Part shown: piece after piece, positions 1 through 64,000 of the stretch
How the letters are laid out: every line of letters starts with the position of its first letter
Numbering within the stretch: the first letter of the stretch is position 1
Assembly: GCF_035083965.1 (NCBI RefSeq)
Contig: NC_089740.1
Coordinates: 9,044,596 to 9,108,595 of the forward strand
Length of the DNA: 64,000 nucleotides
Direction: 5' to 3'
DNA from: Branchiostoma lanceolatum
Taxonomy: Eukaryota
The notes under the pieces: generated by a model
Seen by the model: the letters and a program-made list of their open reading frames with translations, nothing else
What the model was told of the DNA's origin: nothing
Databases searched by the model: none
Made by a program: the position numbers and the translations under genes

Positions 1-479
1 GTACAGTACACTGATACAAAACCAGCCTCTCCCCAACAATGGCGTTGTCGAGGTAATCAGGCCCAACTACTTGCACTTGGAGTAAAGGTCCTGTCTATAT
101 GTCATGCACTTAAGGTGATCAATACGTCATATCGGGGTGTGCGGTGCGGAGGTGTCCGTGTAACACGAACCTTAAGTGACCAGACAGAATCGATCGATTG
201 ATTTTTGCTTCTGTAAGTTTGGATGTATACCACTTTGTATCCAGTATACGAGAAATAACACTGGTATCAGTGTCATGTCGGTTAGCAACGCCAGGTGTGA
301 CAGAATGACATCGTCAAAATAGTCCCATCATGTATCCGGAAAATAACACTGGTAACTGAGTGAGGTTGTGTAGCAACGTTTAAACACTGAGTGTGAGACA
401 AGACAACACTGTCAAATTGTGCCAAGGACATGCCTTGTGCCTTATAGGTTATTCCATATGATATCTCAACTGGCTCTGA

Positions 480-480
<1 letters not shown>

Positions 481-550
<70 letters not shown>
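481..550. repeat. (CA)35 microsatellite
   Basis: Perfect dinucleotide run. Confidence 0.95.
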
Positions 551-553
<3 letters not shown>

Positions 554-3500
554 TGGAATAGAATAGAAGTCTCCAACGTTTTACGGAATTCTATTCGTAT
601 AGCCAATTTCGCAATCCCAGCTAGCTGAGCTATGGCACAAGTACCATCACTTAAAGAGTGTCTTAGTTTGGTTTCCACAAGACTAAATACAACCAACATA
701 ATCAGCTGTGATGTTATATACCATACGTCCATACGGCCCGGTAGGAGCACTTAATAGTGAATACTATGTCGCACCTGATATAGTACCTAGCTACGGTCGG
801 GAACGTCCCACGAATAGGACGTTAAATTGAGGTCTTGTGTTGTTGTAGAGCCACACCCATCAGACTTATAGAAAGGGTAGGTGTCCTTCCCGGTGTAAGT
901 GCGACAAACCTTATTATTACAGTCTCATGAACGTTCGTGATGGGAGCACTCAGCCTTACTCTGTTTATTAGCACATAGTAATAAAGAAGAAAATGGTACG
1001 AAGTAGGTGGCCTGTCTGTAGATTTACCTCTTACTTTTCCTAACTCGGCTTCCGTCTTTTCATTTATTTATTGGTTTGGCTGTTCAGCACACACAGGCAG
1101 GGCTGCCCAACTATCCTGTTGCTATTATAAATGGCTAGCCCTACTGACAAAGGCAAGACATTACCAAGGAGTTTTGACATGGACAGCATAACGAGCTGTA
1201 ACAATATTCTAAGTATATGTACATAAAACCTAATAGTTTGTATATAAATGATTCAAAATCTCGGCTTTCGTCTAAAGTAGCAAAATCTCAGTTCACCCAC
1301 CTACTGCACCGTAAACCACTCCCACCAACAGTCCAGCACAGACGACATTATACACAAAACCCGCCATTTTCGGAGCCACAAATCTTACACCGCTCACACA
1401 AACACGTCCTTCCCAGTCTGTGGTCTTGTCAAAAACTGTGCAAGTTTATCACATTGAGCGGGTTTCCTCAGAACAACTGACCGAAGGTTGTGGAATTTCT
1501 GACCCTGCCCAAAATTCCTGTGCACACTGTTTGCCACCACTGTTAATGATCAACCTAACGTCCTGTGTGATTCATACAGGGGTCAGCCTGGGTAAACATC
1601 AGAAGAGTTTTATTGTGCGGTGTTCTACTGTACGGTAGGAAAAGTCACGATCTATAGATATATAGGCCTAACCACAGTATTGGCTCCTGATGACGTGTCG
1701 TCTAAGCTTGGCTACAAACGCTGTAAGGTAACTCTGCAAGGAGACACACATAACTTACACATCACACGAGTAAACCTACATCAGTTTTGTAGAAGAAAGA
1801 TAGCTATAGTGTACACGTAAATTGACCTCGTATTCCACCACAGAAGAGGTGCAAACAAAGAACGCGTTAGTTTCTAGGATTCCTGATAGCAAACGTGATT
1901 ACAGGACTTTTCGCACTCTTTCCTTTGACGTCAACGAGATGCACATTCCATCACAGGCAATGACGTCAAACAGGTCATAAAAACGTAAGAAGTACTAGTA
2001 ACGTAAGAAGTAACAAGTACTGCAGTTCAGAAATTTCTTGATAGGAGGTGTATAAAATAAGCTTTGAAACACTTGGGGATCAAGCGCCATCAAAAGGCAC
2101 CAACTGAAAAGTCTAACTGGTCCGGTCATTTTAGCCAAGCGATTAGTGCGGTCTGTGCCCGGGTTCGATCCCCGGGAGCCAGGAGACTTGCTACTCGCCT
2201 CTTGTGTTTCAACTTATCTAAGGTTGGGGAGGAAACCATACTTCCCTAATGCAACCAAGTCTCATTTTCTTTAACATTTGAACGTTTGTATTTATGTGAC
2301 TGTGTTGTACGCTATATGATCCCAGCTCTGGATATGAAGTTAACACACCGAAAAAAGGCTCATAATCAGCGTTGACAATCACCGTCTTCAATGTGCACAC
2401 CAAACGCATTAGACTCCATTTCTAATGTTCGGATCAATTGTCAAATTCATAAAGACGCCGCCTTAGATACCCCTGGTGTGTTGTGTACCGCAAAATTACA
2501 CAGAACTGTGAGCAATACACAGCATACACCAGAGGCATGTGAGTAAATACCACATATGACCATCATTCCAGATTTCTTAGGTTATTGCTCAAGAACACAA
2601 AAATAACCATAAATCCAAGTACCATGTAATTTCATCGCACCCTGATTCCCTGCTTCAGATTTTGATTGAAAAAAAATCTACAAACAAATTCTGACTACAT
2701 GTATGAAGAAATCAAATAAGTGTTGCCTAACCAAATGACTTCAAACATCCATTTCCTGCATTTTGAGATTTTTATTGTTTCAAGGCTCAAACCACACATA
2801 AGACCAGGAATTTCTTTCACAATAAAAGTTTACACACTCTGAAATACATTAAATTCAAAATAAAACTTAAGCGTTTTCAACACTTACAGATTAAATTTTG
2901 TACAATTCAGGATATCTGAAATCTTAAACATTTTTAGTCAACCATGACATCCATGTGTACACACAAATATGAGTACAAATATCTTCAAACATAATCATAT
3001 AATCTGTAGCAATAGCAAGGAGAACACAAGACCATGTCAACCATATTCAAAGTCAGATAAATATCCTTTTCCCACACAATGTTGCCATGCATTAGATTAA
3101 ATAGCCAGGTGAACATTCAACGTTTTAACCATTAAATGTACAATTCTAACAAAGACCTTAACTTGTCACAAAGGTATTCCTTCATGCCCAAAACAAGTCT
3201 TACAAGGGAATCCTTTTTTTGTCTGGGGGAATTGCTGACAGTAATACCTATTTCTTCAGCTGTTAAATGGGTTCAAATCAAATATGAAAGTGTTACATCT
3301 AAAAGATACCTAAAGGGCAGTATGTAGTGTTAGATATTGGTATTGCCGAAGTTTACACCTTTGACAGTTTCTGCCCACTGTTTCGCGTAGCCTAGCTTTG
3401 CAAACACCATAAAATATTGCCCTATCCTAATCTCATAAGTCTCCTAACTGTGCATAGTTCTCAATGACTTCTCAAAAACCCCTATTTTTCACCACAAACT

Positions 3501-5265
3501 GGACTAGGAACCATTTAACCTAAATTCCACTGTCAACACACCCCAATAACCCTCTTAGCAACATGTAGTTTTTAAATCACTCGACTACACGTAGATTTAG
3601 TCTGATAACTAGTGAACATCAAACTACACATTTCAAATCCTAACCCTTGACAGGCTTAGTTCTTGCCTGTGTACATGTGCCAGTTAGAAATTGTTGAGCC
3701 ATAGCTGGCAGAGGGTTGGTCTGATATTTTTGACAGTATGATGCTATCTCAGCATATTTCTTACCTCACATGAAAGGGCATATTTTTCCTTACTTAAGTA
3801 CATTAACTAGGGTGACTTCTACCCATCTCTCCATTATATTATGTACACCCTCAAAATGAGAAATTCATACTGTGCTCAAAAGTTTATCTATCATCAACAT
3901 CTTTCACTCACTTATCTTTCTTGGGAACATTTTCGGTCACTTGTACAAGCTTATTGGTATGTGTGACATCACAAATTGCAATCAAATGGTCTAACTAGGA
4001 GTCTTGGGTCTGAACACGACTCAAGCAGGGATATCCCTATAAAAGTATAACTCAACTTAACATTTGAGCACCTGGTTCTAATTAGTTGCTAACTGGGAGA
4101 CCCCGCTTCAATCCTGGGTCAGGACTGCTCGGTGGGGCAGAATACAAAAATCTACAGCCTGACTGGCAAGAAGTTTGCAAAAACCAAATTTGACACATCC
4201 AATGTATAATACTGACCTTAAGGACTGTAAAATCACAGACCAAGATTGTGGCAATATGTTTTTTAAGTCCTGCCTTTTCTCGTAAAAAAACTTAATTCAC
4301 AACCCTTACTCATGACCCTTAAGAGTGATGAAATTATCTTTTGTAAGATTTAGTCCTGGAAAATGTAGCTAAAACAAATGGGATACAATGGTTTTTGTCA
4401 ACCATACACAAGGAACAGTAGAAGAACTTATTTAAAAGCAATTGTCTTTCTGATATGTTTGCAAGCATACACACCCCTACCTCTGCTATAACTCTTTCTG
4501 ACTCCATTTCAAAGCTTCTTCCAAACCTGCCAATACCCATTCCACGGCATATATAAATAATTGACATAGTCTTTCTTTATCAATAAATACCAGCAAGGAA
4601 ATATACTTGTGTGGAAATGCAACAATCTTTGGTTTGGGCTTTGTTTCATAATTCTTCGAATAAAAAAAAATCATTTGAGGCAAAAATTGAGGTTTTCTTC
4701 TTTTCTTAACCTATACATTATATCAATTGCCATGAATTGATTAAACTCCAAAGATGTTATGCTTCATTTTCAATGTTTCAAACATTAAGGTATCAACTTT
4801 ACTGAAAGACATCAACAGAAACATAATAGGTTATTTGAAATTCAGTCTGTCCTCAGTCACCTTTGACCTATGTATGGTCACATGACCAAAGTAGAGGGTC
4901 AGCCATCCTGAGTGCAGCCATAGCTATAGCCAAAGGTGTGGCAAGTGTCAGTGAGTTCAATTGAAAGTTAAAACTCCAACCATATACTGATATAATTTGC
5001 AATTCTTAAATCTCTAGCTAAGGCTTCATTCCAAAAAGCTGCTTCACAGTTTAAACTGCACATGCCCAGTGTGATGAATTGTGGGTAACATGTCAAAGTT
5101 GAAGGCCCCTGAGACATAAACAAAAATGGCCAGAGATGGTATCAAGCTTAATCTAGACAAGAAGTGTTTACAAGTTAGGGGCCTCCACCTTTGACCCCAC
5201 GCATGAGTAGTTTGAACCGTGAACAGGCTTATAGCTAAAACACAGCGCAGTAACATCAAACAGTC

Positions 5266-5436
5266 TCATGCTGCTGGCGTTTTTCCTGCTTCCTCTGAGT
5301 CTGCTGTTTCATCCTCTGCTGGCGGCAGTTCCTTCAGAGACTTTCTGTACTTATATATCCTTGAGAGCTGGAAGAACCCCGTGGCAGCTACGAAAATGTT
5401 CACACTGAACAAGTTGTAGTTCACTGGGATGATTAC
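5266..5436 (-). CDS. MPC2: MPC2 coding exon 2, 56 codons plus TGA (VIIPVNYNLFSVNIFVAATGFFQLSRIYKYRKSLKELPPAEDETADSEEAGKTPAA*)
   Basis: Acceptor cccacag|GTAATC is in phase 0. The sequence continues the MPC2 alignment (human ...VIIPKNWSLFAVNFFVGAAGASQLFRIWRYNQELK). The stop codon is at 5266-5268. Confidence 0.8.
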   Translation of the reverse strand, partial: VIIPVNYNLFSVNIFVAATGFFQLSRIYKYRKSLKELPPAEDETADSEEAGKTPAA

Positions 5437-6754
5437 CTGTGGGAGGGTAGAGGAAGAAAATCTTGATTGTGTATAATGAACATAATGACAAACAAACTTC
5501 ACTTAAACTTTGAGTTAGTCATGTAATATAACTTATAAGCAAAATGACTACCAAGCATTTAGTCTGTATTCTTTTAGGGACGTCGCTATAGCTCAACTCA
5601 TAACAGCTTCACAGTTGAGATCCTGGTTCAAATTACTGAAGGTGCTGTTGTGTTATTCCAGAAGACAGAAAAAGGGGGCGTTGTCAGCAGACAACTTGGA
5701 AAATAGTTCAAGGGACAGTGAACAAGTAGGGCATGGGCTCATCAAAGTACCAGGGTGGCTGTTTAGCATTGCCCAACCACAATATATACACCGTACACAC
5801 AGTGTTCTCGCCAGGCCTTTTCAGCATAGGGGCCCCCTATGCTGTGATTTGGACCCCCTATGCTGTGGTCTGGACCCCTATGCTGTGTTTCAACCAGCAT
5901 AGGGGTGTTTCTTTCTGGAAAGAACCTTGTGACCCTTCATAAATCTTATAAAAAGTTCATATTTGGCTTTAGAATGAGGCTGTAACAGAGGAAAAACTTT
6001 ATTTTACCAAATTTATCCCTCAAAATGCAGGAATTAGTGTCTCATTGGGTTATGAATTCAAAAATTTTCCGGGGGAACAAGCCAGACTCCCTACTCTGTG
6101 GTAATTTCTTCGTAGCTTGCGCCGCCTAAAGTTGGCCTTCTGTACCTGACCCCTATGCTGTGAAAAAATTCTGGCGAGAACACTGACACATTTCTCAAAG
6201 TGTTCACATTTTCCCTGGACATGAAGTTCACCACCTAGAGTGGTCCATTCCATGGCCGTGGAAGTCACAAATTCAGTCTTTCACTCTCTGTCATTACCCT
6301 GTTGGAACAGTTGATTATAATCGTAAACAGTCACACTGACAGATAGTTACTGAGAAATTCACACCCAGTAAAAAGTGCAAGAGAAAATATCTAGATGGCC
6401 TACTGGACGGTAAATGTGGCATCAGAAAACGATATCGTGTTTGTTACCACACATCTGCTTGAAGATTACGCAATTCCTACCATAAAAAATCTTGTGTCTG
6501 TAATTTGTACAGCATATCCCATATGGACACAAAGTTGGACATAGCAACTCTGAGAAAAATATGAAAAGAAAAACAGAAACTGAAATAACTTAACTGCCTT
6601 CAGCAGAAACAGGTTACATGATCTGAGCTGGCAAAATTAAATTACTTCGTCGTGGGGGACATGTCTAAATACTGACTTGACCTCGGGGTGACCTTGTAGC
6701 TATGGAACAGAACATGCCCCTCCCCCTCTCTAAAACACGACAAAAAAGCCTTAC

Positions 6755-7006
6755 AAACGAGTATCTAGACCAAATGCATCCCGTGGCAGCCAGCGCACTG
6801 GATTGGTACACGCTTAGCCTCTCCGGCGGCCGTACGACGTCGGCGATCCCGGCGATCACCAGCGCCCACTTGAAGGCAGGCGCCCAGAAAAAGATTGTCT
6901 TTGGCCCGGCGGGATGGTTCCAAACGGAGCGGATTCTCTGCGGAAGGAGCGCTTCCACCCGCTTGTCCAGCCTCATGATGAGGCCTCGAAGTCCTACCAC
7001 ACTCAT
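6755..7006 (-). CDS. MPC2: Mitochondrial pyruvate carrier 2 (MPC2/BRP44), coding exon 1. Met to ...CIWSRYSF, 84 codons, then gtaagg donor.
   Basis: Minus-strand ORF MSVVGLRGLIMRLDKRVEALLPQRIRSVWNHPAGPKTIFFWAPAFKWALVIAGIADVVRPPERLSVYQSSALAATGCIWSRYSF. It aligns collinearly with human MPC2 (LRATYHRLLDKVELMLPEKLRPLYNHPAGPRTVFFWAPIMKWGLVCAGLADMARPAEKLSTAQSAVLMATGFIWSRYSL) as recalled from memory. A donor GTAAGG follows TTT directly, and the ORF beyond it loses similarity. Confidence 0.85.
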
Positions 7007-7453
7007 CTGGGACGGATTAGGTTCGTCTTATGTCGCTAAGTCAAGTTAAATCGCGAAAAAAATGTCAGAAACTCTCGACATCCGTGTTCAGAACACAACG
7101 AAAATGGCGGTAAGTGTTCGTATTGAACTTTGACCAGATTAGTCAATTCCACCATAAGCAGAGAGGCGACGAAAAATAAATTTTTGTAGATAACTTTTAG
7201 TAAACCTAAACTGATGACCATAAAATATCACATCTTAAGTCTCAATATGAGCTTCATTCTTGCTCTGAGTCATAATTCTTAATTTGTTTATTTTCTGAAA
7301 TAAAAAAAATAGCTTCTACCCTATTTCATTCAGTGGACTATTCCATATTACATCCGGTTGTCGATTCATGCTTCGCTCTGCCTGACTCAGTGACGAATCT
7401 TCTTGTTTCCTGCGTTTTTCCGGCAGAAGTTTTCCTCAGAATAACTTACCAAG
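7007..7453. promoter_or_regulatory. Putative bidirectional promoter / shared 5' region between divergently transcribed MPC2 (-) and TXNL1 (+)
   Basis: The two initiator ATGs are 447 bp apart on opposite strands (7006 on minus, 7454 on plus). No ORF lies between them. A TTCCGG (ETS-like) element sits about 45 bp upstream of the TXNL1 ATG. The call is by position only; no TSS data. Confidence 0.5.
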
Positions 7454-7551
7454 ATGTCGAACGTTCGTGTGGTCAACGAAGACGCCCAGTTCCAGGTCGA
7501 ACTGACCAACGCCGGCACGAAACTTGTGGTGGTAGATTTCTATGCCGACTG
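7454..7551 (+). CDS. TXNL1: Thioredoxin-like protein 1 (TXNL1) exon 1: MSNVRVVNEDAQFQVELTNAGTKLVVVDFYADW (phase-2 end, donor GTGAGG)
   Basis: ATG in an ORF with the thioredoxin-fold N-terminus. The split codon TG|G completes the W of the WCGPC active site in exon 2. Confidence 0.85.
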
Positions 7552-8173
7552 GTGAGGACTGTGGGGAGGGGGGCATCATGATATGACGGAAACAAAGTCG
7601 TTTAGTCGTGACGTTGCATAATTTCTAGAATCACATCTTTTGCTGTTTTCACTGACACCATTACCGTGTTGGATTTTAGTGTCGTACATTTTGCCCTGTT
7701 TCTCATACAATGTGGATTTGAAAATACTTTCGATACGATTACTTGAAGAATAATTTACTCTTGCACAAAAGCATGTATGGGTCATAAATATTTGTATGCC
7801 CAGGATTATCTAATCTTCTGAGAGATTATGTCCTGATCTCCATCTTAAAGCTGAATTTTGTTTGATGCTAAATACCACTTATTCCCTCCTTTTTTAATTG
7901 AAGTTCATTTCCTTTCCAGTGGCATAAGCAAAGCTCAAAGGATACATATCCATGGTCACTTTGTCAAGTCAATGGTGTGAAATTACAACAAAATTAATAC
8001 CCAGTTATTGATACATTGATGAAAGCTAGACATCTTGGTAAACAATATCAAAAGTCAAACAAATTTCTACCACTGGATTCGATACGGAGATCAATAACGT
8101 ACGACCAGCGCACGACGAATGTGACTGCTATTGGACCAGGTCTGAGAATGTGTGTTTTACCTTATCTGTACAG

Positions 8174-8270
8174 GTGTGGGCCCTGCCAGAAGATCGCCCC
8201 ATTCTTCAACCAGCTGAGCAGTCGCTATCCGACAGTTGTGTTTGTGAAGGTGAATGTGGACCAGTGCCAG
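8174..8270 (+). CDS. TXNL1: TXNL1 exon 2: (W)CGPCQKIAPFFNQLSSRYPTVVFVKVNVDQCQ, thioredoxin active site
   Basis: Acceptor tgtacag| and donor CAG|gtcagt. Contains the CGPC redox motif. Collinear with the human TXNL1 N-terminal Trx domain. Confidence 0.9.
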
Positions 8271-8284
8271 GTCAGTCTGAAGAA

Positions 8285-8500
8285 GGCATTTTTGACACCC
8301 ACACTCACACACATACACACAGTGATACACAAATACACACACACATACTCACAAATACACACACACAAAAAACAACACAACAGATATACAAACACACGCA
8401 CACACACACACACACATACATGTACACACAAACACACGCACACACAAACATGCACACACATACACACACAAGCACACACCCTAATGAACATGATAAACAT
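8285..8500. repeat. Imperfect CA-rich compound microsatellite in TXNL1 intron 2
   Basis: acacacacatacacacagtgatacacaaatacacacaca... Confidence 0.85.
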
Positions 8501-8830
8501 AGACAGGGTTTTTTCTAGAAAAATCAAACAAGAGGGAGCACACACAGGCGAATGAGTGAATTCTAGGTCTTTATGGAAGAATCGATCGCTGAGGGAAGGC
8601 TGTATGCTGGGGATTTAGCTAAAATCTGAATTTGACAAGGGGGTGCTGGGCTGAAACAAGAGGGCGCAGCGCCCCTCTTTCCCAATTTAGATGAACCCCT
8701 GATAGAAACATACACACATACAAAACTTCACATACACTTATATAGAAAACAAGACCTTCTTATTAATGAAGACGATAAATACATTTAGCCTAATATCAGT
8801 AATATTCCCTTTTCCAATGAACATCTGCAG

Positions 8831-9013
8831 CTAACGGCATCGTCCAATGGCGTGCGAGCGATGCCGACGTTCCTGTTCTTCCGTAACAAGACGAAGGTTG
8901 ACCAGCTGCAGGGGGCTGACCAGAACAAGCTGGAGGAGAAGGTGAAGAAGTGGATGGGGGAGGAGGAGGAGGACGGGGAGGAGGGGTCAGGCGGGGTCGG
9001 AGTGCCTGGACAG
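8831..9013 (+). CDS. TXNL1: TXNL1 exon 3: LTASSNGVRAMPTFLFFRNKTKVDQLQGADQNKLEEKVKKWMGEEEEDGEEGSGGVGVPGQ
   Basis: Acceptor ctgcag| and donor CAG|gtcagt, 61 codons in phase 0. Matches human TXNL1 ...SATPTFLFFRNKVRIDQYQGADAVGLEEKIKQHLE, followed by the acidic linker. Confidence 0.9.
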
Positions 9014-9627
9014 GTCAGTTCTTCTTAAGATTTGAAGTTTGGTAAGATTTTCAAACTTATTTAAGGGAAGGATTGAACTTTTAAGAGGGTAGATTGGGGG
9101 TCCTTTATGTCTTATTCTATTAATTATAAGCTGACGAAAAAAGAGACTCATTATTACCTCCGTGATTGGGGGTATTCAGTGTGTGTGTGTCCATGACTCC
9201 ATCTGTGTTTCTGCAGTTATTACCTTCACTGAGAAGGTTGTTTTGCACAGCGTTTGTGAGAGTGTCCTTCTGTGTACACGATAACTCGAGAATGTCTGTA
9301 TATATTGGTAGATGGGTAGGTCTTCTTGAGACCTCGAAATGATTAGATTTTGGGCCCCTTTGCAACTTGCTATGCATGGGACTGGAACAGAACTTCCGCT
9401 CTTGATATTTCATGTTCTGAACATGCTATGGTCATGATTTTTGAGATGTAGATCTTGGGAGGGAGAGTAAGTCATGTACGTTTGGGACCCCTAGTTTCCA
9501 TATGATATGCACAATTGATGAACTACAATTAAACAAGACATACGAGATGTTCTAAGTATTTCACAGACTCAAACTCTTGTTGTTATTTGAGTCTTGAAGC
9601 ATCTGTCTATGATTCCTTTATCCCCAG

Positions 9628-9820
9628 ATGAACTTGAACTCCATGATCATGAAGTCTGGCTGTGAGTGTCTGAACGACAGCGATGACCACCCCTTCAGCC
9701 ACTGCCTGGACAAGGGTGGACAGTACCTGGAGTCTGACTGTGACGAACAGCTCATCATGACTGTTTCCTTCAACCAGCCTGTCAGACTCCACTCTCTCAA
9801 GATCCAGGGGCCTGATAACG
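9628..9820 (+). CDS. TXNL1: TXNL1 exon 4 (start of PITH/DUF1000 domain): MNLNSMIMKSGCECLNDSDDHPFSHCLDKGGQYLESDCDEQLIMTVSFNQPVRLHSLKIQGPDN(G)
   Basis: Acceptor tccccag| and donor ACG|gtacgt. Near-identical pattern to human TXNL1 NKAGCECLNESDEHGFDNCLRKDTTFLESDCDEQLLITVAFNQPVKLYSMKFQGPDNG. Confidence 0.9.
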
Positions 9821-10046
9821 GTACGTATGTGTGGCTAATTATCGATAATTGTATGGGTCCATCTCGGTGTGAGTGCGCATGCTGCCTGACACCTATCATT
9901 CTTGTTGTAGCTGTGTGTCTGTATCTGAGTATAGCTGGTATAACACACCAGTAGCATAACACACCATCTTCTTTTATGATCACTGTCTTTTAGTGCTTTT
10001 ATTTTCTAACTTTCAAACTTTCTGTCTCCTTTTGTACCCAAACTAG

Positions 10047-10140
10047 GCCAGGCAGCAAAAACAGTGAAGATCTTTATCAACCAGCCCGCCACACCAGACT
10101 TCGATGCAGCAGAGAGGAACGACGCTGTTCAACAGTTCGA
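10047..10140 (+). CDS. TXNL1: TXNL1 exon 5: (G)QAAKTVKIFINQPATPDFDAAERNDAVQQF(E)
   Basis: Acceptor aactag|, donor GA|gtgagt, phase 1 to 2. Matches human GPKYVKIFINLPRSMDFEEAERSEPTQALE. Confidence 0.85.
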
Positions 10141-10523
10141 GTGAGTGAAACGGAATCACTTTTTCAAAGCAAGATGATATTAATGCAAGCAACATTGTTT
10201 GAATTCAATGATATTTGGGAAAGTGTGATGGAACTATGGTTCCGCATTTTTAAAAATGCTACTGCTAGCAAAAGTTGAAGTAGACATGATACCACAGTAT
10301 AATGTTTAAGAGAGCAGTAGACAATGGTTTCTATGACTATAGAAATCAGTACACAATTTTACCATGTACACTTGAGACATCATTGTTTCAAAATCAAAAG
10401 CAACAATTCAAATTGCTTTGATGTACCGGAGTATGCATAATTGTTAACACTTTTTATGTCTGTTTTCTTCTTACTTCAGTTTCATTTGCCAGACTTAAGA
10501 TTTGTCATGCTCTATTTGTGTAG

Positions 10524-10602
10524 GTTAACAGCAGAGGATGTGAAGGAAGACGCAATCATCAACCTCCGATATGTGAAGTTCCAGAACATACAAAATGTCA
10601 CT
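10524..10602 (+). CDS. TXNL1: TXNL1 exon 6: (E)LTAEDVKEDAIINLRYVKFQNIQNVT
   Basis: Acceptor tgtgtag| and donor ACT|gtaagt. Matches human LTEDDIKEDGIVPLRYVKFQNVNSVT. Confidence 0.85.
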
Positions 10603-10785
10603 GTAAGTCAGTAATCATTTTCTCAGTGATGGAACTTCGAAGTTACATCTATGCCATTCCATACATGTAGAGTTAGAATTTCTCCCTTTCCAAAGTAGTG
10701 ATAATTTGATTCACATCCATTTATTTCAGGTTGATAGTACATTAAGATGTTCAAGACACCTGTTTCGTTTTTCCATGACCCACAG

Positions 10786-10890
10786 ATATTTGTTAAAGAC
10801 AACCAGGGAGATGAGGAGACCACAGTAGTCAACTACCTAGGCTTCATTGGAACACCCGTAACAGCTACCAACATGACCGAGTTCAAAAGG
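10786..10890 (+). CDS. TXNL1: TXNL1 exon 7: IFVKDNQGDEETTVVNYLGFIGTPVTATNMTEFKR
   Basis: Acceptor cccacag| and donor AGG|gttggt. Matches human IFVQSNQGEEETTRISYFTFIGTPVQATNMNDFKR. Confidence 0.85.
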
Positions 10891-11151
10891 GTTGGTATCT
10901 GTTAATGTTTGGTTTAATCAGTGCACTGCCTAGTATTATCACACTAGTTCTGTTTTGAGATTAAATGAAGTTATTATCTTATAGGTTTGTGTACAAAGGA
11001 CTTTAACTTTGTTATCCAGTGAATGTACCAACCTGATGAAACTATCACAGAGATGTACATATACTGATATAGATTGTCAAGAGACCACATACTGCATCAC
11101 AGTAGATTATGACAAGAAATTGTATTCATTTTTCTTTTTTCCTTTTTCCAG

Positions 11152-11181
11152 GTTGCAGGCAAGAAGGGGGAGAGCCATTGA
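11152..11181 (+). CDS. TXNL1: TXNL1 exon 8 (terminal coding): VAGKKGESH*
   Basis: Strong polypyrimidine acceptor ttttctttttt cctttttccag|. The peptide is identical to the human TXNL1 C-terminus VVGKKGESH apart from one residue. TGA stop at 11179-11181. Confidence 0.85.
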   Translation, partial: VAGKKGESH

Positions 11182-14100
11182 CATCATTGGGATAGACATG
11201 TTCAATTTCACAGAAGTTTGAGAAAATGTAGCTGTTTCACATATACAACTGTATAGTACAAATTTCAGGGGAATTCTGGTACATTAGTGGTCCAGTGACA
11301 TTACCTGCTATGGCTATTCTTAGGTATTTTGAAACTCCAAAAATGCAAATAAAAGGGTTAAAATGTCAACAACAATTTGGTTTTTTGGGAATTGATACAG
11401 TTAACAACAAAATTATTTATACTCCTCATGACTTTTCACTCATGTTGTTATGTGAAAAGTTTTGCTCTTCTTTAAACTACTGGTGCAAGCTAGAAACATT
11501 GTTAGATAACATGGTTCAGAGGTACTTTCCTCATGCTTTTACAAAAGATGCCATGTCCAGCATTATATAATCATACCCTCCTTGTCTAAATTTAGTTATA
11601 GTTTTGTAAATGAGATTAAACCACAGTTTACAAATAAGTGAGTTTTTAATGATCTAAAAGCCCTGTACTACATTTCATTTTTGAGGAAACAAATTTACGA
11701 TGGGCGGGTGTGAATAAATTTGGGGTATGAATGATTTTGTTGTTAATGGTATATAAAACATTACACTCCTATCAGAGGTTTGCATGAAATAAATATGAAA
11801 ATCAAGTATCAAGTCAAGTATCAAGTCAACAAAAATAAGTACCAATTTGAAAATTGATGTGGCATAAGATGATTTTGGTGTCAGGTCTTTATGGGTATAA
11901 ACATATCTGCTATAGATCATTCAAGATCTTTACAACTTTACCCATATTTATGTTGATAATACGTTAACATTGATGTATTTATGGGTGAAGAGTTCTCTGC
12001 AAAACTACAGGTCACTTTGAACATTATACATGATAGTTTTATATCAATGTATTTGTGTTTATTTTTCTCTTGTTTACAAAACTGCCACACTGCAAAGTCC
12101 TGTCTGGCTAGTTATTATCACCATAAATATTTAAAAGCTACTTCATCTCTTAAAATATAATCCCTGTAGCTCTATTTTGTCAAATAGGAATGTTTTGTTA
12201 TTTTCGTTGCCTCCAGTCTTAATCATAGTATCCCAGGGTTTTGGGTATGAAAAAGCAGATTGTGACAATGCTCTGCTTAACCATGTTATTCCCAAGGTAC
12301 TCCATCTTTTGTCACCACGTTTTTATCGGTTACGAGGTTAGGAAGCAAATAAAACATTAAAAACTCATCAAACATATTGTTGTGTCATCTCATGATATGC
12401 AAAAAACTCTTCAGTTTTGCACATCTGATGGCATGATGGCATTGGGAAAGGCCTTAAGGGACTATCAATATAGAGTGTCAAAATATGTTCATTGTTATAG
12501 AATGTAGACATCACATTGTACTATGTTTAGGTAGGTTGTTACACTTATTGAGCACTTTGAAAAGTCATTAGGAATGGACCTGTGATTTAAATGAAAAGGA
12601 AATAAATGATACAACTACTTTTTATCGTTGTAGATATTAGCTTACAGACTTGATTAACGGAACATACTTTTTTTTGCTGGAAATGTTTCCTTGGTCTTCA
12701 CACAGTACAGCTAATGATATAAAGAGAATGGGTAGCTACTACATGTATTGCCCCCCCACCCACACACATACATATGCATTACCATAACTTTATTGCTTGA
12801 AAATTGTGTAAGATTTAACGATACAAGTGTGTTTTGAGTCTATAATATATATATTAGGTACTTCTATATTCTGAATTTAAGACAGCCTTTTCCATAACAA
12901 GAGAGATGAATTTTGTACGACTATCCCAACAGTAATTTGCGATCGTAATGTGGTCGTACAGCTTAGTCGCCTGTTTGTGACCATGCAGCCTGGAGTATTT
13001 GTATGACCGAAGTCGGGCCACGCTTAGAGTTGGGCATACCACAGTTTACCATAGCAACCAAGTATGGCAAACATGTTATAGAGGAATATTGTCTATGGTA
13101 TATCTAAAGATTGAAAACACTGGACATAAAGTTACAAATGTAACCGTTCCATTGCTGGCCAATTTCAGGTAAATTTTCTGTGATGACGCTTATCTTGAAT
13201 ACACTAGATAAGCTGGATAGACGTTACATAAAATCATTCATACCTCTGAAACAACAATCAATGATATATATTTGTCGTGAGGTTTTAGATTTGTCAATTT
13301 TTGGTCGTTCCAGTGGCATGGTTGCCATCAGCTGATTTTAAGGCTTCCACCAAAATCTATTTTAACCAATTGCAACCATTCGCCATAGTGCAACGTCGTA
13401 ATCTCAAAACATATCTGTACCTTCGACTGTTTTCAACTTGTTTTGCATATCTTTTCATCCTTATTTGGTTCTTTAAGAGCCTTTTGCCAGGTGTCCACTA
13501 ACAAACTGACTGTACCTATTGTATCTGAAAAAAACTCCTCGCAAAAGTACTTGAAAAATAAGCAAATACTTAAAAAATAAGCAAATCAGTTAAAAAATCA
13601 CAGAAGTCGATGATTAACCTGCGTAGAGTGACGTACCCTGGCCGGGTCATCCCGTGTCACACCCCTGCACGGTCCGATCACATGCTCTCTTTTCTACAAC
13701 CTATGGCCGCCATCTTGTTCGGGTAAAATTTCCTGCCAAGTGCGCAAAACTACACCACGAAAAGTGCAATAACGGTGGGTTTGTTCTCTTGTTTAGCATA
13801 AGGTTTTGAAATAGCACCGAAAGGCTTTTGTTTGTCAATTGTTTCGCCAGCGCTTCGCAAATTTGCACCGCTTTCTAGTTGTTTGACTTTAAGGAATGCT
13901 ACGGTCAACAATCTAGGACAATGTAACAGACGGAATATGTATCAAAATGTCCATAATAGCAGGTGCATTGTTGCAAAGTAAAGTGTTTACCAAAAATTAC
14001 ACGAGCTAAAGAACCATCTAAAGGATACAGTAAATTCCGGTCCCTTGTAGATTTTGTTACATTACACAAGAGACAAACTATGTCAATACTGATATCTTCC

Positions 14101-16768
14101 GATCTTATGCGATTACATCTTTCCGTTATGGATGCATACAGTAGAGTGGTCTGTCATAACTTCTGTCACTGACAGATGATTTAGTCTTAAACATTTTGAA
14201 AACGCTGTTTTGAATCAAGTATGCGCGCTTTATAGTTTTATTGCTGTTATAGAGGCCACGTGACCTTTAAATCGTCCACTCCAAATGATTAGTTACCTCT
14301 TAGCGTGCTTACGTTTACCCAACTATTACTTCGTCCTGAACCAAAGAACGGCAAAAGTTCTTGCATTGTGAAGTAAAAAAAATCCAAATCCCACCGCTGC
14401 CACTAGTGTAAAAAACGTGTCTATTCCCCCGCTGTCTGTTCAACTGAAAACAGGACAGACCCGATTGATGATGTCTCTGCTTTTTTTTATTCATAACCAT
14501 GAACGTTTGTGAGGTAACTATGACCATGTAGAGAAGGCAAGACATTTGATAGTTGACCGGATCCTGTTGACCACTAAAACATATTGCTGCCGTAGGATTG
14601 ATCCTATTAGATTTCATAAAAACTACGAACGCCGCCATTTTGTTGCCCGAGTCCGGTGGACCGAGGTCCAAAGTTTGTGTTTGTCGTACCATTTGGTCCC
14701 CCGCCGTGACTGGTTATCGATAAGGGCATTTATATAACCGATGACCTTCACAATTGTTATCGGCTGCCTAAGAAACGATTTTTTTAAACCATTGTCGTTG
14801 ATATTGAAATTGAATGCTTAGTAGTTATGTACGTCATCGACGATTTTAGATGGTCGGATTACCATAGCTGAGTTTTGATTTAAACACGACTTACTCGCTA
14901 ACTCATACTCTTGCAAGTGGTGCGCAGAGCCAACATAACTTTCAAATTGTGAAAATGATCTTCATCTTTACGATATCTGCCAGACATCGCCCCAATGCGC
15001 CCTCACATTGCATCATCTTAGGTTGCGTGGATGATGCAGTTGTTTCTGTAAGTTTAGGTCCATGTCTTGTTGGTGCAACCCCTACACCGGCCTCTTTTTC
15101 ATAAGTGTCCTCATTCTACCCATCAATTGCTTGTTGAATAAAACACGTCACTCACTCGGTAGTTTATGAGGTGGTTATAGGGACTGACCATACCTTATGT
15201 TTCGTATACACCAACGGGCGGATCATGAACACTGTATACATACAACGTTAGATTAATACACAACGCATGGCAAATCAATCTAACAAGCCATGCCATTGAT
15301 ACGAGTACAGATCTAGAGGTGCAACGACATCTCGAAATATCGGGGTTGGAGATATACCAGCTGCAACATACTAAGTGGAATATATTTGAAAAAAAATGTA
15401 TCCACATGGCACATGCAGGTCTAATGATCAAACGTTTACTTTCAGTACAATATCAGATTGTTACACCTCTTCCAGATAGCAGTGATAGCTTTAGGAACCT
15501 CTCATTGGGTGTACATGTCACAATGTCAAATTCCTACACGTTCGCATCTCATTATTGGTAGTATAATCACTACAACCCTGACCCTTTCACATACGTGTAG
15601 CTTTTCTCTGTCAAGTGTTAAAAGTTCATTTAATTTGTCGCCCAGAGAATGTGCTTGCTGTATTGACTCATTGATACTTATCCGAGGGAGGCGTAAACCT
15701 TTGTTCAGGCTGAGGGATTGTGTTGTCAGCAAACAGTATTGCTACATGCGTGAATAGTTTCATCAGGTTGGTAGATCACTGGTAAACAAGGCTGTTTAGA
15801 CAGAACCAATGTTTTTCACCTGCCGACGTTTATTTTTTGTGACTGCCTGCCACCTTTCCTCGGGTCAATAATGACTGGTTCTACTTCGAACTGCAGCTAG
15901 GTGTCGCTGCTGTGGGACGGATGCGGTCCCAAACGAGTTTGTGTCCCCTCATGATTCGTAGATTTTACCAGTAGATATTGCCATGAGAAAGATGGCTTGC
16001 GACCTCCCGAAATGTCAGAAAACAAAGAAACTAAATGTTGTATGTAAAGAATTTTCCATTATTGCTACATTGCGAGATGGGATTTAGGGATTTAGTAGGA
16101 TGACTCTTTGCTCATTACATGACAAAAGTGGAGGTCAAAGAGCTAACATTTGCTAGCAAACGGAAAACTTTCGTACCCAACGCTTCCAAGAATATCCTGA
16201 ATATTAGTGCTACAATTCGGGTAAAAGTAGCTAGAGTGCGGCATTGCTACATTATAACTTGCGTTAATCATTTACTATTTGTACTTCTGGAACCTTGCGA
16301 CGACGTACTTGTATAAGTTGCCAATTGTATAACATACATTTGTATATATCATATGCAACATTTTTAGTTGCCCGTCTCATAAAATTGCTTCAAATGTCAG
16401 TAACCAACATTTCCAAAAAGAGTTCAAGGATCTCATACCTCAGTTAGATATACAGATTTTCCCGTAAGTCTTGTTTAGTTCTAATTCATTGATTATGCAA
16501 ATACATTTTTGATTGACAGTATATGTGTCCATTGATTGCTTTCTGTCACTCTACGGTGAAAGTATCATATGGAAAGTATGTAACCGTGAAAATACAGACA
16601 AGCAGAAAGACCAAAAACAACATATTAGTATCGTCTTCCATTGGAATGTCTGCCAGCTGTCAGATAAGATAGATAAATAGCTACTTCTACCAACTTTGAG
16701 CTCCATTTCCTGTTACTTCGCAATTATACCCTTCACTTCATGCCACTTTCATGTCACAGGTACACAAG

Positions 16769-16969
16769 ATGAGAAGAACGTTTCTCTTCCTCGCGGCTGC
16801 TGTCCAGTGCGCGTGCGTACTTGGCCAGTTGCAGGGATGGCCGGACGCTAACATCTGTTCCCCCGGCCCCAACACTACTGTGCCCCTCCCCACCATACCC
16901 AGCAACTTCGAGACCAGAATAGAGATCACCATAGAAGCTGTGGACGGGCAACCCAAGAAGACAATAGAG
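16769..16969 (+). CDS. Novel type I membrane glycoprotein, exon 1: MRRTFLFLAAAVQCACVLGQLQGWPDANICSPGPNTTVPLPTIPSNFETRIEITIEAVDGQPKKTIE (signal peptide)
   Basis: ATG followed by a hydrophobic h-region typical of a signal peptide. Donor GAG|gtaaga. A second in-frame ATG 18 nt upstream at 16751 is an alternative start. Confidence 0.7.
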
Positions 16970-17446
16970 GTAAGACTTTTTTTTTCTTTAGAGTTGATAG
17001 AGATAATGAAATAACGAAAAAGAACAATACATTCTCATTCAGAAATGTATTTTCTTAAACATCAAGATAAATCGGGTCCACGTATGAAAATGTGTATATA
17101 ACAATATGATGAGGTTGATAAATGGCTTATTATATGTACCCCTTTACTTTACTTTTACTTTGATACTGTCAGCCTTCTGGCATGATTTTGCAAAGAGATA
17201 TTTATTTCTTGATACTATAATTATTTTGGCCCAGGATATGTAGTAGGTCTATTAATCAAGTAGGAAGCTTTTTTTTTACATTCGCAAAACAACTAAAAGC
17301 ATGGCAGCACCAATATTAGTATGTTGAATGTTAACTATCATCTATCGATGCCTATAGTTGATGACCTTTTACACCTGACCTTTTAAAAGTCACGAACTTT
17401 AACATCTGACTTTATCTTATGATGACCTTTCACATCTGACCTTCAG

Positions 17447-17561
17447 ATGTGGGAGTTTTTCGACTCTACGAACAACCGTGGCCTGATTGGCATAATGGCG
17501 AGCGGTAACTATGGTTACCAGATCTACAACTACCGAACGAACGAGATCTACGACATCCAGG
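17447..17561 (+). CDS. Novel membrane protein exon 2: MWEFFDSTNNRGLIGIMASGNYGYQIYNYRTNEIYDIQ(G)
   Basis: Acceptor cttcag| and donor G|gtacga. In-frame continuation in phase 0 to 1. Confidence 0.65.
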
Positions 17562-17784
17562 GTACGAGAACTTACCTTGGACCATACTATCATTACAGGG
17601 CTGGCGACAGCAAATACCCGTCTTGTTTTACCATTGTTGTGAATTACTGCTATATGTCAAAATTGACTTATGAGAATTCTGTTTGTGATCGAGTTTGGTA
17701 ATCTATTGTAGATTGCACTTTCTACATCTTTTGATAGTGTCTTAAAGATATGAAGACATAAGTTTTTTCTCCTTTCTTGACCAG

Positions 17785-17850
17785 GTGTGGCCTGTGTGCA
17801 GCAGCAGACTGTCAATGGACAGACGGTCACCATGCCGGGGCCGTGTATGA
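17785..17850 (+). CDS. Novel membrane protein exon 3: (G)VACVQQQTVNGQTVTMPGPCM
   Basis: Acceptor tgaccag| and donor A|gtaagt. Phase 1 to 1. Confidence 0.6.
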   Translation: MWPVCSSRLSMDRRSPCRGRV

Positions 17851-18388
17851 GTAAGTCTATTTTTTTCTTTTGTTTGTTGCTTTCGAAATGTTTGCTTCTG
17901 TGTCAGTTTCTGTCTGAATACAGTAGAGTAGCAGGAAGTGAAAAGAAAATGGTGTAACCGCAGACTGACAGGAAGTAGAGGTCAAATTTGAGGTCAGAAT
18001 GCCCCCCCCCCCCACAGGATAGGTCAGAGGACCCAGAGATGTCTCAGAATAGGTTATCTTATTTCCCGTCTTCGATTTCCGGCTATATGTTTGCATGGTG
18101 CCATATGAGAGCCAGTAGGAAAATGTATCACACAGAATCAGCAAGAAATTTATCATCGGTGAATAGAAAAAAAGATTTACAAAACTAGAAACATATCACC
18201 GAGGTATGAGATCTTCGAATTGTTAGCATTGTTACCTCAAAGGGTTTTCAGGATTTACAATGGAGCTTTGAAGAAAGCAGATAGAATCAGTATGATGATG
18301 ATAACTTTAATTTTTGTGGGCTCTATGGCCTTTTTTGTTTATCTATTTATTTGTTTATTTATCTATTGTTTGCTTGCTCATCCCCCAG

Positions 18389-18509
18389 ACACGGTGTGTG
18401 TGACTGAGTCCATGAGTGACGGGAACACCTTCCTGGTGGGACACAAGCTGGAGAACGGCACGCTCCACATGTTCTCTACTGCGCAGGCGCTCTGGTTCGA
18501 CGCCAGTCG
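18389..18509 (+). CDS. Novel membrane protein exon 4: (N)TVCVTESMSDGNTFLVGHKLENGTLHMFSTAQALWFDAS(R)
   Basis: Acceptor tcccccag| and donor CG|gtaagg. Contains two NxT sequons. Confidence 0.65.
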
Positions 18510-18728
18510 GTAAGGGCATATGACGTCATGAGCACATCCGCCGCCATATTGGTGTCCTTATTTGCATTTTATTTTTTCAGTGAATTGTAGCTAAAGCTTC
18601 TACCGCAAGGATATCATTTGCAATAAGTTTTCCCTCAAAAAAAGCAATGTCAAACGCGTCCTTCGTTTGTGCGTAATACATCAAAGAAATAACGTTTTGT
18701 GTAACTGAAGTTCTTGATTGTATTTCAG

Positions 18729-18827
18729 ACTACCCATCACGTATGTGGGAGAAGACGTAGTCCGCGGGATTCCCGTACAACACTGGCGCCAGTGTAACTT
18801 CATCAACAAGTGGTCATCTACCTTCAC
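18729..18827 (+). CDS. Novel membrane protein exon 5: (R)LPITYVGEDVVRGIPVQHWRQCNFINKWSSTF(T)
   Basis: Acceptor tatttcag| and donor AC|gtaagc. Confidence 0.65.
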
Positions 18828-19190
18828 GTAAGCACACAACAACGTGTTAACAACATTCGACAAAATAGCAGAGCAGAGTTGTTTGTTTTGTTTGATTGTT
18901 TTAGATTGAAATAGAAATGTGTCTTATCCCTAGTCGCACATGTGCACAGAGTAGGCACATTTTATGAGGTTCAGCTTCCATGAAGCTAAAGTTTTTTTGG
19001 CAGTCGCTATTTCTGACCGTTACACAGAGAAGCCTTGAGTGTCAGAAAACAACTTGTGTTGTCATATAAAGTAAAATATGCTAGTCATCTTTTTAGCAGA
19101 ATGTCTATACGTAGAGAATGGTGACCAGGAAATCAAAACAAAGGGTAGAAAACATCTGTAAACAGCACATTTCTTTCATTTTAACGGCAG

Positions 19191-19392
19191 GGTGGATTAC
19201 TACTGGAGTAAGCCAGTCGCCTGGGTATCTGCCAGCGGTCCAGCAGCGCCCTCTGTCCCCGTGCGTGTTGTAGTGCAGGGCAGTGGGTGCAGCCCCACCG
19301 CAGCCACCTGTTCTCGTCGCCGTGCCTTCAGAAGGCAGTACGAGTTCACCTTCTTCAGACCTGCTCTGACCGTCGACGGAAAGATATTCCAG
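19191..19392 (+). CDS. Novel membrane protein exon 6: VDYYWSKPVAWVSASGPAAPSVPVRVVVQGSGCSPTAATCSRRRAFRRQYEFTFFRPALTVDGKIFQ
   Basis: Acceptor ttaacggcag| and donor CAG|gtaaac. Matches the ORF-track frame. Confidence 0.7.
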
Positions 19393-19770
19393 GTAAACTT
19401 TAATCGTTATCTATTCTGAAATAAAGTGGATGACTTTGTTCTTTTTTTTTATTGATGTAAATCAACTATTATAATATTTTCAGTAGCACCCAAACTATTC
19501 CGAGCCCCCCAAAAAATATTTGCATAAAAAACTATTAGAATTATTTCGGGCCGGACGGAGGACGGTACAAACTTCCAAGTACCTTTGACGCATTACTGTG
19601 CTCACGTGTCCAAATAGATTACGTCCGAAATGGGTTACGTCTTTGAGTCGGCTGAAAATTCAATTATTCTAAATTATTCATTTGTATTGATTCTACCATG
19701 ATTTGATTTTAGCTTCAATATCTCTAGGAAAGGAATTACATTGTACTTATTTCTTTTCCTCCTGTTCCAG

Positions 19771-19911
19771 CCGCCAGAGAACGTGCTGTGTCTGAATGAG
19801 AAGCTGTCCCTGTCTCTCCCTCCCCTGCCCGACCGGTACGCCGTCAGGACAGAGTACCTCACCAACATCCCCAGCGCAGGGGGGTATCAGACCGTCATCG
19901 CCTACTATGAT
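19771..19911 (+). CDS. Novel membrane protein exon 7: PPENVLCLNEKLSLSLPPLPDRYAVRTEYLTNIPSAGGYQTVIAYYD
   Basis: Acceptor cctgttccag| and donor GAT|gtaagt. 47 codons in phase 0. Confidence 0.7.
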
Positions 19912-20263
19912 GTAAGTTTGGGTGTCCAATTTTCCCATGATTACATGCAGATATCAATCTAATGTGACTTATACTTATACAAGGACTAAGGCCAGGAGAA
20001 CAATACATCTTAGAACGTAATATTCTTAGATACAGAGCAACAAGTCAGTTACTGAAGATTAAACAGTCGCTTGCTACTAGTGCAATGAGAACCTTAGGAA
20101 AAGAATGAAACATTCATGTACTTGTCAGCTGCATGACCTGGTAGTGGTACCCCTACCATTTCTTTATGACTTTGAACTTGCATATTTTCACATTTTTTTT
20201 CATCATTTGCTGCATATTTAATAGAATTAGGATTAAAACACAGAGGAAAATTGTTCCTTTCAG

Positions 20264-20354
20264 ACGTGGTACGACTACGGCTACAAACTGTCCCGGATGG
20301 ACTTCCTCGTCAACTTTGAGATCCCGGTTCGAACCATCCAGGACTTCAACACAG
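20264..20354 (+). CDS. Novel membrane protein exon 8: TWYDYGYKLSRMDFLVNFEIPVRTIQDFNT(G)
   Basis: Acceptor ttcctttcag| and donor G|gtcaga. Confidence 0.65.
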
Positions 20355-20523
20355 GTCAGAAAACTAATATTCTTTTTGTCAACGCCTTAAGGATAGAGCC
20401 AAATAAGAATCATATTGTATAGTACAAAAATATTCCATTCAGTTTTCAACGGTCAGTTTTTGCTTCAAACAACAATTGATAGGACCTTGCTGTCCATGAC
20501 AATGTACGTTTGTTGATATCCAG

Positions 20524-20684
20524 GTATTGAGTACCAGATTCTCCCCACCACCGGAAACTGCAGTGTGACACCCATCTCCAACCAGACCTGGGACACCATC
20601 TTCACCGACCCAAACCACGTGCGCATGCGCAACCCATTCGAGTGGTTCATGACTGACAAGTACCCACCCTTCTACCAGGGCAAG
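20524..20684 (+). CDS. Novel membrane protein exon 9: (G)IEYQILPTTGNCSVTPISNQTWDTIFTDPNHVRMRNPFEWFMTDKYPPFYQGK
   Basis: Acceptor gatatccag| and donor AAG|gttggt. Two N-glycosylation sequons. Confidence 0.7.
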
Positions 20685-21083
20685 GTTGGTTCAGCTGTCT
20701 TCTAAAAATAAAGCATCAAATGGGATATCTCTAAGCATCTTTACAAAGCCCCTGTCACGCCTTCGACCTTACCACGACTTTGCTCCGGGCCACTCACCAA
20801 CCGTCTGCGCTGGGTTGACAATAATCTGGAATCCATCATATTCTAGCTCTTTATGGCCCCCACGATCGCATCCAAGCAGAATATTACTTTTACATGTTTG
20901 TTTGATTGAACAAAAGTAATGGTTGGCAAGTACACAGTACCTATGAAGCTGATGTGTATCGCTGGGTTCGGGTTACACAAATAGGTAATTACAGAGAAGG
21001 AAACTGCACCTTAAAACCTGTCTCCACTAGTTAATTTGTTGAATGTATGTGATGTTGATGTTTTATGTTGACCTCTGTTGCAG

Positions 21084-21185
21084 CAAATGACCCGAGGCAT
21101 GCGCACTGACGTGTGGCTGGCAGCCCGCGCAGATTGGCCCCCGAGTAACCCTCAGCAGAGCGAGTTCACTTACTACTACTCCTCG
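21084..21185 (+). CDS. Novel membrane protein exon 10: QMTRGMRTDVWLAARADWPPSNPQQSEFTYYYSS
   Basis: Acceptor ctgttgcag| and donor TCG|gttagt. Confidence 0.65.
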
Positions 21186-21411
21186 GTTAGTCAGCTTATT
21201 AAAACTCTTGCCCCGTTTGATGGAATCATCATTGAAGTTTTGTTGTTCCAGCTTTCTCTTTAACACTCTGCCTACTGCTTGACTTAACAACCATCTTAGC
21301 ACAATGAAGGTTAATGTCTGCTGTTGCAACATATAGGTCTGGAAACGCCTGATCGCTGAATTAGCTGCCAGAGAATATTGTATGTAACGTTGTCATATCG
21401 TTTTCCTCCAG

Positions 21412-21483
21412 GCGGAATATCAGCACTACATGGGTTCCCTGGAGGAGAGACGAGTTCCCATCAAGCTGCAGATCAGGGTCAAT
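21412..21483 (+). CDS. Novel membrane protein exon 11: AEYQHYMGSLEERRVPIKLQIRVN
   Basis: Acceptor ttttcctccag| and donor AAT|gtacgt. Confidence 0.65.
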
Positions 21484-21890
21484 GTACGTATGAGTGGTTT
21501 AGTAAAATCTATGAATAAATGAAATGAAATGAAATCTACAAGCAGATGTTGGCCTGGAGGATCGTAACGTTTCCTAGCTGTTCTAACAATCATTCAAACT
21601 TTAAGAGCAACACCCAAACATGTTCTTGTGAGAACTGTATCTTGGGTCCAATTATTCATTTGATAGGCCAAACTTTTAGGGAATCAGCTGCATTTATAAA
21701 GAAAGTAAAGAGTCATGTTCATGATGATTAAGTTATGTAAAGATCTAAATCCAATATGTAAAATCTGCTTGTATGATATTATAGTATATATATACAGAGT
21801 CTTGTCCAGTACATCTTCTATTTCCTTATAAATACAAGTAGTTTTCTATCTCTTTTGTTTCTTTATTGAAATATCTTTATGCACCCCCAG

Positions 21891-22038
21891 CCCATCAACT
21901 CCGCGTCTGCAGACAAGGCGAACATCTTCACCTGGAACTACTTCAAGTTCGTGGAGGAGCACCCCTACCTGTGGGTGTTCGACACCACGCAGTGTTTCCC
22001 CGAGGAGAACAAAGTCAACATCATGTTCACCGTACCAG
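21891..22038 (+). CDS. Novel membrane protein exon 12: PINSASADKANIFTWNYFKFVEEHPYLWVFDTTQCFPEENKVNIMFTVP(G)
   Basis: Acceptor gcacccccag| and donor G|gtttgt. Confidence 0.65.
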
Positions 22039-22335
22039 GTTTGTTGGATTGTTTGGCCAAGTTGAAGTTGTAGGACTGATTTCAATTTTGTCCTACAACT
22101 TTCATGATTGATCAGTATACAAATGTTAAATTCTTGATAATTCAGACCAAATTATTTCAGTGATTTTTTGCCCATTGAGGGCAACTGCAAGAAAATTATG
22201 TCCATTTTTAATCACGGTTCTCTTAAAAATGCAGACATATACCTACACTGATTGTTGGTGTCACGGGCATCTGCATGGTCAAGTCATGGTGCTTGTTATA
22301 GCAAAGTTTTACCATCGTTTCTTCTCTCTTGCCAG

Positions 22336-22445
22336 CCGACTACAAGGCTGCGTTCCAGCTGAGTGAAACCCTGGCCCGTGACGTGTTCCTGTACGAGCTG
22401 GCTCGGGTTATGACGGTCTCTCCTCTCCGCATCCAGAATATCGGG
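22336..22445 (+). CDS. Novel membrane protein exon 13: (A)DYKAAFQLSETLARDVFLYELARVMTVSPLRIQNIG
   Basis: Acceptor ctcttgccag| and donor GGG|gtacaa. Confidence 0.6.
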
Positions 22446-22814
22446 GTACAAAATGTCTTAATCTTCTCATTATAACGTTTTCATAGTGCATTTTTTATGA
22501 TAGCAGAAGAAATCAAAGCAATCAGAGATGGCAGACTTCACTCCCTTCACCCAACGTTAGAAACACACATAGACAGGCAGACGGACACACACACTGAGAG
22601 ACACACTAGAACACGACGTCACACCCTTAGAGTGGAGTAGTGGTAGAATAATGGCAAATATCAGAAAGTATAAGCAATCATACAATAGTAAGCAATCAGC
22701 ACGAATGTTGCTGTTAAAACTGGCACCTGACATAATTCGTTTATAATCTAGCATTATGCATGTTTTTAACCCTTATCTATAGATGTAACCATATATGTAT
22801 CGCCATATTCACAG

Positions 22815-22991
22815 TTCCGCTACACAAGCACAAGTGACGTCACCGTTCGGTTCACGTTGCTGGGCGTTCCCCCCGTCACTGGCAACGTCGCCGTCGTCAA
22901 ACCGCAGACGTCATTGGACGTGGCCAGGACCCTGCTGAAGAACGCCATCGACACCAACAGCTTCCGGGTCACCATCCAGCTGCAGAATGTG
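22815..22991 (+). CDS. Novel membrane protein exon 14: FRYTSTSDVTVRFTLLGVPPVTGNVAVVKPQTSLDVARTLLKNAIDTNSFRVTIQLQNV
   Basis: Acceptor attcacag| and donor GTG|gtacgt. Confidence 0.65.
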
Positions 22992-23412
22992 GTACGTCAT
23001 CCTTTCTAACCAATGGGTATTCTTGAATCTGAAATACCACGACCTGATTGGTTAGAAATTGGTCGACCAGGTCATTCTTTTATAACCAATGGCCGTGCTT
23101 GAAGACGCAATACTACGGCCTGATTGGTTACTTGTAGGCCAATGACACGGCTCTCTTGGAGCACAGACCATGCTTATACGATTAAATATAGGATTGGTCA
23201 GAATGGACCATCGATGTCGTCCTTATAAAACCAAGGTTTGTGCTTGAATTTGAACTGCCTTGGCTCCAGACTCTCTGGCTGATCAGAAACTAGCTATTCG
23301 CTGATCACGAGCAGTATTGTTACAGATGTATTCATATTGATGACTATTACTGATATATCACATAATCAGCTATATGTTCCGGATATTGAATGTCGTCATT
23401 TCCGTTTCCCAG

Positions 23413-23503
23413 CTGACCGTGGTTGTGCCTGCCTCCCCGGGCACCATCGTGGAAAACGCTCAATTTGATGACCAGTCATCTACCATGACAGGCTTCTCCG
23501 GCG
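23413..23503 (+). CDS. Novel membrane protein exon 15: LTVVVPASPGTIVENAQFDDQSSTMTGFSG(G), juxtamembrane stalk
   Basis: Acceptor tttcccag| and donor G|gtaaga. Phase 0 to 1, matching the functional TM exon at 24092. Confidence 0.65.
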
Positions 23504-23689
23504 GTAAGAATGGTTCTCTTCTTTATCAACATCTATTTCAGTAGATAAAGAAGACATAGCTTCAACTACGGTTGTGTGTAAATCAACCAATTAGCCTTTA
23601 CGACAGAATATAAGCTTATACCGCTCTCGATATCTTTCAATGGGCCATAATTTACATGGTTAACTATGCGTTTAGTCGACTATAAGCTT

Positions 23690-24100
23690 TGCTATTGTTT
23701 CCCGTATGTGCCATGGATGGCTTGCCCACTGGGCTGCTGATTGTGACCATCTCCCTGGGCCTTGGCGTGATGTTCCTGCTGTAGCTGTAGGAGGTTTTCA
23801 TGACTCCAGCTGCAGTAGAATGGCGAAAAAATGTTTCTGTTCTTTGTAGGTCTGCTGATCGTGACTATCTCCCTTACCCGATGTTCCTGCTGCAGCTGTA
23901 GGATGTTTCAGCAGCAGTACACTGACGTAAACTGTTTTTGTTTCCCGAAGTTGCCATGGCTGGTTTGGCCATCGGGCTGCTGATCGTGACCATCGCCCTG
24001 GGTCTCGGTGTGATGTTCCTGCTGCAACTGTAGTATGAGTCTATGACTACAGCATCAGCACAATGATGTAAACTGTTTTTGCTTCCCGTAGGTGCCATGG
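23690..24100 (+). repeat. Tandem array of 4 copies (about 110-130 bp each) of the TM-encoding terminal exon plus flanking intron. Copies 1-3 are truncated or disabled (start about 23700, 23850, 23945). Copy 4 is the functional exon 16.
   Basis: Copy 1 encodes AMDGLPTGLLIVTISLGLGVMFLL* but its acceptor is mutated (cccgtaTgtgcc versus cccgtaGgtgcc). Copy 2 has an internal deletion. Copy 3 encodes VAMAGLAIGLLIVTIALGLGVMFLLQL* with a weak aag acceptor. All three terminate at ctgtag directly after the TM segment. Confidence 0.75.
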
Positions 24101-24312
24101 CTGGCTTAGCCATCGGTCTGCTGATCCTGACCATCGCCCTAGGTCTCGGCGTGATGTTCATGCTGCAGCGCGGGTTCGACGGTGCCGCCAAGGCTCCCGC
24201 CGTGGCGCGCAGCGGGGGAGGAAACACCGCGCCTACCGAGGAGAAGGTGGCAGGCGGGCTGCCCACACAGATGGAAACCATCGAGGTTCCCACAGATGAT
24301 ACCAGTGCATAG
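24092..24312 (+). CDS. Novel membrane protein exon 16 (terminal): (G)AMAGLAIGLLILTIALGLGVMFMLQRGFDGAAKAPAVARSGGGNTAPTEEKVAGGLPTQMETIEVPTDDTSA*
   Basis: Acceptor cccgtag|. A 23-residue hydrophobic TM helix is followed by a basic stop-transfer RG and a ~50-aa cytoplasmic tail. TAG stop at 24310-24312. The full spliced CDS is 2118 nt (705 aa), with all 15 junctions canonical and in frame. Confidence 0.7.
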
Positions 24313-24492
24313 GTTGTGTATATTTGTAGTAGGAAACAAAAAAAAAATGTACTTAAGAAATGATACAAACAATTGACAGATAGGTAAATAGCAATTAAAT
24401 GGATGTTCGTTTCCAATTTTTTCTACAGGTTCACGAAAGTTAAGATTAATAGAATGGTTAAAGTAAGTGCTTTCTTGTATCCTTGCCCTTCC

Positions 24493-24498
24493 AAATAA
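24493..24498 (+). promoter_or_regulatory. AATAAA polyadenylation signal for the membrane-protein gene
   Basis: ccAAATAAAActg lies about 180 nt downstream of the stop codon. Confidence 0.5.
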
Positions 24499-25819
24499 AA
24501 CTGTAATTGTTGAAAATTCAAATATTTCAACAGTCAAAGCAAATTAAATGAATGACAAAATGAGTAGGTCAATTATAAAATATGTATATGTTGTAGTATG
24601 ATGCAAAATTTGTGAAATATATATGGAAAACACATAAACGTGAGTCAACATGATAAGTAAACTAAGTTTTATACAAGCTTCACGTGCCAAACAATTCCAG
24701 TATCTGTCATGCGGTGTAGCAGTGTACAGGGCCTGACAATTAAATCTTTCTTTAATTAAGAAATGGAATAGATTTCGAGTACAATGGTCAAGTCTATGTC
24801 CCAAGTGAACTGAGAAAAATATTTTAGTTTAGGTCTGAATGAGTATTTGATTTTGTTATATTGTACTAAAACTCACTCCCTGGCTGATAAATAACAAGTT
24901 TATAAAACAGTCAGTCTACCTAGTCCCTAATACCTATGATACCTAGTGTAGGCATATGTAATGGACGCGTGGCAAGAATTATTTGATTAAGTTTATTAGT
25001 AGCTCCTTAAAATGTTTTCAACATCTATCACTCTTGCCCTTTGTTATATTTTTCTTCAGAAAATGTAAATCAAGCAACACTCTGCTCCTCTATCTTACAA
25101 AACACAGTCCACCTTCAAGTTAATGACTGAAGAAACCATAAATGTATTTGGAAAGTATTTGGAAAGTTAATTGTTGCATGTAAAAGTTTTCCATCAGTGA
25201 CAATAAACTACAAAGTCTCAAACCTTCGTTATGCTGAAAACTATTCTTCTTCATAGGTCTTCCTCCAAATATTTCAGATATATCATGGTTTAGAATAAGC
25301 TGTTGAACTCCATATACTTGCTCAACTACGACTTTGAAAATATTTTTTGGACCACAGACCTCCAGAAATATGTGAAACAAAGTATCTCAGCATATGTTTG
25401 TACATGAATTTGCTAGACTTCATTACTAACATATATATTTTTTCGTTTTCATATTGTCTGCTTAGGATGTTGACAATGACATCTATAAACCGACTGACGG
25501 TTTCAACTGCGCAATCGCTAGGTCAAAGGTGAAGATCCCTAAGGTGTAATCAGTCAAGAACGTGCTAACTTCATGTCCAGACGTGTTTTGTTTATGTCTC
25601 AGGGGCTTTCAGCTTTGACATATTACCCACAATGCATCACAATGTACATCCGCAGTTGAAATCGTGAACCGCCTTATTATACTCGCATATGTTTTCGGGA
25701 TTACAGATATAAATGAATGTTCCGCAAGTTGTGAAACACGAAACTTTAGAACGATAGTCACAGTTCTGTACAATCATATGAAAACCTTTTAAAACCTGAC
25801 ATAAGACTAGTGCATCAAC

Positions 25820-26340
25820 TTCACGCGTATTCCTGTTTTCTCATTGTAGCCACAAGACCACTATAGACATGCCTTTTATATGGATTGAGTACATTAAACC
25901 AGTAAGCAAATCCTTTGAAACCTTCTTTGAGCCAACGATATCAAATTCACGTATTCATGTTTTCTCATTGTAGCCACAAGACCACTATAGATATAGCTCT
26001 TTTATGCATTGAGTGCATTGAACCTATAGGCAAATCCTTTGAAACCATCTTTGAGCCAAGGATATCAAATTCACGTATTCCTGTTTTGACAGTCTTTGAC
26101 AACTGAGTAATACTGTGCATTGAACTGTTTCAAAATTCACAGTAAGACTATCCTCCTAAATCCTTTGTCGCGACGAGCAAATCAAAGTCATATATTTCTG
26201 CTTTGTGATAATCCACACAAAGGAATAATCTATGGGTGCAGTTACGTGAAATAAACTGTCTCCAAATTCACTCTGAGTAAATCCCGTGAAACCCTACTTT
26301 GAGGCCAGCAAATCAAGTTCTTGCTATGTATTCTTGTTGT
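25820..26340. repeat. Degenerate tandem repeat, about 110-bp unit (…cacgtattcctgttttctcattgtagccacaagaccactatagatat…caaatcctttgaaacc…)
   Basis: Two near-identical units at 25830-25945 and 25945-26060, with diverged copies up to about 26340. Confidence 0.75.
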
Positions 26341-26807
26341 GACAATGTTGGCAATCGCTCTATGCATTTTACTTTCTGCCTATTCACTTTCGGGATTTGT
26401 TTTAAAATCTCTTTTTTTAAACTGACAAGTAGTAATATATGTTCCTACTTTCACAAGCTTTTTCACTGAGCATTTAGACACATTTCTGTGCATATCTTTC
26501 TCCAAATCCACTTGAATGAGTATGAAAGTCATTTGAAAGCCCGTTTGACAAAAGCAAACAGAATACGCATTGACGCTTTGACCATTTTGACCACTGAGCG
26601 ATGTACATAGTTCTGGGCCTTGATGCGTTTCCAAATAACAGCTTGTATATATCTCTGTACAAGGACTATAGGGAAATTACTATCTCACAGTTATATTACG
26701 GAAAGTTAGGAACTACAGCTATACGAATTGTACGTCCACAGCGCTTCAGGTACAAATTTGCTGATGACAACAACATCTTTTGACAGAAAGTTATTCATGG
26801 TGATTTG

Positions 26808-27212
26808 TCACTTTTCCGTGTCAGAATATGTGGAGTCGTCATCTTCCTTTTCCATATTTGACAGCCCATACATAAGTCCATTGGATGCCGCCTGGTCGTC
26901 ATAGCAACCCTTCTCCACCTCTTCGCACAGCGCATGCGTGCTATCAGTCTGCTCTTCACTCATTGGTCCTTGCGTGAGATTGTTGTCATGACAACTGTCT
27001 GTAGAGCCGTTCACGATCTGTAGAAGACCTGGGTCTCTTCTCAGACCCTCGATAAACTCCCGCAGAATGAGAAACCCGTCTTGGTCGCTGTCAAGACGTT
27101 CGAAAATCTTCTCTGTCACGTCCTGGATGTGGTCCTCTCGTTCCCGACGTTCCTGGGCCTGCAGCAGTTCGTCGATGTTGGTTTCTTGAGGGAGTCGGAT
27201 GTCCTGAAGAAA
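26808..27212 (-). CDS. NCS-family EF-hand protein terminal exon: FLQDIRLPQETNIDELLQAQERREREDHIQDVTEKIFERLDSDQDGFLILREFIEGLRRDPGLLQIVNG..., plus a ~65-aa acidic Ser/Asp/Glu-rich tail, then stop
   Basis: Minus strand. Acceptor tcttttttattttgcag|TTTCTT. The 4th EF loop DSDQDGFLILRE and the segment REFIEGLRRDPGLLQ resemble NCS-1 QEFQEGSKADPSIVQ. TGA stop at 26808-26810. Confidence 0.7.
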   Translation of the reverse strand, partial: FLQDIRLPQETNIDELLQAQERREREDHIQDVTEKIFERLDSDQDGFLILREFIEGLRRDPGLLQIVNGSTDSCHDNNLTQGPMSEEQTDSTHALCEEVEKGCYDDQAASNGLMYGLSNMEKEDDDSTYSDTEK

Positions 27213-28044
27213 CTGCAAAATAAAAAAGACATGTTAGTGTTTTCAGTCTGTGTGATATTTTGTTCTGTGTGTGTTATGTTCGATTCATGGATTCGATTCT
27301 TGGCATTCCCGGCTAGACGTTGTGTCCTTTGCAAAGACACTTTGCACGACGTTCCTCACTTCACGCAAGTTTGATACTTTGAGGAGTTGAAAGGCAGCAG
27401 ACGGAGAGGGATGGGCACCACCTTCCGACAAGGTGGGTTGTTATCTATAGCCCCCTACATGCAGACACAGAGGATAACGGCCCACCGCCCCTACGCCCTC
27501 TAAAACGCTACGGGACTACATTTACCTTAACCTTTTTATAACCCCATCCAACAGAGTCGTGTGACAAGCTCACATATAGCAGCAACGTTTGAAGTTATAA
27601 CAAATATCCTATAGTCACACGACTGCAACTTCCGTACTGATAGCTCTCTAACATTCTGACATTCTGCTACTGCCTTCTGGTGCCCCTTTGCCATTTTGAG
27701 TGCGTCCAAACTGAATCGTCCGCCATACTCGAAATGGCTCCATTAGGTACCCACGCCTGCTGGGAGTCTTTTAGAGTTAGAGTTTTCCCCCTAGCTTTTT
27801 GCAAATGCCATGCTTGGGGTAATGTAGATGTAACGTACAGAGAACGTGGTGTAATGGAAGGGGTAATGAATGTCGATACACGGCCAGTGCATCAGCCTAG
27901 TGGGTAGAGTGCTCGATCGCATACAACCCCGACTTTATAAATGGTACCTAACTTCTTTAACTGATCAGTACTCGGGACTTATTGGAAAGAGTATGGTAGT
28001 TGTCCAGTTAGCAGTCTTGTCAATGATCAGCCATGATTTTAACA

Positions 28045-28070
28045 CAGACGCACATACACACACACACACA

Positions 28071-28120
<50 letters not shown>

Positions 28121-28132
28121 AACACACACACA
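28045..28132. repeat. (CA)n compound microsatellite
   Basis: cacatacacacacacacacagacacacaca... Confidence 0.9.
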
Positions 28133-30310
28133 TGCATCGTTTCCAAGAAACATAGGAATAGACTTTTCACAAAATTCCTGCCCTTGTTACTTTGTATCTA
28201 TTGATTGCTCTGGTAGGTAGTTTGACACCGTTTCCCTCAATAACTAAAGCAGTTGGATTTCTTCCGATGGCATTGTTATGGATGAATTAGCTCGTTAAAA
28301 TCTATGATTGATTGCCCTTTCAATGATAGTCTAAAAGTCATTTATCATCGCAGACATGGATCACAAAAAGTGCTGAAGGTCTCTGACACAACACTTCGTT
28401 ATATTAGAAGCCCCCTCCCCCCAAGACACCCGACGCATTTTCACTAGGAGTCCTTTTCGCACCTTCCAATGCATCTCTACTCAACAGGGACGACACCTTT
28501 TGCTTTCACTATCCCATTGAAGGTCGTTTCATCAACCCCCGACATTTCAATAAGATTTTTTGCAGCACTTCACAAAATGTTAAAGTGTCTAGAGGATGGT
28601 AAGTAGGCGGCACTGTGGTGCTGTGGTTCGGAATATTGACTTAGAATCTAAAGGTTCTTAGTTTCAATCCCTAGCGGGCACGAAGGTTATGCAATTGGGA
28701 AAAGAACTTAGCACCTATTCCCACAGGTTAAGAGGCGTACCTGGCCCTGGTTAGAGACGTAATCTCGGATGGGACGCCAAGCTGGAGGTAACGTGTTTGA
28801 GTAGAGCAACATGACGAATCCACTACACTATTATTGAAAAGAGTAGGACGTGCTTGGATCAAACCTTACAGTCCGGTCTTACCTAGCTTGTTCTTCCTTA
28901 TTGTACAAAACTGGTGTTTTATGCCTTAAAGCAGATTTATTGATTATGCGAAAAAACAAATTAAACAAACAAACGTTTGCTCAATCTTCTGTAACAGTCT
29001 ATAGAATATGAGTAAACAGTGATACAAAAATCAGAAAAATTATATTAAGTTTGGGACTATAGGAATTAAGGAATTTCATTCAACAGATTAAAGATCGCGG
29101 ATTAGTATCAAATATATCAACTAACTAATGAACATATAACGACACATTTTTCATTTTGATTTTACGAGTGTCGCACAGACCACAGCGTAACCATCAACGC
29201 AAAAAAATAAATCACTCTCTTTCATATCGTCTCTTGTTTTGTCACTTTTATTGCTGTAACAAGCTTTCTCTTCCAGATTTTATGTGGCACGACAATCTAA
29301 ACCACCCGTGTTGAACTTTGAACCCCCGAGTGCTGTTTAATATTGGCGTGTGGGTGTCTGTATTTCCATGGAGTGCTGCAGGCGTTCGGTACAGTCAGTC
29401 TTAAGGGATTGTCTAAGTGCGAGAGGTTTGCCGAGTCAGCCATGTACTCTTGTTGCCAGAGGTGCCCGGAGAGCTCGTTAACAACAAACTCCTTCATCAA
29501 AACAGCAAACATTTTGACACCACTCTGTGGTAAAGTGCCTTACTGATGATTTAAAACCTTGACAAGCCCATATTTTGTTGGTTAAAGAAAGCCACGTTAT
29601 TAGAGAGCAGTGTTTCCATCGTGAAATTTGTTCTTTAGCCTGGTTGATATGATAAATAGGCACTAAGGATCAGCAGGCTTGTTAAAACTGCGACCTAAGG
29701 TGTGCGGGTCAGCTTTAGGACTCTACTCTGCTTAAAGTCAATGACCTACTTCTTTGTTGTTGAAATGAAAAGGAATTATTCACGCAACATTTTGACAGTG
29801 TTTTTTTTTAGGATTCACAAACATGAAAAGCCGAAAACGACCCAAGCATTTCTAGTTAGTCCCTTCCTGGAAAAAATTCTCACCTCTTCTTACAAATATA
29901 CTTGAAAGTGAAGTGACAATTTTATTACTTCTGATAAAAAAAGTAATAATAACATCGTTACTCCGCAGAGGGGTAAAGTGTATAGCCACCTACAACATTA
30001 ACAAAAGACGTACTTGGTGTTTTCCAAACGCCCGCGGGAGATTGAAACGGCGAAACCCTTTGATCACTTTGCGTCGTTCCAGCCTGTGATTGAAGGAAAT
30101 AACTGAAATCATAAATTCGCGTTTGTTGCAGGCGGATTTGTGAATATTCATATCTCCGATTAATAAGACGCGTAGCAAAGCTACCTTACATCGCGTCGCC
30201 GCCACCGCGGTTGGTTATTTAACATCCGCTCAAAATAAGCACACAGCCAGCCTGTACCACACAATCTCTCGCTGTCAGGGTCCTGTCAGACCGTCAGGCC
30301 AGTGCACAGC

Positions 30311-30447
30311 ATGGCGACAGTACGCTGCGTTCAGCTTCTGTGCGCGAGTCTAGTGATCTTTTGTACCGACAAGATCGTGGCAGGTGCCAGTGATGTCATC
30401 GGGGAGAAAGGCGGCTTGCCCACAGACTGTGCTGCTGTGAAAAGCGG
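30311..30447 (+). CDS. Fibrinogen-related-domain protein A, exon 1: MATVRCVQLLCASLVIFCTDKIVAGASDVIGEKGGLPTDCAAVKS(G), signal peptide
   Basis: ATG plus a hydrophobic signal peptide. Donor GG|gtgagt. Confidence 0.7.
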
Positions 30448-30494
30448 GTGAGTTTTATAGAAGCATTTAGAACTGTCGAGAATATTGATAACTA

Positions 30495-30665
30495 TGCGTG
30501 TCTCGGTGTCCACGTGTATGTGGATGTGTGTGTGTGTTTGTGTATTTGTGTGTGCGCGCGCGCGCGTGTGTGTGCGTATGTGTATGTTTGTTTATATGTA
30601 TGTATGTGTGAGTATCTGTGTGTGCGTGCGTGTGCATGTCTGTCTGTCTGTTTGTGTGTGTTTGT
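30495..30665. repeat. Imperfect (GT/GTGC/GTAT)n microsatellite in intron 1 of FReD gene A. The paralogous tract in gene B is at 33960-34100.
   Basis: gtgtatgtggatgtgtgtgtgtgtttgtgtatttgtgtgtgcgcgcgcgcgtgtgtgtgcgtatg... Confidence 0.85.
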
Positions 30666-30781
30666 ATTGAATCATTTATCATTATTTGTTCAGTCACGAA
30701 AATAAATTCGAACGTTATGATCTAGTCATATTGTAAACCGGGTCAACTTAATTACGACACCACTGTTCGCCTCTGTTTCAG

Positions 30782-30939
30782 GACTTGGAGCTACACCTTC
30801 CGCACACCTGCGGGTTTTCTGGCCGCGACGCATCTGCAGCGGCCCCGAGCCACCTGCGAGCAGCTGAAACAGCACCTGGAGACAGCCGGAGGGATGTTGG
30901 AACAGACCCAGATGGTCCTCGAACCTCCGGAGATGAAGG
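30782..30939 (+). CDS. FReD protein A exon 2: (G)TWSYTFRTPAGFLAATHLQRPRATCEQLKQHLETAGGMLEQTQMVLEPPEMK, linker
   Basis: Acceptor ctgtttcag| and donor G|gtagga. The frame is supported by paralogue comparison: 2 synonymous and 2 nonsynonymous differences against copy B in this frame. A longer antisense ORF overlaps this exon and is rejected. Confidence 0.6.
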
Positions 30940-31313
30940 GTAGGAAAGGCCAACATATCCTCCTGATGCAAGATAGACTCGTACTCTTACGGGCTAAAGC
31001 TAAAAAAGCTTGGATGCCAGGCTATGTACAAAGCTTTCATCATTTCAATAAAAGTGATTGTAGCACTCGTTTGATTACACCAAAAGTTAGGACCAAAATC
31101 ATATTTTTATTGAGCTATTTTATTGACAATCCTCACTATACAAACGCTTTATTTTATCTGGAAAGGGTGACGACGCACTGGTAAATTGTGTTCTAGATGT
31201 ATTTGATTGCTTATCTTTGCAATGTATAACGGCACCGTGGAAAAGGGTAGTACTCCTATAGTGTCATAGTGTTTAAGCTTGAAAGCTAACGTATTGATTG
31301 CTTTGTTCTCCAG

Positions 31314-31960
31314 ATTGCTCGGCCATTTTCCATTGGTTGAACGGGAAGGCCATAAGCGGCGTGTACAACATCCGCCCGGCGGGGGCAAACCGAACCGTCC
31401 CCGCCTACTGTCGCATGGCAGGTGGTGAAGGCTGGACCGTGCTACAGCGGCGTCAGGACGGCTCCGTCGACTTCTTCCGCACCTGGGCCGAGTACAAGCG
31501 CGCCTTCGGCGACCCGGCCACGGAGTTCTGGCTCGGCAACGACAACATCCACCTCCTGACCAACCAGGCTGGGTACAAGCTGAGGGTGGACTTGGAGACG
31601 TGTGACGGGAAAGCGACCTACGCCCAGTACAGGATCTTCTCCATCGCAGACGAAGCCTCGGCCTACAAGATGACGGAGGCGGCCGGCTACAGCGGAACCG
31701 CCGGCAACGCTTTCTTGCGACTCAAGGGTAATCCCTTTATCACAAGGGACAGGGACAGCAAGACCAAGATAGCCAGTAAGTTTAGAACCGCGGGGTGGCT
31801 ATACAGGTGGACTGTAGGCAACCTGAACGGCGAGTACTACACTCCGCAAACCGCGCCGACCAAAACCAAAGGGTTATCCGGAATGAGGTGGTACACGAAC
31901 AGATTTAAGTTCCCCTTAGTGAAGTTTGTTGAGATGAGGATCGCCCCTAACAATACATAA
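31314..31960 (+). CDS. FReD protein A exon 3: fibrinogen C-terminal globular domain (DCSAIFHWLNGKAISGVYNIRPAG...GWTVLQRRQDGSVDFFRTWAEYKRAFGDPATEFWLGNDNIHLLT...VEMRIAPNNT*)
   Basis: Acceptor tctccag| in phase 1. Classic FReD motifs are present: DCxxI start, GGGWTVxQRRxDGSxxF, EFWLGNDxIxxLT, NLNG and a C-terminal EM(R/K)I(A/R)P. The spliced protein is 313 aa. TAA stop at 31958-31960. Confidence 0.85.
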
Positions 31961-32984
31961 ATGTTGTTTCGAGATTTTTGACGTCAGGGTATGGTCACTT
32001 TCGTCATACGATTGGTTGACAACTACACTAAATCATGTTCGTAGACGTGTTGTACAACATGCAGCTGTCTTGTGAGGTTGTCGTGGATCCTTGTCAACGA
32101 CCGATTCTTTCACAGCTTTGCTGAAATTCTACGACAAAAACGACGAAAGTGACCGTGTACCTGTACCCTTTGCCTTCTGTAGTACAATGTATAGCCACAT
32201 TGTCACTTACAATCTGTTTTTACTAGAGGCTGCGACCATGCTGCGACCACTCAGCGACCAAAGATTTTACAGATAGCTCAACAAATTTCATGGATAAACT
32301 ACACATTTTCTGACATTTTGTGGGGTTTTACTGTCTGTTAAATTACCCATTTAAATCTTGCATCATATTCCACTATAAAATCAAGGTATACAAAAATCCA
32401 GTGTTGGTCGCTGTACCGTTGCTCAGCGATCGCGAAGAAGCAGAATATCCCTAGTAACTTCTAGAGTTTCAAATTTTTTTTTTTTTAGGGAGCTATCTGC
32501 ATACAGTGGCTACACTATGTAAATGAACGACCAGTATTTAGATGCTGGGAGAATGTTTCGCTACCGTATACACCGTTCTGCTTTGGTAGACTTCTTCATC
32601 ACGCACAAAGTGAAAGCGTTGTGGTAGACCAATTTACTTGGAAATTGGAAATATTTTTCTCTTGATGGCTAACATATTTCATGAGTAAATCCGTCCTGTG
32701 TTATTGCATTCCGTAGGTCTCAGACATAATGTGCTGTAGCACATCACAGAAACTGAAGTATTTAGAATTCTAATTGTTGTCGGGAGTATGCCTGATGTTT
32801 TCTGATATTAATCAGGATTACGTGAAAAAGTGTTCCCATGGCTTTCAGTCATTGTAACGCTAATATTGATATCAAGCATTGATAAAGATAAGGCACCTTG
32901 ATCATGATGAGTCAACTTGTTTCCGATGTGTTTACTTTGAATACAACTCACTGATCTACATGCGCTGGCATGAACATGTGCACA

Positions 32985-32995
32985 TGTGTGTGTGT

Positions 32996-33045
<50 letters not shown>

Positions 33046-33052
33046 ACGTGTG
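32985..33052. repeat. (GT)n microsatellite at the junction of the two FReD duplication units. The paralogous tract is at 36495-36585.
   Basis: Long perfect GT run. Confidence 0.9.
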
Positions 33053-33713
33053 TATTCTCGAAATTTGAGTTATGCCAATTGCTTACGAGCCGACTGCGAC
33101 CTGAGGTGTGCGGGTCAGCTTTAGGACTCTGCTCTGCTTAAAGTCAGCGACCTACTTCTTTGTTGTTGAAATGAAAAGGAATTATTCACGAAACATTTCG
33201 ACAGTGTTTTTTTTAGAATTCACAGACATGAAGAGCCGAAACTGGCGACGCAAGCATTTATAGTTAGTCCCTTCCTGGAAAAAATTCTCCCCTCTTCTTA
33301 CAAATACACTTGAGAGTGAAGTGACAACTTTATTACTTCTGATAAAAAAGTAATAATAACATCGTTACTCCGCAGAGGGGTAAAGTGTATAACCACCTAC
33401 AACATTAACAAAAGACGTACTTAGTGTTTTCCAAACGCCTGCGGGAGATTGAACGTAACCCTTTAATCATTTTGCTTCGTTCCAGCTTGTGATTGAAGGA
33501 AATAACTGAAATCATAAATTCGCGTTTGTTGCAGGTGGGTTCGTGCATATTCATATCTCCGATTAATAAGACGCGTAGCAAAGCTAGCTTACATCACGTC
33601 GCTGCCACCGCGGTTGTGTATTAAACATTACACACAGCTAGCCTGCGTCACACAAGCTCTCGCTGCCAGGGGCCGGTCGGTCGGCAGCTAAGGCCGTCGG
33701 GCCAGTGCACAGC

Positions 33714-33838
33714 ATGGCAACAGCACGCTGCGTCCAGTTTCTGTGCGTGAGTCTAGTGATCTTTTGTACCGGCAAGACCGTGGCAGGTGCCGGCGACGTC
33801 ATCGGGTGGTCTACAGACTGCGCTGCCGTGAAGAGCGG
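33714..33838 (+). CDS. FReD protein B, exon 1: MATARCVQFLCVSLVIFCTGKTVAGAGDVIGWSTDCAAVKS(G)
   Basis: Paralogue of the exon at 30311. It is 12 nt shorter. Donor GG|gtgagt. Confidence 0.7.
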
Positions 33839-34201
33839 GTGAGTTTTTGTCGAATTATTTAGAATGTGAACTAACTATGCGGAATATTGATAGAAGGGAA
33901 ATGGAAGACGATTGATTTTTACCTCTCCTGAGTGCCTGATACATTTATCATGGTACATTAAAGTGTGTGTGTGTGTGCGTGTGTTAGCGTGTGTATGTGT
34001 ATGTGTTAGCGTGTGTGTGTGTATGTGTGCGTGTGTGTGTGTGTGTTAGCGTTTGTGTGTGTGTGTGTATGTGTGTGTGCGTCTGTGTGTGCCTGTTTGT
34101 GCGTATAGTTATGTATCGTTATTTGTTAAGTCAATAAACTTAGTTCAAAAGTAAGGACTTGGTAATGTTGGTGACACTAGTAGTGTCCGCTTCTGTTTCA
34201 G

Positions 34202-34359
34202 GACCTGGAGCTACACCTTCCGCACACCTGCGGGTTTTCTGGCCGCGACGCACCTGCAGCGGCCCCGAGCCACCTGCGAGCAGCTGAAACAGCACCTGGA
34301 GACAGCCGGAGGGATGTTGGAACAGACCAAGAGGGTCCTCGAACCTCCGGAGATGAAGG
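34202..34359 (+). CDS. FReD protein B exon 2: (G)TWSYTFRTPAGFLAATHLQRPRATCEQLKQHLETAGGMLEQTKRVLEPPEMK
   Basis: Same splice sites as paralogue A. Confidence 0.6.
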
Positions 34360-34765
34360 GTAGGAAAGGCCAACATATCCTCCTGATTTAAGATAAACTC
34401 GTACCCAGCCTTCTTACGGGCTGTAGCTAAAAAAATGTCTGAATGCCAGGCTATGTACAAAGCTTTCATCATTTCAATAAAAGTGATTATAGCACTCGTT
34501 CGATTACGCATCTAGCATAGATGCAATTTCACCAAAAGTTAGGATCAAAATCATATTTTCATTGAGCTATATTATTGACAAGCCTCACTATACAAACGCT
34601 TTATTTTATCTGAAAAGGGTGACGACGCACTGGTAAATTGTGGTCTAGACGTATTTGATTGCTTATCTTTGCAATGTATAACGGCACCGTGGAAAAGAGT
34701 AGTACTCCTATAGTGTCATAGTGTTTAAGCTTAAAAGCTAACGTATTGATTGCTTTTTTCTCCAG

Positions 34766-35424
34766 ATTGCTCGGCCATTTTCCAGTGGTTGAACGGGAAG
34801 GCCATAAGCGGCGTGTACAACATCCGCCCGGCGGGGGCAAACCGAACCGTCCCCGCCTACTGTCGCATGGCAGGTGGTGAAGGCTGGACCGTGCTCCAGC
34901 GGCGTCAGGACGGCTCCGTCGACTTCTTCCGCACCTGGGCCGAGTACAAGCGCGGCTTCGGCGACCCGACCACGGAGTTCTGGCTCGGCAACGACAACAT
35001 CCACCTGCTGACCAACCAGGCTGAGTACAAGCTGAGGGTGGACTTGGAGACGTTTGACGGGAAAGCGACCTACGCCCAGTACAAGATCTTCTCCATCGCA
35101 GACGAAGCCTCGGCCTACAAGATGACGGAGGCGGCCGGCTACAGCGGAACCGCCGGCACCGCTTTCTTGCGACTCAAGGGTAAGCCCTTCATCACAAGGG
35201 ACAGGGACAGCAAGACCAAGATAGCCAGTAAGTTTAGAACCGCGGGGTGGCTATACACCTCGTATTCCGGCAACCTGAACGGTGTGTACCACACCCCGCA
35301 AACCGCGCCGACCAAAACCACCATGATCCTCGATGCTATCAGGTGGTCCCGAAGGAAAACATACGGATCTAAGTTCCGCTTACTGAAGTTTGTTGAGATG
35401 AGGATCGCACCTAACGTTACATAG
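34766..35424 (+). CDS. FReD protein B exon 3: fibrinogen C-terminal globular domain, with a divergent C-terminal about 50 aa (…AGWLYTSYSGNLNGVYHTPQTAPTKTTMILDAIRWSRRKTYGSKFRLLKFVEMRIAPNVT*)
   Basis: Acceptor tctccag|. The frame matches the ORF track (34750..35424). The spliced protein is 313 aa. Confidence 0.85.
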
Positions 35425-36525
35425 ATGTTGTTTCGAGATTTCTGAAGTCAGGGCATGGTCACCTTCGTCATACGATAGGTTGACAACTACGCTAAATTAT
35501 GGGCGTAGAGTTGTAGACATGTCGTACAACATGCAGCTGTCTTGTGAGGTTGTCGTGGACCCTTGTCAACGACCGATTCTTTCACAGCTTTGCTGAAATT
35601 CTACGACAAAAACGACGAAAGTGACCGTGTACCTGTACCCTTTGCCTTCTGTGGTACAATGTATAGCCACATTGTCATTTACACCCTGTTTTTACTAGAG
35701 GCTGCGACCTCGCTGCGACCGCTGAGCGACCGAAGATTTTACAGATAGCTCAACAAATTTCATGGATAAACTACAAATTTTCTGACATTTTGTGGGGTTT
35801 TGCTGTCTTTTAAATTACTTTACATCTTGCATCATATTCCAATTATGAAATCAAGGGATACACAAATCCAGTTTTGGTCGCTGTACCGTTGCTCAGCGAT
35901 CGCCGTAGAAGCTGAATATCCCTAGTAACTTCTAGGGTTTGAAAATGTTGTTCTCTTTTCTAAATTTTTTTTTTTAGAGAGCTATCTGACCACACTGTGT
36001 TCTATGTACGACCGGTATTTAGATGCTGGGAAATGTTTCGCTACCGTATACACCGTTCTGCTTTGGTAGACTTCTTCATCACGTACAAAGTGAAAGCGTT
36101 GTGGTAGACCAATTTACTTGGAAATTGGAAATATTTTTCTCTCCATCTTGCTTGATGGCTAACATATTTCATGAGTAAATCCGTCCTGTGTTATTGCATT
36201 CCGAAGGTCTCAGACATAATGTGCTTTAGCACATGACAGAAACTGAAGTGCTTGGAATTCTAATAGTTGTCGGGAGTATGCCTGATGTTTTCTGATATTA
36301 AACAGGATTACAGGAAAGACTGTCGGAGAAGTGTTGACTGTTGTAACGGGTGTGTTTCCATGGTTTTCAGTCATTGTAATGCTAATATTGATATCAAGCA
36401 TTAATAAAGATAAAGCACGCAGTGGAGTCAACTTGTTTCCGATGTGTTTACTTTGACTACCATTCACTGTGCTCGTATGACCATATCTGTGCGCATGTGC
36501 GTGTGTGGTTGTGCGTGTGTGTGTG

Positions 36526-36574
<49 letters not shown>

Positions 36575-37154
36575 ACGTGTGTATGCTCGAAATTTGAGTT
36601 ATGCCAATTGCTTACGAGCCGACGTTTCGGTGGCCGTCTGTCGCCTTTCTCTGGGCAATACTGACTGGTCCCATCCCACACTGCAGACTAGGTGTTGCTA
36701 ACAGTGCGGTCCCAAACGTTAAGTATTGTCATATATGCGGTTATCCAGTGATTTTTAAATCTCATTCACGGAATCAGCTTGGCTTTGCAATAAACAAACA
36801 AGCTGCTAGGGGGCCCAAACCTACACCACTTCTTCTTTACATTACAAGCTACCTGCCACCAAAAAATCAAGACCATAGCACGTCAAGGTCAAAGGATGAA
36901 AAAAAGGAAGTTCTGCTGCAATACCAAGGTCACATACTAGGGAGCCCAAAATCAACCTTGACCTTTATCTTCCCAACACTTACCCACATACCAAATGTCA
37001 TCATAATCCGCCCAGAGATTCTTGATTTATGCTGATTACAAAAATCCGGAAACACACACAAACAGACACACACGCCCAAAACTATATCTCCATTTTTATG
37101 GAGATAACAACAAGCGAGTCAAATAAACACAGTCACGTTGATGTTTTGACCCAC

Positions 37155-37346
37155 CGTGAGCACGTTGATGAGTTCCTTCTTGCTGACCGTCCCGTCGCTG
37201 TTCAGGTCGAAGATACAGAATGCCCACTTGAGTCTCTCCATGGGGGTTCCCCGCAGCATGGCGGACATGCCGCACAGAAACTCCCGGAAATCCACGCAGC
37301 CGCTCGCGTCGCGGTCAAACGTGTGGAAGATTCGTCTGGCCAGGAT
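37155..37346 (-). CDS. NCS-family EF-hand protein exon: ILARRIFHTFDRDASGCVDFREFLCGMSAMLRGTPMERLKWAFCIFDLNSDGTVSKKELINVLT (EF-hands 2 and 3)
   Basis: Minus strand. Acceptor attttacag| and donor ACG|gtgggt. Two canonical EF loops (DRDASGCVDFRE, DLNSDGTVSKKE) are spaced as in NCS proteins. Phase 0 at both ends, continuous with the flanking exons. Confidence 0.75.
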
Positions 37347-37419
37347 CTGTAAAATATCATGTATAAGTTAAAGGGTTAATGACCCACCCAAATTTGCTTA
37401 CACTGACATGATGCCTGGT

Positions 37420-37750
37420 CAGTGACCTATAACCACTGAATAAGCCACCGAGAGAGCGAAGCGATGCAACCCCAGGGTCATTGACCTGTTGCTAATGATA
37501 GTCTATGATCACCAAATAAATCCCCGAGCGAGTAAAGGGATAGAGACTGATCAATGCCTTGTAACCACCGCATCAACTACCGAGTGAATGAAGCGATAGA
37601 GACTGACCAGTGACTTGTAACCTGCGAATAAACTACCGAGTGAGCGAAGCGATATAGCCTGGTCAATGACCTATAACCAACGAATAAACCACCGAGCCAG
37701 CGAAGCGAAGACAGCCAGGTTACTGACCTATAACAATTCAATAAACTATA
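37420..37750. repeat. Minisatellite, about 62-bp unit x 5 (..aataaaccaccgagcgagcgaagcgatagagactgaccagtgacctataacc..)
   Basis: Direct repeat visible by eye. It lies immediately intron-side of the NCS exon at 37346. Confidence 0.8.
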
Positions 37751-39130
37751 TGATGATACTGGTTTGGCTGTGGAATCACATGTACAATAGGACTGTCTAC
37801 TAAGGGCCCGGTCACATTCATCGTAGGGTCATCATACGATCGCAAACTTGGTGTGTTCGTACATGTGTAGTACAAGATTCAGCTGTCATGCTATAGAAAA
37901 GGATGTCTAATATCCTTGCCCGTTGTTGCTTTGGTTCTGTCAGTCTGGTTGGAAACTCTACGGCATTGACATCGTGCATTTTATTGTACAACGACCTATG
38001 AAAATGTGACCGCACTCATATATCAATCATACATTCAAACCTAAACTTCCTATGAATTGCTTTTCCTTTCAAGACTTTCCCAGACATGTACGAGCAAAGC
38101 AGTTCCCCCGTACTCTCTGATAAGTAGCTCAAATGCCAAGAGGAAATGTTGCTTATAAAGAATTGCCTTTGGCAGGCGCACCGCGTGGAGACGTCTTTCA
38201 TCAAGGATACCTTAATCCCTGAACCTCGTCAGGGGCACACACATCCATCAACACTGCGTGCCCGGACTAACTATCCTGAACATCCTTCAACGTCTGTTAA
38301 CATGGGGACCAATTGACTTTTTGAGTTGGTTCGTTAACTGTTGAAGATTGCTGTAATCCAGAGGTCTAAAGGCTATGTGTACATCATGTGAAGACCGTTT
38401 TGTTTTGCGTGAACGGATTCAGTTCTATGTTCAACGTTTTGTTCATAAGTTAAGTTGGCAAATTCAGCGGGAGAAGTCCTTGTTTTCGATTTTTGTTGTT
38501 GTTATCATCTTACATTGATTATAGTTATGTATGTGCGATGGTCACCAAAAAAGTAAATAGATGAAATTATTGAACTAAACAAAATGGGTTCGTATTGGAC
38601 TTCGTTCAGTCATTTTAGTTGCATAAAATGTTTGGGTGCATGAAAGTTAAGAAAATATCAAATGCAAGTCGTATTCGGTGCAAAAGACATAATTATCACT
38701 GGTTTCTATCAAAGATTTTCTCTTATACTTGGCATGTTTTTATTGCAATTTACGATTAGAGACGGAAAGACTAGACGCTGACTCCATTGTTTTCCCCCTT
38801 TCATAATGACGTTCCGTGCCTGCTGTTAATCGATAAAGACGCCAAACCTTAAATCCTACTAAAGAAGCTAATACTTTGGAACTAAACCCTGGGACTTAGA
38901 AAACTCATGAATACATTTTATATATAGTGGAAGTATTAAGTGGTATTAGTGTTGAGCGTTTTCATGCCAATCACAGAATACTGTATCGCTTGCATATTCA
39001 AGGAAGTGTGACGATATGATACATGTAGTGGAGCCGGGCAGCAGTGACTGCCTTAAATACACAAAAGCAGACAGTCAACTCATACATCGTACACAACACA
39101 CAGCAATAACAGTCATGAAAAGCCCATTAG

Positions 39131-39450
39131 ATAAGATAGAATTGACAAGTCCAGAATAGAATTGAATGAGATAGAATAGAATAGATTGAAATGTATTGGA
39201 ATGAAATATAATGGAATGCAATGGAATGAGCTGGAATGAACTGGAATGAAATAAAATAGAAGAGGATGGAATGAAATAGAATAGAATAGAATAGAATAGA
39301 ATGGAATAGAATGGAATGGAATGGAATAGAATTGAATTGAATGAAGCGGAATGGAATGGAACGGAATAGAATAAAAATGGACTAGAACAGAATAGAGTGA
39401 AATAGAATAGAATAGAATAGAATACAGTAGATGTAGAATAGAATAGTTCA
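39131..39450. repeat. Pentameric satellite (GAATG/GAATA/ATAGA)n, a GGAAT-type simple satellite of about 320 bp
   Basis: Direct reading shows gaatagaatagaatggaatggaatgga... It lies in the 5.9-kb intron of the NCS gene. Confidence 0.9.
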
Positions 39451-42314
39451 GATATTTGATCTGAGCCTAATCTGCGAGCAAAAAGATGATCATATTGAAG
39501 TAGAACTGATGCTTCGTGATAATAGTTCACTTTTAATAAAGTATAGCTGCAGTACGAGATAAATCATCGTTGCACATAAAGTCTCCTGGTAACGTTGGGT
39601 AACATAAATTCGGGATTTTTCCGATAATGGTTGACTGAAATCAATCTAGCAGAACAATAAACCATCCTTTTTTTCTATAATTCTGTCAGTATCATGTACT
39701 ATCTTTGCACTAATCATATATATGGTAGATTTTGTCTCTAGTCGTGCTGACACCATAATATTTCAACTTGAAACTACCGTCCGCCGCACGCACAATAAAG
39801 GTGCTGTCGGACAGGGGGGCACATTAATTCGGGAGAGAAGATTCGTCTTGAATATCTTACCGCTAATCACATTTTATACAGCAGCTATTCGTTCCATCCT
39901 TGGCTTGAGGAGAGTGCTATGGATATAGACGTGTCCAAGTAAAAAAAATACACGAAAAAACGGCCGTACCGCACACATCAGGCCAGTTCGGGAACAACCC
40001 GTGTGTTGAGTCGGTAGAACTTCACTCAAAGTCGGCCCATCGTCATCATCGGGCAACGTGTAACGTTACATTATTCATGGGAAGTTAGCTGGATGCCGTA
40101 GCAATGGTAATACTACTTTGTCCATGTGTTCCTTGTTGTGTTAGGAGCAAACTTTGAGGAAAATATCTTCCTCAGTCCACTATCACACGCAGCATTTAGA
40201 CAAAAAAGTGTTCCTCACACACCTTTGTCGTCTGCTTGACAACAGGATTCTGGTTAACAATATGGCGGCGGGAAAATACACGTGCCGTAGGTTGTAGCAA
40301 CAGAGAGGAGTTTTGATGATTGATCACACTTAGAATCCAGTTGCAGGTTAGCAAAAGAGATTGTAATAAGTTGTCTTGTAAATAATTGTGTTGAGCAGGA
40401 ATCGGATGTGACATTTTTCTTATAAACCAGCCGACAACCATGTTGTTTAAGTCTCCCACGAAGTCCTCAGACTGTTCCAATAAGGGACGGAGAGTTTTTG
40501 ACCTCGTCGCCTTATAATCCATGCTTATCGAAGCTTTTCAGACAGTGTTCTGAATACGTAAGTCTGGCAGGTTTGCATTTCTAGCGGTATTACTTATGTT
40601 GCATCTAGCACATATCCCTAAATACCCCGTTTTCGAAAAATCCCGAATTTAAGTACCCCGCGAATTTAGGTTACCCAACGTTATATACCACAAACACACG
40701 CTTTTACCCATCATAACTCACTGTCGTCTAGAGGAGATATGAAGCAATATAAAATATATACCCCAATCCCGAAACTGTACGGAATATTAACACAATCGTT
40801 TCCATCGCTACAGATTGATGACGAATGAGATTTGATGGTGATCCCAGCGGTGAGATTATTATCCATGTAATATAACTATAATCCTTTGGTGTTAAGGCTG
40901 CGTTAGACACATATGATTGTAAACAGAATTCATCTTGTATGAGATTAACAGTGAAAGGTTACTTCGGTTCGTGGCAAGTAAAGACACGATCAGATATACA
41001 GATAAGCGTCTACACGACTTGAAAGTGGCGTATCTATTTTAAAGGTTAAGTGCCAAAATATATAAATCAGTGACGACGCTGGCTAAACATTGTATATTAA
41101 CATAATGGTTTTGAATGGATTTGTTGAGTAATACACATTTTACAGTTGCCGTTAAATTATTTTTATGGGGAAAAGTAGGCGGGTCTTGACCATTATTTTC
41201 TACAGTCCATTATAAGGGCCAGAGTTCCATGCATATGATGTATGAAAGTACGTAAGAATGGCGTACCTTAAGGGTACGTTTTAGGCCCACTATCAGTCAT
41301 GTATGTACATTAATGACTCCCTTGGTATACACCGAGTGGTCGAAAGAGGGTCTTAAATCTCCACTTTGCGCACTATTCAGGCGTCGAGAAAATCCATTAC
41401 TACAAGTTAAGGTTGAAGATCTTACCGAAGGTTGAAGAGCCGATACCCACCACTTACAATCTCGTCCTAGAGAGCAAAATGTCTATGGCGCAGAGAAAGC
41501 TTACCTTACACTATGCAGCTTCTCTACATTTGCCTTTACTAGTATATGGTGGCAGATGAAGGAATGGCTACTTTAAGTACATTGACAACATCGGGAGACA
41601 TTCAGGTAGTAAGATACGCATGGTAGCAGTTACGTATTCAGCAACTGGATAGATTTGTAAACGATCAGACCTTTCAGACAGCAGTCGCTGGCGAAATACC
41701 GCGGATTTTGTCTGAAACGTCTGACCATTTACAAAAAGTATTCAGTTGCTTGTCTTGGATAACTTTTGCATTGAGTTCTCTCCGTAACGGATAGCCTTCA
41801 TGAACGCTCAGGTGTCTAACGGACGCAATGAAGAAATAACGACTCTTGTGGGATCAGGATTCGGTAAAAACTACAGCCAATGATGGATCGTCTCCATAAG
41901 CAGTTTTGTCCATAACCGGCGCAGGAAGGGCGCAATGTTCCCAAAGAGGTAAATCTCTGGACCTTAATAGCTTTATTAAACCTTGGTGATGGATGAAGAA
42001 AGCGGGCTTTCAGTCCCTTACCGTCGCAACCGACAGGAGAGTTGCCTGCAGCAGTACAATCACCTCACCAAACTTTCCAAGGGATGTGGCGTTTTCTTAG
42101 GTTTGAACGATTCTCGTCCAAAAGATGTTGTTATTCTTTACTCATAACAGCATCGATGTGTCTTTGCCATCTTTGTCTTCTGTGGTTTTCATAAAAGACT
42201 TCTAGCACGTTGTGTGTAGCATTAAAAAAATGCTCCATTAATTGTTTCATAAGGTTGGTAGGCTATTCCAATTGGGAAATGAGTGCCCTGGGAACCAGGC
42301 TTGGAGATCGGGTC

Positions 42315-42354
42315 GTTAACCAGTTCCTTTGGGCCGCCAAAGGAACTGGCTAAC
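42315..42354. other. Near-perfect hairpin/palindrome: 13-bp arms ccagttcctttgg / ccaaaggaactgg with a 4-nt loop, extendable to 17 bp with one mismatch
   Basis: Direct inspection of gttaaccagttcctttgggccgccaaaggaactggctaac. Confidence 0.7.
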
Positions 42355-43226
42355 GGCCCAAATCTGGTCTCAGGGTAGGAAATAATATTCTAGGGTTTCT
42401 AACCTTCACAACCTTGCGGCAAGCAACAGTATAGGTGACTGGGTCCAATAGAAGAGCGGCTGCGGAAACGTTGGCTAAGTCAGAAATTCTAGTTTGCGCA
42501 AACAGAAGTCAATTCAACGAGTTCTCTTTGAGCAACCTTCAATTCCTCAACGAAGTCGTGTCACCCACTGTTTGATCTCAGTGTTGCCGTGCCCATCGAT
42601 TTATCCATCTTGTTTGCGGGGGTAGCGACCGTTGGAAGCTAACAAGCATGGATTCGGGCAAGTGATCAAAGTGGTTCCACTTCTGATGATTTAGCCTAAC
42701 GAAGACAGTACAGCTGCTGACCAAACGCTTGTAAAGCAAGTTAACGTAAAACGAACCACATAACTCTGCGGCAAAATCTTACTTCTCTATGCTATTATTT
42801 CGGTATTGGCGAAATCGAGGTTACTGCAGTGGTGGAAGTCATTAAGCCAGGAAGAAAGTAGTGGCGGCTACAAGACATCAAATTAAAGAACACCATTCAC
42901 CAGATAAATACCCTGCTTTTATTTCAGTGTGACCGCAATCGAAGTGACTACATACAGTATTGGAATCTTGCTAGGCGCTCATGAAGACATTGAGTCGATG
43001 CAACGTATCGAATAAAATAACCTCTAGTTTGCGTTTAATTAAGAAATCCCATTCTCCAACAAAACAACCGGTACTCATCGCTCTTATTTCAGTAGGACCG
43101 CAATCGAAATGACTACAGTATTGGAATCCACTAGGCCCTCATGAAGACATCGATCGGATGTAAGGAATGAAATTAAGGAAACTCTAATTTGCATTTAATG
43201 AAATTCTCCAAAATCTCGGTACTCAC

Positions 43227-43376
43227 TGCTTTAATCTTGGCGTCGCCGTGCTCAAAGTGGTTACAGTAGAAGCTGACGAACTGACCCTCTGACAGTTGCC
43301 CGTCCGGACAGTCCGTCAGGAACAGTCGGTACCACTGTTTCACCTCCGCAACTGTGAAGTGAGTCACCCTCGCCAG
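43227..43376 (-). CDS. NCS-family (recoverin/frequenin/KChIP-like) EF-hand protein, internal exon: LARVTHFTVAEVKQWYRLFLTDCPDGQLSEGQFVSFYCNHFEHGDAKIKA (N-terminal pseudo-EF-hand region)
   Basis: Minus strand. Acceptor ctgcag|CTGGCG and donor GCA|gtgagt. Matches the NCS-1 pattern [44 protein letters not shown] as recalled. Confidence 0.75.
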
Positions 43377-44460
43377 CTGCAGAGGAAGATTAAGGCAGAA
43401 ACAGTAAATGAACAGTAAATGTCCGGACAGTCCGTCAGGAACAGTCTGTACCACTGTTTCACTTCCGCCACTGTGAAGTGAGTCACCCTCGCCAGCTGCA
43501 GAGGAAGATTAAAGCAGAAACAGTAAATAACCAGTAAATGTCCGGACAGTCCGTCAGGAACAGTCTGTACCACTGTTTCACCTCCGCTACTGTGAAGTGA
43601 GTCACCCTCGCCAACTGCAGAGGTTAAAGCAGAAACAGTAAATAACCAGTAAATGTCCGGACAGTCCGTCAGGAACAGTCTGTACCACTGTTTCACCTCC
43701 GCTACTGTGAAGTAAGTCACCCTCGCCAACTGCAGAGGTTAAAGCAGAAACAGTAAATAGACAGTAAATGTCCGGACAGTCCGTCAGGAACAGTCTGTAC
43801 CACTGTTTCACTTCCGCCACTGTGAAGTGAGTCACCCTCGCCAGCTGCAGAGGAAGATTAAAGCAGAAACAGTAAATAACCAGTAAATGTCCGGACAGTC
43901 CGTCAGGAACAGTCGGTACCACTGTTTCACCTCCGCTACTGTGAAGTGAGTCACCCTCGCCAGCTGCAGAGGTTAAAGTAGAAACAGTAAATAATCAGTA
44001 AATGTCCGGACAGTCCGTCAGGAACAGTCTGTACCACTGTTTCACCTCCGCTACTGTGAAGTGAGTCACCCTCGCCAGCTGCAGAGGAAGATTAAAGCAG
44101 AAACAGTAAATAACCAGTAAATGTCCGGACAGTCCGTCAGGAACAGTCGGTACCACTGTTTCACCTCCGCTACTGTGAAGTGAGTCACCCTCGCCAGCTG
44201 CAGAGGTTAAAGTAGAAACAGTAAATAACCAGTAAATGTCCGGACAGTCCGTCAGGAACAGTCTGTACCACTGTTTCACCTCCGCTACTGTGAAGTGAGT
44301 CACCCTCGCCAGCTGCAGAGGTTAAAGTAGAAACAGTAAATAATCAGTAAATGTCCGGACAGTCCGTCAGGAACAGTCGGTACCACTGTTTCACCTCCGC
44401 CACTGTGAAGTGAGTCACCCTCGCCAACTGCAGAGGAAGGTTAAAGCAGAAACAGTAAAT
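43377..44460 (-). repeat. Satellite of 9 tandem units (114-120 bp). Each unit is a truncated copy of the NCS exon (75 nt encoding LARVTHFTVAEVKQWYRLFLTDCPD) plus its ctgcag acceptor and about 40 bp of upstream intron.
   Basis: The motif gtccggacag recurs at 43421, 43541, 43655, 43769, 43889, 44003, 44123, 44237 and 44351. Two unit subtypes exist (...gcagaggaagattaaag... and ...gcagaggttaaag...). The array abuts the genuine exon, which is the last and only complete copy. Confidence 0.9.
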
Positions 44461-47400
44461 GATATGACACTCAACAGTGAAATTCGAGAGATCAGTAGAT
44501 TCTTTTTTTTATAGTATATTATGCTTACGCCAAAAGTGGCTACTCGACCAGCTGGATTGAATTGTGAAATATCAAAATTGTATCCAGTTGCTTAACGTAA
44601 CTACTTTTGGCGAATCTTATTATCTGGATGTCTAACCTTCATCTACGTGTATTATGATTAGCTATTATAACTCTTTCTACTGAGTAGGTAAGTTGCAGTA
44701 ACTATCTAACATTCATAATTTCAGTGCACGTACATGTGTGCCGTACAAAACACCGATACACTTACGCTCGTATAAGGCTGCAATTTCATTTATCTTTAAG
44801 TTTCATTTTCATTTTCATGTAAAGAGCTAACAGCCCTAATTTTATAATTGATTTCTGTTTCTCCGGAATTGGGATTGGGAGCGTTGAAGATGTTGATAAG
44901 ATTTTTCCTTTGTTACGATTGGTTCCAACCTCTTTTTATGTTCCTCATCAATGCAGAAGACTTAATGGATTCGTCAGGAAATTGGCGTCGGCATATCACG
45001 TTTGTTAGTGTCAAACTGAACACATCTAAATCCCGCAGGTCTAATTGGACTAAATCCCGATAGCGTTGTGGAAACGCTACAAACATCGTAAACATTCGCG
45101 GCGTGTTCCGGACATCGATTTAGCTGATTGCCTCCATGTACGTTCGGAAGTGATTCGTCATTATTGATCCTGAAGAAGACGGCGACAGTGGTCGTTGAAA
45201 ATTTGATCCGTGTATACTTAAGTGTTGGAAGAAAGGTAAACATTGTACTACGATTACTACCAACACAGATGAGCTTCCATGATCGGACGGAGGTTGTGTT
45301 TTTGCAATCGGTGTGCCTGGACATTTCTAACCTTGTGTGTTGGTAGTTATTTTTAAAACGACACTTTCAGTAGAGTGGCAGGAAGTGGAAAATGATATAA
45401 CCACAAACTGGCAGAAAGCGGTGGTCAAATTTTAGGTCAAAGTTTTCACATGCTAGGCACGTCAGGGATCCTGACAGGAAGTTAGGTCAAAGGTCCTCAA
45501 AAGGTCCTTCAATACGTCATCTTACTTTCTGTCTTAAATCTCCTGCAACATGCATGTCTTTTGCCTAATGGGAGCCAGTGGGGAAGATAATGTGGACAGA
45601 ATCAGTGGACAGAAAGTTCCCAAAAATGAATAAAAAAATTCACAAGACTAGAAATATTTCACGTAGGTATGAGATCTCCGATTTGGTGTTTAGGTTAATT
45701 AGCAATGGTCAGAAATGGGCGGCAGAAGTACACTGAAATATCCTTTTACATTTTTTCGGTATAAATGATCAGATTTGCAAAGTCACAAAGAAAAATGTCA
45801 ATAACAAGCTACTGCAGGTACAGATAGATTTCACATAATTTTGAAATAACGTGTTTTCTTTTATACCTTTCTTCATAGGCCCATATTCATTATGCCCTTC
45901 ACATAGCTACGAACGTTTCTGCTGGTACTTACCTTTAGTTTTAATTTACCTCTGGTCTCACGTCTCCTTTGTAGCAATGTCATGGTCACTGTGGACTGCC
46001 TATCTTTACTTTTATGGTGCGGTGAATGATATTTATGGTTACAACATGACCGGTACACCCATTAAAAGTCGTAAACCTCAACTCAAAGACTTAGAGACGG
46101 CAAACGTATAACCCAGTCGTTGGTATTTCATGTACCGATATGTCTGTCTTACGTTACCCTGGGGGTATATATATATGTCTGAAATATTTTTCTCAGGGTC
46201 CAGATCTGCTTTGAACAGCGGGAGACGTTTGTGAGGGGGTTAAAGTTGACTCACGTTGCCGTAAACCTTCCTGTCATCCCGGCGGTTAAGCGCGTTACCG
46301 CACGCCTGTAGGAGACCGATAACCGAGCGGGAGCGCTCACGTGGGGGATTTCCCGTTTTGTCGCGGACCTCAAGCACTTTGTCCTTCTCTGAAGTTATAA
46401 CTTTTACCTTCAAAAACGCTTAAAAAAGTTTCTTCGGGGAATGTTTCCATCTATATTCCTTTGCATTGAAAGGTAATCACACCAACTGCGGCTAAATTCT
46501 GCAGTCTCTGTGTTGTGGCGAATTCCAGTGCAGAATAATAATTTCTCCTTTACAATCTGTGAATTCATTTCTGCCTTAGAGTTCTCAATAAAGTGTCTTC
46601 ATTCTGTGTCTCCATTTTTGTGATAAATGTTTATATTGATTGTTCATATAACAAACAGAAAACAACAGAAAAACAAAATGTATGGCACATACGTCAAATA
46701 TACAGTTACTAAATAACGTATACACCATATTCTGTACCAAAAACCCCTATAAAGCAAACAAACAATAATATACAATGTATCTAGATATGTGTCTCCCTTT
46801 GCGATTTTTTGCACTTAAGGATAAACTTTTCCTCTCTTTTTATTTTCCTCAATTTAGGTGATACATAATGTTTTTGAAAGTAGACGCAGTAGTGTAATGT
46901 GTCTTCGCTACGGCTCGTGGTTTCAGCTAAGCTCGCCGGGTTTTGAGTTATTTTATGTACAGAGGTTTGATGCTTGAGGTTAATGCCTGAAGCTCCCACA
47001 CACACAGGGCCGCCAGTTTTACGTCACCATCCAAAATTTAGAGTAACATGTCCGGGCTGGAGCCGACCCTACCAGGGCTGGAACCATCGCCCAAGGATCC
47101 ACAGAAGTTGCTCCACAGCTCGTAATTCTTGCCTTATCTGTGTTTTGGCGAAGTCGATCGCAAAATTTCATCTCTTTCATCCTAGACACGCTTGATGCTA
47201 TCGTGCCGTCAGTGACTCTTCGAGAATCAATGTTAAACCGTTATTAATTGGCAACGACGTTCACTTAGATAGTTATCAGGTAACTCTTACCTTCAATATG
47301 CCTACGTTTGATTTGGTTTGAATCATACTAACGTGTATGGACAGTTGTCATTTGTTATAAATCATTTTAAATAAAAAAGCTAACGGTTCTTACTTAGACC

Positions 47401-49619
47401 TACTCGTAGAAACGTCATGAACATTGACATGCGTGCACTACTTGTAACAATGTCTTAAAGGTCACGTTAATGTCAAGGGTTGGCCTCGGTTTATTACGTT
47501 CCGAAAATAGCTTCAACTAACGAGCAGATTATTGACTTAAACTAAGGTCTTGCTTAAGCTTGTTCGTCATTCGTTTCGAAACCAGTTGTAAAAGCGTATC
47601 AACGTTATATGGCAAATCGAGACTATCGCAATAACGTAGCATCCGATAATGAAAATTCGTAGATTCGGATTATCTTTTGTAGTTATATTTGTCTGAAATT
47701 GGTTTATAGACATATCAACTACGGGAGGTTGAAGTATTCGGTGCTTATCGTGCAGCTTATTCTCATGCACACAGTGTAACGGAGTGATTCATGTCTCGCC
47801 ATTTCTGTATATTACACAGTAACGGGGCAGCCGTGTGTATGATGTCGTAACCTGTACACTTGTAGGGTTATCAGTCATGTCTACCTTATGCCGAGGTCAC
47901 GTCAAGGTCGTCGCACGATTTTGATGTCAACCGACAAGAATGAATGACCGACAAGATCTGAGGCAGTATCTTACGTAGAGCCCCGACCCTCTCACTGCAT
48001 TCGTTGCGGTTGATCGAATTCAAAGGCAAAGCACTCAACGAATTTTATCGACAAAAAACGAATCTTTTTAAGCTTTGTGTGTTGTGTTGTCTGTTTGGTC
48101 ATACTTGTAGGTTTTGAATGATATTCGCATTATAAAGTCAAGGGTAACACAAATCCAGTTTAGGACGCAGCGACGCCGCCAGCGTGTCGCGGGTCGAGTG
48201 AGAGGGGGGGGGGGTGCTTTTGCAAGGTATCTGAATTTTATAGGACACATGCATGACTACCTCAAGAGTGTCTTCAGTTTCAGTCGCACGACGATCGTGA
48301 GACGTAAGTGACATGGGCTCTGATCTTGTTGTAATTAGAGGCACTATAATGATAAAACTTGCCGTATGCCGTGGGAGTTAAATGTGGTCCACATTGGAAA
48401 AGTAGGACCATATAACACCAATGTAACTTCTACCGACACATCACTTTTAAATGGTCTTTTCATTTCGAGTTATATGTGCAAGGGTGGTTGGCTTCAATTT
48501 CCTTTGGTGTACCGGGGTCTAATTTACAATTCCTACTTTGGAAGATATGAATTGCTAGTAAATGCCATGCTAACGGTGCATGACTGACATCCGCAATATC
48601 TTTCTGGAGCAAGGTTGAAAAGCAAATTGCCAAGACAAAAATTTGACTCACCCCATTTTCGACTGTCCAACGTCACGGATGCAGTGGGTTGTTGAATCCT
48701 TGACAAAGATTGATCTCGGACAGCTAAAATATGGGCAAGGCCAAATTGTGTGTTGAAAATCATAGTTCAGCCCGGCTTTAGAATGATTGATACCAATACA
48801 GATGAAATTCCAAGTGATCGGTTATATCATTGCTATCGCATGTATTACTCACGTTTTCTGATCATGATTTCTTTTCCTGCATTTGTATGACTCTACCCTT
48901 GTTTTAGACTTTCCGTCCAGAACTACACAAATAGAATTAGAAACATGATATCGACCTGACTGTTTGGTGCTTGTAACAAATCAGCTGAAGCTAAAGGTCG
49001 GTGAACCCACGTATTTATACCTAATTGGGTTTATCTAAATCATGCTTTTAACGTTCCCACAAGGTATTGAATTACCACTCGTCGCACCAGGCGTCTGTCG
49101 GTACGAGGGCCAATTAGCAACAGGAGGTAGAAAAATGACTTCCTGTTACAAGAAGGTCTTTCGTCTTAAAAACATCGCCAAGACGCTCAACGCTGTAGGT
49201 TACCTTCTTAAGAAGGCCTAATGATTTTCTTTGATTACGGCAAACTTAAGAGGGAGGCTGTTTCTTCAGGGTGAATAGCATAAACGTAAATCACAGTAAC
49301 GTTATATCTTAGACGGTGTGCGTGTGTGTTTTAGTATTCAGAAGTTGGTTCACTGCGACCCCCAGGGGTAATGAACATTCTGCGTTTGACGCTTAACGAT
49401 GCATGCGGTGAATCCTGGCGTTCTATGATCCCACTAAACTGCGATCTCTTGTGACGATCCCAACAAATAATATCTGAAATTTCCTTCCTTTAATTGCGTT
49501 TACGAGTTCCCTACTCGCAAGCGGACGTTTAGAAGCTACAGTAAGCAAATGTCGTGTAATGCGACCGAAACACAGAATTTGTGAAAACGTCTTCAACTAA
49601 AAATGGTAAACACATTATC

Positions 49620-50520
49620 ACTACTCTGAGTTGTTTTCAAGATTTTGTGCCGTATCTTCTGTAGCTCAGAAGACGGTGGTGCCCGGTACGCGTGCTCAGA
49701 GTGCAAATTTCACCATACCTGAGTCAGCATTAACTTTGACCTAACATCTAAGTTACAAAAGCCTCATTATCACCAACTGTAAACAAACACACTTATCACA
49801 GCACTGTTTATTCTTATGCAGTTGACACGGTATTTTCAGCTGTAGAAGTCGGCGCTGCCCCATACTATACAACCCTAAACGTCAAAACCTCTTCCTATTC
49901 CGCCTCGACTGTTAAAAACCGCTCTGACAGTTCTATGAGTTCTCTGAGCGGTTTTGTGCTTGTTGACGTGATATCTAAAGTCACAGAAGACGGCGCTACC
50001 CCATACTAGGAGTTATTCAAGAAAGATGTGACTTAAAACGTAGAGAATTTCCTCTTGTTTCACCTTACCGGTGTTAGCATCCGTTTTGACTGTTCTCTGA
50101 ATCGGTTTTTGCGTTTGTTGCCGTGATTTCTTAAATCATAGAAGGCGGTGCGCATCAAACGTTAAACGTTAGAATTTCGTCCGTCTCACTTGTGCCAGCA
50201 TCAGTTTTGACTGATCTATGTGGCACTGCGATTTTTTGTGCTGAGGTGGTATGTATCTAGACTAAAGAAGGTGGTGCTATCCCATACATTGAGTAGCAAG
50301 AAAAAATGTGACTCAAGGCGTTAGAAACTTTTGTTGTTACATCTTACCTGTGCAAGCTTCCATGTTGACTGTTGTCTGAGCGGATTTTGTGTTTGTTGAC
50401 GTGATCTTAAATCTAAGAATGCGGTGCTATCCCTTTTTAGCGTACGAATCGACTCTAATCGTTAAAAAAAAAATTCCCGCCTTACCTGTGTCAGCATCCT
50501 CTTCGATTGTTCTCTGAGCG
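49620..50520. repeat. Tandem repeat, about 150-bp unit x 6 (core ..ttgactgttctctgagcggttttgtgcttgttgacgtgatatctaaagtcacagaagacggcgctaccccatac..)
   Basis: The core aga(a/g)g(a/g)cggtgct..cccatac recurs at about 49660, 49838, 49975, 50128, 50262 and 50412. Confidence 0.75.
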
Positions 50521-50799
50521 GCCTTTTCCCGTTATAGGTCCTCCTCAGTTGTGTCTTACACGTCTGCATGCGGCTTCCAAAACAGCCCATGCCTTCCGCC
50601 TCACCGCTGCTCCGTCTCTTATCTAGGATCCCCGTCACTCTGCTGTGCAGTCCGCCCATCCCGTGCCACTTCCTCCTCCTCCTGTGATATCACCGCACTC
50701 ACGTTAACGTCTCAGCTTCCCGATGTTCTCACCTCGCCGCCTTCAGGCGTTCATTTGCTCTGATTGCTCCGCAAATTCGCTTCCGGCACCCTCTTCCTG

Positions 50800-51190
50800 A
50801 GCGGAGTATTAGATCTGAGCATTTGCTTCCAGGGGACGATGCGTTAGATGATTTAAAAGGAGGATGTCAATTGGACATATCAAGGGAAAGGTCGTTACTT
50901 AAAGAAAAGACTGCAAGGGACATGTATGTGTGACCAAGGTTTTGAAAATTTGTTTCCAGGGGACGATGCGTTTGATGATTTAGAAGGAGGATGTCTCTTG
51001 GATATACAAAGGGAAAGGTCGTTACTGAGAGAGAAGAGAGTACAAGGGGCATAGATGTGGGACCTGAGATCTGAGAATTTGCTTCCAGGGGACGATGGTT
51101 TGATGATTCAGAATGGGATGTCTCTTGGATGTATTGAGGGAAATTTTACTGATAGAAATGAGTGGAAGGGACATGCATGTATAGCCGTAT
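50800..51190. repeat. Tandem repeat, about 130-bp unit x 3 (ttgcttccaggggacgatgcgttagatgatttaaaaggaggatgtc...)
   Basis: Copies start near 50822, 50952 and 51082. Confidence 0.8.
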
Positions 51191-51612
51191 ATTTTCAATT
51201 CACACGGCTCAATATATGATATCAATTTAGAAAACCGCGATTTTACTAACTAAAGGCTTATTTTATGCAGTGAGATACTTTGGTATTCCATATTTGGTAT
51301 TGATATTATACTTTGAGCAGAATCTGCGCTGTGATCGGGTGTTCAGGGTATTGATTGACAGCCAATCGAGGCTTCGATTTGCTGCCACTTTTTGATTGGT
51401 TCAGGTCCTTTAATGTTTCTCATTTCCCGTCCGATCATTACATCAAATGGTCCGGATTTGTAAGGACTTGTATGATGATTTCATTTAGATATTGCGTAAC
51501 AGTGATAACGCTGTGACAGTCTAAAATTCGATTCAGATACAAAGAATATGCCAATCGCGATAGAGATAGGGAGAGAGACAGAGAGAGAGTCTCTGTGTGT
51601 GTATCTTTGTGT

Positions 51613-51614
<2 letters not shown>

Positions 51615-51667
<53 letters not shown>

Positions 51668-51749
51668 TCTCTCTCCCTCTCTCTCTCTGTATTTGTGTGT
51701 GTGTGTGTGTGTGTGTGTGCATGTGTGTGTTTGTGTGTGTGTGTGTGTG

Positions 51750-51826
<77 letters not shown>
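51615..51826. repeat. Compound (CT)~37 then (GT)~65 microsatellite
   Basis: tctctctctc... then gtgtgtgtgt... Confidence 0.95.
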
Positions 51827-51828
<2 letters not shown>

Positions 51829-54800
51829 CACTGTTAGCCCCCTGCTACTTGTTCAGGGTTGACTGAACGTCAACTAAGCCAATAAACAACGTAAATCGGA
51901 ATAGATAGCTGAAGTAGCCAGCAACTAAACTCAAGTTCCTTTAGTGTGATGGTTTCGGACAGATTCACTCTAAAGATTACTTCCAGTGCATATAATGGCG
52001 CGCTTCAGTGGCCACCACATATCAGTCAGACAGCGGTGAATGCACTCTGAGAGCGCAGAGCTTACCGCACAGAATTTGCCCTTAAAGGACGTAAAGGTAA
52101 AGGTAGTCCCATAGCCTTTTTGAGGCCTTAAGGGCAGTGGGTTGTTATCAACTGTCTAGACTATGTATTAGAAGGTGGAGCCCATTCCTCTTCTTCCAAG
52201 CCTTTTACCTCCCAAACGGCAAACTGAAGTCAGGTACCCATTTTTACACCTGGGTATAGTGAGGAAAGTCGTGGTAAGTGTCTTTCCCAAGGATCAAGGC
52301 AGAAATGCCAGGAATCGAACCCATGCCCTTTTGATCTCGTGTCCGCTAACGTGACCACTAGCCTAGCCACTTGGTCACTCACTCAACGCCACATATTTAC
52401 CCATTACAACAGACGAGCCTTCCAATTATACGATATATCCATATATGATACTCTACAATTCATGAAGTATCAGCGAAGATATGGTTCATCAAATTCAAGT
52501 TTCCAAACTTTTTGCGTTACGTTTGAAAAGTTCTTACACGACAACAAAGAATTGTTTGTCATTATTCACATAATGCTGTGACAGCTACCTCTCTAAGGAC
52601 GTCCTGTACAAGTCTCGATGGTTCCAGCCTGTTCACAACGATCAGAGTTTTGTGACTTGAGAACACGTTTCCTGGTGCTCAGGTAAGTCCACCTGACAGG
52701 TAAGGCAAGGCAGTCATCCTCAATTAGGTGAAGCATATTGCTTTTTCAAGTAGCCGGTAGTACTGCAATGCGGCTTCAGCCAAGCGCACCGAGTCACCCC
52801 TACCCTTCTCGATATGTGGGCTCTTTTATGTGCTGACGGGATGCCGGCTTTACGTCACCATCCTAAATGACGAATGAAAAACATATCCGAGCTGGGTTTG
52901 ATCGTAAGATCGAAAGTCTTTCTTAATAATGAATGTAAAAGTTATAATAAATTTAGGAGTTATTTCCGTACACAAAGTAAAGCGTCTCTCTTGGATGTCT
53001 ATCGCGCAGCGATGATGACGTCAATGGCGTCGCATCGTGAGACCGCAGGCCGAATGCAGAGCTAGAGGCGCAAATGCGCCCACAAACCGGGCACATGACA
53101 GAAAAGCGTCTACCAAAAAGCTTTCGACCAGTGTTATGGTAGAGACAACCATCGCCCATCCGTCAACAGAGACGGGGGCCGATACCCACTTCCAGGCACC
53201 TTTGACCCGTTGTTGACGTCACACTTCCGCTTGGGTCTAGTGACGTAGGCTTCGGGTCAAATCAACTAGAGATGGGACAGAGTACTTGTCGAAGCTTTTT
53301 GGTAAGGCCAGGAAATAATGCGTAAATCCATTAATAAGCGATGGGATTGTTAACGTGCTTAAGGTTTTATTCCATCAAATACGGGTACCGGTCTGACGGG
53401 TGAGCGTGTGCAGTCCACAGGGAAAGCAGCACCTACGTGTAATACACATGTCTGGAATTGATCGGAACTTTGACAGGTTGGTTTGATTCCAAACCTGGGT
53501 TGTGATTCACTACTTAGCCGGATCGCAGATCATTATTTAACCGCATGCTATCCCTACATGTATGATTAATGTGTTTTCTTGTCCAAAATTGGGCTAAATG
53601 TCAGGCTTAGCATATTCGACCACTGACATGGAATTAAAACGTAGATCAAACAAGAAGATGGTGAAAGTAGGTCAGAGGTGTCAGATACGCCATTATTGGT
53701 TCCTGTTAATTAACACGAATCTTTTACCTAAAGCCGTCTGGTCACCCACACAGCTAGAGTTCCACTTCCCAGTGGTACGAGCTCGCAGTCTGGCTCAGCC
53801 TAAAAAGCAGTTTTATCATCGTCGTCTCGTTTTTAATTGGGGTATAATATAATCAAAAAGGAGAAAGACTTCACAAGGCAAGGCAAGGCAAGACAGTCAA
53901 GTACTTATTTAAATATTTTGATTTCTTTCCAACTTTTCAATGTTACTAACACTTAGACAAAGGAAGAACGATAGAAAAAGGATGTGTCGAGCTACCCATG
54001 ACACTGTTACTTGTCCGCGTGCTCCAACCAACTCCAGCCAGCTTGACACATCAAAATAAAGTAAGGACATAAAATACAGTTTACAACAATAGACTAACAC
54101 GTCAAGGGGGAAGAACCATTACCATCGTCATCTTTGGCATGGATAAAAAGTTGCTGTATTATCGTCGTCTTTGACAGCGACCGCAGCCCAGGGTTGCTGC
54201 CCGGGCTTGTGGTTTCGTTGGTGGTCCAATAATGATCCGAAGACCATTACCGCGTGTTCGGCATACATGGCTTGCTGACGTGCTCAGCGCATACGTAGTG
54301 GTACAATTGTTTTTATTTCAAGAGAGTATATAAAACTATTCTTCCATGCTGTAATTTTGTCCCTAAGCCGCTAGGTGATAAGGATGCGTTCATTTGTCAT
54401 AAAAATCGGACCTGTGATATTGTTATTACTTTCTACAGTGGTCTATCTGGGCTGAGTCCCATCGCCATTGTACGTTCGGATGTTGACGTAAATATGGTGG
54501 ACCCGTGTATGGGGGAGCTTATGGCGTCAAACTTCTGCGAGTGAAAAAAAACAACAACACTTTTATCAAGAAGAGTCGGAGGGACCTAGTGCGCTTGACT
54601 GAATACGCGAGCCGTATTAAGCCGCATTGCGCTTACCAGCTTCTTGGAAAAAACATCATGCTTCACCTCAACTGAAGGTGACTGCTTCACCTTAGTTTAC
54701 CTTTATCTCCACTGTGTCTAGAGACCAGCTTGATTGAAGACACATTAACTGCAGCGGTTTTTGACAAACATGCAGATAGATTGTAAGTCACCGGGGAATG

Positions 54801-55679
54801 TTTTTCTGACGGCTTGCACGTTATCGTTCACACCGAAGGAATTCTGCTACTCTCTCGTTAGATCAAAATCCACGATAGACCGAAACTAACGACGACAGTG
54901 CAGATTCCGCTGAGAACATTTCACTGCATCTGAGTTCCTTCAGATCTCGTTTTAATCGAGCGCCATCTATTGTAAAATAGTGTGAACTGAAATCTCACTG
55001 GAATAGCACACACTACGATTTAAAATCGATAGAATTTCTAGAACCCCTTTATGTCTATGTGACGCTACATTCAATGGGAGAATCAAATATTTGCCTACAA
55101 GTTTCCCTTCTTCTCCTAGGATACTGTCACTAGCTGTGAAACTGTTTTTTTAATAAATAAAGGCCCTAAGAAATAGATGATACACAGTGAAAGCAATTAA
55201 CAAACAACCAGCATATTAACAAGAATGTATTGAAAATGTATTGACAAAAGATATTAATATTAAACAAAATTGAGAAATAAATGCAATTCTGTAAGCATCG
55301 TGATAAACAGATCTGACTTAACTTTACTGTTTTACACCTACAGTTCACATATTTGAAAAGGTTGCTTGTAAGAGAAAACCATCTCGGAGTCTTTTCTGAA
55401 AATTTTCCATTCTGTTTGAGTATTCACTTTGAGTATTCACATTGAGTGCCGGTCAGTAGATAATGTGGTTGTAATATGATGTGGGGCACTGACTGTTCAA
55501 AGTTAGACAGAGACTTGTCAAGTTTGACATCATTCTGTCGTTAACACAACTATACAGCTCGACCGCCATGTTCCCGGCATGTTTCTCCATTTCGTATACC
55601 GAGATTAGCCTTTCAATTTCTCCCTGGAAGAGCATAATCCTCGCTGGAAGGTTTTCCACTGACATCAATGGAAATTCCT

Positions 55680-56090
55680 GATCCCTTTTTGCCGACGGAA
55701 AAGAAACCTTGGCTTCGATTTCAGCATCTAAGGCGGTTTCCTTTTCCCAGAGAGAAATACAGCGTTGTAAAAGCTTGAACTTTGAGATTATAGTCTTACT
55801 TTCTTATTCGTCTTCTTCGGAAGTAAAATATTCTTTCAAGGCCAAAGTCTAAGACATAGTCCCAGTAAGGACACTTTGGGCTTTCCCCACAATAAGCTTT
55901 AGGTGTAAAAGCTCTTGCTTTGAATTTCCTTTTCCAAGAGAGAAGTAACATCTCCTTTCAACGGCAGTCTAAGACATTTCCCCGCAAAAGCATTAGGCTG
56001 AAAAGCTGCTGCTTTTGATTTCAGTCTTGCTATAGTAATTCCTCTGCCTAAGTCGAGCTGTCTGCCATCAGAAGGAGACCTCTTCACGTT
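55680..56090. repeat. Degenerate tandem repeat, about 110-bp unit (gtctaagacat..cccc.caa.a.gc.ttaggtgtaaaagct.ttgctttgaatttc..)
   Basis: Copies recur at 55850, 55960 and 56170. Confidence 0.55.
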
Positions 56091-56759
56091 ATCAACGGTT
56101 TAATTAAGAACACGTTCTTATTCTTCAACTTGATACCCCCAAGACGTTATGAGCTAAACCTTCTCCTTGATATATCACGTCTAAGACATCCCGATGCAGC
56201 GTTCAGATGGCTTGTGGGCGAAAGTATTAGCTTGTCAAAGCTTAACTCGTAATTCCGTATCCTCTGTGAGCAGAGAAACACGGTTGCATGTTAATATCAC
56301 CGGCTTGATTAAAGCACGGTTTCATCCTTCCGCTCATGGCAACGAGTCGATCAAAGGCTTTTTGACATGTTGTTACGGCGCAGTGATTTGAATGATCGGA
56401 ATGTATGAATTTCTAGACGTTCTGTCTACGGCGCCGTACAGGGCTTGAAATCAATAACAACCCAGAAAAAGCAATATGAAACATTCCACTAACTGGGGCA
56501 AACTCTGAGTCAAGCAGCCCTAGCTGCATACATGTACATATACGTACACGTGTATCATTGCGACTAGGCATCACAATTTATCATCTGGCATTGTTACTCT
56601 GTTTTGGAAAAAAGTGGTGTGTTTGCGTATTTCAATTTGCACTGGAAACCCCAGACAATAGCGGCACGATATCTCTTACAAACGTCGTACGACGACTTGA
56701 GGACATTTTTGGGACTTTTGTGGGCGTGTCGTACGAATTTAACGACAAAGCTAAGGCTG

Positions 56760-57300
56760 TCGTACATCGCTGTTGTTTCTCTCATGATAGTCTCGATGAA
56801 ATAACGCACGGCAAAATAATCTCCTACACTCGTACGAGACGACAACACCTTATGATCAATATAAAAAAAGGTTTGCTGTCATGACGAGTTTTTCTGTGCA
56901 ATTTCTGGATCCTTTCAAGAGGCAACACAGTACAGAAGTTGCTATCAATGTTGGTTCTGTCATAGTCTCGTTGAAAAGTTCTACGACAAAATCATCGTGT
57001 TCACTCGTACGAGGTGACAACACCTTATGATCAATATAAAAAAAGGTTTGCTCTCCTGACAAGTTTTTCTGTGCAATTTCTGGATCCTTTCAAGAGGCAA
57101 CACAGTACAGAAGTTGCTATCACTGTTGGTTCTGTCATCGTCTCGTTGAAAAGTTATACGACAAAATCATCGTGTACAATCGTACGAGGCGACTGCACCG
57201 TACGATACATGAAAAGTTTTTTTCTCTCCTGACAAGTTTCCGCGTGCCATTTCTGGATCCCTTCAGGAGACAACACGGCACTGACGCACTCCCACACATC
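56760..57300. repeat. Tandem repeat, about 175-bp unit x 3 (..caagtttttctgtgcaatttctggatcctttcaagaggcaacacagtacagaagttgctatca..)
   Basis: Near-identical units at 56868-57042 and 57043-57212, with partial units on both sides. Confidence 0.85.
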
Positions 57301-60300
57301 CGGGACGGACGTCTGACGAAAATGTATGACGTCCGTTTCCCAGAAAACAGTCTAGATTACGTCAAACCAGGATCCACACGATAACCTCCGGTCTACAACA
57401 ACAAGTACTTCCTTACTGCGTGCAATAACGAGTGACTAATATATCGGCTTATCTCTTAGTATCACCAGTTTCATGGATCCTCCATTTCACAGTGCTGTTG
57501 TGATTTCTGCACCGAAGCGCGTGTATAATTCCACTTCGCTTGAGATAGGCGCAGTGTAAGCTCGCTGACGCGCATTGTCCCAGAGGAAGGCGCTTGCGTC
57601 ATTCACGTTCGCAGTGCTTTTAAAGACGTAAGTTTGGGAGAGCAGCTGTCAGGTCATGTCAAATCTGTACGTGGTATCGTTTCTCATTACACAAATCAGG
57701 GTGTGGACGAAGACTTAATTCAGCATGGGCGCATCCAAATCCTCCACCAGGCGTTCCTAAGAGGTTATAGTTGTACGTGTAGTAGTCCACTGTGTTCTGC
57801 TTCTGCAGTAGTCTGGACACCAAGAGGTTATTGACAATAAAAATCGTGTGTAAGTGAGGGAGAAAGAAATAAGGGGATATAAACTGAAAAGGCTCAATCG
57901 AAGGTGAGAGAAAGACCGCTAGACATGACAACCAGGATTTTACAATTGCTTTACCAGTAAGCATGGGCAATCGCACTGTTGATTCAAACGCTTGGAAAAC
58001 TGCTGTAACAAATTACCTGGCAGTATTTGAACCATCTGTTACATCCAGATTTTGCAGATATGCAAACTGTGGAACGGGGCTAATTAAACACCGGAGATGA
58101 CTTATTGAAAACGTGACTATGGTTTATGTAACGCTCATTAAGTGTAATTAAGGAGAGGATGAATGTATGTGATAAGCTGTAACGTCAATTAGGTCACTGT
58201 GGGAGGCATCAATATAGTGGCGTTTGCTTAATGGTTTTGGAAAATCTAGTGAAGCACCGACCAAGCAGTTTTAACGGAAGAAGAGAAGGAAGGAAGATTG
58301 TTTTTTACGAAACACAAATTTCGAAAATAATAGAATAGAAAACGGTGATAGGATATTACTAACTCATTATACATCCAGCAGGTTTTATGAAAACAAAAAT
58401 GCCGTTTACAAATTTGTCATAACTTTGTATGCATGTGTCTGAAAGGCACTATGGTCCATGTGACGCCTTGCATGGCTCTAAATGAGCTATTTAACCGCCT
58501 GGGATGACTAGTCTACAATATGAACTGCCCTGACTAATGGAAATAGAAAAGTGACAAATTTTCCCTCGTAGGCAAAAATCCAAGTATTCACTCTGCTGCA
58601 AGCTGGTCAGTTAAGATAAGGTTGCAAAATTGGTTTAATAGTGTGCAAGACGGAGATATAGCCAAACAAACAAAAAGTATGACTCAGGTTTTGGTACATA
58701 TTGTAAAGAAGAGCGAACAGCGATTCATCCACCCTACTGTAATTGCTTTCGTACATAGCAACTTTGGAAACACTTGATTTATTCAGAAGAAAGAAAGAAA
58801 TAAGACGATAATTATATGAGTTATAGTCACGGGAAGTTGTGTGTATAGCTCCGATAATTATCACGAAAGCGATTTAATACTTCTTCTTAAATGAAAAAGA
58901 CAGCAACATACAAACAAACAACACACTAAGAATATTTTTCGACTACAACTTTATGATGCCCATAAGAACGTCCCCAAACCACAGTACACACGCCACCTCA
59001 TTTTCTCTTATCTTAGTCTTGCAGTTGTAGCCATCCATTGTTGTATAAATGGCAGTTGTTCAATAAGAACATTAAATATATTTTTCTTCAATCCGTCAAA
59101 GAAAAGAAACTGCCTGTCTTAAATAGTTGCCTCTTGTTCACGCGGGTGTCGATCATTGTTGACTTGGTTTTCTAAAAACCGAAGATATATACGGGCACCG
59201 GCAGAATAGGTACTTGGTTTGACAAATATCTCCACAAATGCAGTTACAAAGATTTGAAGAAATGCATGTACAACGGAGTTACTTACATCAAATGCTGTCT
59301 AGGGTAGATGCGCACTTCAGAAGATGCAGTAAAGTATTGTAGACCCATTAGAGGGAGCTTTAAAAGCGTTCAGTACCCTGTGAATGGCCATTCCGGCTGT
59401 CAAGACGGGCGGTTTGTAGAAGAATCCTAAAACCACATATTCAGTCAAACGACCGACTTTTACCTCTTTGGACGTACTTAACTTACTAGTTCAGACCTTC
59501 CACAAAGGTTTTTGACGACTGTATTTTGACAATCATCGAAACACAGGTGGACATTACGACCTCTCAAGCACCGAGTCTAGACATCATGGTCTATATAAGC
59601 TTGACCGCCATACGGTAAATACTGGTTAAGGTGCTCGATGATAGGTATATATACAAGTCTATACAATACAGCTACAATAGAGAGGTAGTGGCGTACACTT
59701 AGTGGTTTCATGCTTTTATTCAACATGTGTGAATGATGAAGCGGTTTACTGAATTACTAGTTTCATTGAATACTGAATAGGAATGGAGATTTTGTAACAA
59801 CAAGGCTGAAATCGTCTTCAAGTTAACAGTTCAGGAAATTATTTTGATGTCGGTCTTTAAAGTTTCTTTTCAGTTTTAAATCTCTCCCTTTCTATTGTAC
59901 TTGTTTCGTCTCCAAAACGTATTTCAATGGAAGGCTTTTACTACAGAATCCCTCAATAAATTACGCCATACCTCAGTCTGCTACTGCCGGCCATGGTGTT
60001 CACATCGGTGTAGGCCCGGCGAAGACAGTTTACCAACTTGAAGTTACTATTGAAAACACCTTTTGAAATATAGAGAAAATAGATAAGGAATTAAAGTATG
60101 GTTGGGCATATCGTACAAACAAATCAGCCTCACCTAAACATTCAAGAAAATGCAGTACAGAAAATACACCACTGAATTGTTTTGCTCAGCCTGGTAGTAT
60201 GAAACATTGGATGGCAATTACAGTGCTACATAGCCTCGGTCTATACGCTGGTTTATAAATACTGGAGAGAACATACTTATTGCTTTTACCTTGGGTAAAG

Positions 60301-60539
60301 AAATGTGCGGTTTAAACATATCAGAAGCAAACCACAAAATGATATACAGCTCGCGACTATCGGAATCTATCGCACCATCTCTCTTAGACCTGGAACTAAT
60401 AAATTGACTGTTGCAGATCCCCTGTCCATGGTACTGAATACTTTCTTGTTATTACCTTCTCCACCGTTATCTCCCAGAAGCCGCCAAGGCGCCGTCTGAA
60501 AGATCCCTAGCGTGTTAATAGAGAGGAATCAAAGTTCAA

Positions 60540-60870
60540 AGGCACTCCACCAAATCCTATTAAGCGGCAACAGTAAATTGCTATTAATATAGTCTGTAGA
60601 TTATGGGCCTTTACAGTTTTGAGGGTTTTCCGGTGGAGTTCTTAATGGGTAAAAGATCAAAGGCAAGGGTAGATGGTATCCGTACTTTTGAATTATTCCG
60701 TTGCAAATCCTCTTAAGCGGTATGAGTAGATTGCTATTAATATAGTCTGTAGATTATGGGCCTTTACAGTTTTGTGGGTTATCCGGTTGGTTTCTTAATG
60801 GGTAAAAGATCAAAGGCAAGGGTAGATGTTTATCCGTACTTTTGAATTATTCCGTTGCAACTCGGGGATT
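60540..60870. repeat. Tandem duplication, about 165-bp unit x 2 (..taagcggcaacagtaaattgctattaatatagtctgtagattatgggcctttacagttttgagggtt..). Diverged copies at 61090-61340.
   Basis: Units at 60550-60712 and 60713-60870. Confidence 0.8.
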
Positions 60871-63800
60871 GTTGGAAGTCCCATGTTGTGTTAGAAAAGA
60901 TATGTGTCCGAGGTTCCTAATGGATGGTTGTCACACAAGCTCCAGATAAAGCTGCTATGAAGGATCACATATGAATAAAGTTACATCGATTCTACACTAT
61001 TGTATCAATATGACTAGGTCAATGCACCATCTCCACGTAAGAACTGGACCTAGACCTAGTTCCTCCATCTTCTATTGGAACACTGGGCAGTTATAGGGGT
61101 TTTCAATACATTAGATATCAAAGGCAAAGGTAGATGACATTCCTACTTTCGACTTATTCCTCAGCAACTTGGTATTCTTGAACGCCCGTGCTCTGTTAGA
61201 TAAAGATAAGGCAGTTGAAAAATTCCCTGTCCATAGTGTTGAATATACAGTGCTTACGTAAGCACCAGATGTGGATTTCTAGTTGGGAAAAGGTAGATGG
61301 TATCACTACTTTTGCGATATTCTGTGGCCCAGTTGCCACTAGCATTGTTGGACGTCCTGTGCTGTGCTGAAAAAAAGCGTCACTGTCCAATGTACTGAAT
61401 GGATAGTGCTGGTACACAGACACTAGATAAGGCAGTTACGATGGATCATATACTGACCGACATCAATTTCAGATATCTGTAAGGGACACACACCCAACTC
61501 ACACAGTCAGGTCGAATCGCTAGGCTGTTATCTCAACGAAATCGTGGCACAGGAAATGTCAATAAGTCATCAAAATTGTCCGTGAGATACCGGGGCAATT
61601 TGTCATGACGCACAACTGTTGAGCCCGCTTTAACAAGTATGTTGACAACAAAGTCAAAGGTTTTCCAGGTTTTTGGTTTATGTCTTCGTTTTAGTCTTGT
61701 GGTGTACGTCAAATTGAATATTCATTGTAATATCAGGTGGTTTGTTTAAAAAAACAAATCAGTGTTTACGACTGTTGGCATTGTACTCGTTTAGTCATGT
61801 TCTAGTTCTGAAGTTGACGCAATGAACGAATGGTTTCCTTCATGTACAGATGATTTAGAGTGCTTTTAGTGTTTTATGTGAAACAGTCTGTGTAGTCGGA
61901 TGCGCTTTAAGGCAGCCATAATTATCAACTTCCCTGGTACACTTATATGCCTTCAAACCATACGCTTGGAAGCATTCTAGCCACGCCATTCTCAAAAGTG
62001 CACAAATTATCCATATTGCTATTCCACTCTTAGCGAAATGCCTTAGGTATTCAGTAGAATTATGACCAACTACGTTTATGCCATAAAATTCCGTTTTCAA
62101 ATTGAGTATTCCTGTAAGGGACTATACTTTCCCCGGACGATAAGAGCCAGGGTGACGCGTAATTGCCAACTCCTGCAGCTACAGTCCTTTGAAAGCTAGT
62201 CGTCGCAATTTCCCAGAACCTCCAGTGCACTGTAGGAGGAGATACGGCTAATGTATGGCTCACCGGGAGCGGTGTTTTCCACATCTTTCTCGTTATATCC
62301 GGCTAGAAGCACACCGAGACATGCTCGGTTTACTGTAAGAACGGGATCCGAAGTAGCTTTCTAAGTGCTTTTACAATCCTTCAGAATCGGGACTCAGCGA
62401 GAGTTTTGACCATTTTAGGATGATGTGCTTGGAGGGAATCGATCTTAGCGAAACCGGCTGTCGTATTCGTAATCTGACAGCTGGATGGGTTGATATACTT
62501 TCCAGGCAGAGGTTGGTGGAGATGATTGTGACCATTTCATCATGTGCGCCGTTTTCTGTAGACACTCTCCACCAACTTCTCGTTCGCTTCTCCGGTGGAG
62601 AATGCCAACAGGAAACAGGGCATATGACAAAAAGGTCACAATCTTGGAGAGCAGGTTGATACTGAAGATGACATTATGGGGCCAGTGATACACCCAAACT
62701 AATGCATGTATGACGTTACTAATGACATGGCTAGGAACGAAATCGTAGGGTTTAAGTCTTTTGATATTCTGCTGGCTGGATAACGTCCGTTAACATTTAT
62801 CCGTAAATTCTCTGGGCAAAATTAAAAAATCAGAATACACCTGCTTATCAAAATTGTAATCCATAATTCTGTCTGTTATATGCTGATATCATAAAATATA
62901 TTTGACACTTTCGCCGTATACTTTCTCGTTGATCCATTGGATTGTTACTTTTTGACTATTTTTTTAGAGCGCTTCATGTCAAATGAATGTTTTCGTGGAT
63001 CCATAACTCCACTGAGTTCCATTATACGACTTTCAAACATATGACATGTGTGTCTGAAAAAGAGAAGAACATGAAGAAATATCAATCATACAAAATGGTC
63101 GGGATAAAAACTTGTCTCAGGGCTTAACCAGCGACTCCTCGGGGCCCTGCATTGACCTCCTCTATGGAGGTTATTCGTGCAGACCCTATTGCCAGAAGCG
63201 TTCTCAGATCGATGAGATTTGAATTCTTGGCCGTTAGTAACCCTGAAATCGAAAAATGCCATCATTGGTCAGAAGTGGCATGCTGTAATATGATATCGAC
63301 CGGCCATGTTGGTGACAAAACTGCGGAAAATTGATATCCCTGTGGTAACAGCATGACCTTCGAACCTTGTACAAATTAAAGTGTCTGAGCGTCATGGCCT
63401 ATAGTAACCTGATAGCCGTCCGCCATGTCGGGGAACTGTGAAAAACTAAGTGCCCTTTGAGTAACGACAGTGGGTAGAACTGTGGGACAGGAAAGTCGTC
63501 CTTTTTGAAAATATACCGGCACTATATGGGATTTCTGCAATATAAATGTACGTTAGGGGAATGCAGAAGTAGAACCTAACATTCTTCACTTCATTCTTCA
63601 TAGAGCCCCCATTGCTCCCTGTTTTTGACTGATAACAACGGGAATCATTTGTCATCTTTAACTGGCCAAGGTCACGAATAAACACAGATGATCCGAAACC
63701 GCTGAAGCAGAACTTTGCTGAACACCGACGGGGTTCTCGGGCTCAATGCATAATCTACGATGAGTTTTAGCCAGAAAGGACACAAAACTCTCTCAAAGTC

Positions 63801-64000
63801 TTCCAAGCTATTTGAGCTAAATACAGCTGGAATCAACCACTAAGTGGAGGCAACTGGTAACGGGAGATAACCAAATGCCGGACAGGGTCTAAAGGCGAGA
63901 CTGGTTCTCCACGGGATATAGTAAGGAAAATCTACCGCTAAGTCAGAGTATGTGCATAAGTTTCAAACATGCCTTTTCACTTTTTTTTTTCATTCTATTG

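Follow-up and report, generated by a model that had tools for sequence, protein, structure and literature searches.

In Branchiostoma lanceolatum, a gene for a membrane protein carries four head-to-tail units across its last intron/exon boundary, at positions 23690-24169 of the window (the whole stretch of 64,000 nucleotides of DNA that was analysed), each unit consisting of the 3' end of the last intron and the transmembrane (TM)-coding start of exon 16. Splicing to the third unit instead of the fourth gives, residue for residue, an isoform that is already present in RefSeq and that ends in a membrane anchor without a cytoplasmic tail. In the reading that we prefer, to which we assign about an even chance, the array is a by-product of tandem-duplication instability, and its third copy is a splice-competent, annotated and probably minor alternative terminal exon encoding a tail-less anchor.

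The host gene comprises 16 coding exons, every intron being GT-AG (Table 1), and the spliced window translation equals XP_066270204.1 (isoform X1) without mismatch, which confirms the numbering of exons 15 and 16 in the initial annotation, an earlier reading of the same stretch. Isoform X1 is 705 aa long and consists of a signal peptide, an ectodomain of ~630 aa, one TM helix and a 46-aa cytoplasmic tail. The description of the gene as a novel membrane-protein gene was overstated, given that it is annotated in RefSeq and belongs to a broad, uncharacterised animal family: of 1.8 billion representatives scanned in full, 459 are related to it at E<=1e-3, of which 100 reach E<=1e-30. Stretches of open frame from 16.7 to 24.3 kb, when roughly concatenated, match Branchiostoma proteins only. 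Many of the relatives are 600-700 aa in length and align from end to end, with a signal peptide, an ectodomain of ~600 aa and a C-terminal TM segment, and family members have the TM motif GYSxGxMAGLGIGM in common. Precomputed tables list PF25898 (LolA_2nd_metazoa) and PF25899 (DUF7959) for the orthologues; a Pfam-A hmmscan of X1 and of the tail-less isoform X2 (P0012) returned no family, the two models being perhaps absent from the scanned set. A sequence search of the PDB yielded no relative of the host protein, a literature search for DUF7959 yielded no paper and, to our knowledge, no function has been attributed to the family. Upstream of the gene, at window positions ~8000-11000 on the + strand, lies a thioredoxin plus PITH domain gene (TXNL1-like), the same neighbour being found in B. 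floridae and B. belcheri; (CA)n microsatellites inside this gene mimic THTHTH reading frames.

Table 1. Features of the host gene, its last intron and the tandem array, in window coordinates unless locus L005 (the B. floridae paralogue) is named; a slash marks a splice junction
Feature	Position	Strand	Remarks
Host gene coding region	16769..24312	+	16 coding exons; XP_066270204.1 (isoform X1, P0009)
Coding exons 1-4	16769-16969, 17447-17561, 17785-17850, 18389-18509	+	
Coding exons 5-8	18729-18827, 19191-19392, 19771-19911, 20264-20354	+	
Coding exons 9-12	20524-20684, 21084-21185, 21412-21483, 21891-22038	+	
Coding exons 13-16	22336-22445, 22815-22991, 23413-23503, 24092-24312	+	
Exon 15 (penultimate)	23413..23503	+	donor CGGCG/gtaaga, phase 1; common to X1 and X2
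Last intron of X1	23504..24091	+	three extra units fill its 3' 400 nt
Copy 1	23690..23790	+	degenerate acceptor gtat 23704-23707; TM-like segment from 23708; dead
Copy 2	23791..23901	+	AG acceptor 23848-23849; exon-like part from 23850
Intronic part of unit 3	23902..23950	+	branch-site-like CTGAC 23922-23926, pyrimidine tract, aag acceptor 23948-23950
Copy 3	23951..24034	+	27 codons (VAMAGLAIGLLIVTIALGLGVMFLLQL) and TAG 24032-24034; intact
Intronic part of unit 4	24035..24091	+	ancestral intron 3' end, motif CTATGACTACAGCATCAGCACAATGA, pyrimidine tract, tag acceptor
Copy 4 (true terminal coding exon 16)	24092..24312	+	TM helix 24092-24169; stop codon 24310-24312
First poly(A)-signal hexamers past the gene	24394..24499	+	ATTAAA 24394, AATAAA 24494
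Sites of motif CTATGACnACAGCAGCAGTACAATGA	23787-23849, 24040-24065; L005 14398-14442, 14771-14823		

Inspection of the sequence places all four copies at the positions given in the initial annotation. Tandem Repeats Finder reports a period of 141 with 88% matches and a score of 420 over 23909-24167; a blastn search of the window with the copy-4 unit recovers copy 3 at E=6e-39 and copy 1 at E=1e-21; and the four TM cores, at 23731, 23849, 23974 and 24115, are in register, their spacings being 118, 125 and 141. A dispersed repeat or transposon was rejected, the copy-4 unit matching only locally within the window.

The four copies have fared differently. Copy 1 has, as had been claimed, lost its acceptor AG through a G to T change, reading ...cccgtaT/gtgcc where the true site in copy 4 reads ...cccgtaG/gtgcc. 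The internal deletion attributed to copy 2 proves to be two deletions, of the first 24 nt and of a further 7 nt, which leave the copy frameshifted (GLLIVTISLTRCSCCSCRMF..., then a stop); its surviving AG acceptor (tttgtag/gtctg), the use of which would produce a frameshifted 44-aa end, had been overlooked. Copy 3 (aag/TTGCC...) retains its acceptor and, joined to the phase-1 donor of exon 15, reads VAMAGLAIGLLIVTIALGLGVMFLLQL followed by a stop, exactly the tail-less TM end ...VMFLLQL that had been foreseen. Only copy 4 continues into the tail-coding part (24170-24309), again as described, and the 46-aa tail (...GGLPTQMETIEVPTDDTSA) is conserved in the B. floridae and B. belcheri orthologues. 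The statement that each extra copy is followed by a 'ctgtag' stop holds only in part, as copy 1 terminates one codon ahead of this hexamer, at TAG 23782-23784, and in copy 2 the hexamer is out of frame. Copies 3 and 4 are distinguished by single bases (G versus C at 23986/24127, C versus A at 24019/24160) and by a stretch that reads CAACTGTAG in copy 3 (24026-24034) and CAGCGCGGG in copy 4.

In the mechanism that we propose, a segment of ~141 bp across the last intron/exon boundary, made up of ~63 nt of intron (branch site, pyrimidine tract and AG) and the first 78-81 nt of exon 16, would have been tandemly duplicated to give the four head-to-tail units. Each unit would constitute a self-contained 3' splice-site module, and the poly(A) signals downstream would be common to all. 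The code for the tail adjoins the rightmost unit only, which for that reason remains the conserved terminal exon. Units 1 and 2 are dead, the former through loss of its AG and the latter through deletions and frameshift; unit 3 is intact, with a weaker acceptor. When exon 15 is spliced to 23951, the frame would close at TAG after 27 hydrophobic codons, leaving a membrane-anchored product devoid of the 46-aa tail.

The four-unit layout recurs unchanged in an independent B. lanceolatum assembly (L003, GCA_927797965.1), at 98% identity and with no indels over 831 bp, and an assembly artefact was rejected on this ground. Copy number is equal in the two assemblies, the AG of copy 1 is missing from both, and the AAG acceptor, open frame and stop of copy 3 are kept in both. 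Between them, the true exon has seven differences, all synonymous and none non-synonymous, and copy 3 has one synonymous change together with two amino-acid changes (A>S, G>S), a handful of substitutions that points to relaxed constraint on copy 3. At the TM residues that differ between copies 3 and 4 (V/L, L/M), comparison with the orthologues identifies copy 4 as derived and copy 3 as ancestral. The first 178 nt of the last intron (23504-23681) are identical between the assemblies, and the other 653 nt (23682-24330) contain 25 differences. At several of these sites the states of copies 3 and 4 are interchanged, a pattern that suggests exchange among the units and could reflect gene conversion.

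Exons 1-15 followed by 23951-24034 translate exactly to XP_066270205.1 (isoform X2, 659 aa), the C-terminus of which is the hydrophobic segment without cytoplasmic tail, ...FSGVAMAGLAIGLLIVTIALGLGVMFLLQL. Because the match is exact, the tail-less product is already annotated and is not a hypothesis only; and because X2 is present in RefSeq, the copy-3 acceptor may be used regularly, which speaks against regarding it as a by-product. Among the extra units, usable signals coincide with an in-phase open frame in copy 3, copy 2 having an AG but a shifted frame and copy 1 having no AG. The branch site of copy 3 (CTGAC) is consensus-like and its pyrimidine tract is the same as that of copy 4. An acceptor matrix scores copy 3 at 3.4 and the true acceptor at 5.5, the gene's other acceptors ranging from -2.1 to 16.6 (leave-one-out), and ranks copy 4 above copy 3 and copy 3 above copy 2, although this matrix is crude, having been built from 14 acceptors of the host gene, and is too coarse to decide usage. 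No poly(A) hexamer occurs on the + strand between 23187 and 24393, hence none inside the array, so that all four acceptors would share one 3' end. Under the exon-junction rule, a stop codon in the last exon normally escapes nonsense-mediated decay (NMD); the stop of X2 would lie in the last exon, and its transcript should accordingly escape EJC-dependent NMD.

It is conceivable, and in our judgement somewhat unlikely, that the array is pure exon-duplication debris, that no extra copy is used in vivo and that X2 is an annotation artefact of mis-aligned allelic reads. Several synonymous sites of the true exon differ between the assemblies, and the L003 allele of this exon resembles reference copy 3 in its first 25 nt. 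Junction reads from that allele with an overhang of 15-35 nt would match reference copy 3 no worse than copy 4, and at 20-25 nt the fit to copy 3 is strictly better (1-2 mismatches versus 2-3). Read mis-mapping between the copies is, from this resemblance, a plausible source of X2 support, which may be partly or wholly composed of such reads. The artefact would, however, be confined to short overhangs, since beyond ~40 nt the true exon fits L003-allele reads better than copy 3 does. A second argument for debris is the copy-3 acceptor, AAG/T, which differs both from TAG/G in copy 4 and from the usage of the gene as a whole (CAG in 14 of 15 acceptors, TAG in one); its matrix score nevertheless lies inside the range of the gene's real acceptors, and its branch site and tract are like those of copy 4. 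The amino-acid polymorphism in copy 3 fits debris as well, as does the lack of any alternative isoform in the clustered protein annotations of B. floridae and B. belcheri, even though B. floridae has 8-10 intact upstream acceptors. Against these points stands the consideration that, as a rule, an alternative isoform enters RefSeq only with transcript support for each of its introns. Among the matches of the full-length protein search, there were no transcript-derived fragment clusters.

Comparison with other amphioxus genomes covered the orthologous last intron in two haplotypes of B. floridae (L001, L004) and three assemblies of B. belcheri (L002, L006, L007) and that of the B. floridae paralogue (L005). 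The distance from exon 15 to the tail-coding part is 810 nt in both B. lanceolatum assemblies, 1310 nt and 1245 nt in B. floridae L001 and L004, 987 nt in the paralogue, and 820, 812 and 564 nt in B. belcheri L002, L006 and L007, respectively. The B. floridae intron contains ten extra copies in L001 and eight in L004, built on a unit of ~67-69 nt that runs from intron -22 to exon +45. These copies end '...ACCATC TAA AATG' and would encode half a helix only; in many of them the hydrophobic stretch is interrupted by D, R, N or stop codons, and the AG is kept in 8 of the 10 extra copies of L001 and in all 8 of L004. A single, internally deleted copy lies ~300 nt upstream in B. belcheri L002 and L006, the last intron of L007 has no extra copy, and an extra TM copy is likewise missing from that of the B. 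floridae paralogue. Copy number therefore varies within B. floridae (10 versus 8) and within B. belcheri (1, 1, 0), the unit junctions differ among all three species, and the units cluster by species in a neighbour-joining tree. The paralogue itself is a lineage-specific tandem duplicate (L005 4001-15032, P0003, 701 aa), the tail of which ends ...GGLDNIDNPNYSSTA (NPxY-like) instead of ...GGLPTQMETIEVPTDSTSA; in the B. floridae RefSeq assembly (L004 3493-14239) the orthologue is split into products of 137 and 565 aa and looks like a fragmented gene model.

Conservation of copy 3 in the orthologues, a check that the initial annotation had itself proposed, fails: the B. floridae and B. belcheri copies are differently bounded, decaying or absent, and the assemblies compared contain no intact tail-less copy orthologous to copy 3. 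With no intact counterpart in these genomes, the complete full-helix tail-less frame of copy 3 is specific to B. lanceolatum. The initial annotation had left a choice between decaying exon duplications and a source of alternative C-termini, and each half of it describes part of the array, as copies 1 and 2 have decayed and copy 3 is the annotated C-terminus of X2, but an unconserved one.

The length of the cytoplasmic tail was surveyed in 100 family sequences with a C-terminal hydrophobic segment. In 18 of them, X2 itself being one, six or fewer residues follow this segment (for example ...FFFFK); in another 28 the tail is short, at 7-15 residues, and in many of these it ends (V/I)PYxxQ(E/D); the amphioxus tail ranks with the longest of the set. 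The motif recurs in many of the family proteins P0013-P0161. About 17% of family members are naturally tail-less and, since such members are common, a tail-less form is a natural state in the family and a functional reading of X2 stays alive. The retention of the copy-3 signals in both haplotypes, the ancestral residues of this copy and the existence of tail-less relatives all weigh against a mere by-product, the last of these making a tail-less form plausibly functional.

An adaptive explanation would take this further and hold that copy 3 is maintained as an alternative C-terminus for a regulated form, TM-anchored without tail or GPI-anchored, that is uncoupled from tail binders. The annotation of X2, the intact frame, acceptor and stop in both assemblies and the frequency of tail-less members in the family all speak for such a form. 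By inspection only, the end of X2 is also GPI-signal-like, with small residues (FSG-VA) followed by MAGLAIG and by an 18-residue hydrophobic end with no charge after it. Changes of anchorage within one gene have precedents, as NCAM isoforms arise by alternative splicing and CD58 is a second example of an anchorage switch. The TM isoforms of NCAM are of 140 and 180 kD and its GPI-linked isoforms of 120 and 125 kD (PMC2290859). Like NCAM-140/180 and NCAM-120, X1 and X2 represent a tailed TM form and a bare hydrophobic end obtained from one gene by choice of 3' exon; unlike in NCAM, the alternative exon arose recently as a partial copy of the TM exon, and GPI attachment of X2 is putative. We nevertheless consider maintenance by selection unlikely, in view of the weak acceptor, of copy-3 polymorphism that looks relaxed (A>S, G>S) beside the synonymous-only changes of the true exon, and of B. 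floridae and B. belcheri, which are without an intact copy and whose own copies are half-helices or contain charged residues. A bolder version, in which the array is a ready-made anchorage switch, created from a copy of the TM code alone, between tailed X1 and GPI-anchored or tail-less X2 and its recurrence in three species is the mark of repeated selection for tail-less output, seems to us very improbable.

Tandem exon duplication is reportedly a source of alternative splicing, as Kondrashov and Koonin in 2001 and Letunic and colleagues in 2002 are said to have described. The present array is similar to such cases in that homologous copies lie head to tail in the same gene, each having come with its own acceptor, and RefSeq lists one of the extra copies as an alternative terminal exon. 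It differs from them in that two of the three extra copies are dead and none is conserved between species. Furthermore, duplication was limited to the 5' part of the terminal exon, which leaves the alternative product truncated rather than substituted. X1 and X2 also resemble the outcome of alternative 3' splice-site choice within one terminal exon, with acceptors at 24092 or 23951 and a common poly(A) site; unlike ordinary alternative 3' splice sites, the upstream acceptor would have come by duplication, together with its branch site and tract, and not by point mutation. Tandemly duplicated, mutually exclusive terminal exons have been described in Drosophila pip (Ivanov & Pervouchine 2022, PMC9013439). 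In contrast to a cluster of mutually exclusive exons, the copies here are partial starts of a terminal exon without an in-phase donor, and a mutually exclusive arrangement with a hidden donor was rejected, the sole candidate (CT/gtagta) being weak and its joining to any downstream AG shifting the frame. That the repeated 3' splice-site modules serve as decoys, competing with the true site, possibly via RNA structure, and thereby tuning the full-length mRNA, is most improbable of all. In its favour, competing structures do regulate the duplicated terminal exons of Drosophila (PMC9013439), a branch site, pyrimidine tract and AG would come with each unit, most extra copies of B. floridae keep their AG and the intron motif CAGCAGCA has short complementarities to the end of the TM code (CTGCTGCAG). 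On the other side, a search for competing docking/selector structures gave only short CAG/CTG complementarities, and predicted folding does not surpass that of shuffled controls, with z=-0.83 over 23900-24180 and z=+0.47 in the paralogue. Moreover, the number of copies is polymorphic, the structure of the unit is unconserved, and young neutral copies would likewise be expected to retain an AG.

Returning to the array as a by-product of tandem-duplication instability, it resembles minisatellites, with head-to-tail units of 67-141 bp, number and structure that are variable between species and, in B. floridae and B. belcheri, within them, signs of inter-unit exchange and similar arrays nearby. 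Two features set it apart: copy number is constant in the two B. lanceolatum assemblies, and the unit spans a functional intron/exon boundary, so that a splice acceptor and an open reading frame come with each unit. The 64-kb window contains at least six further tandem arrays, with periods of 56-349 bp, and this abundance of neighbours suggests that duplications of such size are common in the B. lanceolatum genome. The array at 43302-44460 has a period of 115 (also 234 and 349), about ten copies and 94% matches; five more tandem duplications, with units of 56-175 bp, lie at 25826-26087, 37524-37746, 50811-51143, 56825-57276 and 60551-60860. With these, the array at 43302-44460 and the present one counted together, the density is roughly one per 9 kb.

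The age of the array may exceed that of its present units. The intronic part of unit 4 matches the 3' end of the B. floridae paralogue intron (score 32 versus a shuffle maximum of 25-26), and the intron motif CTATGACnACAGCAGCAGTACAATGA, located 30-55 nt upstream of the terminal acceptor, is common to the B. lanceolatum units and the paralogue. The paralogue intron contains the motif once more, as a 45-nt relic (L005 14398-14442; score 38 versus a shuffle maximum of 30), with no TM remnant after it; in the B. belcheri intron no such relic was found. From these matches, the present arrays may go back to an older duplication that was then turned over by deletion and unequal exchange, and an ancient shared array is only partly supported. 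A local hotspot is a possible alternative, in view of the CAG/CTG complementarity between the intron and the TM code. That independent accidents should have placed arrays at the same boundary in three species is unlikely; this weighs against a mere by-product and hints at an old array, a local hotspot or selection. For the B. lanceolatum array itself, we infer a near-neutral origin, with X2 probably a minor form.

Tandem exon duplication and alternative terminal exons are already well known and, in other respects, the case is an ordinary one. It holds a practical lesson, namely that spliced-read mapping and isoform annotation are easily misled by near-identical exon copies where the genome is highly polymorphic. 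Across the three species, the fate of the copies is that most decay and one is currently usable. If X2 is real, it would be a clean and datable case in which a single step produced a new protein isoform, the duplication bringing a complete acceptor together with a frame that soon meets a stop in the adjoining duplicated intron, thus removing the conserved tail.

Follow-up and report, generated by a model that had tools for sequence, protein, structure and literature searches.

Two fibrinogen-related (FReD) genes lie on the plus strand within the last intron of a minus-strand gene that encodes, as judged by its sequence, a neurocalcin-like, neuronal-calcium-sensor-type (NCS) protein. We take this to be an ordinary host-and-guest nested gene arrangement, with a probability of about 0.88; the splicing of the host rests on public gene models together with conservation. 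The window, by which we mean the whole 64,000-nucleotide stretch of DNA that was analysed, comes from Branchiostoma lanceolatum. Both guests lie wholly within a single host intron, and the exons flanking that intron are joined to each other in the public gene models. The features are collected in Table 1.

Table 1. Positions in the window of the host exons, the guest genes and the associated repeats.
Feature	Position	Strand	Description
NCS coding exon 1	50486..50659	-	Encodes MGGLHSR...RMLTQ, followed by a GTAAGG donor; tblastn with B. belcheri orthologue P0123
NCS coding exon 2	43227..43376	-	150 nt, phase 0; acceptor ctgcag, donor GTGAGT; 100% identity to P0121
NCS coding exon 3	37155..37346	-	192 nt; EF-hands 2 and 3; AG acceptor, GT donor
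NCS coding exon 4	26808..27212	-	405 nt; AG acceptor; final exon, terminates at stop codon
Last NCS intron	27213..37154	-	9,942 bp; contains both FReD genes
FReD1 gene	30311..31960	+	CDS exons 30311-30447, 30782-30939, 31314-31960; 313 aa
FReD2 gene	33714..35424	+	CDS exons 33714-33838, 34202-34359, 34766-35424; 313 aa
Tandem duplication unit 1	29687..33094	+	Promoter region, FReD1, 3' flank; (TG)n microsatellite end 32977-33053; self-blastn, TRF
Tandem duplication unit 2	33093..36623	+	Promoter region, FReD2, 3' flank; (TG)n end 36496-36572; self-blastn, TRF
Tandem array	43377..44460	-	Nine extra copies, units of 115 or 119 nt

The Host Gene and the Nest

The host gene occupies 26808-50659, with its start codon at 50659. 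Splicing its four coding exons in silico gives a product of 306 aa, which differs from CAH1251874.1 at a single residue over the full length (likewise for CAH1251874/5) and is identical to RefSeq XP_066270989.1 across exons 2-4. The join of exon 3 to exon 4 (37155|27212) is in phase 0, and the same join occurs at 100% identity in XP_066270989.1 and in BraLan3 CAH1251874/5. In B. belcheri, too, two models splice exon 3 onto exon 4, the acceptor of one lying nine codons further downstream. The join is needed, since EF-hand 4, and with it a complete four-EF-hand NCS core, requires exon 4. The core aligns with neurocalcin delta over 186 residues (E 1e-35) without a break at the exon 3/4 junction, and the top relatives of solved structure are neurocalcin delta, hippocalcin and NCS-1. 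The E-values, together with matches to public proteins at 100% identity, rule out chance for the host and the guests alike.

The protein has the features that define the NCS family. The EF-hand 1 region, in exon 2, contains a disabling CPDG motif (DCPDG), while EF2, EF3 and EF4 (DRDASGCVDFRE, DLNSDGTVSKKE and DSDQDGFLILRE, respectively) are canonical and have Pfam EF-hand matches. Exon 4 supplies the EF3-EF4 linker, EF-hand 4, an acidic tail of 66 aa and the stop codon. Residues 1-6, MGGLHS, fit the N-terminal myristoylation consensus MGxxxS/T and are a putative acylation site.

An earlier note on this DNA had joined the NCS exons at 37155-37346 and 26808-27212 in phase 0 and had placed two complete three-exon FReD genes on the opposite strand of the intron between them. 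The coordinates bear out both statements, and two public models agree with the join. The note carried the host only up to 43376, which is no more than the acceptor of coding exon 2; the 5' end of the gene lies 7.3 kb further. Its description "nested, convergent" is right as to nested but not as to convergent, and antisense nesting without exon overlap fits better. It had also proposed looking for an alternative NCS exon in the interval, and none turned up inside the last intron when tblastn was run with the orthologue and a paralogue.

BraLan3 lists two adjacent 306-aa genes, and a non-nested tandem NCS pair was considered. It was rejected because tblastn shows one NCS gene at the BraLan3 locus, its exons bracketing the array and the FReD genes next. 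The order there is likewise exon 3, then the FReD2 allele, then the FReD1 allele. Within the window, no Rfam family reached its gathering score, no tRNA was found, and there were no FReD fragments besides the two genes.

A separate observation concerns the tandem array adjoining exon 2 of the host. Each copy spans the boundary of intron 1 and exon 2, taking in ~40 nt from the end of the intron, the CAG acceptor and 75 nt from the start of the exon. TRF reports 9.9 copies at 94% identity, making a 10-copy array that duplicates the exon-2 splice acceptor of the host. The variants among the copies are almost all synonymous (11, against 2 nonsynonymous). We find this array odder than the nesting. 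As a by-product, the analysis traces the 5' incompleteness of the RefSeq host model to this array.

The Guest Genes

FReD1 and FReD2 are a head-to-tail tandem duplication of 3.4 kb. The two units adjoin exactly at 33093/33094, and ~620 bp of upstream sequence was copied together with each gene. The introns of both are GT-AG throughout. The flanks of the two units are 92% identical; the stretch running from exon 2 into the early part of exon 3 reaches 95-98%, and the final 65 codons fall to 80%. The duplication would have arisen on the line leading to B. lanceolatum, with unequal crossing-over at the flanking (TG)n repeats as its probable mechanism. Most of the later divergence between the copies would have fallen in the leader and in the final ~65 residues of the P subdomain, which binds the ligand. 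The positions specific to FReD1 include the segment RWTVGNLNGEYY...GLSGMRWYTNRF.

The host and FReD2 are already present in both public annotations, the FReD2 protein being identical to XP_066270844.1. For FReD1 the sole annotation is that of its BraLan3 allele, CAH1251877.1, which is intact. Since the exact FReD1 protein is missing from the collection searched, which includes the RefSeq proteins of this assembly, the RefSeq set may not annotate it. Comparison of the haplotypes shows purifying selection on both copies, with an allelic dN/dS of 0.31 for FReD1 (p 0.005) and 0.21 for FReD2 (p 3e-5).

That selection on FReD1, with a dN/dS significantly below 1, makes it improbable that one of the guests, FReD1 being the likelier candidate, is a duplicate gone silent or in decay; its reading frame is intact, with canonical splice sites, in two independent haplotypes, and the BraLan3 annotation calls it a gene. 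Decay would nonetheless fit the absence of the exact protein from a collection that has FReD2 and the host of the same assembly, and also a 3' flank without a canonical poly(A) signal (AATAAA or ATTAAA), the lack of a TATA-like match upstream, and an additional unpaired cysteine, Cys195. It would fit as well the dN/dS of 0.83 against FReD2 over the C-terminal 65 codons, a value not distinguishable from neutrality.

Comparison with Other Amphioxus

In B. floridae, a single antisense FReD is found at the same place, between exon 3 and anchors that match window positions 29598-28200 and 26196-26012, and we infer from this flanking collinearity that it too is nested. Exon 4 was not found in B. floridae, even at word size 2, and the site where it is expected is a run of 2,451 N. 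With that gap at the expected position, a loss of exon 4 has no support and was discarded as a reading, and the truncated orthologue is an assembly-gap artefact. The last intron of B. belcheri is collinear with the exon-4-proximal part of the B. lanceolatum intron and is FReD-free. At the loci of two other members of the guest subfamily (P0003 and P0006), there are no NCS exons within 10 kb. One FReD would have stood in this intron in the ancestor shared by B. lanceolatum and B. floridae, or the gene would have been lost from it in B. belcheri; the comparison is unpolarised without an outgroup. The locus is a clean and datable case of nested-gene evolution: B. lanceolatum and B. floridae carry the guest, B. 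belcheri lacks it there, and the gene was later duplicated where it stood. Nesting itself is commonplace, and the case does not open a new question on genome organisation.

Described nested gene pairs are mostly neutral arrangements. It is very improbable that the nesting here is functional, in the sense that antisense transcription of the FReD genes disturbs elongation, splicing or polyadenylation in the last intron of the host and thereby tunes the output of the full-length, four-EF-hand sensor. The host gene is also present in B. belcheri, where its last intron is FReD-free, so the guests are dispensable for host function, and host and guest exons do not overlap. The arrangement is common to B. 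lanceolatum and B. floridae, and the B. floridae model (P0124) terminates by read-through of the exon 3 donor, as a functional effect might have it, but the assembly gap accounts for that truncation. Transcriptional interference from nested genes is documented for other systems (PMC3192792). That the flanking NCS exons belong to different genes, so that there is no nesting, has a negligible chance: the B. floridae RefSeq model does end after exon 3, but the N gap coincides with that truncation, the exons are joined in two B. belcheri models and, independently, in two annotations of B. lanceolatum, EF-hand 4 of the contiguous core comes from exon 4, and exon 4 has an acceptor and no start context upstream.

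In the ordinary nested arrangement that we prefer, the guests would be excised from the host pre-mRNA along with the intron, host and guests having no exon sequence in common, and the guests would presumably be transcribed from their own promoters.

The Divergent FReD Subfamily

Each guest protein opens with a hydrophobic leader, which is followed by a short helical stalk that contains Cys (helix predicted at residues 71-92) and by one fibrinogen-related domain. The hydrophobic N-terminus, as the sole indication, suggests secretion. Pfam Fibrinogen_C (PF00147) matches FReD1 with 173.8 bits (E 6.1e-51) and FReD2 with 177.3 bits (E 5.2e-52), spanning profile positions 3-220/221. The normal fibrinogen-related domain fold is kept in the AF2 model (pLDDT 82.7 overall, >90 at residues 100-260), which Foldseek aligns with tenascin, angiopoietin, ficolin and FIBCD1 domains at a target-normalised TM of 0.87-0.91 and an rmsd of 2.0-2.5 A. 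The collagen region that marks a ficolin is absent; there is no collagen Pfam match, and residues 26-97 lack Gly-X-Y repeats.

In a canonical acetyl-binding FReD, a P-subdomain disulfide (FIBCD1 Cys401-Cys414) and a cis-peptide position backbone NH groups, the calcium site uses the side chains of Asp393 and Asp395 with two loop carbonyls, and the S1 pocket is made of Tyr405, His415, Tyr431, Ala432 and Trp/Tyr443 (PMC3908420). The guests keep the putative A-subdomain disulfide, C100 and C131 occurring unchanged throughout the subfamily and lining up with the canonical cysteines. The P-subdomain disulfide is gone, with I251 and W264 at its positions in FReD1 and I and S in FReD2; both positions are also non-Cys in all of the amphioxus relatives (9/9), and an exhaustive HMMER search confines the Cys-less P domain to amphioxus clusters. 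At the calcium site, D246 retains Asp393, K248 stands for Asp395, and, set against 100+ canonical sequences, the loop is short by 2-4 residues. In the S1 pocket, F255 is the equivalent of Tyr405 and T265 that of His415 (Y in FReD2), and a longer TPQTAPTKT segment takes the place of the Tyr431/Ala432 region.

Much of this was anticipated in the earlier note. Its check by an HMM search for Fibrinogen_C puts both 313-aa proteins far over the curated cut-off of 22 bits, and the motifs that it quoted, AGWLYRWTVGNLNG, AGWLYTSYSGNLNG and RDRDSKTK, are all present in the FReD proteins. The C-terminal Cys pair that it reported missing is indeed missing on alignment to canonical FReDs, and the loss is specific to the amphioxus clade. 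Its divergent subfamily corresponds to an amphioxus-only clade without the second disulfide, with an altered calcium loop and no acetyl-pocket histidine. Its reading of RDRDSKTK as a replacement of the calcium site goes too far in that RDRD retains the equivalent of FIBCD1 Asp393, but holds for the change of Asp395 to Lys and the 2-4 loop residues gone.

The alignments thus point to an amphioxus-restricted FReD subfamily in which the disulfide of the P domain, the histidine of the acetyl pocket and part of the calcium site would have been lost. Because of these losses, acetyl recognition in the manner of ficolins, FIBCD1 and tachylectin 5A appears unlikely. Most likely the guests are secreted and serve in recognition or adhesion, with some other ligand. 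We put forward only as a doubtful proposal that the disulfide-less subfamily has a new calcium-independent surface around the invariant NLNG-x-Y-x-TPQTxP, replacing the acetyl pocket and diversifying in the tandem pair, or, alternatively, that antisense transcription modulates completion of the host mRNA. The basis for diversification of such a surface is the lower identity of the last 65 codons than of the non-coding flanks. Our literature search found no paper on this FReD subfamily or on this nest. The analysis flags an undescribed amphioxus-restricted fibrinogen-related branch in which structural elements for ficolin-type ligand binding are lost, a caution against inferring lectin function from a domain name alone.

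Relationship to Known Systems

The host shares with neurocalcin delta, hippocalcin and KChIP the four-EF-hand core, the CPxG-disabled EF1 and the MGxxxS N-terminus. Unlike them, it is 306 aa rather than ~190, with a 57-aa extension at its N-terminus that carries a second MGCxxS motif, an EF3-EF4 linker that is 13 residues longer, and the acidic tail.

The guests have in common with ficolins, FIBCD1 and tachylectin 5A the Fibrinogen_C domain, the predicted fold (target-normalised TM 0.86-0.90), the A-domain disulfide and the FxTxDxD and NLNG motifs, and their short N-terminal stalk is like that of tachylectin 5A. They differ from the acetyl-binding FReD lectins (PMC3908420) in having no collagen region, Ile/Lys-type and Trp/Ser residues as the equivalents of Cys401 and Cys414, Lys for Asp395, Thr or Tyr for His415, GWL for GWW, and a clade-specific invariant TPQTxP after NLNG. 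Their best solved-structure matches are the FReDs of tenascin-R/C and angiopoietin-2 (E 6.5e-42 and 1.5e-40, 35-39% identity), which bind protein, not sugar. Unlike the guests, these retain both the calcium loop and the disulfide of the P domain, and their FReD terminates large multidomain or coiled-coil proteins.

As for the nest, Drosophila 2mit in an intron of timeless2 (PMC3786989) and LRRTM genes in introns of alpha-catenin genes (PMC3933685) are likewise complete opposite-strand genes within one intron of an unrelated host, and there, as in amphioxus, presence of the nested gene differs between related lineages. No functional link between the amphioxus host and its guests is known or indicated. 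The amphioxus nest is unlike those systems in that its host is a calcium sensor and its guests are FReD genes, and in that the guest has been duplicated in tandem within the intron.

Gene Models

In this stretch of Branchiostoma lanceolatum DNA, two fibrinogen-related (FReD) genes lie antisense in the last intron (9,942 bp) of an NCS (neurocalcin-like) gene. The earlier note had described this nesting correctly, and its reading of the arrangement is supported. The splicing it gave for the two guests was reproduced, and each matches nearly the whole Fibrinogen_C profile of Pfam (E 6.1e-51 for FReD1 and 5.2e-52 for FReD2). Its two NCS exons also have the splice sites and phase required for the join. 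Its 5' limit for the host, at 43376, was too short; there is a further coding exon upstream.

Coding exons and associated features of the locus, in window coordinates
Feature	Position	Strand	Remarks
NCS coding exon 1	50659-50486	-	tblastn with the B. belcheri orthologue; MGGLHSR...RMLTQ, then GTAAGG
Second in-frame MGCFGSR	50590-50570	-	host residues 24-30; 23 codons past MGGLHS
Exon 2 tandem array	43302-44460	-	directly upstream of exon 2; 10 copies, units of 115 or 119 nt
NCS coding exon 2	43376-43227	-	upstream of the two NCS exons of the earlier note
Degenerate exon 2 3'-end copies	~43076-43120, ~42914-42952	-	intron 2, shortly past the real donor; YCSHFDCG.TEI.A
Intron 2 repeats	37524-37746 and 39153-39446		56-57-bp tandem repeat (~3 copies); 5/35-bp AGAAT-type satellite (~58 units)
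NCS coding exon 3	37346-37155	-	good acceptor, GT donor; phase 0 to exon 4
NCS coding exon 4	27212-26808	-	good acceptor; phase 0 join with exon 3
FReD1 coding exons	30311-30447, 30782-30939, 31314-31960	+	introns all GT-AG; 313 aa
FReD2 coding exons	33714-33838, 34202-34359, 34766-35424	+	introns all GT-AG; 313 aa
Duplication units	29687-33094 and 33093-36623		exactly abutting; (TG)n microsatellite at the end of both
Pyruvate carrier ORF	6665-7006	-	exon-sized; mitochondrial pyruvate carrier, PF03650, E 1.9e-24
Thioredoxin ORF	8016-8555	+	exon-sized; PF00085, E 4.8e-08

The protein spliced from host exons 2, 3 and 4 matches XP_066270989.1 ("neurocalcin homolog, partial") at 100% identity from end to end. 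All four exons give 306 aa, differing only by M31V from CAH1251874.1/75.1 ("NCALD") of BraLan3, the second public haplotype. The predicted join of exons 3 and 4 rests on two independent B. lanceolatum annotations, on the B. belcheri models, which likewise connect these exons (in one, the acceptor is nine codons downstream), and on the fact that the protein structure requires EF4. No alternative exon 4 was found by tblastn within the last intron.

Among the guests, FReD2 agrees at every residue with XP_066270844.1, annotated as "ryncolin-1-like" on the same 16.03-Mb record. The exact FReD1 protein has no match in a protein collection in which this assembly's other RefSeq proteins (FReD2 and the host) are present, and it may be unannotated in RefSeq. 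In BraLan3, the FReD1 allele is annotated as CAH1251877.1 ("TNR"). Both public annotations include the host and FReD2, and FReD1 is represented only through its BraLan3 allele. Both guests are probably secreted, since the N-terminus has a hydrophobic core and is predicted to be helical. The pyruvate carrier and thioredoxin ORFs belong to neighbouring genes unrelated to the nested pair.

Tandem Duplication and Selection on the Guests

FReD1 and FReD2 are a tandem duplication, as is evident from comparison of the intron to itself. Identity between the units is 92% in the upstream and downstream flanks, 95-98% between the start of exon 2 and nt 450 of exon 3, 87% in exon 1 and 80% in the last ~65 codons, so those last codons have diverged beyond the noncoding flanks. 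Comparison of the two copies by the Nei-Gojobori method yields a dN/dS of 0.57 overall, rising to 0.83 for the C-terminal part (dN 0.23, dS 0.28), where no departure from neutrality is detectable. Both genes are intact in BraLan3, in the order exon 3, FReD2 allele, FReD1 allele. Between alleles, FReD1 has a dN/dS of 0.31 (p 0.005) and FReD2 one of 0.21 (p 3e-5); therefore, selection maintains both copies.

The Locus in Other Amphioxus

B. floridae has one FReD (P0005, 312 aa), which is antisense and lies downstream of NCS exon 3 at a distance of 3.8 kb. Past it, DNA anchors match the window at 29598-29217, 28358-28200 and 26196-26012 with the order kept. Exon 4 is missing, and exactly where it is expected, CM022888.1 has a run of 2,451 Ns (1224-3674 of the extracted segment), which is why the 179-aa RefSeq host model (P0124) ends by reading through the exon 3 donor. 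The arrangement is consistent with nesting of P0005. In B. belcheri, the last host intron (~7.1 kb) is collinear with window positions 27213-29778, and no FReD sequence was found within it. The published tree is [(belcheri + japonicum) + (lanceolatum + floridae)], and its splits date to ~87 and ~72 Mya (PMC6305399); it allows two histories, a gain of the guest on the branch ancestral to lanceolatum and floridae or a loss on the belcheri side. Only B. lanceolatum has the duplication. The remaining members of the guest subfamily reside at loci unrelated to the host.

The B. belcheri orthologue also carries partial exon duplicates (29364-29446, 29558-29635, 29742-29806 and 16233-16298 of its locus DNA). 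Three comprise the exon 4 acceptor and 5' end, upstream of the real exon 4, and one is a partial exon 2 with its own acceptor. A public model, P0122, includes such duplicates.

An Exon 2 Array in the Host

In each copy of the array upstream of exon 2, the final ~40 nt of intron 1 and its CAG acceptor are followed by 75 nt from the start of exon 2; the one copy that runs on into NCS exon 2 is the last. The array accounts for the incomplete 5' end of the RefSeq host model, which reads through a repeat unit. The copy number is 4 in BraLan3; B. belcheri carries a single extra copy, which is partial, and B. floridae carries none. Taking the two haplotypes together (14 copies), 13 distinct variants occur in the exon-like part, and 11 of them are synonymous, where 24% would be expected to be (binomial p 6e-6). 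Use of array copies by some isoform is conceivable; our best guess is concerted evolution with the functional exon through unequal exchange. The degenerate copies in intron 2 indicate that local duplication occurred at both ends of exon 2.

A Divergent FReD Subfamily

The earlier note had proposed that the guests form a divergent subfamily, and an alignment of the top 120 database relatives bears this out. In it, a clade from B. lanceolatum, B. floridae and B. belcheri, at 52-61% identity to FReD1, shares loss of both P-domain cysteines, a calcium loop 2-4 residues shorter and GWL replacing GWW. A starfish sequence (P0107) also lacks both cysteines, yet its loop is canonical and it retains GAWW. 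Searching 1.84 billion representatives exhaustively with HMMER gave 14,893 relatives; among 117 P-domain cores from the best 150, both cysteines are missing only in the representative of the subfamily and in another B. floridae protein. At residue 71 (window ~30853 and ~34273), the nested pair has a Cys in the predicted stalk helix (ATCEQL), versus Trp (ATWEHL) in every other subfamily member. Cys195 of FReD1 is unpaired, and FReD2 has Phe there.

The best solved-structure matches are the FReDs of tenascin-R and angiopoietin-2. In that alignment, neither position of the cysteine pair holds a Cys, as had been claimed, and the guest calcium loop has a 3-residue gap. In FIBCD1, calcium is bound by Asp393, Asp395 and the Ser397/Asn399 carbonyls, Cys401 and Cys414 form a bridge, and the pocket consists of Tyr405, His415, Tyr431, Ala432 and Trp443 (PMC3908420). 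FReD1 keeps Asp393 as D246, and has K248 for Asp395, I251 and W264 for the cysteines, F255 for Tyr405 and T265 for His415. An invariant TPQTxP segment occupies the Tyr431/Ala432 region. Hence the suggestion that RDRDSKTK replaces the calcium site holds for the site as a whole, which is noncanonical, but one ligand is kept. The AF2 model has a normal FReD fold (mean pLDDT 82.7, >90 across residues 100-260).

Comparison with Known Systems

Nested antisense genes are common: PMC3786989 puts intronic genes at ~6% of Drosophila genes, and PMC2151771 puts overlapping genes at 5-14% of vertebrate genes. Nothing points to functional coupling of host and guests, and B. belcheri has the same host without them. 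The interest is modest, and lies in a datable gain and duplication of the guest and in a structurally stripped-down, undescribed FReD subfamily.

The host aligns continuously over the exon 3/4 junction to neurocalcin delta residues 12-184 (E 1.1e-35), followed by hippocalcin, NCS-1 and the KChIPs. Read directly, EF1 has the disabling CPDG typical of NCS proteins, EF2-EF4 are canonical and the N-terminus matches MGxxxS. The internal MGCFGSR (Met-Gly-Cys...Ser) is similar to a dual acylation signal, the paralogue P0125 has the same MGC start, and this site is a possible alternative start. Classical NCS proteins lack the 57-aa N-terminal extension and 66-aa acidic tail of the host, and their EF3-EF4 linker is shorter.

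Follow-up and report, generated by a model that had tools for sequence, protein, structure and literature searches.

A divergence peak at the putative binding surface of two tandem, conversion-homogenised FReD genes in Branchiostoma lanceolatum

How can two neighbouring genes be nearly identical through most of their coding sequence and then differ sharply in a few codons close to the C terminus? The question is raised by a tandem pair of FReD genes, A and B, in a stretch of 64,000 nucleotides from Branchiostoma lanceolatum (hereafter the window; Table 1). Both genes are intact, with GT-AG introns, three exons and an open frame of 313 codons each. The protein of B is an exact match to RefSeq XP_066270844.1, and the exon model of A is also annotated in another assembly, as CAH1251877/P0122. 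The 64-kb window contains no Ns, and tblastn finds no third FReD copy within it.

Table 1 Features of the two FReD genes and their duplication units (positions in the window)
Feature	Position	Strand	Remarks
Tandem duplication unit A	29687-33092	+	terminal letters ...GAGCCGA
Gene A	30311-31960	+	three exons
Gene A exon 1	30311-30447	+	start codon, hydrophobic signal-like N-terminus, mature N-terminus ...SDVIGEKGGLPTDC; GT donor next
Gene A intron 1	30448-30781	+	(GT)n-like-rich
Gene A exon 2	30782-30939	+	linker/coiled-coil-like region, 52 codons
Gene A exon 3	31314-31960	+	entire FReD and TAA stop codon
Homogenised block of A	30782-31730	+	partner B 34202-35182; exon 2, intron 2, first 139 exon-3 codons
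Shared polymorphisms (A)	31198, 31305, 31411, 31555, 31570, 31670		
Non-homogenised segment of A	31731-32070	+	partner B 35183-35542; 8-10% background divergence; holds three microblocks
HV1 of A	31805-31816	+	AGG TGG ACT GTA (RWTV); aligns with FIBCD1 Asn413-Cys414-His415-Thr416
HV2 of A	31868-31885	+	KG-LSGM; positions of FIBCD1 Tyr431, Ala432, Asp433, Gly434
HV3 of A	31892-31906	+	YTNRF; positions of FIBCD1 Ser438 to Gly442
(TG)n of unit A	32977-33053		about 50 nt short of unit end
Tandem duplication unit B	33093-36623	+	first letters CTGCGACC
Gene B	33714-35424	+	three exons
Gene B exon 1	33714-33838	+	reads ...GDVIGWSTDC; 12 nt less than A exon 1
Gene B intron 1	33839-34201		partner of A intron 1
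Gene B exon 2	34202-34359	+	
Gene B exon 3	34766-35424	+	FReD and TAG stop codon
HV1 of B	35257-35268	+	ACC TCG TAT TCC (TSYS); ancestral-like
HV2 of B	35320-35340	+	TMILDAI; ancestral-like, ..LD.I motif subfamily-wide
HV3 of B	35347-35370	+	SRRKTYGS
(TG)n of unit B	36496-36572		

A single domain is recognizable in the encoded proteins. PF00147 (Pfam Fibrinogen_C) is found in the FReD exon of each unit at an E value of about 1e-51, with scores of 173.8 bits for A and 177.3 bits for B (cut-off 22) over profile positions 3-220/221, and the full-length proteins contain no other domain even at E values up to 1. The AlphaFold2 model of A (pLDDT 92.9, pTM 0.91) matches tenascin-R, ficolins, angiopoietin-2 and FIBCD1 in Foldseek with TM scores of 0.85-0.90. 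Both copies carry the A-domain cysteine pair, Cys2 and Cys33 in exon-3 peptide numbering (across 42 aligned sequences, C33 never varies and C2 is at least 90% conserved). Because the 94-98 N-terminal residues of A and B contain no collagen-like Gly-X-Y repeats, the two are not ficolins, although their database label is ‘FCN1’.

The initial annotation described two tandem units at about 95% identity, diverging only at the C terminus. The units are borne out, and their identity is 90.1% over aligned columns, or 83.7% with gaps counted. The jump in divergence after ...FRTAGWLY is indeed sharp: the 492 nt of exon 3 ahead of A 31806-31919 are 97.8% identical between the copies, compared with 69% within that stretch, where the net length difference is 12 nt. 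As a net figure the 12-nt indel reported earlier is correct, but a protein-guided alignment splits it into 3 nt and 9 nt. The word ‘only’ does not hold, however. Intron 1 is a second hyper-divergent stretch (68% identical, with many indels), the non-repeat portions of which are 15-25% diverged against a background of 10%, and exon 1, at 87% identity, carries a 12-nt indel of its own in the part for the mature N-terminus. The peptide strings quoted for the two copies match the sequence exactly, and VEMRIAPN is kept at the end of both. Across the units, divergence is far from uniform: conserved and divergent segments alternate, with fixed divergence at about 1% or about 10%, and the layers run from about 1% through about 10% to >15%. 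Paralogue-fixed sites number 33 in the 114-nt core of the C-terminal patch and 8 in the adjoining 148 nt; they are denser in the patch than in either the adjoining 3′ UTR (Fisher p=2e-7) or the 5′ flank and exon 1 taken together (p=2e-9).

This C-terminal excess is real, but rather than being spread over most positions, as first described, it consists of three microblocks of 4, 7 and 8 codons (HV1, HV2 and HV3) in a framework that is about 8% diverged. A is one codon shorter than B in HV2 and three codons shorter in HV3. Within the microblocks, synonymous and non-synonymous sites are equally changed (pS=pN about 0.67, pS 0.65-0.67), with differences at 10 of 15 third codon positions. The framework pieces of 8-48 nt that separate them have a pS of 0.12-0.16, comparable to the adjoining 3′ UTR, and a pN of 0.07. 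Free-gap nucleotide alignments of A with B are no better than shuffles for HV1 and HV2 (p=0.30 and 0.34) and marginal for HV3 (p=0.036).

Such a pattern could in principle come from a frameshift in one copy or from two haplotypes misassembled in tandem, and the divergence between the paralogues is comparable in magnitude to the heterozygosity of amphioxus, 3.2-4.2% (PMC12500494). We consider the probability of either artefact negligible. The frameshifted pseudogene against which the initial annotation had cautioned is ruled out, as the nucleotides themselves differ, aligning them out of frame does no better than shuffled sequence and both frames are intact. Misassembly is ruled out by a second, independent assembly, GCA_927797965.1, which carries the same A-type and B-type genes in the same order; the window, moreover, is free of Ns.

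GCA_927797965.1 represents another individual and brings the haplotypes to two per gene (A/A′ and B/B′). In the 949-nt homogenised block, the difference is 3.6-6.3% between paralogues and 3.6-5.2% between alleles, with 9 fixed sites on the basis of two haplotypes per gene, and dS in the N-terminal part of exon 3 is 0.027-0.095 between paralogues compared with 0.056-0.085 between alleles. We scored a polymorphism as shared when A=B differed from A′=B′, or A=B′ from B=A′. Across A 31082-31731, six polymorphisms are shared between the paralogues, compared with 0-1 fixed differences (again with two haplotypes per gene); four of the six are non-CpG and three are transversions. Paralogous divergence equal to allelic divergence, together with shared polymorphisms, implies ongoing gene conversion throughout this block. 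The initial annotation was thus right to suspect gene conversion, which here takes place between A and B, but its ‘recent duplicate’ does not survive: the near-identity outside the patch is made by conversion, and the pair is not simply young. In highly heterozygous genomes, ‘near-identical paralogues’ should not be equated with ‘recent duplicates’. Scaffold homogenization also occurs in another, independent pair of paralogues, located on different chromosomes.

The syntenic, collinear locus of B. floridae contains one gene, the blastn match of which runs through the stop codon of B but stops at HV2 of A. When the fixed amino-acid differences are polarized, 11 are derived in A and 6 in B, with 6 left without polarity, and the changes in A affect subfamily-invariant residues (Tyr to Thr, Val to Glu, Asp to Ser and Arg to Asn). 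HV1 and HV2 of B are conserved with the outgroups at the nucleotide level, including the TCG TAT T.C of HV1 that is common to outgroup genes, which makes the change a burst along the A lineage rather than an old, symmetric divergence; the length of the HV3 loop varies throughout the subfamily. By these comparisons, B is the copy that has kept the ancestral loops, and A the one in which the loops have been replaced. Because the sister species is single-copy, comparison of orthologues cannot demonstrate long-term concerted evolution of A and B.

The same data bear on whether the blocks are the sole remnants of an old duplication, of which the remainder, even the short framework pieces, was homogenized later. 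The elevated divergence of intron 1 and the layering of divergence would fit this idea, as would the NG86 dS of the patch, 0.41-0.54, which is near the between-species value of 0.46. It nevertheless seems improbable, given the single gene at the collinear B. floridae locus, the A-lineage burst and a framework pS that resembles the adjoining 3′ UTR. A patch as old as the species split was rejected: the low framework pS shows that the high dS comes from the three saturated blocks.

To place the microblocks on the domain, we aligned A and B with the FIBCD1 structure 4M7F, taking the site residues from PMC3908420. They align with FIBCD1 residues 413-416, 431-434 and 438-443, so the divergent codons do lie in the P domain, at the S1-pocket elements of FIBCD1, TL5A and the ficolins, as the initial annotation had proposed, in terms of position only. 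FIBCD1 Tyr405, His415, Tyr431, Ala432 and Trp443 correspond to Phe, Thr, Gly, Leu and Lys in A, the last being a conserved Lys codon right after HV3 (31907-31909). In B, the first four correspond to Phe, Tyr, Ile and Leu; a 3-residue insertion prevents assignment of the fifth position, which is Trp443 in FIBCD1 and Tyr in some members (PMC3908420). The C-terminal part was aligned without gaps for these comparisons. The FIBCD1 P-domain disulfide Cys401-Cys414, with a cis-peptide preceding its second Cys (PMC3908420), is absent from both copies: Cys401 is replaced by Ile and Cys414 by Trp (A) or Ser (B), and the region contains no Cys. Of the FIBCD1 Ca2+ site, formed by Asp393, Asp395 and the carbonyls of residues 397 and 399 (PMC3908420), A and B retain the Asp393 equivalent, and a 3-residue deletion removes the equivalents of Asp395 to Ser397. 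A and B therefore resemble FIBCD1, TL5A and the L- and M-ficolins in fold, PF00147, A-domain disulfide, NLNG motif and the sequence positions of the S1 pocket walls, but differ from them in the missing Cys401-Cys414 bond, a Ca2+ loop three residues short, altered pocket residues, a 7-residue TPQTAPT insertion and the lack of a collagen-like region. With the canonical acetyl-pocket residues, the disulfide and the full Ca2+ loop gone, the label ‘ligand-binding’ is one of position alone.

In the explanation we prefer, two secreted-type FReD genes go back to a tandem duplication on the lineage of B. lanceolatum, and conversion between A and B continually homogenizes their scaffold (exon 2 with intron 2, and that part of the FReD exon which encodes the A/B domains) and evens out some blocks of the 3′ flank. 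The 340-nt C-terminal segment escapes homogenization, and in it three loops at the canonical FReD pocket were swapped wholesale, mostly in copy A, as short blocks with in-frame length changes. Each loop type then stays constant across individuals, with few differences within either type in the patch, leaving a sharp divergence peak on an otherwise homogenized pair. The data show the duplication, the open frames, the mosaic, the shared polymorphisms, the polarity, the saturation by blocks and the match to pocket positions. We give somewhat better than an even chance to the reading that this is a divergence peak under gene conversion at a putative binding surface, with the loops kept by selection and the ligands differing. 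Most likely, A and B would recognize different ligands, and conversion tracts across the loops would be removed by selection; we infer the expression of A, the difference in ligand specificity and the guarding of the loops by selection and not by a mere homology barrier. The MK-type contrast given below points the same way, subject to its assumption of independent changes. Against this reading, the comparison covers two haplotypes per gene, dense mismatches and indels could by themselves halt conversion tracts, the patch has an NG86 dN/dS of less than 1, both copies lack the canonical acetyl-binding features listed above, and the exact A protein is not in the protein collection, where B is present as a RefSeq entry.

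Alternatively, a young duplicate could have diverged by point substitutions under ordinary positive selection, as the initial annotation suggested when it spoke of diversifying selection. The changes fall at pocket positions, four subfamily-invariant residues are altered in A, and an MK-type contrast (fixed N:S 28.7:8.3 against polymorphic 17:19, p=0.008, under an assumption of independence that block replacement violates) suggests an excess of fixed replacements. The account is nonetheless very improbable, and that part of the earlier interpretation is not upheld. NG86 dN/dS in the patch is 0.67-0.87; in the microblocks, unlike the adjoining framework, saturation is equal at synonymous and non-synonymous sites, and silent sites cannot be saturated by selection at the amino-acid level; and the low divergence elsewhere reflects conversion, not youth.

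Rather unlikely, too, is that A is relaxed or decaying, its loops having drifted after redundancy while conversion from B repaired the scaffold. The loss of four subfamily-invariant residues is in keeping with decay, as are the absence of the exact A protein from the collection that holds the RefSeq protein of B and the allelic differences in the patch, which are two non-synonymous and one synonymous for A-A′ but none and three for B-B′. Yet every length change is in frame, two independent haplotypes 4-6% apart both preserve the 313-codon frame and splice sites of A, and block divergence exceeds the neutral background. In addition, A is annotated as protein CAH1251877 in the other assembly, and its AlphaFold2 model is confident.

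Where the replacement blocks of A came from is a separate matter. As a tentative possibility, with clearly less than an even chance, at least HV2-HV3 was acquired from a canonical-type FReD gene elsewhere in the genome by short-tract ectopic conversion, in line with the second alternative of the initial annotation, conversion from other family members. The blocks are sharp-edged with saturated synonymous sites, a single tract of about 45 nt would account for both length changes, and amphioxus non-crossover tracts are mostly <200 bp (PMC12500494); the homogenized pair on different chromosomes is consistent with exchange of this kind. A, with its HV3, has the canonical Trp437-to-Met452 spacing (found in 53 of 57 canonical FReDs) and is the sole subfamily member with this spacing and the near-universal Gly434. 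Against non-subfamily FReDs, the A block outscores the B block in 85 of 111 cases, and it also outscores the blocks of five other subfamily members. At the DNA level, the A block aligned with one canonical FReD (L006) beats shuffles (p=0.006), compared with p=0.51 for the B block. HV2 and HV3 of A are significantly more similar to canonical FReDs than are those of B. However, the Gly, the Met and the spacing account for most of this likeness; HV1 (RWTV) does not resemble the canonical type, and the subfamily-specific TPQTAPTKT insertion beside HV2 is still present in A. The 64-kb window yields no donor: on both strands, no A-block k-mers of at least 12 nt recur elsewhere in it, and matches of 10-12 nt are at chance level (E at least 0.2). 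A phmmer search with the A tail over 1.84 billion representatives likewise gave no donor, its hits being confined to Pro/Thr-rich repeat proteins and the representative of the subfamily. A small inversion or a nearby template was rejected as the source of the A blocks, as window matches are at chance level only. Ectopic acquisition concerns the origin of the blocks and is compatible with their maintenance by selection.

A broader version would make the locus part of a germline system of framework and hypervariable loops, with the scaffold homogenized across chromosomes, the loops acting as FReD-derived cassettes and HV2-HV3 of A derived from a canonical donor; we regard this as decidedly unlikely.

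Divergence peaks maintained by selection under gene conversion have both theory and precedent, including exon 5 of the primate red/green opsins (Innan 2003; Teshima and Innan 2008; reviewed in PMC3924837). Like those duplicates, A and B are tandem paralogues homogenized by conversion, introns included, that share polymorphisms outside a narrow island of fixed differences; the island there lies at function-determining sites, and here at putative pocket positions. Unlike the opsin-type peak, that of A and B is made of three replaced blocks of 4-8 codons with indels instead of a few point substitutions. Tandem arrays with changes concentrated in P-domain loops are also known from the FREP/FBG expansions of Anopheles and Drosophila (PMC1242226). 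Beyond those families, A and B offer a single pair in which nucleotide-level resolution reveals the polarity of the changes and provides direct evidence that the paralogues convert each other. Within the subfamily, too, indels and substitutions cluster in the P-domain loops and the scaffold is conserved. FREP/FBG families with variable P domains have also expanded in molluscs and amphioxus.

The pattern is thus a clean but familiar one for duplicated recognition genes, and leaves the current understanding of FReD proteins and of concerted evolution unchanged. Its value is as a compact, delimited natural example of gene conversion alongside binding-site divergence in a tandem recognition-type pair of a basal chordate. 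A and B form a testable pair, with identical scaffolds and 19 loop codons apart at the pocket position, and are handy for asking what the disulfide-less FReD subfamily binds.

A further parallel is with the Sp185/333 genes of the sea urchin. These are, like A and B, tightly linked small immune-type genes with microsatellites edging the duplicated segments (PMC3091723); A and B differ in having no element-mosaic structure and a duplication junction about 50 nt outside the microsatellite. In the amphioxus locus, (TG)n repeats occur within intron 1 and close to the end of each unit.

The two tandem copies, A and B, modelled with the annotated homologue P0001 as guide, each have three exons with GT–AG introns and an unbroken reading frame of 313 codons. 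Their best protein matches come from Branchiostoma, and the product of copy B is identical to the B. lanceolatum RefSeq protein XP_066270844.1, which identifies the window as European amphioxus. The last exon codes for an entire fibrinogen-related domain (FReD; Pfam PF00147, 174–177 bits against a cut-off of 22), the AlphaFold2 model reaches a pLDDT of 92.9, and Foldseek returns TM scores of 0.85–0.90 against tenascin-R, ficolins, angiopoietin-2 and FIBCD1. Because no collagen-like region was found in the A and B proteins, 'FCN1' and 'TNR', the names that one annotation gives, denote similarity only. The exact protein of copy A is missing from a collection of 15 billion proteins, in which that of copy B was found as its RefSeq entry; copy A may be unannotated or differently modelled in RefSeq. 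At 31601–31603 the A allele of the window encodes an unpaired cysteine where B and the counterparts A' and B' in a second assembly have Phe (ETCDGK versus ETFDGK), a singleton variant.

Coordinates of the tandem units in the window, with A–B identity or aligned residues
Feature	Copy A	Copy B	A–B identity or residues (A / B)
Tandem unit	29687–33092	33093–36623	90.1% (83.7% counting gaps)
Exon 1	30311–30447	33714–33838	87%, own 12-nt indel
Intron 1	30448–30781	33839–34201	68%
Exon 2	30782–30939	34202–34359	97.5%
Intron 2			94.7%
Exon 3	31314–31960	34766–35424	
Exon 3, first 492 nt			97.8%
C-terminal patch	31806–31919		69.3%, net length difference 12 nt
HV1	31805–31816	35257–35268	RWTV / TSYS
HV2	31868–31885	35320–35340	KG-LSGM / TMILDAI
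HV3	31892–31906	35347–35370	YTNRF--- / SRRKTYGS

The A and B peptides quoted in the initial annotation are exact, and the sharp C-terminal divergence that it described is present. Its estimate of about 95% identity everywhere else was too generous for the unit as a whole, and the C terminus is not the sole divergent part, as intron 1 and exon 1 also diverge. Nevertheless, the excess in the patch is real: the density of paralogue-fixed sites there far exceeds that of the adjoining 3' UTR (p = 2e-7) and that of the 5' flank and exon 1 combined (p = 2e-9). No part of the unit diverges more than intron 1, in which A and B differ by numerous indels and in their (GT)n-type arrays; between alleles, however, it is 96–99% identical, and its non-repeat ends show 75–85% A–B identity, deeper than the 10% background elsewhere. 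Exon 1 is 13% diverged, the mature N terminus of A reading SDVIGEKGGLPTDC and that of B GDVIGWSTDC, and A keeps the ancestral length at the exon 1 indel. The equal 313-residue length of the two proteins is a coincidence.

An assembly artefact is ruled out as the cause of the divergence, given that the window contains no Ns and that an independent assembly of another individual (GCA_927797965.1, locus L001) carries the same two genes in unchanged order, CAH1251877, the annotated copy A, with an A-type C terminus and CAH1251876 with a B-type one. The patch is nearly constant within each type, with one synonymous and two non-synonymous differences between A and A' and three synonymous and no non-synonymous differences between B and B'. 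The assemblies differ in structure as well: in the other individual, about 1.4 kb of additional sequence separates the units, and B intron 2 carries an insertion of about 0.86 kb (L001 7931–9637 and 11034–11932 versus window 33043–33354 and 34697–34739).

The divergence had been described as covering the C-terminal 50 or so codons; it is located there, but sits in three microblocks (HV1–HV3) rather than being spread evenly. Over the 15 alignable codons of the blocks, pS is 0.65–0.67 and pN 0.67, and third positions differ in 10 of the 15, whereas the surrounding 36 framework codons (pS 0.12–0.16, pN 0.07) match the adjoining 3' UTR. In free-gap nucleotide alignments, A and B align no better than shuffles in HV1 (p = 0.30) and HV2 (p = 0.34), and only marginally better in HV3 (p = 0.036). 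Shuffle-level alignment together with saturated and equal pS and pN indicates that the microblocks are replaced sequence. The same alignments, marginal for HV3, rule out a frame shift over otherwise unchanged nucleotides. Diversifying selection through amino-acid-driven point substitutions, as initially proposed, is not the source of the blocks, as pS is as high as pN; over the whole patch, NG86 dN/dS was 0.67–0.87. An origin of the patch as old as the species split was dropped, as its high dS stems from the blocks. An MK-type contrast, which presumes independent changes, gave a fixed N:S of 28.7:8.3 against a polymorphic N:S of 17:19 (p = 0.008), an excess that hints at adaptive fixation.

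To map the blocks onto the canonical S1 ligand pocket, we aligned the domain to FIBCD1 (4M7F) with phmmer and took the pocket residues from PMC3908420. In this alignment HV1 falls on Asn413-Cys414-His415-Thr416, a stretch that supplies the cis-peptide, the main-chain NH groups holding the acetyl oxygen, and one pocket wall (PMC3908420). HV2 spans Tyr431, Ala432, Asp433 and Gly434, and HV3 spans Ser438 to Gly442, with Trp443 paired to the conserved Lys directly after HV3. By this correspondence, all three blocks lie on elements that build the S1 pocket, and only at these blocks does AlphaFold2 confidence fall (pLDDT 81–83). The divergence thus occupies P-domain pocket positions, and from position we retain the label of a putative ligand-binding region; but both copies lack the Cys401–Cys414 disulfide and the Asp395–Ser397 part of the Ca2+ loop, and neither keeps the canonical pocket residues.

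Variable sites were classed in an alignment of A, A', B and B', that is, two haplotypes per gene. Between the start of exon 2 and codon 139 of exon 3 (A 30782–31730, 949 nt), paralogues differ by 3.6–6.3% and alleles by 3.6–5.2%, with nine paralogue-fixed sites; A 31082–31731 has zero or one fixed site against six polymorphisms common to both paralogues. Four of these six are non-CpG and three are transversions. The dS in the N-terminal part of exon 3 is 0.027–0.095 between paralogues and 0.056–0.085 between alleles. Fixed-type divergence of about 9–10% marks the 5' flank, exon 1, A 31920–32070 and A 32172–32550, and homogenised blocks recur at A 32071–32171 and 32551–32830. This mosaic and the shared polymorphisms bear the signature of conversion between A and B, so that their near-identity is maintained by conversion and is not a sign of youth. 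Amphioxus heterozygosity is 3.2–4.2%, and non-crossover tracts are mostly short (PMC12500494).

Collinearity with the window extends to both sides of the syntenic B. floridae locus (L003), which has a single gene, P0005. Together with a between-species dS of about 0.46 and 15–25% A–B divergence in the non-repeat parts of intron 1, this places the duplication within the lineage, after the species split but earlier than a divergence of 2–5% would imply. With four outgroup genes as reference, taken from two other species or hybrid assemblies, the change falls on A for 11 of the fixed amino-acid differences and on B for 6; another 6 have no assigned polarity. B shares nucleotides with the outgroups in HV1 and HV2, the DNA alignment to L003 runs through the stop codon of B but ends at HV2 in A, and A has lost four subfamily-invariant residues.

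Within the subfamily, only A has Gly434, and only A shows the canonical spacing from Trp437 to Met452. Its HV2–HV3 outscores that of B against 85 of 111 non-subfamily FReDs, and beats shuffles in DNA comparison with the canonical FReD L006 (p = 0.006), whereas the B block does not (p = 0.51). This resemblance makes it a live, if rather doubtful, possibility that the A blocks arrived by ectopic conversion, in a short tract copied from a paralogue of canonical type; no donor was found within the 64-kb window or among 1.84 billion protein representatives scanned with the A tail.

We somewhat favour, from two haplotypes, a putative selection-protected peak of divergence in tandem duplicates undergoing conversion: conversion homogenises A and B while selection would protect a small target in the pocket loops. 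Such a 'peak of divergence' is predicted for converting duplicates in which a small target is under protective selection, and has been worked out for red/green opsins and other pairs (PMC3924837); the A/B pair fits this already known pattern, and it also agrees with the established clustering of variation in FReD P domains (PMC1242226). Two points are unusual here: one copy has had three pocket loops replaced wholesale, and the subfamily pocket is non-canonical and lacks the disulfide. The whole amphioxus subfamily (A, B and P0002–P0009) lacks the P-domain disulfide, is three residues short in the Ca2+ loop and, following the NLNG.Y motif, carries seven inserted residues rich in Pro and Thr (TPQTAPT or TPQTVPT), which together make for an atypical putative FReD pocket. 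In a set of nine subfamily proteins, changes in length and sequence variability cluster in the same P-domain loops. P0003 and P0007, an independent pair on different chromosomes (L004 11421–12080 versus L005 11769–12428), are 84% identical over 2.5 kb, with only one synonymous and one non-synonymous difference in FReD codons 21–100. Scaffolds thus appear to be homogenised among dispersed members of the family as well, a process then not peculiar to the A/B locus.

The flanks of the pair contain a 124-nt tandem duplicate (25826–26073), also repeated in B. floridae (L003 259–1221), an array of 56–57-nt units (37524–37746) and a satellite of (AGAAT)n type (39153–39446). The downstream neighbours on the minus strand (window 37138–42021; L001 14087–22617) are EF-hand protein genes, whose products in the other assembly are 306 aa long; they are collinear with B. 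floridae, with 91% identity in one exon (37138–37358).

What the first reader, a model, noticed from the sequence alone, without database searches (positions are those of the whole stretch)
43227..44460. Satellite array made of truncated exon copies, each with an intact splice acceptor, just upstream of the genuine NCS exon
The 114-120-bp satellite has 9 units. Each unit is a tandem duplicate of the first 75 nt of the NCS-gene exon, encoding LARVTHFTVAEVKQWYRLFLTDCPD, plus the ctgcag acceptor and about 40 bp of intron. The genuine, complete exon at 43227-43376 is the most 3' copy. Every unit keeps the reading frame and a usable AG but lacks the downstream part of the exon and its GT donor. This gives nine potential decoy or cryptic acceptors in the intron preceding a conserved exon. 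The two unit subtypes (with or without an aagatt insertion) alternate, suggesting growth by unequal crossing-over of a dimer. I am not aware of an exon-derived satellite described at an NCS locus.
Basis: seen in the sequence. Interest (0 to 1): 0.75.

Follow-up and report, generated by a model that had tools for sequence, protein, structure and literature searches.

The report
Amphioxus "mirage" minisatellite copying an exon boundary
Nine truncated copies of an intron/exon boundary sit in front of a real exon of an amphioxus calcium-sensor gene; this is a genuine, copy-number-variable repeat, but it belongs to an already described amphioxus class called "mirages" and probably has no function of its own.

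Summary
Window 43302-44460 (gene on the minus strand) holds 9 truncated units plus the genuine exon 2 (43376-43227). Each unit has 34-38 nt of intron, ctgcag, and the first 75 nt of the exon (LARVTHFTVAEVKQWYRLFLTDCPD).

Corrections: units are 115 or 119 nt, the indel is 4 nt (TCTT), and the subtypes do not strictly alternate.

The window is Branchiostoma lanceolatum. The gene is its "neurocalcin homolog"/NCALD, and the array lies in the ~7 kb intron 1. A second B. lanceolatum assembly has the same array with the same 5' junction but only 3 full units. B. floridae has none. B. belcheri has one copy with different breakpoints.

[quoted passage not shown] The gene carries older mirage remnants at two further boundaries, and the neighbouring gene has one too.

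The copies keep their coding sequence (11 synonymous vs 2 nonsynonymous changes, P~1e-5). I attribute this to concerted evolution with the selected exon rather than to use of the copies.

All nine decoy acceptors would give premature stops if used. The array has broken the RefSeq gene model.

Verdict: new member of a known kind, modest interest.

The parts
43302..44460 (-). Whole tandem array (mirage minisatellite), including the first 75 nt of the genuine exon 2 as its terminal member
   Evidence: TRF period 115, 9.9 copies, 94% matches, score ~2000; unit alignment
44353..44460 (-). Unit U1 (outermost): 33 nt of intron with acceptor, then exon-like part 44427-44353. Long-type spacer with CCTT variant. 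Most divergent unit.
44238..44352 (-). Unit U2, 115 nt (short spacer); exon-like part 44312-44238
44123..44237 (-). Unit U3, 115 nt; exon-like part 44197-44123
44004..44122 (-). Unit U4, 119 nt (long spacer with TCTT); exon-like part 44078-44004
43889..44003 (-). Unit U5, 115 nt; exon-like part 43963-43889
43770..43888 (-). Unit U6, 119 nt; exon-like part 43844-43770; identical to U9
43655..43769 (-). Unit U7, 115 nt; exon-like part 43729-43655; carries the only nonsynonymous change in this haplotype (CAC->TAC, H->Y)
43540..43654 (-). Unit U8, 115 nt; exon-like part 43614-43540
43421..43539 (-). Unit U9, 119 nt; exon-like part 43495-43421. The RefSeq partial model XP_066270989.1 reads out of frame through this unit, starting at 43502.
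43227..43376 (-). Genuine exon 2 of the neurocalcin-homolog (NCALD-like) gene: 150 nt, phase 0-0, acceptor ctgcag at 43382-43377, donor GTGAGT from 43226
50486..50659 (-). Exon 1 coding part (MGGLHSR...SKRMLTQ), donor CAG|GTAAGG. Intron 1 (50485-43377) contains the array.
50066..50110 (-). Older mirage-type copy of the exon 1 3' end with a GTAAGG donor (KNRFREQSKRMLTPV), ~420 nt into intron 1
   Evidence: 76% identity over ~200 nt
42914..43199 (-). Two degenerate tandem copies (~165-nt period, 79% identity) of the exon 2 3' end plus donor region in intron 2. Peptide traces are YCSHFDCGPTEIRA (43120-43079; the HSP runs one codon further, to 43076) and CSHFDCGHTEIKA (42952-42914).
37155..37346 (-). 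Exon 3 (ILARRIFHTFDRD...INVLT)
26808..27212 (-). Exon 4 coding part including the stop codon
43226..43238 (.). Arm of a 13-nt inverted repeat (last 12 nt of exon 2 plus the G of the donor). It is complementary to the polypyrimidine region of long-type spacers at 43505-43517 (100%) and 43386-43398 (92%).
   Evidence: the stem appears in the predicted pre-mRNA fold, z = -3.6

Best explanation
The array is a "mirage": an unstable minisatellite created by tandem duplication of the intron 1/exon 2 boundary of the Branchiostoma lanceolatum neurocalcin-homolog (NCALD-like) gene.

Origin and turnover. A ~119-nt segment was duplicated: the last ~44 nt of the intron (with a candidate branch point by eye, polypyrimidine tract and AG) plus the first 75 nt of the exon. 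The copies have since expanded and contracted by unequal exchange or replication slippage. Copy number therefore differs between haplotypes (9 vs 3). Units are homogenised with one another and with the genuine exon, which is the terminal member of the array.

Function. The array most likely has none of its own.

Why it is tolerated (inferred). Only the last acceptor is followed 150 nt later by a real donor, so exon definition should favour it. Use of any upstream acceptor yields a transcript with a premature stop, which nonsense-mediated decay would remove.

Why the truncated copies still encode the right peptide (inferred). They are young, turn over quickly, and exchange sequence with an exon under strong purifying selection. 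They do not need to be translated for this to happen.

Shown: anatomy, host gene, copy-number polymorphism, independent or recurrent occurrence in the genus, the synonymous bias, and the consequences of decoy use. Inferred: the mechanism of origin, the acceptor choice, and the role of NMD.
For: Anatomy.

Host gene and species: 100% match to B. lanceolatum XP_066270989.1 and CAH1251874.1. NCS family by best PDB hits: neurocalcin delta 1bjf E=1e-35, then hippocalcin, NCS-1, KChIPs, recoverin.

Copy-number polymorphism: the second assembly, GCA_927797965.1, has the same 5' junction but 3 full units plus one internally deleted unit.

Concerted evolution involving the genuine exon: in that haplotype the adjacent unit is 119/119 identical to the genuine boundary and shares synonymous variants absent from the window. 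In the window, U6 = U9 and the edge units are the most divergent. Units within the window array are ~96% alike, while the two haplotypes' flanking intron is only 92-94.5% identical.

Not conserved: B. floridae has no copy. The two B. belcheri assemblies have one copy each, with different breakpoints (66 and 87 nt of exon) and microsatellite spacers.

The same phenomenon at other boundaries: exon 1 3' and exon 2 3' in the window; exon 3 3' and exon 4 5' in B. belcheri, with copy-number differences between assemblies; and the neighbouring gene.

Published class: mirages in Adh3, globins (BflGb6: 150-160-bp units made of the intron 3' end plus the exon 2 5' part, 6 vs 3 copies between haplotypes, concerted evolution, normal RT-PCR products), troponin C and PGBD5.

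Normal junction: the BraLan3 model and the B. belcheri and B. floridae RefSeq models all join ...MLTQ|LARV...CPDGQLSE with no extra sequence.

Decoy use: a premature stop in all 9 cases, at least 140 nt before the next junction.
Against: No RNA data were available, so acceptor choice is not shown. The full-length models are annotations, not reads.

The RefSeq model for this very assembly is partial and runs through unit 9. That could reflect transcripts that include a unit.

The synonymous bias is strong: 11:2 in B. lanceolatum, P~9e-6, and 10:0 at pS 0.47 for one B. belcheri copy. My back-of-envelope population-genetic argument says indirect selection through exchange works only if exchange is frequent, so direct constraint on the copies is not excluded.

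Units contain in-frame donor-like GTs about as strong as the genuine exon 2 donor under a rough PWM written from memory.
Confidence: 0.85

Rival explanations
1. Functional decoy-acceptor array. The nine near-identical 3' splice sites capture part of the splicing flux from exon 1. This produces stop-containing transcripts that are degraded, so array length tunes expression of the calcium-sensor gene (regulated unproductive splicing).
For: All ten acceptor modules are almost identical from about -40 to +75. Unit 9's acceptor with the genuine donor would define a 269-nt exon, a plausible size. Every decoy leads to a premature stop. The RefSeq partial model includes unit 9 sequence. The synonymous bias would fit exonic splicing-enhancer or coding constraint.
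Against: Copy number is 9 vs 3 between two B. lanceolatum haplotypes, 0 in B. floridae, and 1 with different breakpoints in B. belcheri. This is a polymorphic, non-conserved structure, as expected for neutral minisatellites. Published mirages give no aberrant mRNAs. Older mirage copies in the same gene have decayed.
Confidence: 0.07
2. The units are translated. Acceptor plus an internal in-frame donor (GAG|GTGAAA, 33 nt) makes LARVTHFTVAE cassette micro-exons, or some other isoform uses the copies. This would explain why they stay intact at the protein level.
For: In-frame donor-like sites score ~6 bits against 6.0 for the genuine exon 2 donor under a rough PWM. Synonymous bias is 11:2 and 10:0 in B. 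belcheri.
Against: The synonymous-only pattern covers the whole 75 nt, not just the first 33. The same GT sites exist in the genuine exon without being annotated as donors. No database protein carries such an insertion, except one ab initio B. belcheri model with a different duplication. Unit lengths (115/119) break the frame across units.
Confidence: 0.03
3. Assembly artefact. The array, or its length, is an error of repeat assembly.
For: Tandem repeats are prone to mis-assembly. Ebner et al. noted an aberrantly assembled mirage in the B. floridae draft. The 3 vs 9 difference could in part be a collapse in one assembly.
Against: The array is present at the same junction in two independent assemblies, with unit-specific variants and haplotype-specific synonymous changes. 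Units are distinguishable, differing by 0-10 positions. The array is only 1.2 kb, which is shorter than typical long reads (my inference; I did not establish which reads built this assembly).
Confidence: 0.02
4. Incipient intron gain or exon split (the Rogers/Ebner model). A unit's exon part becomes a new exon 2a and the intervening units become a new intron at ...CPD|G....
For: The model was proposed for globin mirages. Tandem duplication can create introns.
Against: There is no GT directly after CCGGAC in any unit, and no AG before GGGCAA in the genuine exon. At least two specific mutations would be needed. No species shows an intron at this position.
Confidence: 0.02

Closest known systems
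[quoted passage not shown] 2002; globin genes BflGb6/BflGb9, PMC3087553; troponin C and PGBD5, PMC3902484)
   Same: Same genus and same architecture. BflGb6 units consist of the 3' end of an intron plus the 5' part of exon 2. Both cases show a unit size of ~100-160 bp, copy number differing between haplotypes (6 vs 3 there, 9 vs 3 here), concerted evolution with divergent edge units, retained AG signals, and occurrence at both 5' and 3' exon boundaries.
   Different: A new host gene (an NCS-family neurocalcin homolog) with three boundaries affected in one gene. Here I also quantified a strong synonymous-only substitution pattern in the truncated copies and showed that the genuine exon takes part in the homogenisation. 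Normal splicing was shown by RT-PCR for the published cases but not here.
Classical minisatellites / VNTRs (e.g. human hypervariable minisatellites)
   Same: A single-locus tandem array of 10-100+ bp units. Length is polymorphic through unequal exchange or slippage, with internal variant-repeat structure.
   Different: The unit is derived from a functional exon boundary and carries a complete 3' splice-site module and an intact coding segment. The functional exon is the terminal repeat.
Tandem exon duplication / mutually exclusive exon clusters
   Same: Tandem copies of exon sequence with their own acceptors inside one gene.
   Different: The copies here are truncated (half an exon), lack the donor, and have unit lengths that are not multiples of 3. 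They cannot substitute for the exon.
Intron gain by segmental tandem duplication (Rogers model; Hellsten et al. 2011, PMC3265369)
   Same: Short intragenic tandem duplication that duplicates splice signals.
   Different: There, the duplication of an AGGT inside coding sequence creates a spliced intron. Here, the duplication spans an existing boundary and adds extra acceptors within an existing intron.

Membership tests
Amphioxus mirage minisatellites | Head-to-tail tandem repeats of minisatellite unit size | tested here: met
   TRF period 115, 9.9 copies; spacings of 115/119 nt
Amphioxus mirage minisatellites | The repeat unit spans an intron/exon boundary of a real gene | tested here: met
   Each unit is 34-38 nt of intron + ctgcag + the first 75 nt of exon 2. 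The exon is confirmed by 100% identity to the B. lanceolatum protein models and by orthologues.
Amphioxus mirage minisatellites | Occurs in a cephalochordate (Branchiostoma) genome | tested here: met
   The window encodes B. lanceolatum XP_066270989.1 / CAH1251874.1
Amphioxus mirage minisatellites | Length instability: copy number differs between haplotypes or individuals | tested here: met
   9 truncated units in the window vs 3 full + 1 partial in GCA_927797965.1, with the same 5' junction
Amphioxus mirage minisatellites | Concerted evolution within the cluster, with edge units escaping homogenisation | tested here: met
   U6 = U9 and U2/U3/U5 differ by 1-2, while U1 and the genuine copy are the most divergent. 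B3_U3 is identical to the genuine boundary in the other haplotype.
Amphioxus mirage minisatellites | Does not disturb regular splicing (a reported property of published cases) | not testable with these tools
   Annotation-level support only: full-length models join exon 1 directly to the genuine exon 2. No RNA reads were available, and the RefSeq model of this assembly is partial.
Neuronal calcium sensor (NCS) family (host gene) | Sequence similarity across the four-EF-hand NCS core | tested here: met
   Best solved relatives are neurocalcin delta 1bjf (E=1e-35, residues 55-240), hippocalcin, NCS-1, KChIPs and recoverin. Pfam EF-hand hits.
Neuronal calcium sensor (NCS) family (host gene) | N-terminal myristoylation-type MGxxxS start and a CPxG motif in the degenerate EF-1 | tested here: met
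   MGGLHS at the exon 1 start and CPDG in exon 2. That these motifs define the family is from my own knowledge. Myristoylation itself was not tested.
   The array is 1.16 kb. No other copy exists in the 64 kb window outside the array, and the unit derives from this locus's own exon.
Mutually exclusive / tandemly duplicated exons | Complete exon copies with both splice sites and a compatible length and phase | tested here: not met
   Copies stop after 75 of 150 nt and lack the GTGAGT donor. Unit lengths of 115/119 are not multiples of 3.
Conserved regulatory decoy / poison splice sites | Conservation of the element across related species | tested here: not met
   0 copies in B. floridae, 1 copy with other breakpoints in B. 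belcheri, and 3 vs 9 within B. lanceolatum

The most novel reading that the evidence does not exclude
The truncated exon copies are themselves under selection. The 11:2 (B. lanceolatum) and 10:0 (B. belcheri, pS ~0.47) synonymous:nonsynonymous patterns would then mean one of two things. Either mirage units are used, as decoy acceptors feeding regulated unproductive splicing or as in-frame cassettes. Or mirage arrays and their exon form one selected multi-copy family in which any unit can become the working exon half, so the array acts as a reservoir of exon variants. More broadly, exon boundaries in amphioxus could be genuine hot spots for tandem duplication. As counted, 11 of 23 boundaries of this gene across four loci lie in local duplications against ~20% of gene sequence, P~0.002. 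Some of those hits are weak low-identity HSPs, so the conservatively verified count is about 9 of 23, and detection bias is not excluded.
Probability: 0.08. Interest if true: 0.6.

Novelty: new member of a known kind. Interest (0 to 1): 0.3.

Why it matters
Practical value. The array breaks automated annotation. The RefSeq model of this gene is "partial", lacks exon 1 and begins with 42 residues of out-of-frame repeat. One B. belcheri model contains spurious in-frame duplications. Anyone using amphioxus NCS genes for chordate comparisons should use the 306-aa model.

Biological value. It adds a clean, two-haplotype example (9 vs 3 units) to the small list of described mirages. It shows three affected boundaries in one gene and another in the neighbouring gene, which supports the view that mirages are a general property of cephalochordate genomes.

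The synonymous-only divergence of the non-functional copies illustrates how selection on one terminal repeat can shape a whole array. It would be worth testing genome-wide. If the copies proved to be used in splicing, this would be a natural experiment in 3' splice-site competition with a variable number of identical sites.

Tried and rejected
(1) Excess synonymous diversity in the duplicated half of the genuine exon. Between the two B. belcheri assemblies pS is 0.33 there, but 0.21 and 0.17 in exons 1 and 3. In B. lanceolatum the two exon halves differ similarly by my own count from the printed sequences (4 vs 3 changes). Not significant, so dropped.

(2) Strict dimer or alternating structure. 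TRF periods 234 and 349 score only marginally better than 115. The unit order is L S S L S L S S L L.

(3) Transposon or dispersed repeat. No copies elsewhere in the window.

(4) Structured RNA. No Rfam match at E <= 0.1 on either strand.

(5) A gene on the opposite strand. No + strand ORF of 50 aa or more overlaps the array.

(6) The 13-nt inverted repeat as a conserved structure. It is absent from B. floridae and B. belcheri (my comparison by eye with the sequences), so I treat it as a curiosity.

(7) The boundary-enrichment test used permissive blastn scoring. Some hits, notably those at the exon 1 3' boundary, are long HSPs of only 59-69% identity. I report the enrichment as suggestive only.

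(8) Look-ups that failed or were uninformative. The original mirage paper PMC117041 is not held, so I relied on two papers that describe the class. The locus of XP_066270989.1 is not on record. NCBIfam was uninformative for a eukaryotic protein.

(9) Transcript evidence. The protein search returned only six annotated Branchiostoma proteins and nothing transcript-derived.
Full report
OBSERVATION

The region was read on both strands. Tandem Repeats Finder reports one array at 43302-44460 with period 115, 9.9 copies and 94% matches. Periods 234 and 349 score only slightly higher.

On the minus strand the motif ctgcag + [CT]TGGCGAGGGTGAC occurs exactly ten times, at spacings of 115,115,119,115,119,115,115,119,119 nt. 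The first nine copies carry 75 nt that translate to LARVTHFTVAEVKQWYRLFLTDCPD (unit 7 has H->Y) and then continue with ATTTACTG.... The tenth continues GGGCAACTG... to a GTGAGT donor. It is the complete 150-nt exon at 43376-43227.

Three details need correcting:
- Unit sizes are 115 and 119 nt.
- The subtype difference is a 4-nt TCTT indel.
- The long/short order is L S S L S L S S L L, not a regular alternation.

HOST GENE

A spliced model of exons 2-4 matched a Branchiostoma lanceolatum protein at 100% identity: "neurocalcin homolog, partial", RefSeq XP_066270989.1. It also found orthologues in B. belcheri and B. floridae.

The orthologues gave the sequence of exon 1, which lies at 50659-50486 with a CAG|GTAAGG donor. 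The array therefore sits at the 3' end of a ~7 kb intron 1.

A second B. lanceolatum record (CAH1251874.1, "NCALD", 306 aa) equals exon 1 + exons 2-4, joined ...MLTQ|LARV...CPDGQLSE....

The protein belongs to the NCS family. Its best solved relatives are neurocalcin delta (E=1e-35), hippocalcin, NCS-1, KChIPs and recoverin. It has EF-hand Pfam hits, an MGxxxS start and a CPDG motif.

The RefSeq partial model has no exon 1. Its first 42 residues are exactly the out-of-frame translation of window 43502-43377, i.e. repeat unit 9. The array has broken that gene model.

COMPARISON WITH OTHER HAPLOTYPES AND SPECIES

The locus of CAH1251874.1 in assembly GCA_927797965.1 has the same array with the same 5' junction (...ATATC|ATTTACTG...). 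It has only three full truncated units plus one internally deleted unit, all of the 119-nt type. This shows two things: the array is not an artefact of one assembly, and its copy number is polymorphic.

In that haplotype the unit next to the exon is 119/119 identical to the genuine boundary. It shares synonymous variants (GCT, GAA, CCA) that no unit in the window has. The genuine exon is therefore part of the homogenising family.

Flanking intron 1 is only 92-94.5% identical between the two haplotypes. Units within the window's array differ by 0-10 positions in ~117, and mostly by 1-6. Expansion and homogenisation are thus recent relative to the haplotype split.

B. floridae has a single exon 2 with no upstream copy. 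The two B. belcheri assemblies each have one truncated upstream copy with its own acceptor, but with different exon breakpoints (66 and 87 nt). In both, the copy is followed by (CT)n/(CACT)n microsatellites that form the polypyrimidine tract of the genuine acceptor. The structure at this boundary is therefore recurrent or rapidly remodelled, not conserved.

THE SAME PHENOMENON ELSEWHERE

In the window:
- The 3' end of exon 2 plus its donor region is present as two degenerate tandem copies in intron 2: ~165-nt period, 79% identity, peptide traces YCSHFDCGPTEIRA and CSHFDCGHTEIKA.
- The 3' end of exon 1 with a GTAAGG donor recurs ~420 nt into intron 1 at 76% identity.

A DNA-level self-comparison found that local direct duplications cover ~20% of the gene's length in four loci but include 11 of 23 exon boundaries (binomial P~0.002). 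Several of those hits are weak, the two B. belcheri loci are not independent, and conserved exon sequence is easier to detect. I treat this as suggestive only.

The neighbouring gene on the + strand has a 141-nt tandem duplication of an acceptor plus the start of a transmembrane exon at 23850-24190.

WHAT IS KNOWN

A literature search confirmed a lead from memory. [quoted passage not shown] 2002, cited in PMC3087553).

They were later found in amphioxus globin genes. BflGb6 has 150-160-bp units made of the intron 3' end plus the 5' part of exon 2. It shows 6 vs 3 units in two haplotypes, concerted evolution with divergent edge units, and normal RT-PCR products. Mirages were also found in troponin C and PGBD5 (PMC3902484).

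The present array meets every structural feature of that class that I could test (see membership table). I found no report of a mirage in an NCS gene. It is therefore a new member of a known kind.

CODING INTEGRITY OF THE COPIES

Among the ten copies in the window, the 75-nt exon part shows six substitution events: five synonymous and one nonsynonymous (binomial P=0.004).

Per-site event rates are 0.018 at nonsynonymous sites, 0.27 at synonymous sites and 0.16 in the intron-derived part. Fisher's test for nonsynonymous sites against the other two combined gives P=0.002.

Pooling both haplotypes (14 copies) gives 11 synonymous and 2 nonsynonymous events (P~9e-6). Both nonsynonymous changes are singletons in truncated units.

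In B. belcheri, one upstream copy differs from its genuine exon at 10 synonymous and 0 nonsynonymous sites, with pS 0.47. The older mirage remnants, by contrast, have decayed at the protein level.

My preferred reading is inference, not demonstration. The genuine exon is the terminal repeat and exchanges sequence with the units. Variants in the array are therefore largely those that passed selection in the exon, and damaged units are lost or overwritten.

Rough population-genetic reasoning says indirect selection of this kind needs frequent exchange. That is plausible for a minisatellite in a species with Ne ~1.5 million and ~3% heterozygosity (PMC13577491), but it is not shown. Direct constraint on the copies is not excluded.

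LIKELY CONSEQUENCES FOR SPLICING (INFERRED)

All ten 3' splice-site modules are nearly identical from about -40 to +75.

If exon 1 were joined to any decoy acceptor and the sequence up to the genuine donor were retained, the reading frame would hit a stop after 27-121 codons. That stop is always at least 140 nt upstream of the next exon junction. By the usual rule (own knowledge), such transcripts are NMD targets.

Only the last acceptor is followed by a donor at a normal exon distance of 150 nt. Unit 9 would give a 269-nt exon, and the others 388-1201 nt.

Units contain in-frame donor-like GTs (AGG|GTGACT at 9 nt, GAG|GTGAAA at 33 nt). Under a rough PWM written from memory these score about as well as the genuine exon 2 donor. 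Cassette inclusion is conceivable but unsupported.

A 13-nt inverted repeat pairs the polypyrimidine region of long-type spacers with the last 12 nt of exon 2 plus the donor G. It appears in the predicted pre-mRNA fold, z = -3.6. It is not present in the other species, so its significance is unknown.

NEGATIVE CHECKS

- No Rfam family matches.
- No + strand ORF of 50 aa or more overlaps the array.
- No other copy of the unit exists in the window.

VERDICT

It is, however, an instance of the known amphioxus "mirage" minisatellites rather than something new. A function as decoy acceptors is neither shown nor favoured by the comparative data.

Confidence in the mirage / neutral-VNTR explanation is 0.85. 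Interest is 0.3, and novelty is "new member of a known kind".

The most novel reading still open, at about 8%, is that the copies are directly selected or used in splicing. Junction-resolved long RNA reads and population genotyping would settle it.

Noticed in passing
window 23850-24190 (+ strand): A second mirage-type structure in the neighbouring gene. The neighbour is annotated as LolA_2nd_metazoa/DUF7959 in the orthologous loci. The 141-nt tandem unit is made of an intron end + acceptor + the start of a transmembrane-segment exon (AMAGLAIGLLI[VL]TIALGLGVMF). It is present as one partial copy, one truncated copy ending in a stop, and the genuine exon. TRF: period 141, 1.8 copies, 88% matches.
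   Followed up: partly
window 43226-43238 vs 43505-43517 and 43386-43398: A 13-nt inverted repeat. The last 12 nt of exon 2 plus the donor G are complementary to the polypyrimidine region just upstream of long-type acceptors (100% and 92%). The predicted pre-mRNA fold uses this stem to loop out the whole exon (MFE -82.7 kcal/mol, z = -3.6). It is not seen in B. floridae or B. belcheri, so it may be chance or a trace of the rearrangement that created the unit.
   Followed up: partly
window 43377-43502 (-): The RefSeq protein XP_066270989.1 ("neurocalcin homolog, partial") begins with 42 residues that are an out-of-frame translation of repeat unit 9, and it lacks exon 1 (50659-50486). The 306-aa GenBank model CAH1251874.1 from the other assembly is the correct full-length product.
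   Followed up: yes
window 31298-31960 and 34750-35424 (+ strand): Two tandem, highly similar ORFs (220 and 224 aa) lie on the opposite strand inside intron 3 of the NCS gene. I call them fibrinogen C-terminal-domain genes because Fibrinogen_C genes are annotated at the equivalent positions in the BraLan3 and B. floridae loci. I did not scan these ORFs themselves. They look like a nested, tandemly duplicated gene pair.
   Followed up: no
window 50066-50110 (-) and 42914-43199 (-): Older, decayed mirage-type copies of the exon 1 3' end (with a GTAAGG donor) and of the exon 2 3' end plus donor region. Three of the six internal exon boundaries of this gene are therefore duplicated in B. lanceolatum.
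   Followed up: yes
L002 29380-29906 and L003 28775-29152 (B. belcheri); L002 ~23020, L003 22019-22188: B. belcheri has tandem copies of the 5' part of exon 4 (3 extra copies in one assembly, 2 in the other; period ~189) and of the 3' end of exon 3 (1 vs 2 copies). The ab initio model Bbelb_286010 (P0002) incorporates some of these as spurious in-frame duplications.
   Followed up: partly
L001 19823-20269 (B. floridae); L002 16300-16410, L003 14230-14450 (B. belcheri): Pyrimidine-rich microsatellites sit at or just upstream of the exon 2 acceptor: (CTTC)~110 in B. floridae and (CT)n/(CACT)n in B. belcheri. The 4-nt TCTT indel in the B. lanceolatum spacer lies in the same kind of tract. These may be related to the instability of this boundary.
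   Followed up: no
protein P0006 (B. belcheri Bbelb_252190, paralogous NCS gene): The model of the paralogue contains a tandem repeat of ~38 residues (MSALLRGTTAQRLRWAFNMYDLDRNGSL[S/R]REELLNVLK). This suggests another partial-exon duplication in a related gene.
   Followed up: no
window 39153-39446: An (AGAAT)n-based 35-nt-period repeat of ~290 bp in intron 2. There are also several 120-175-bp two- to three-copy tandem duplications elsewhere in the window (25826, 50811, 56825, 60551). Short tandem duplications are very common in this genome.
   Followed up: no
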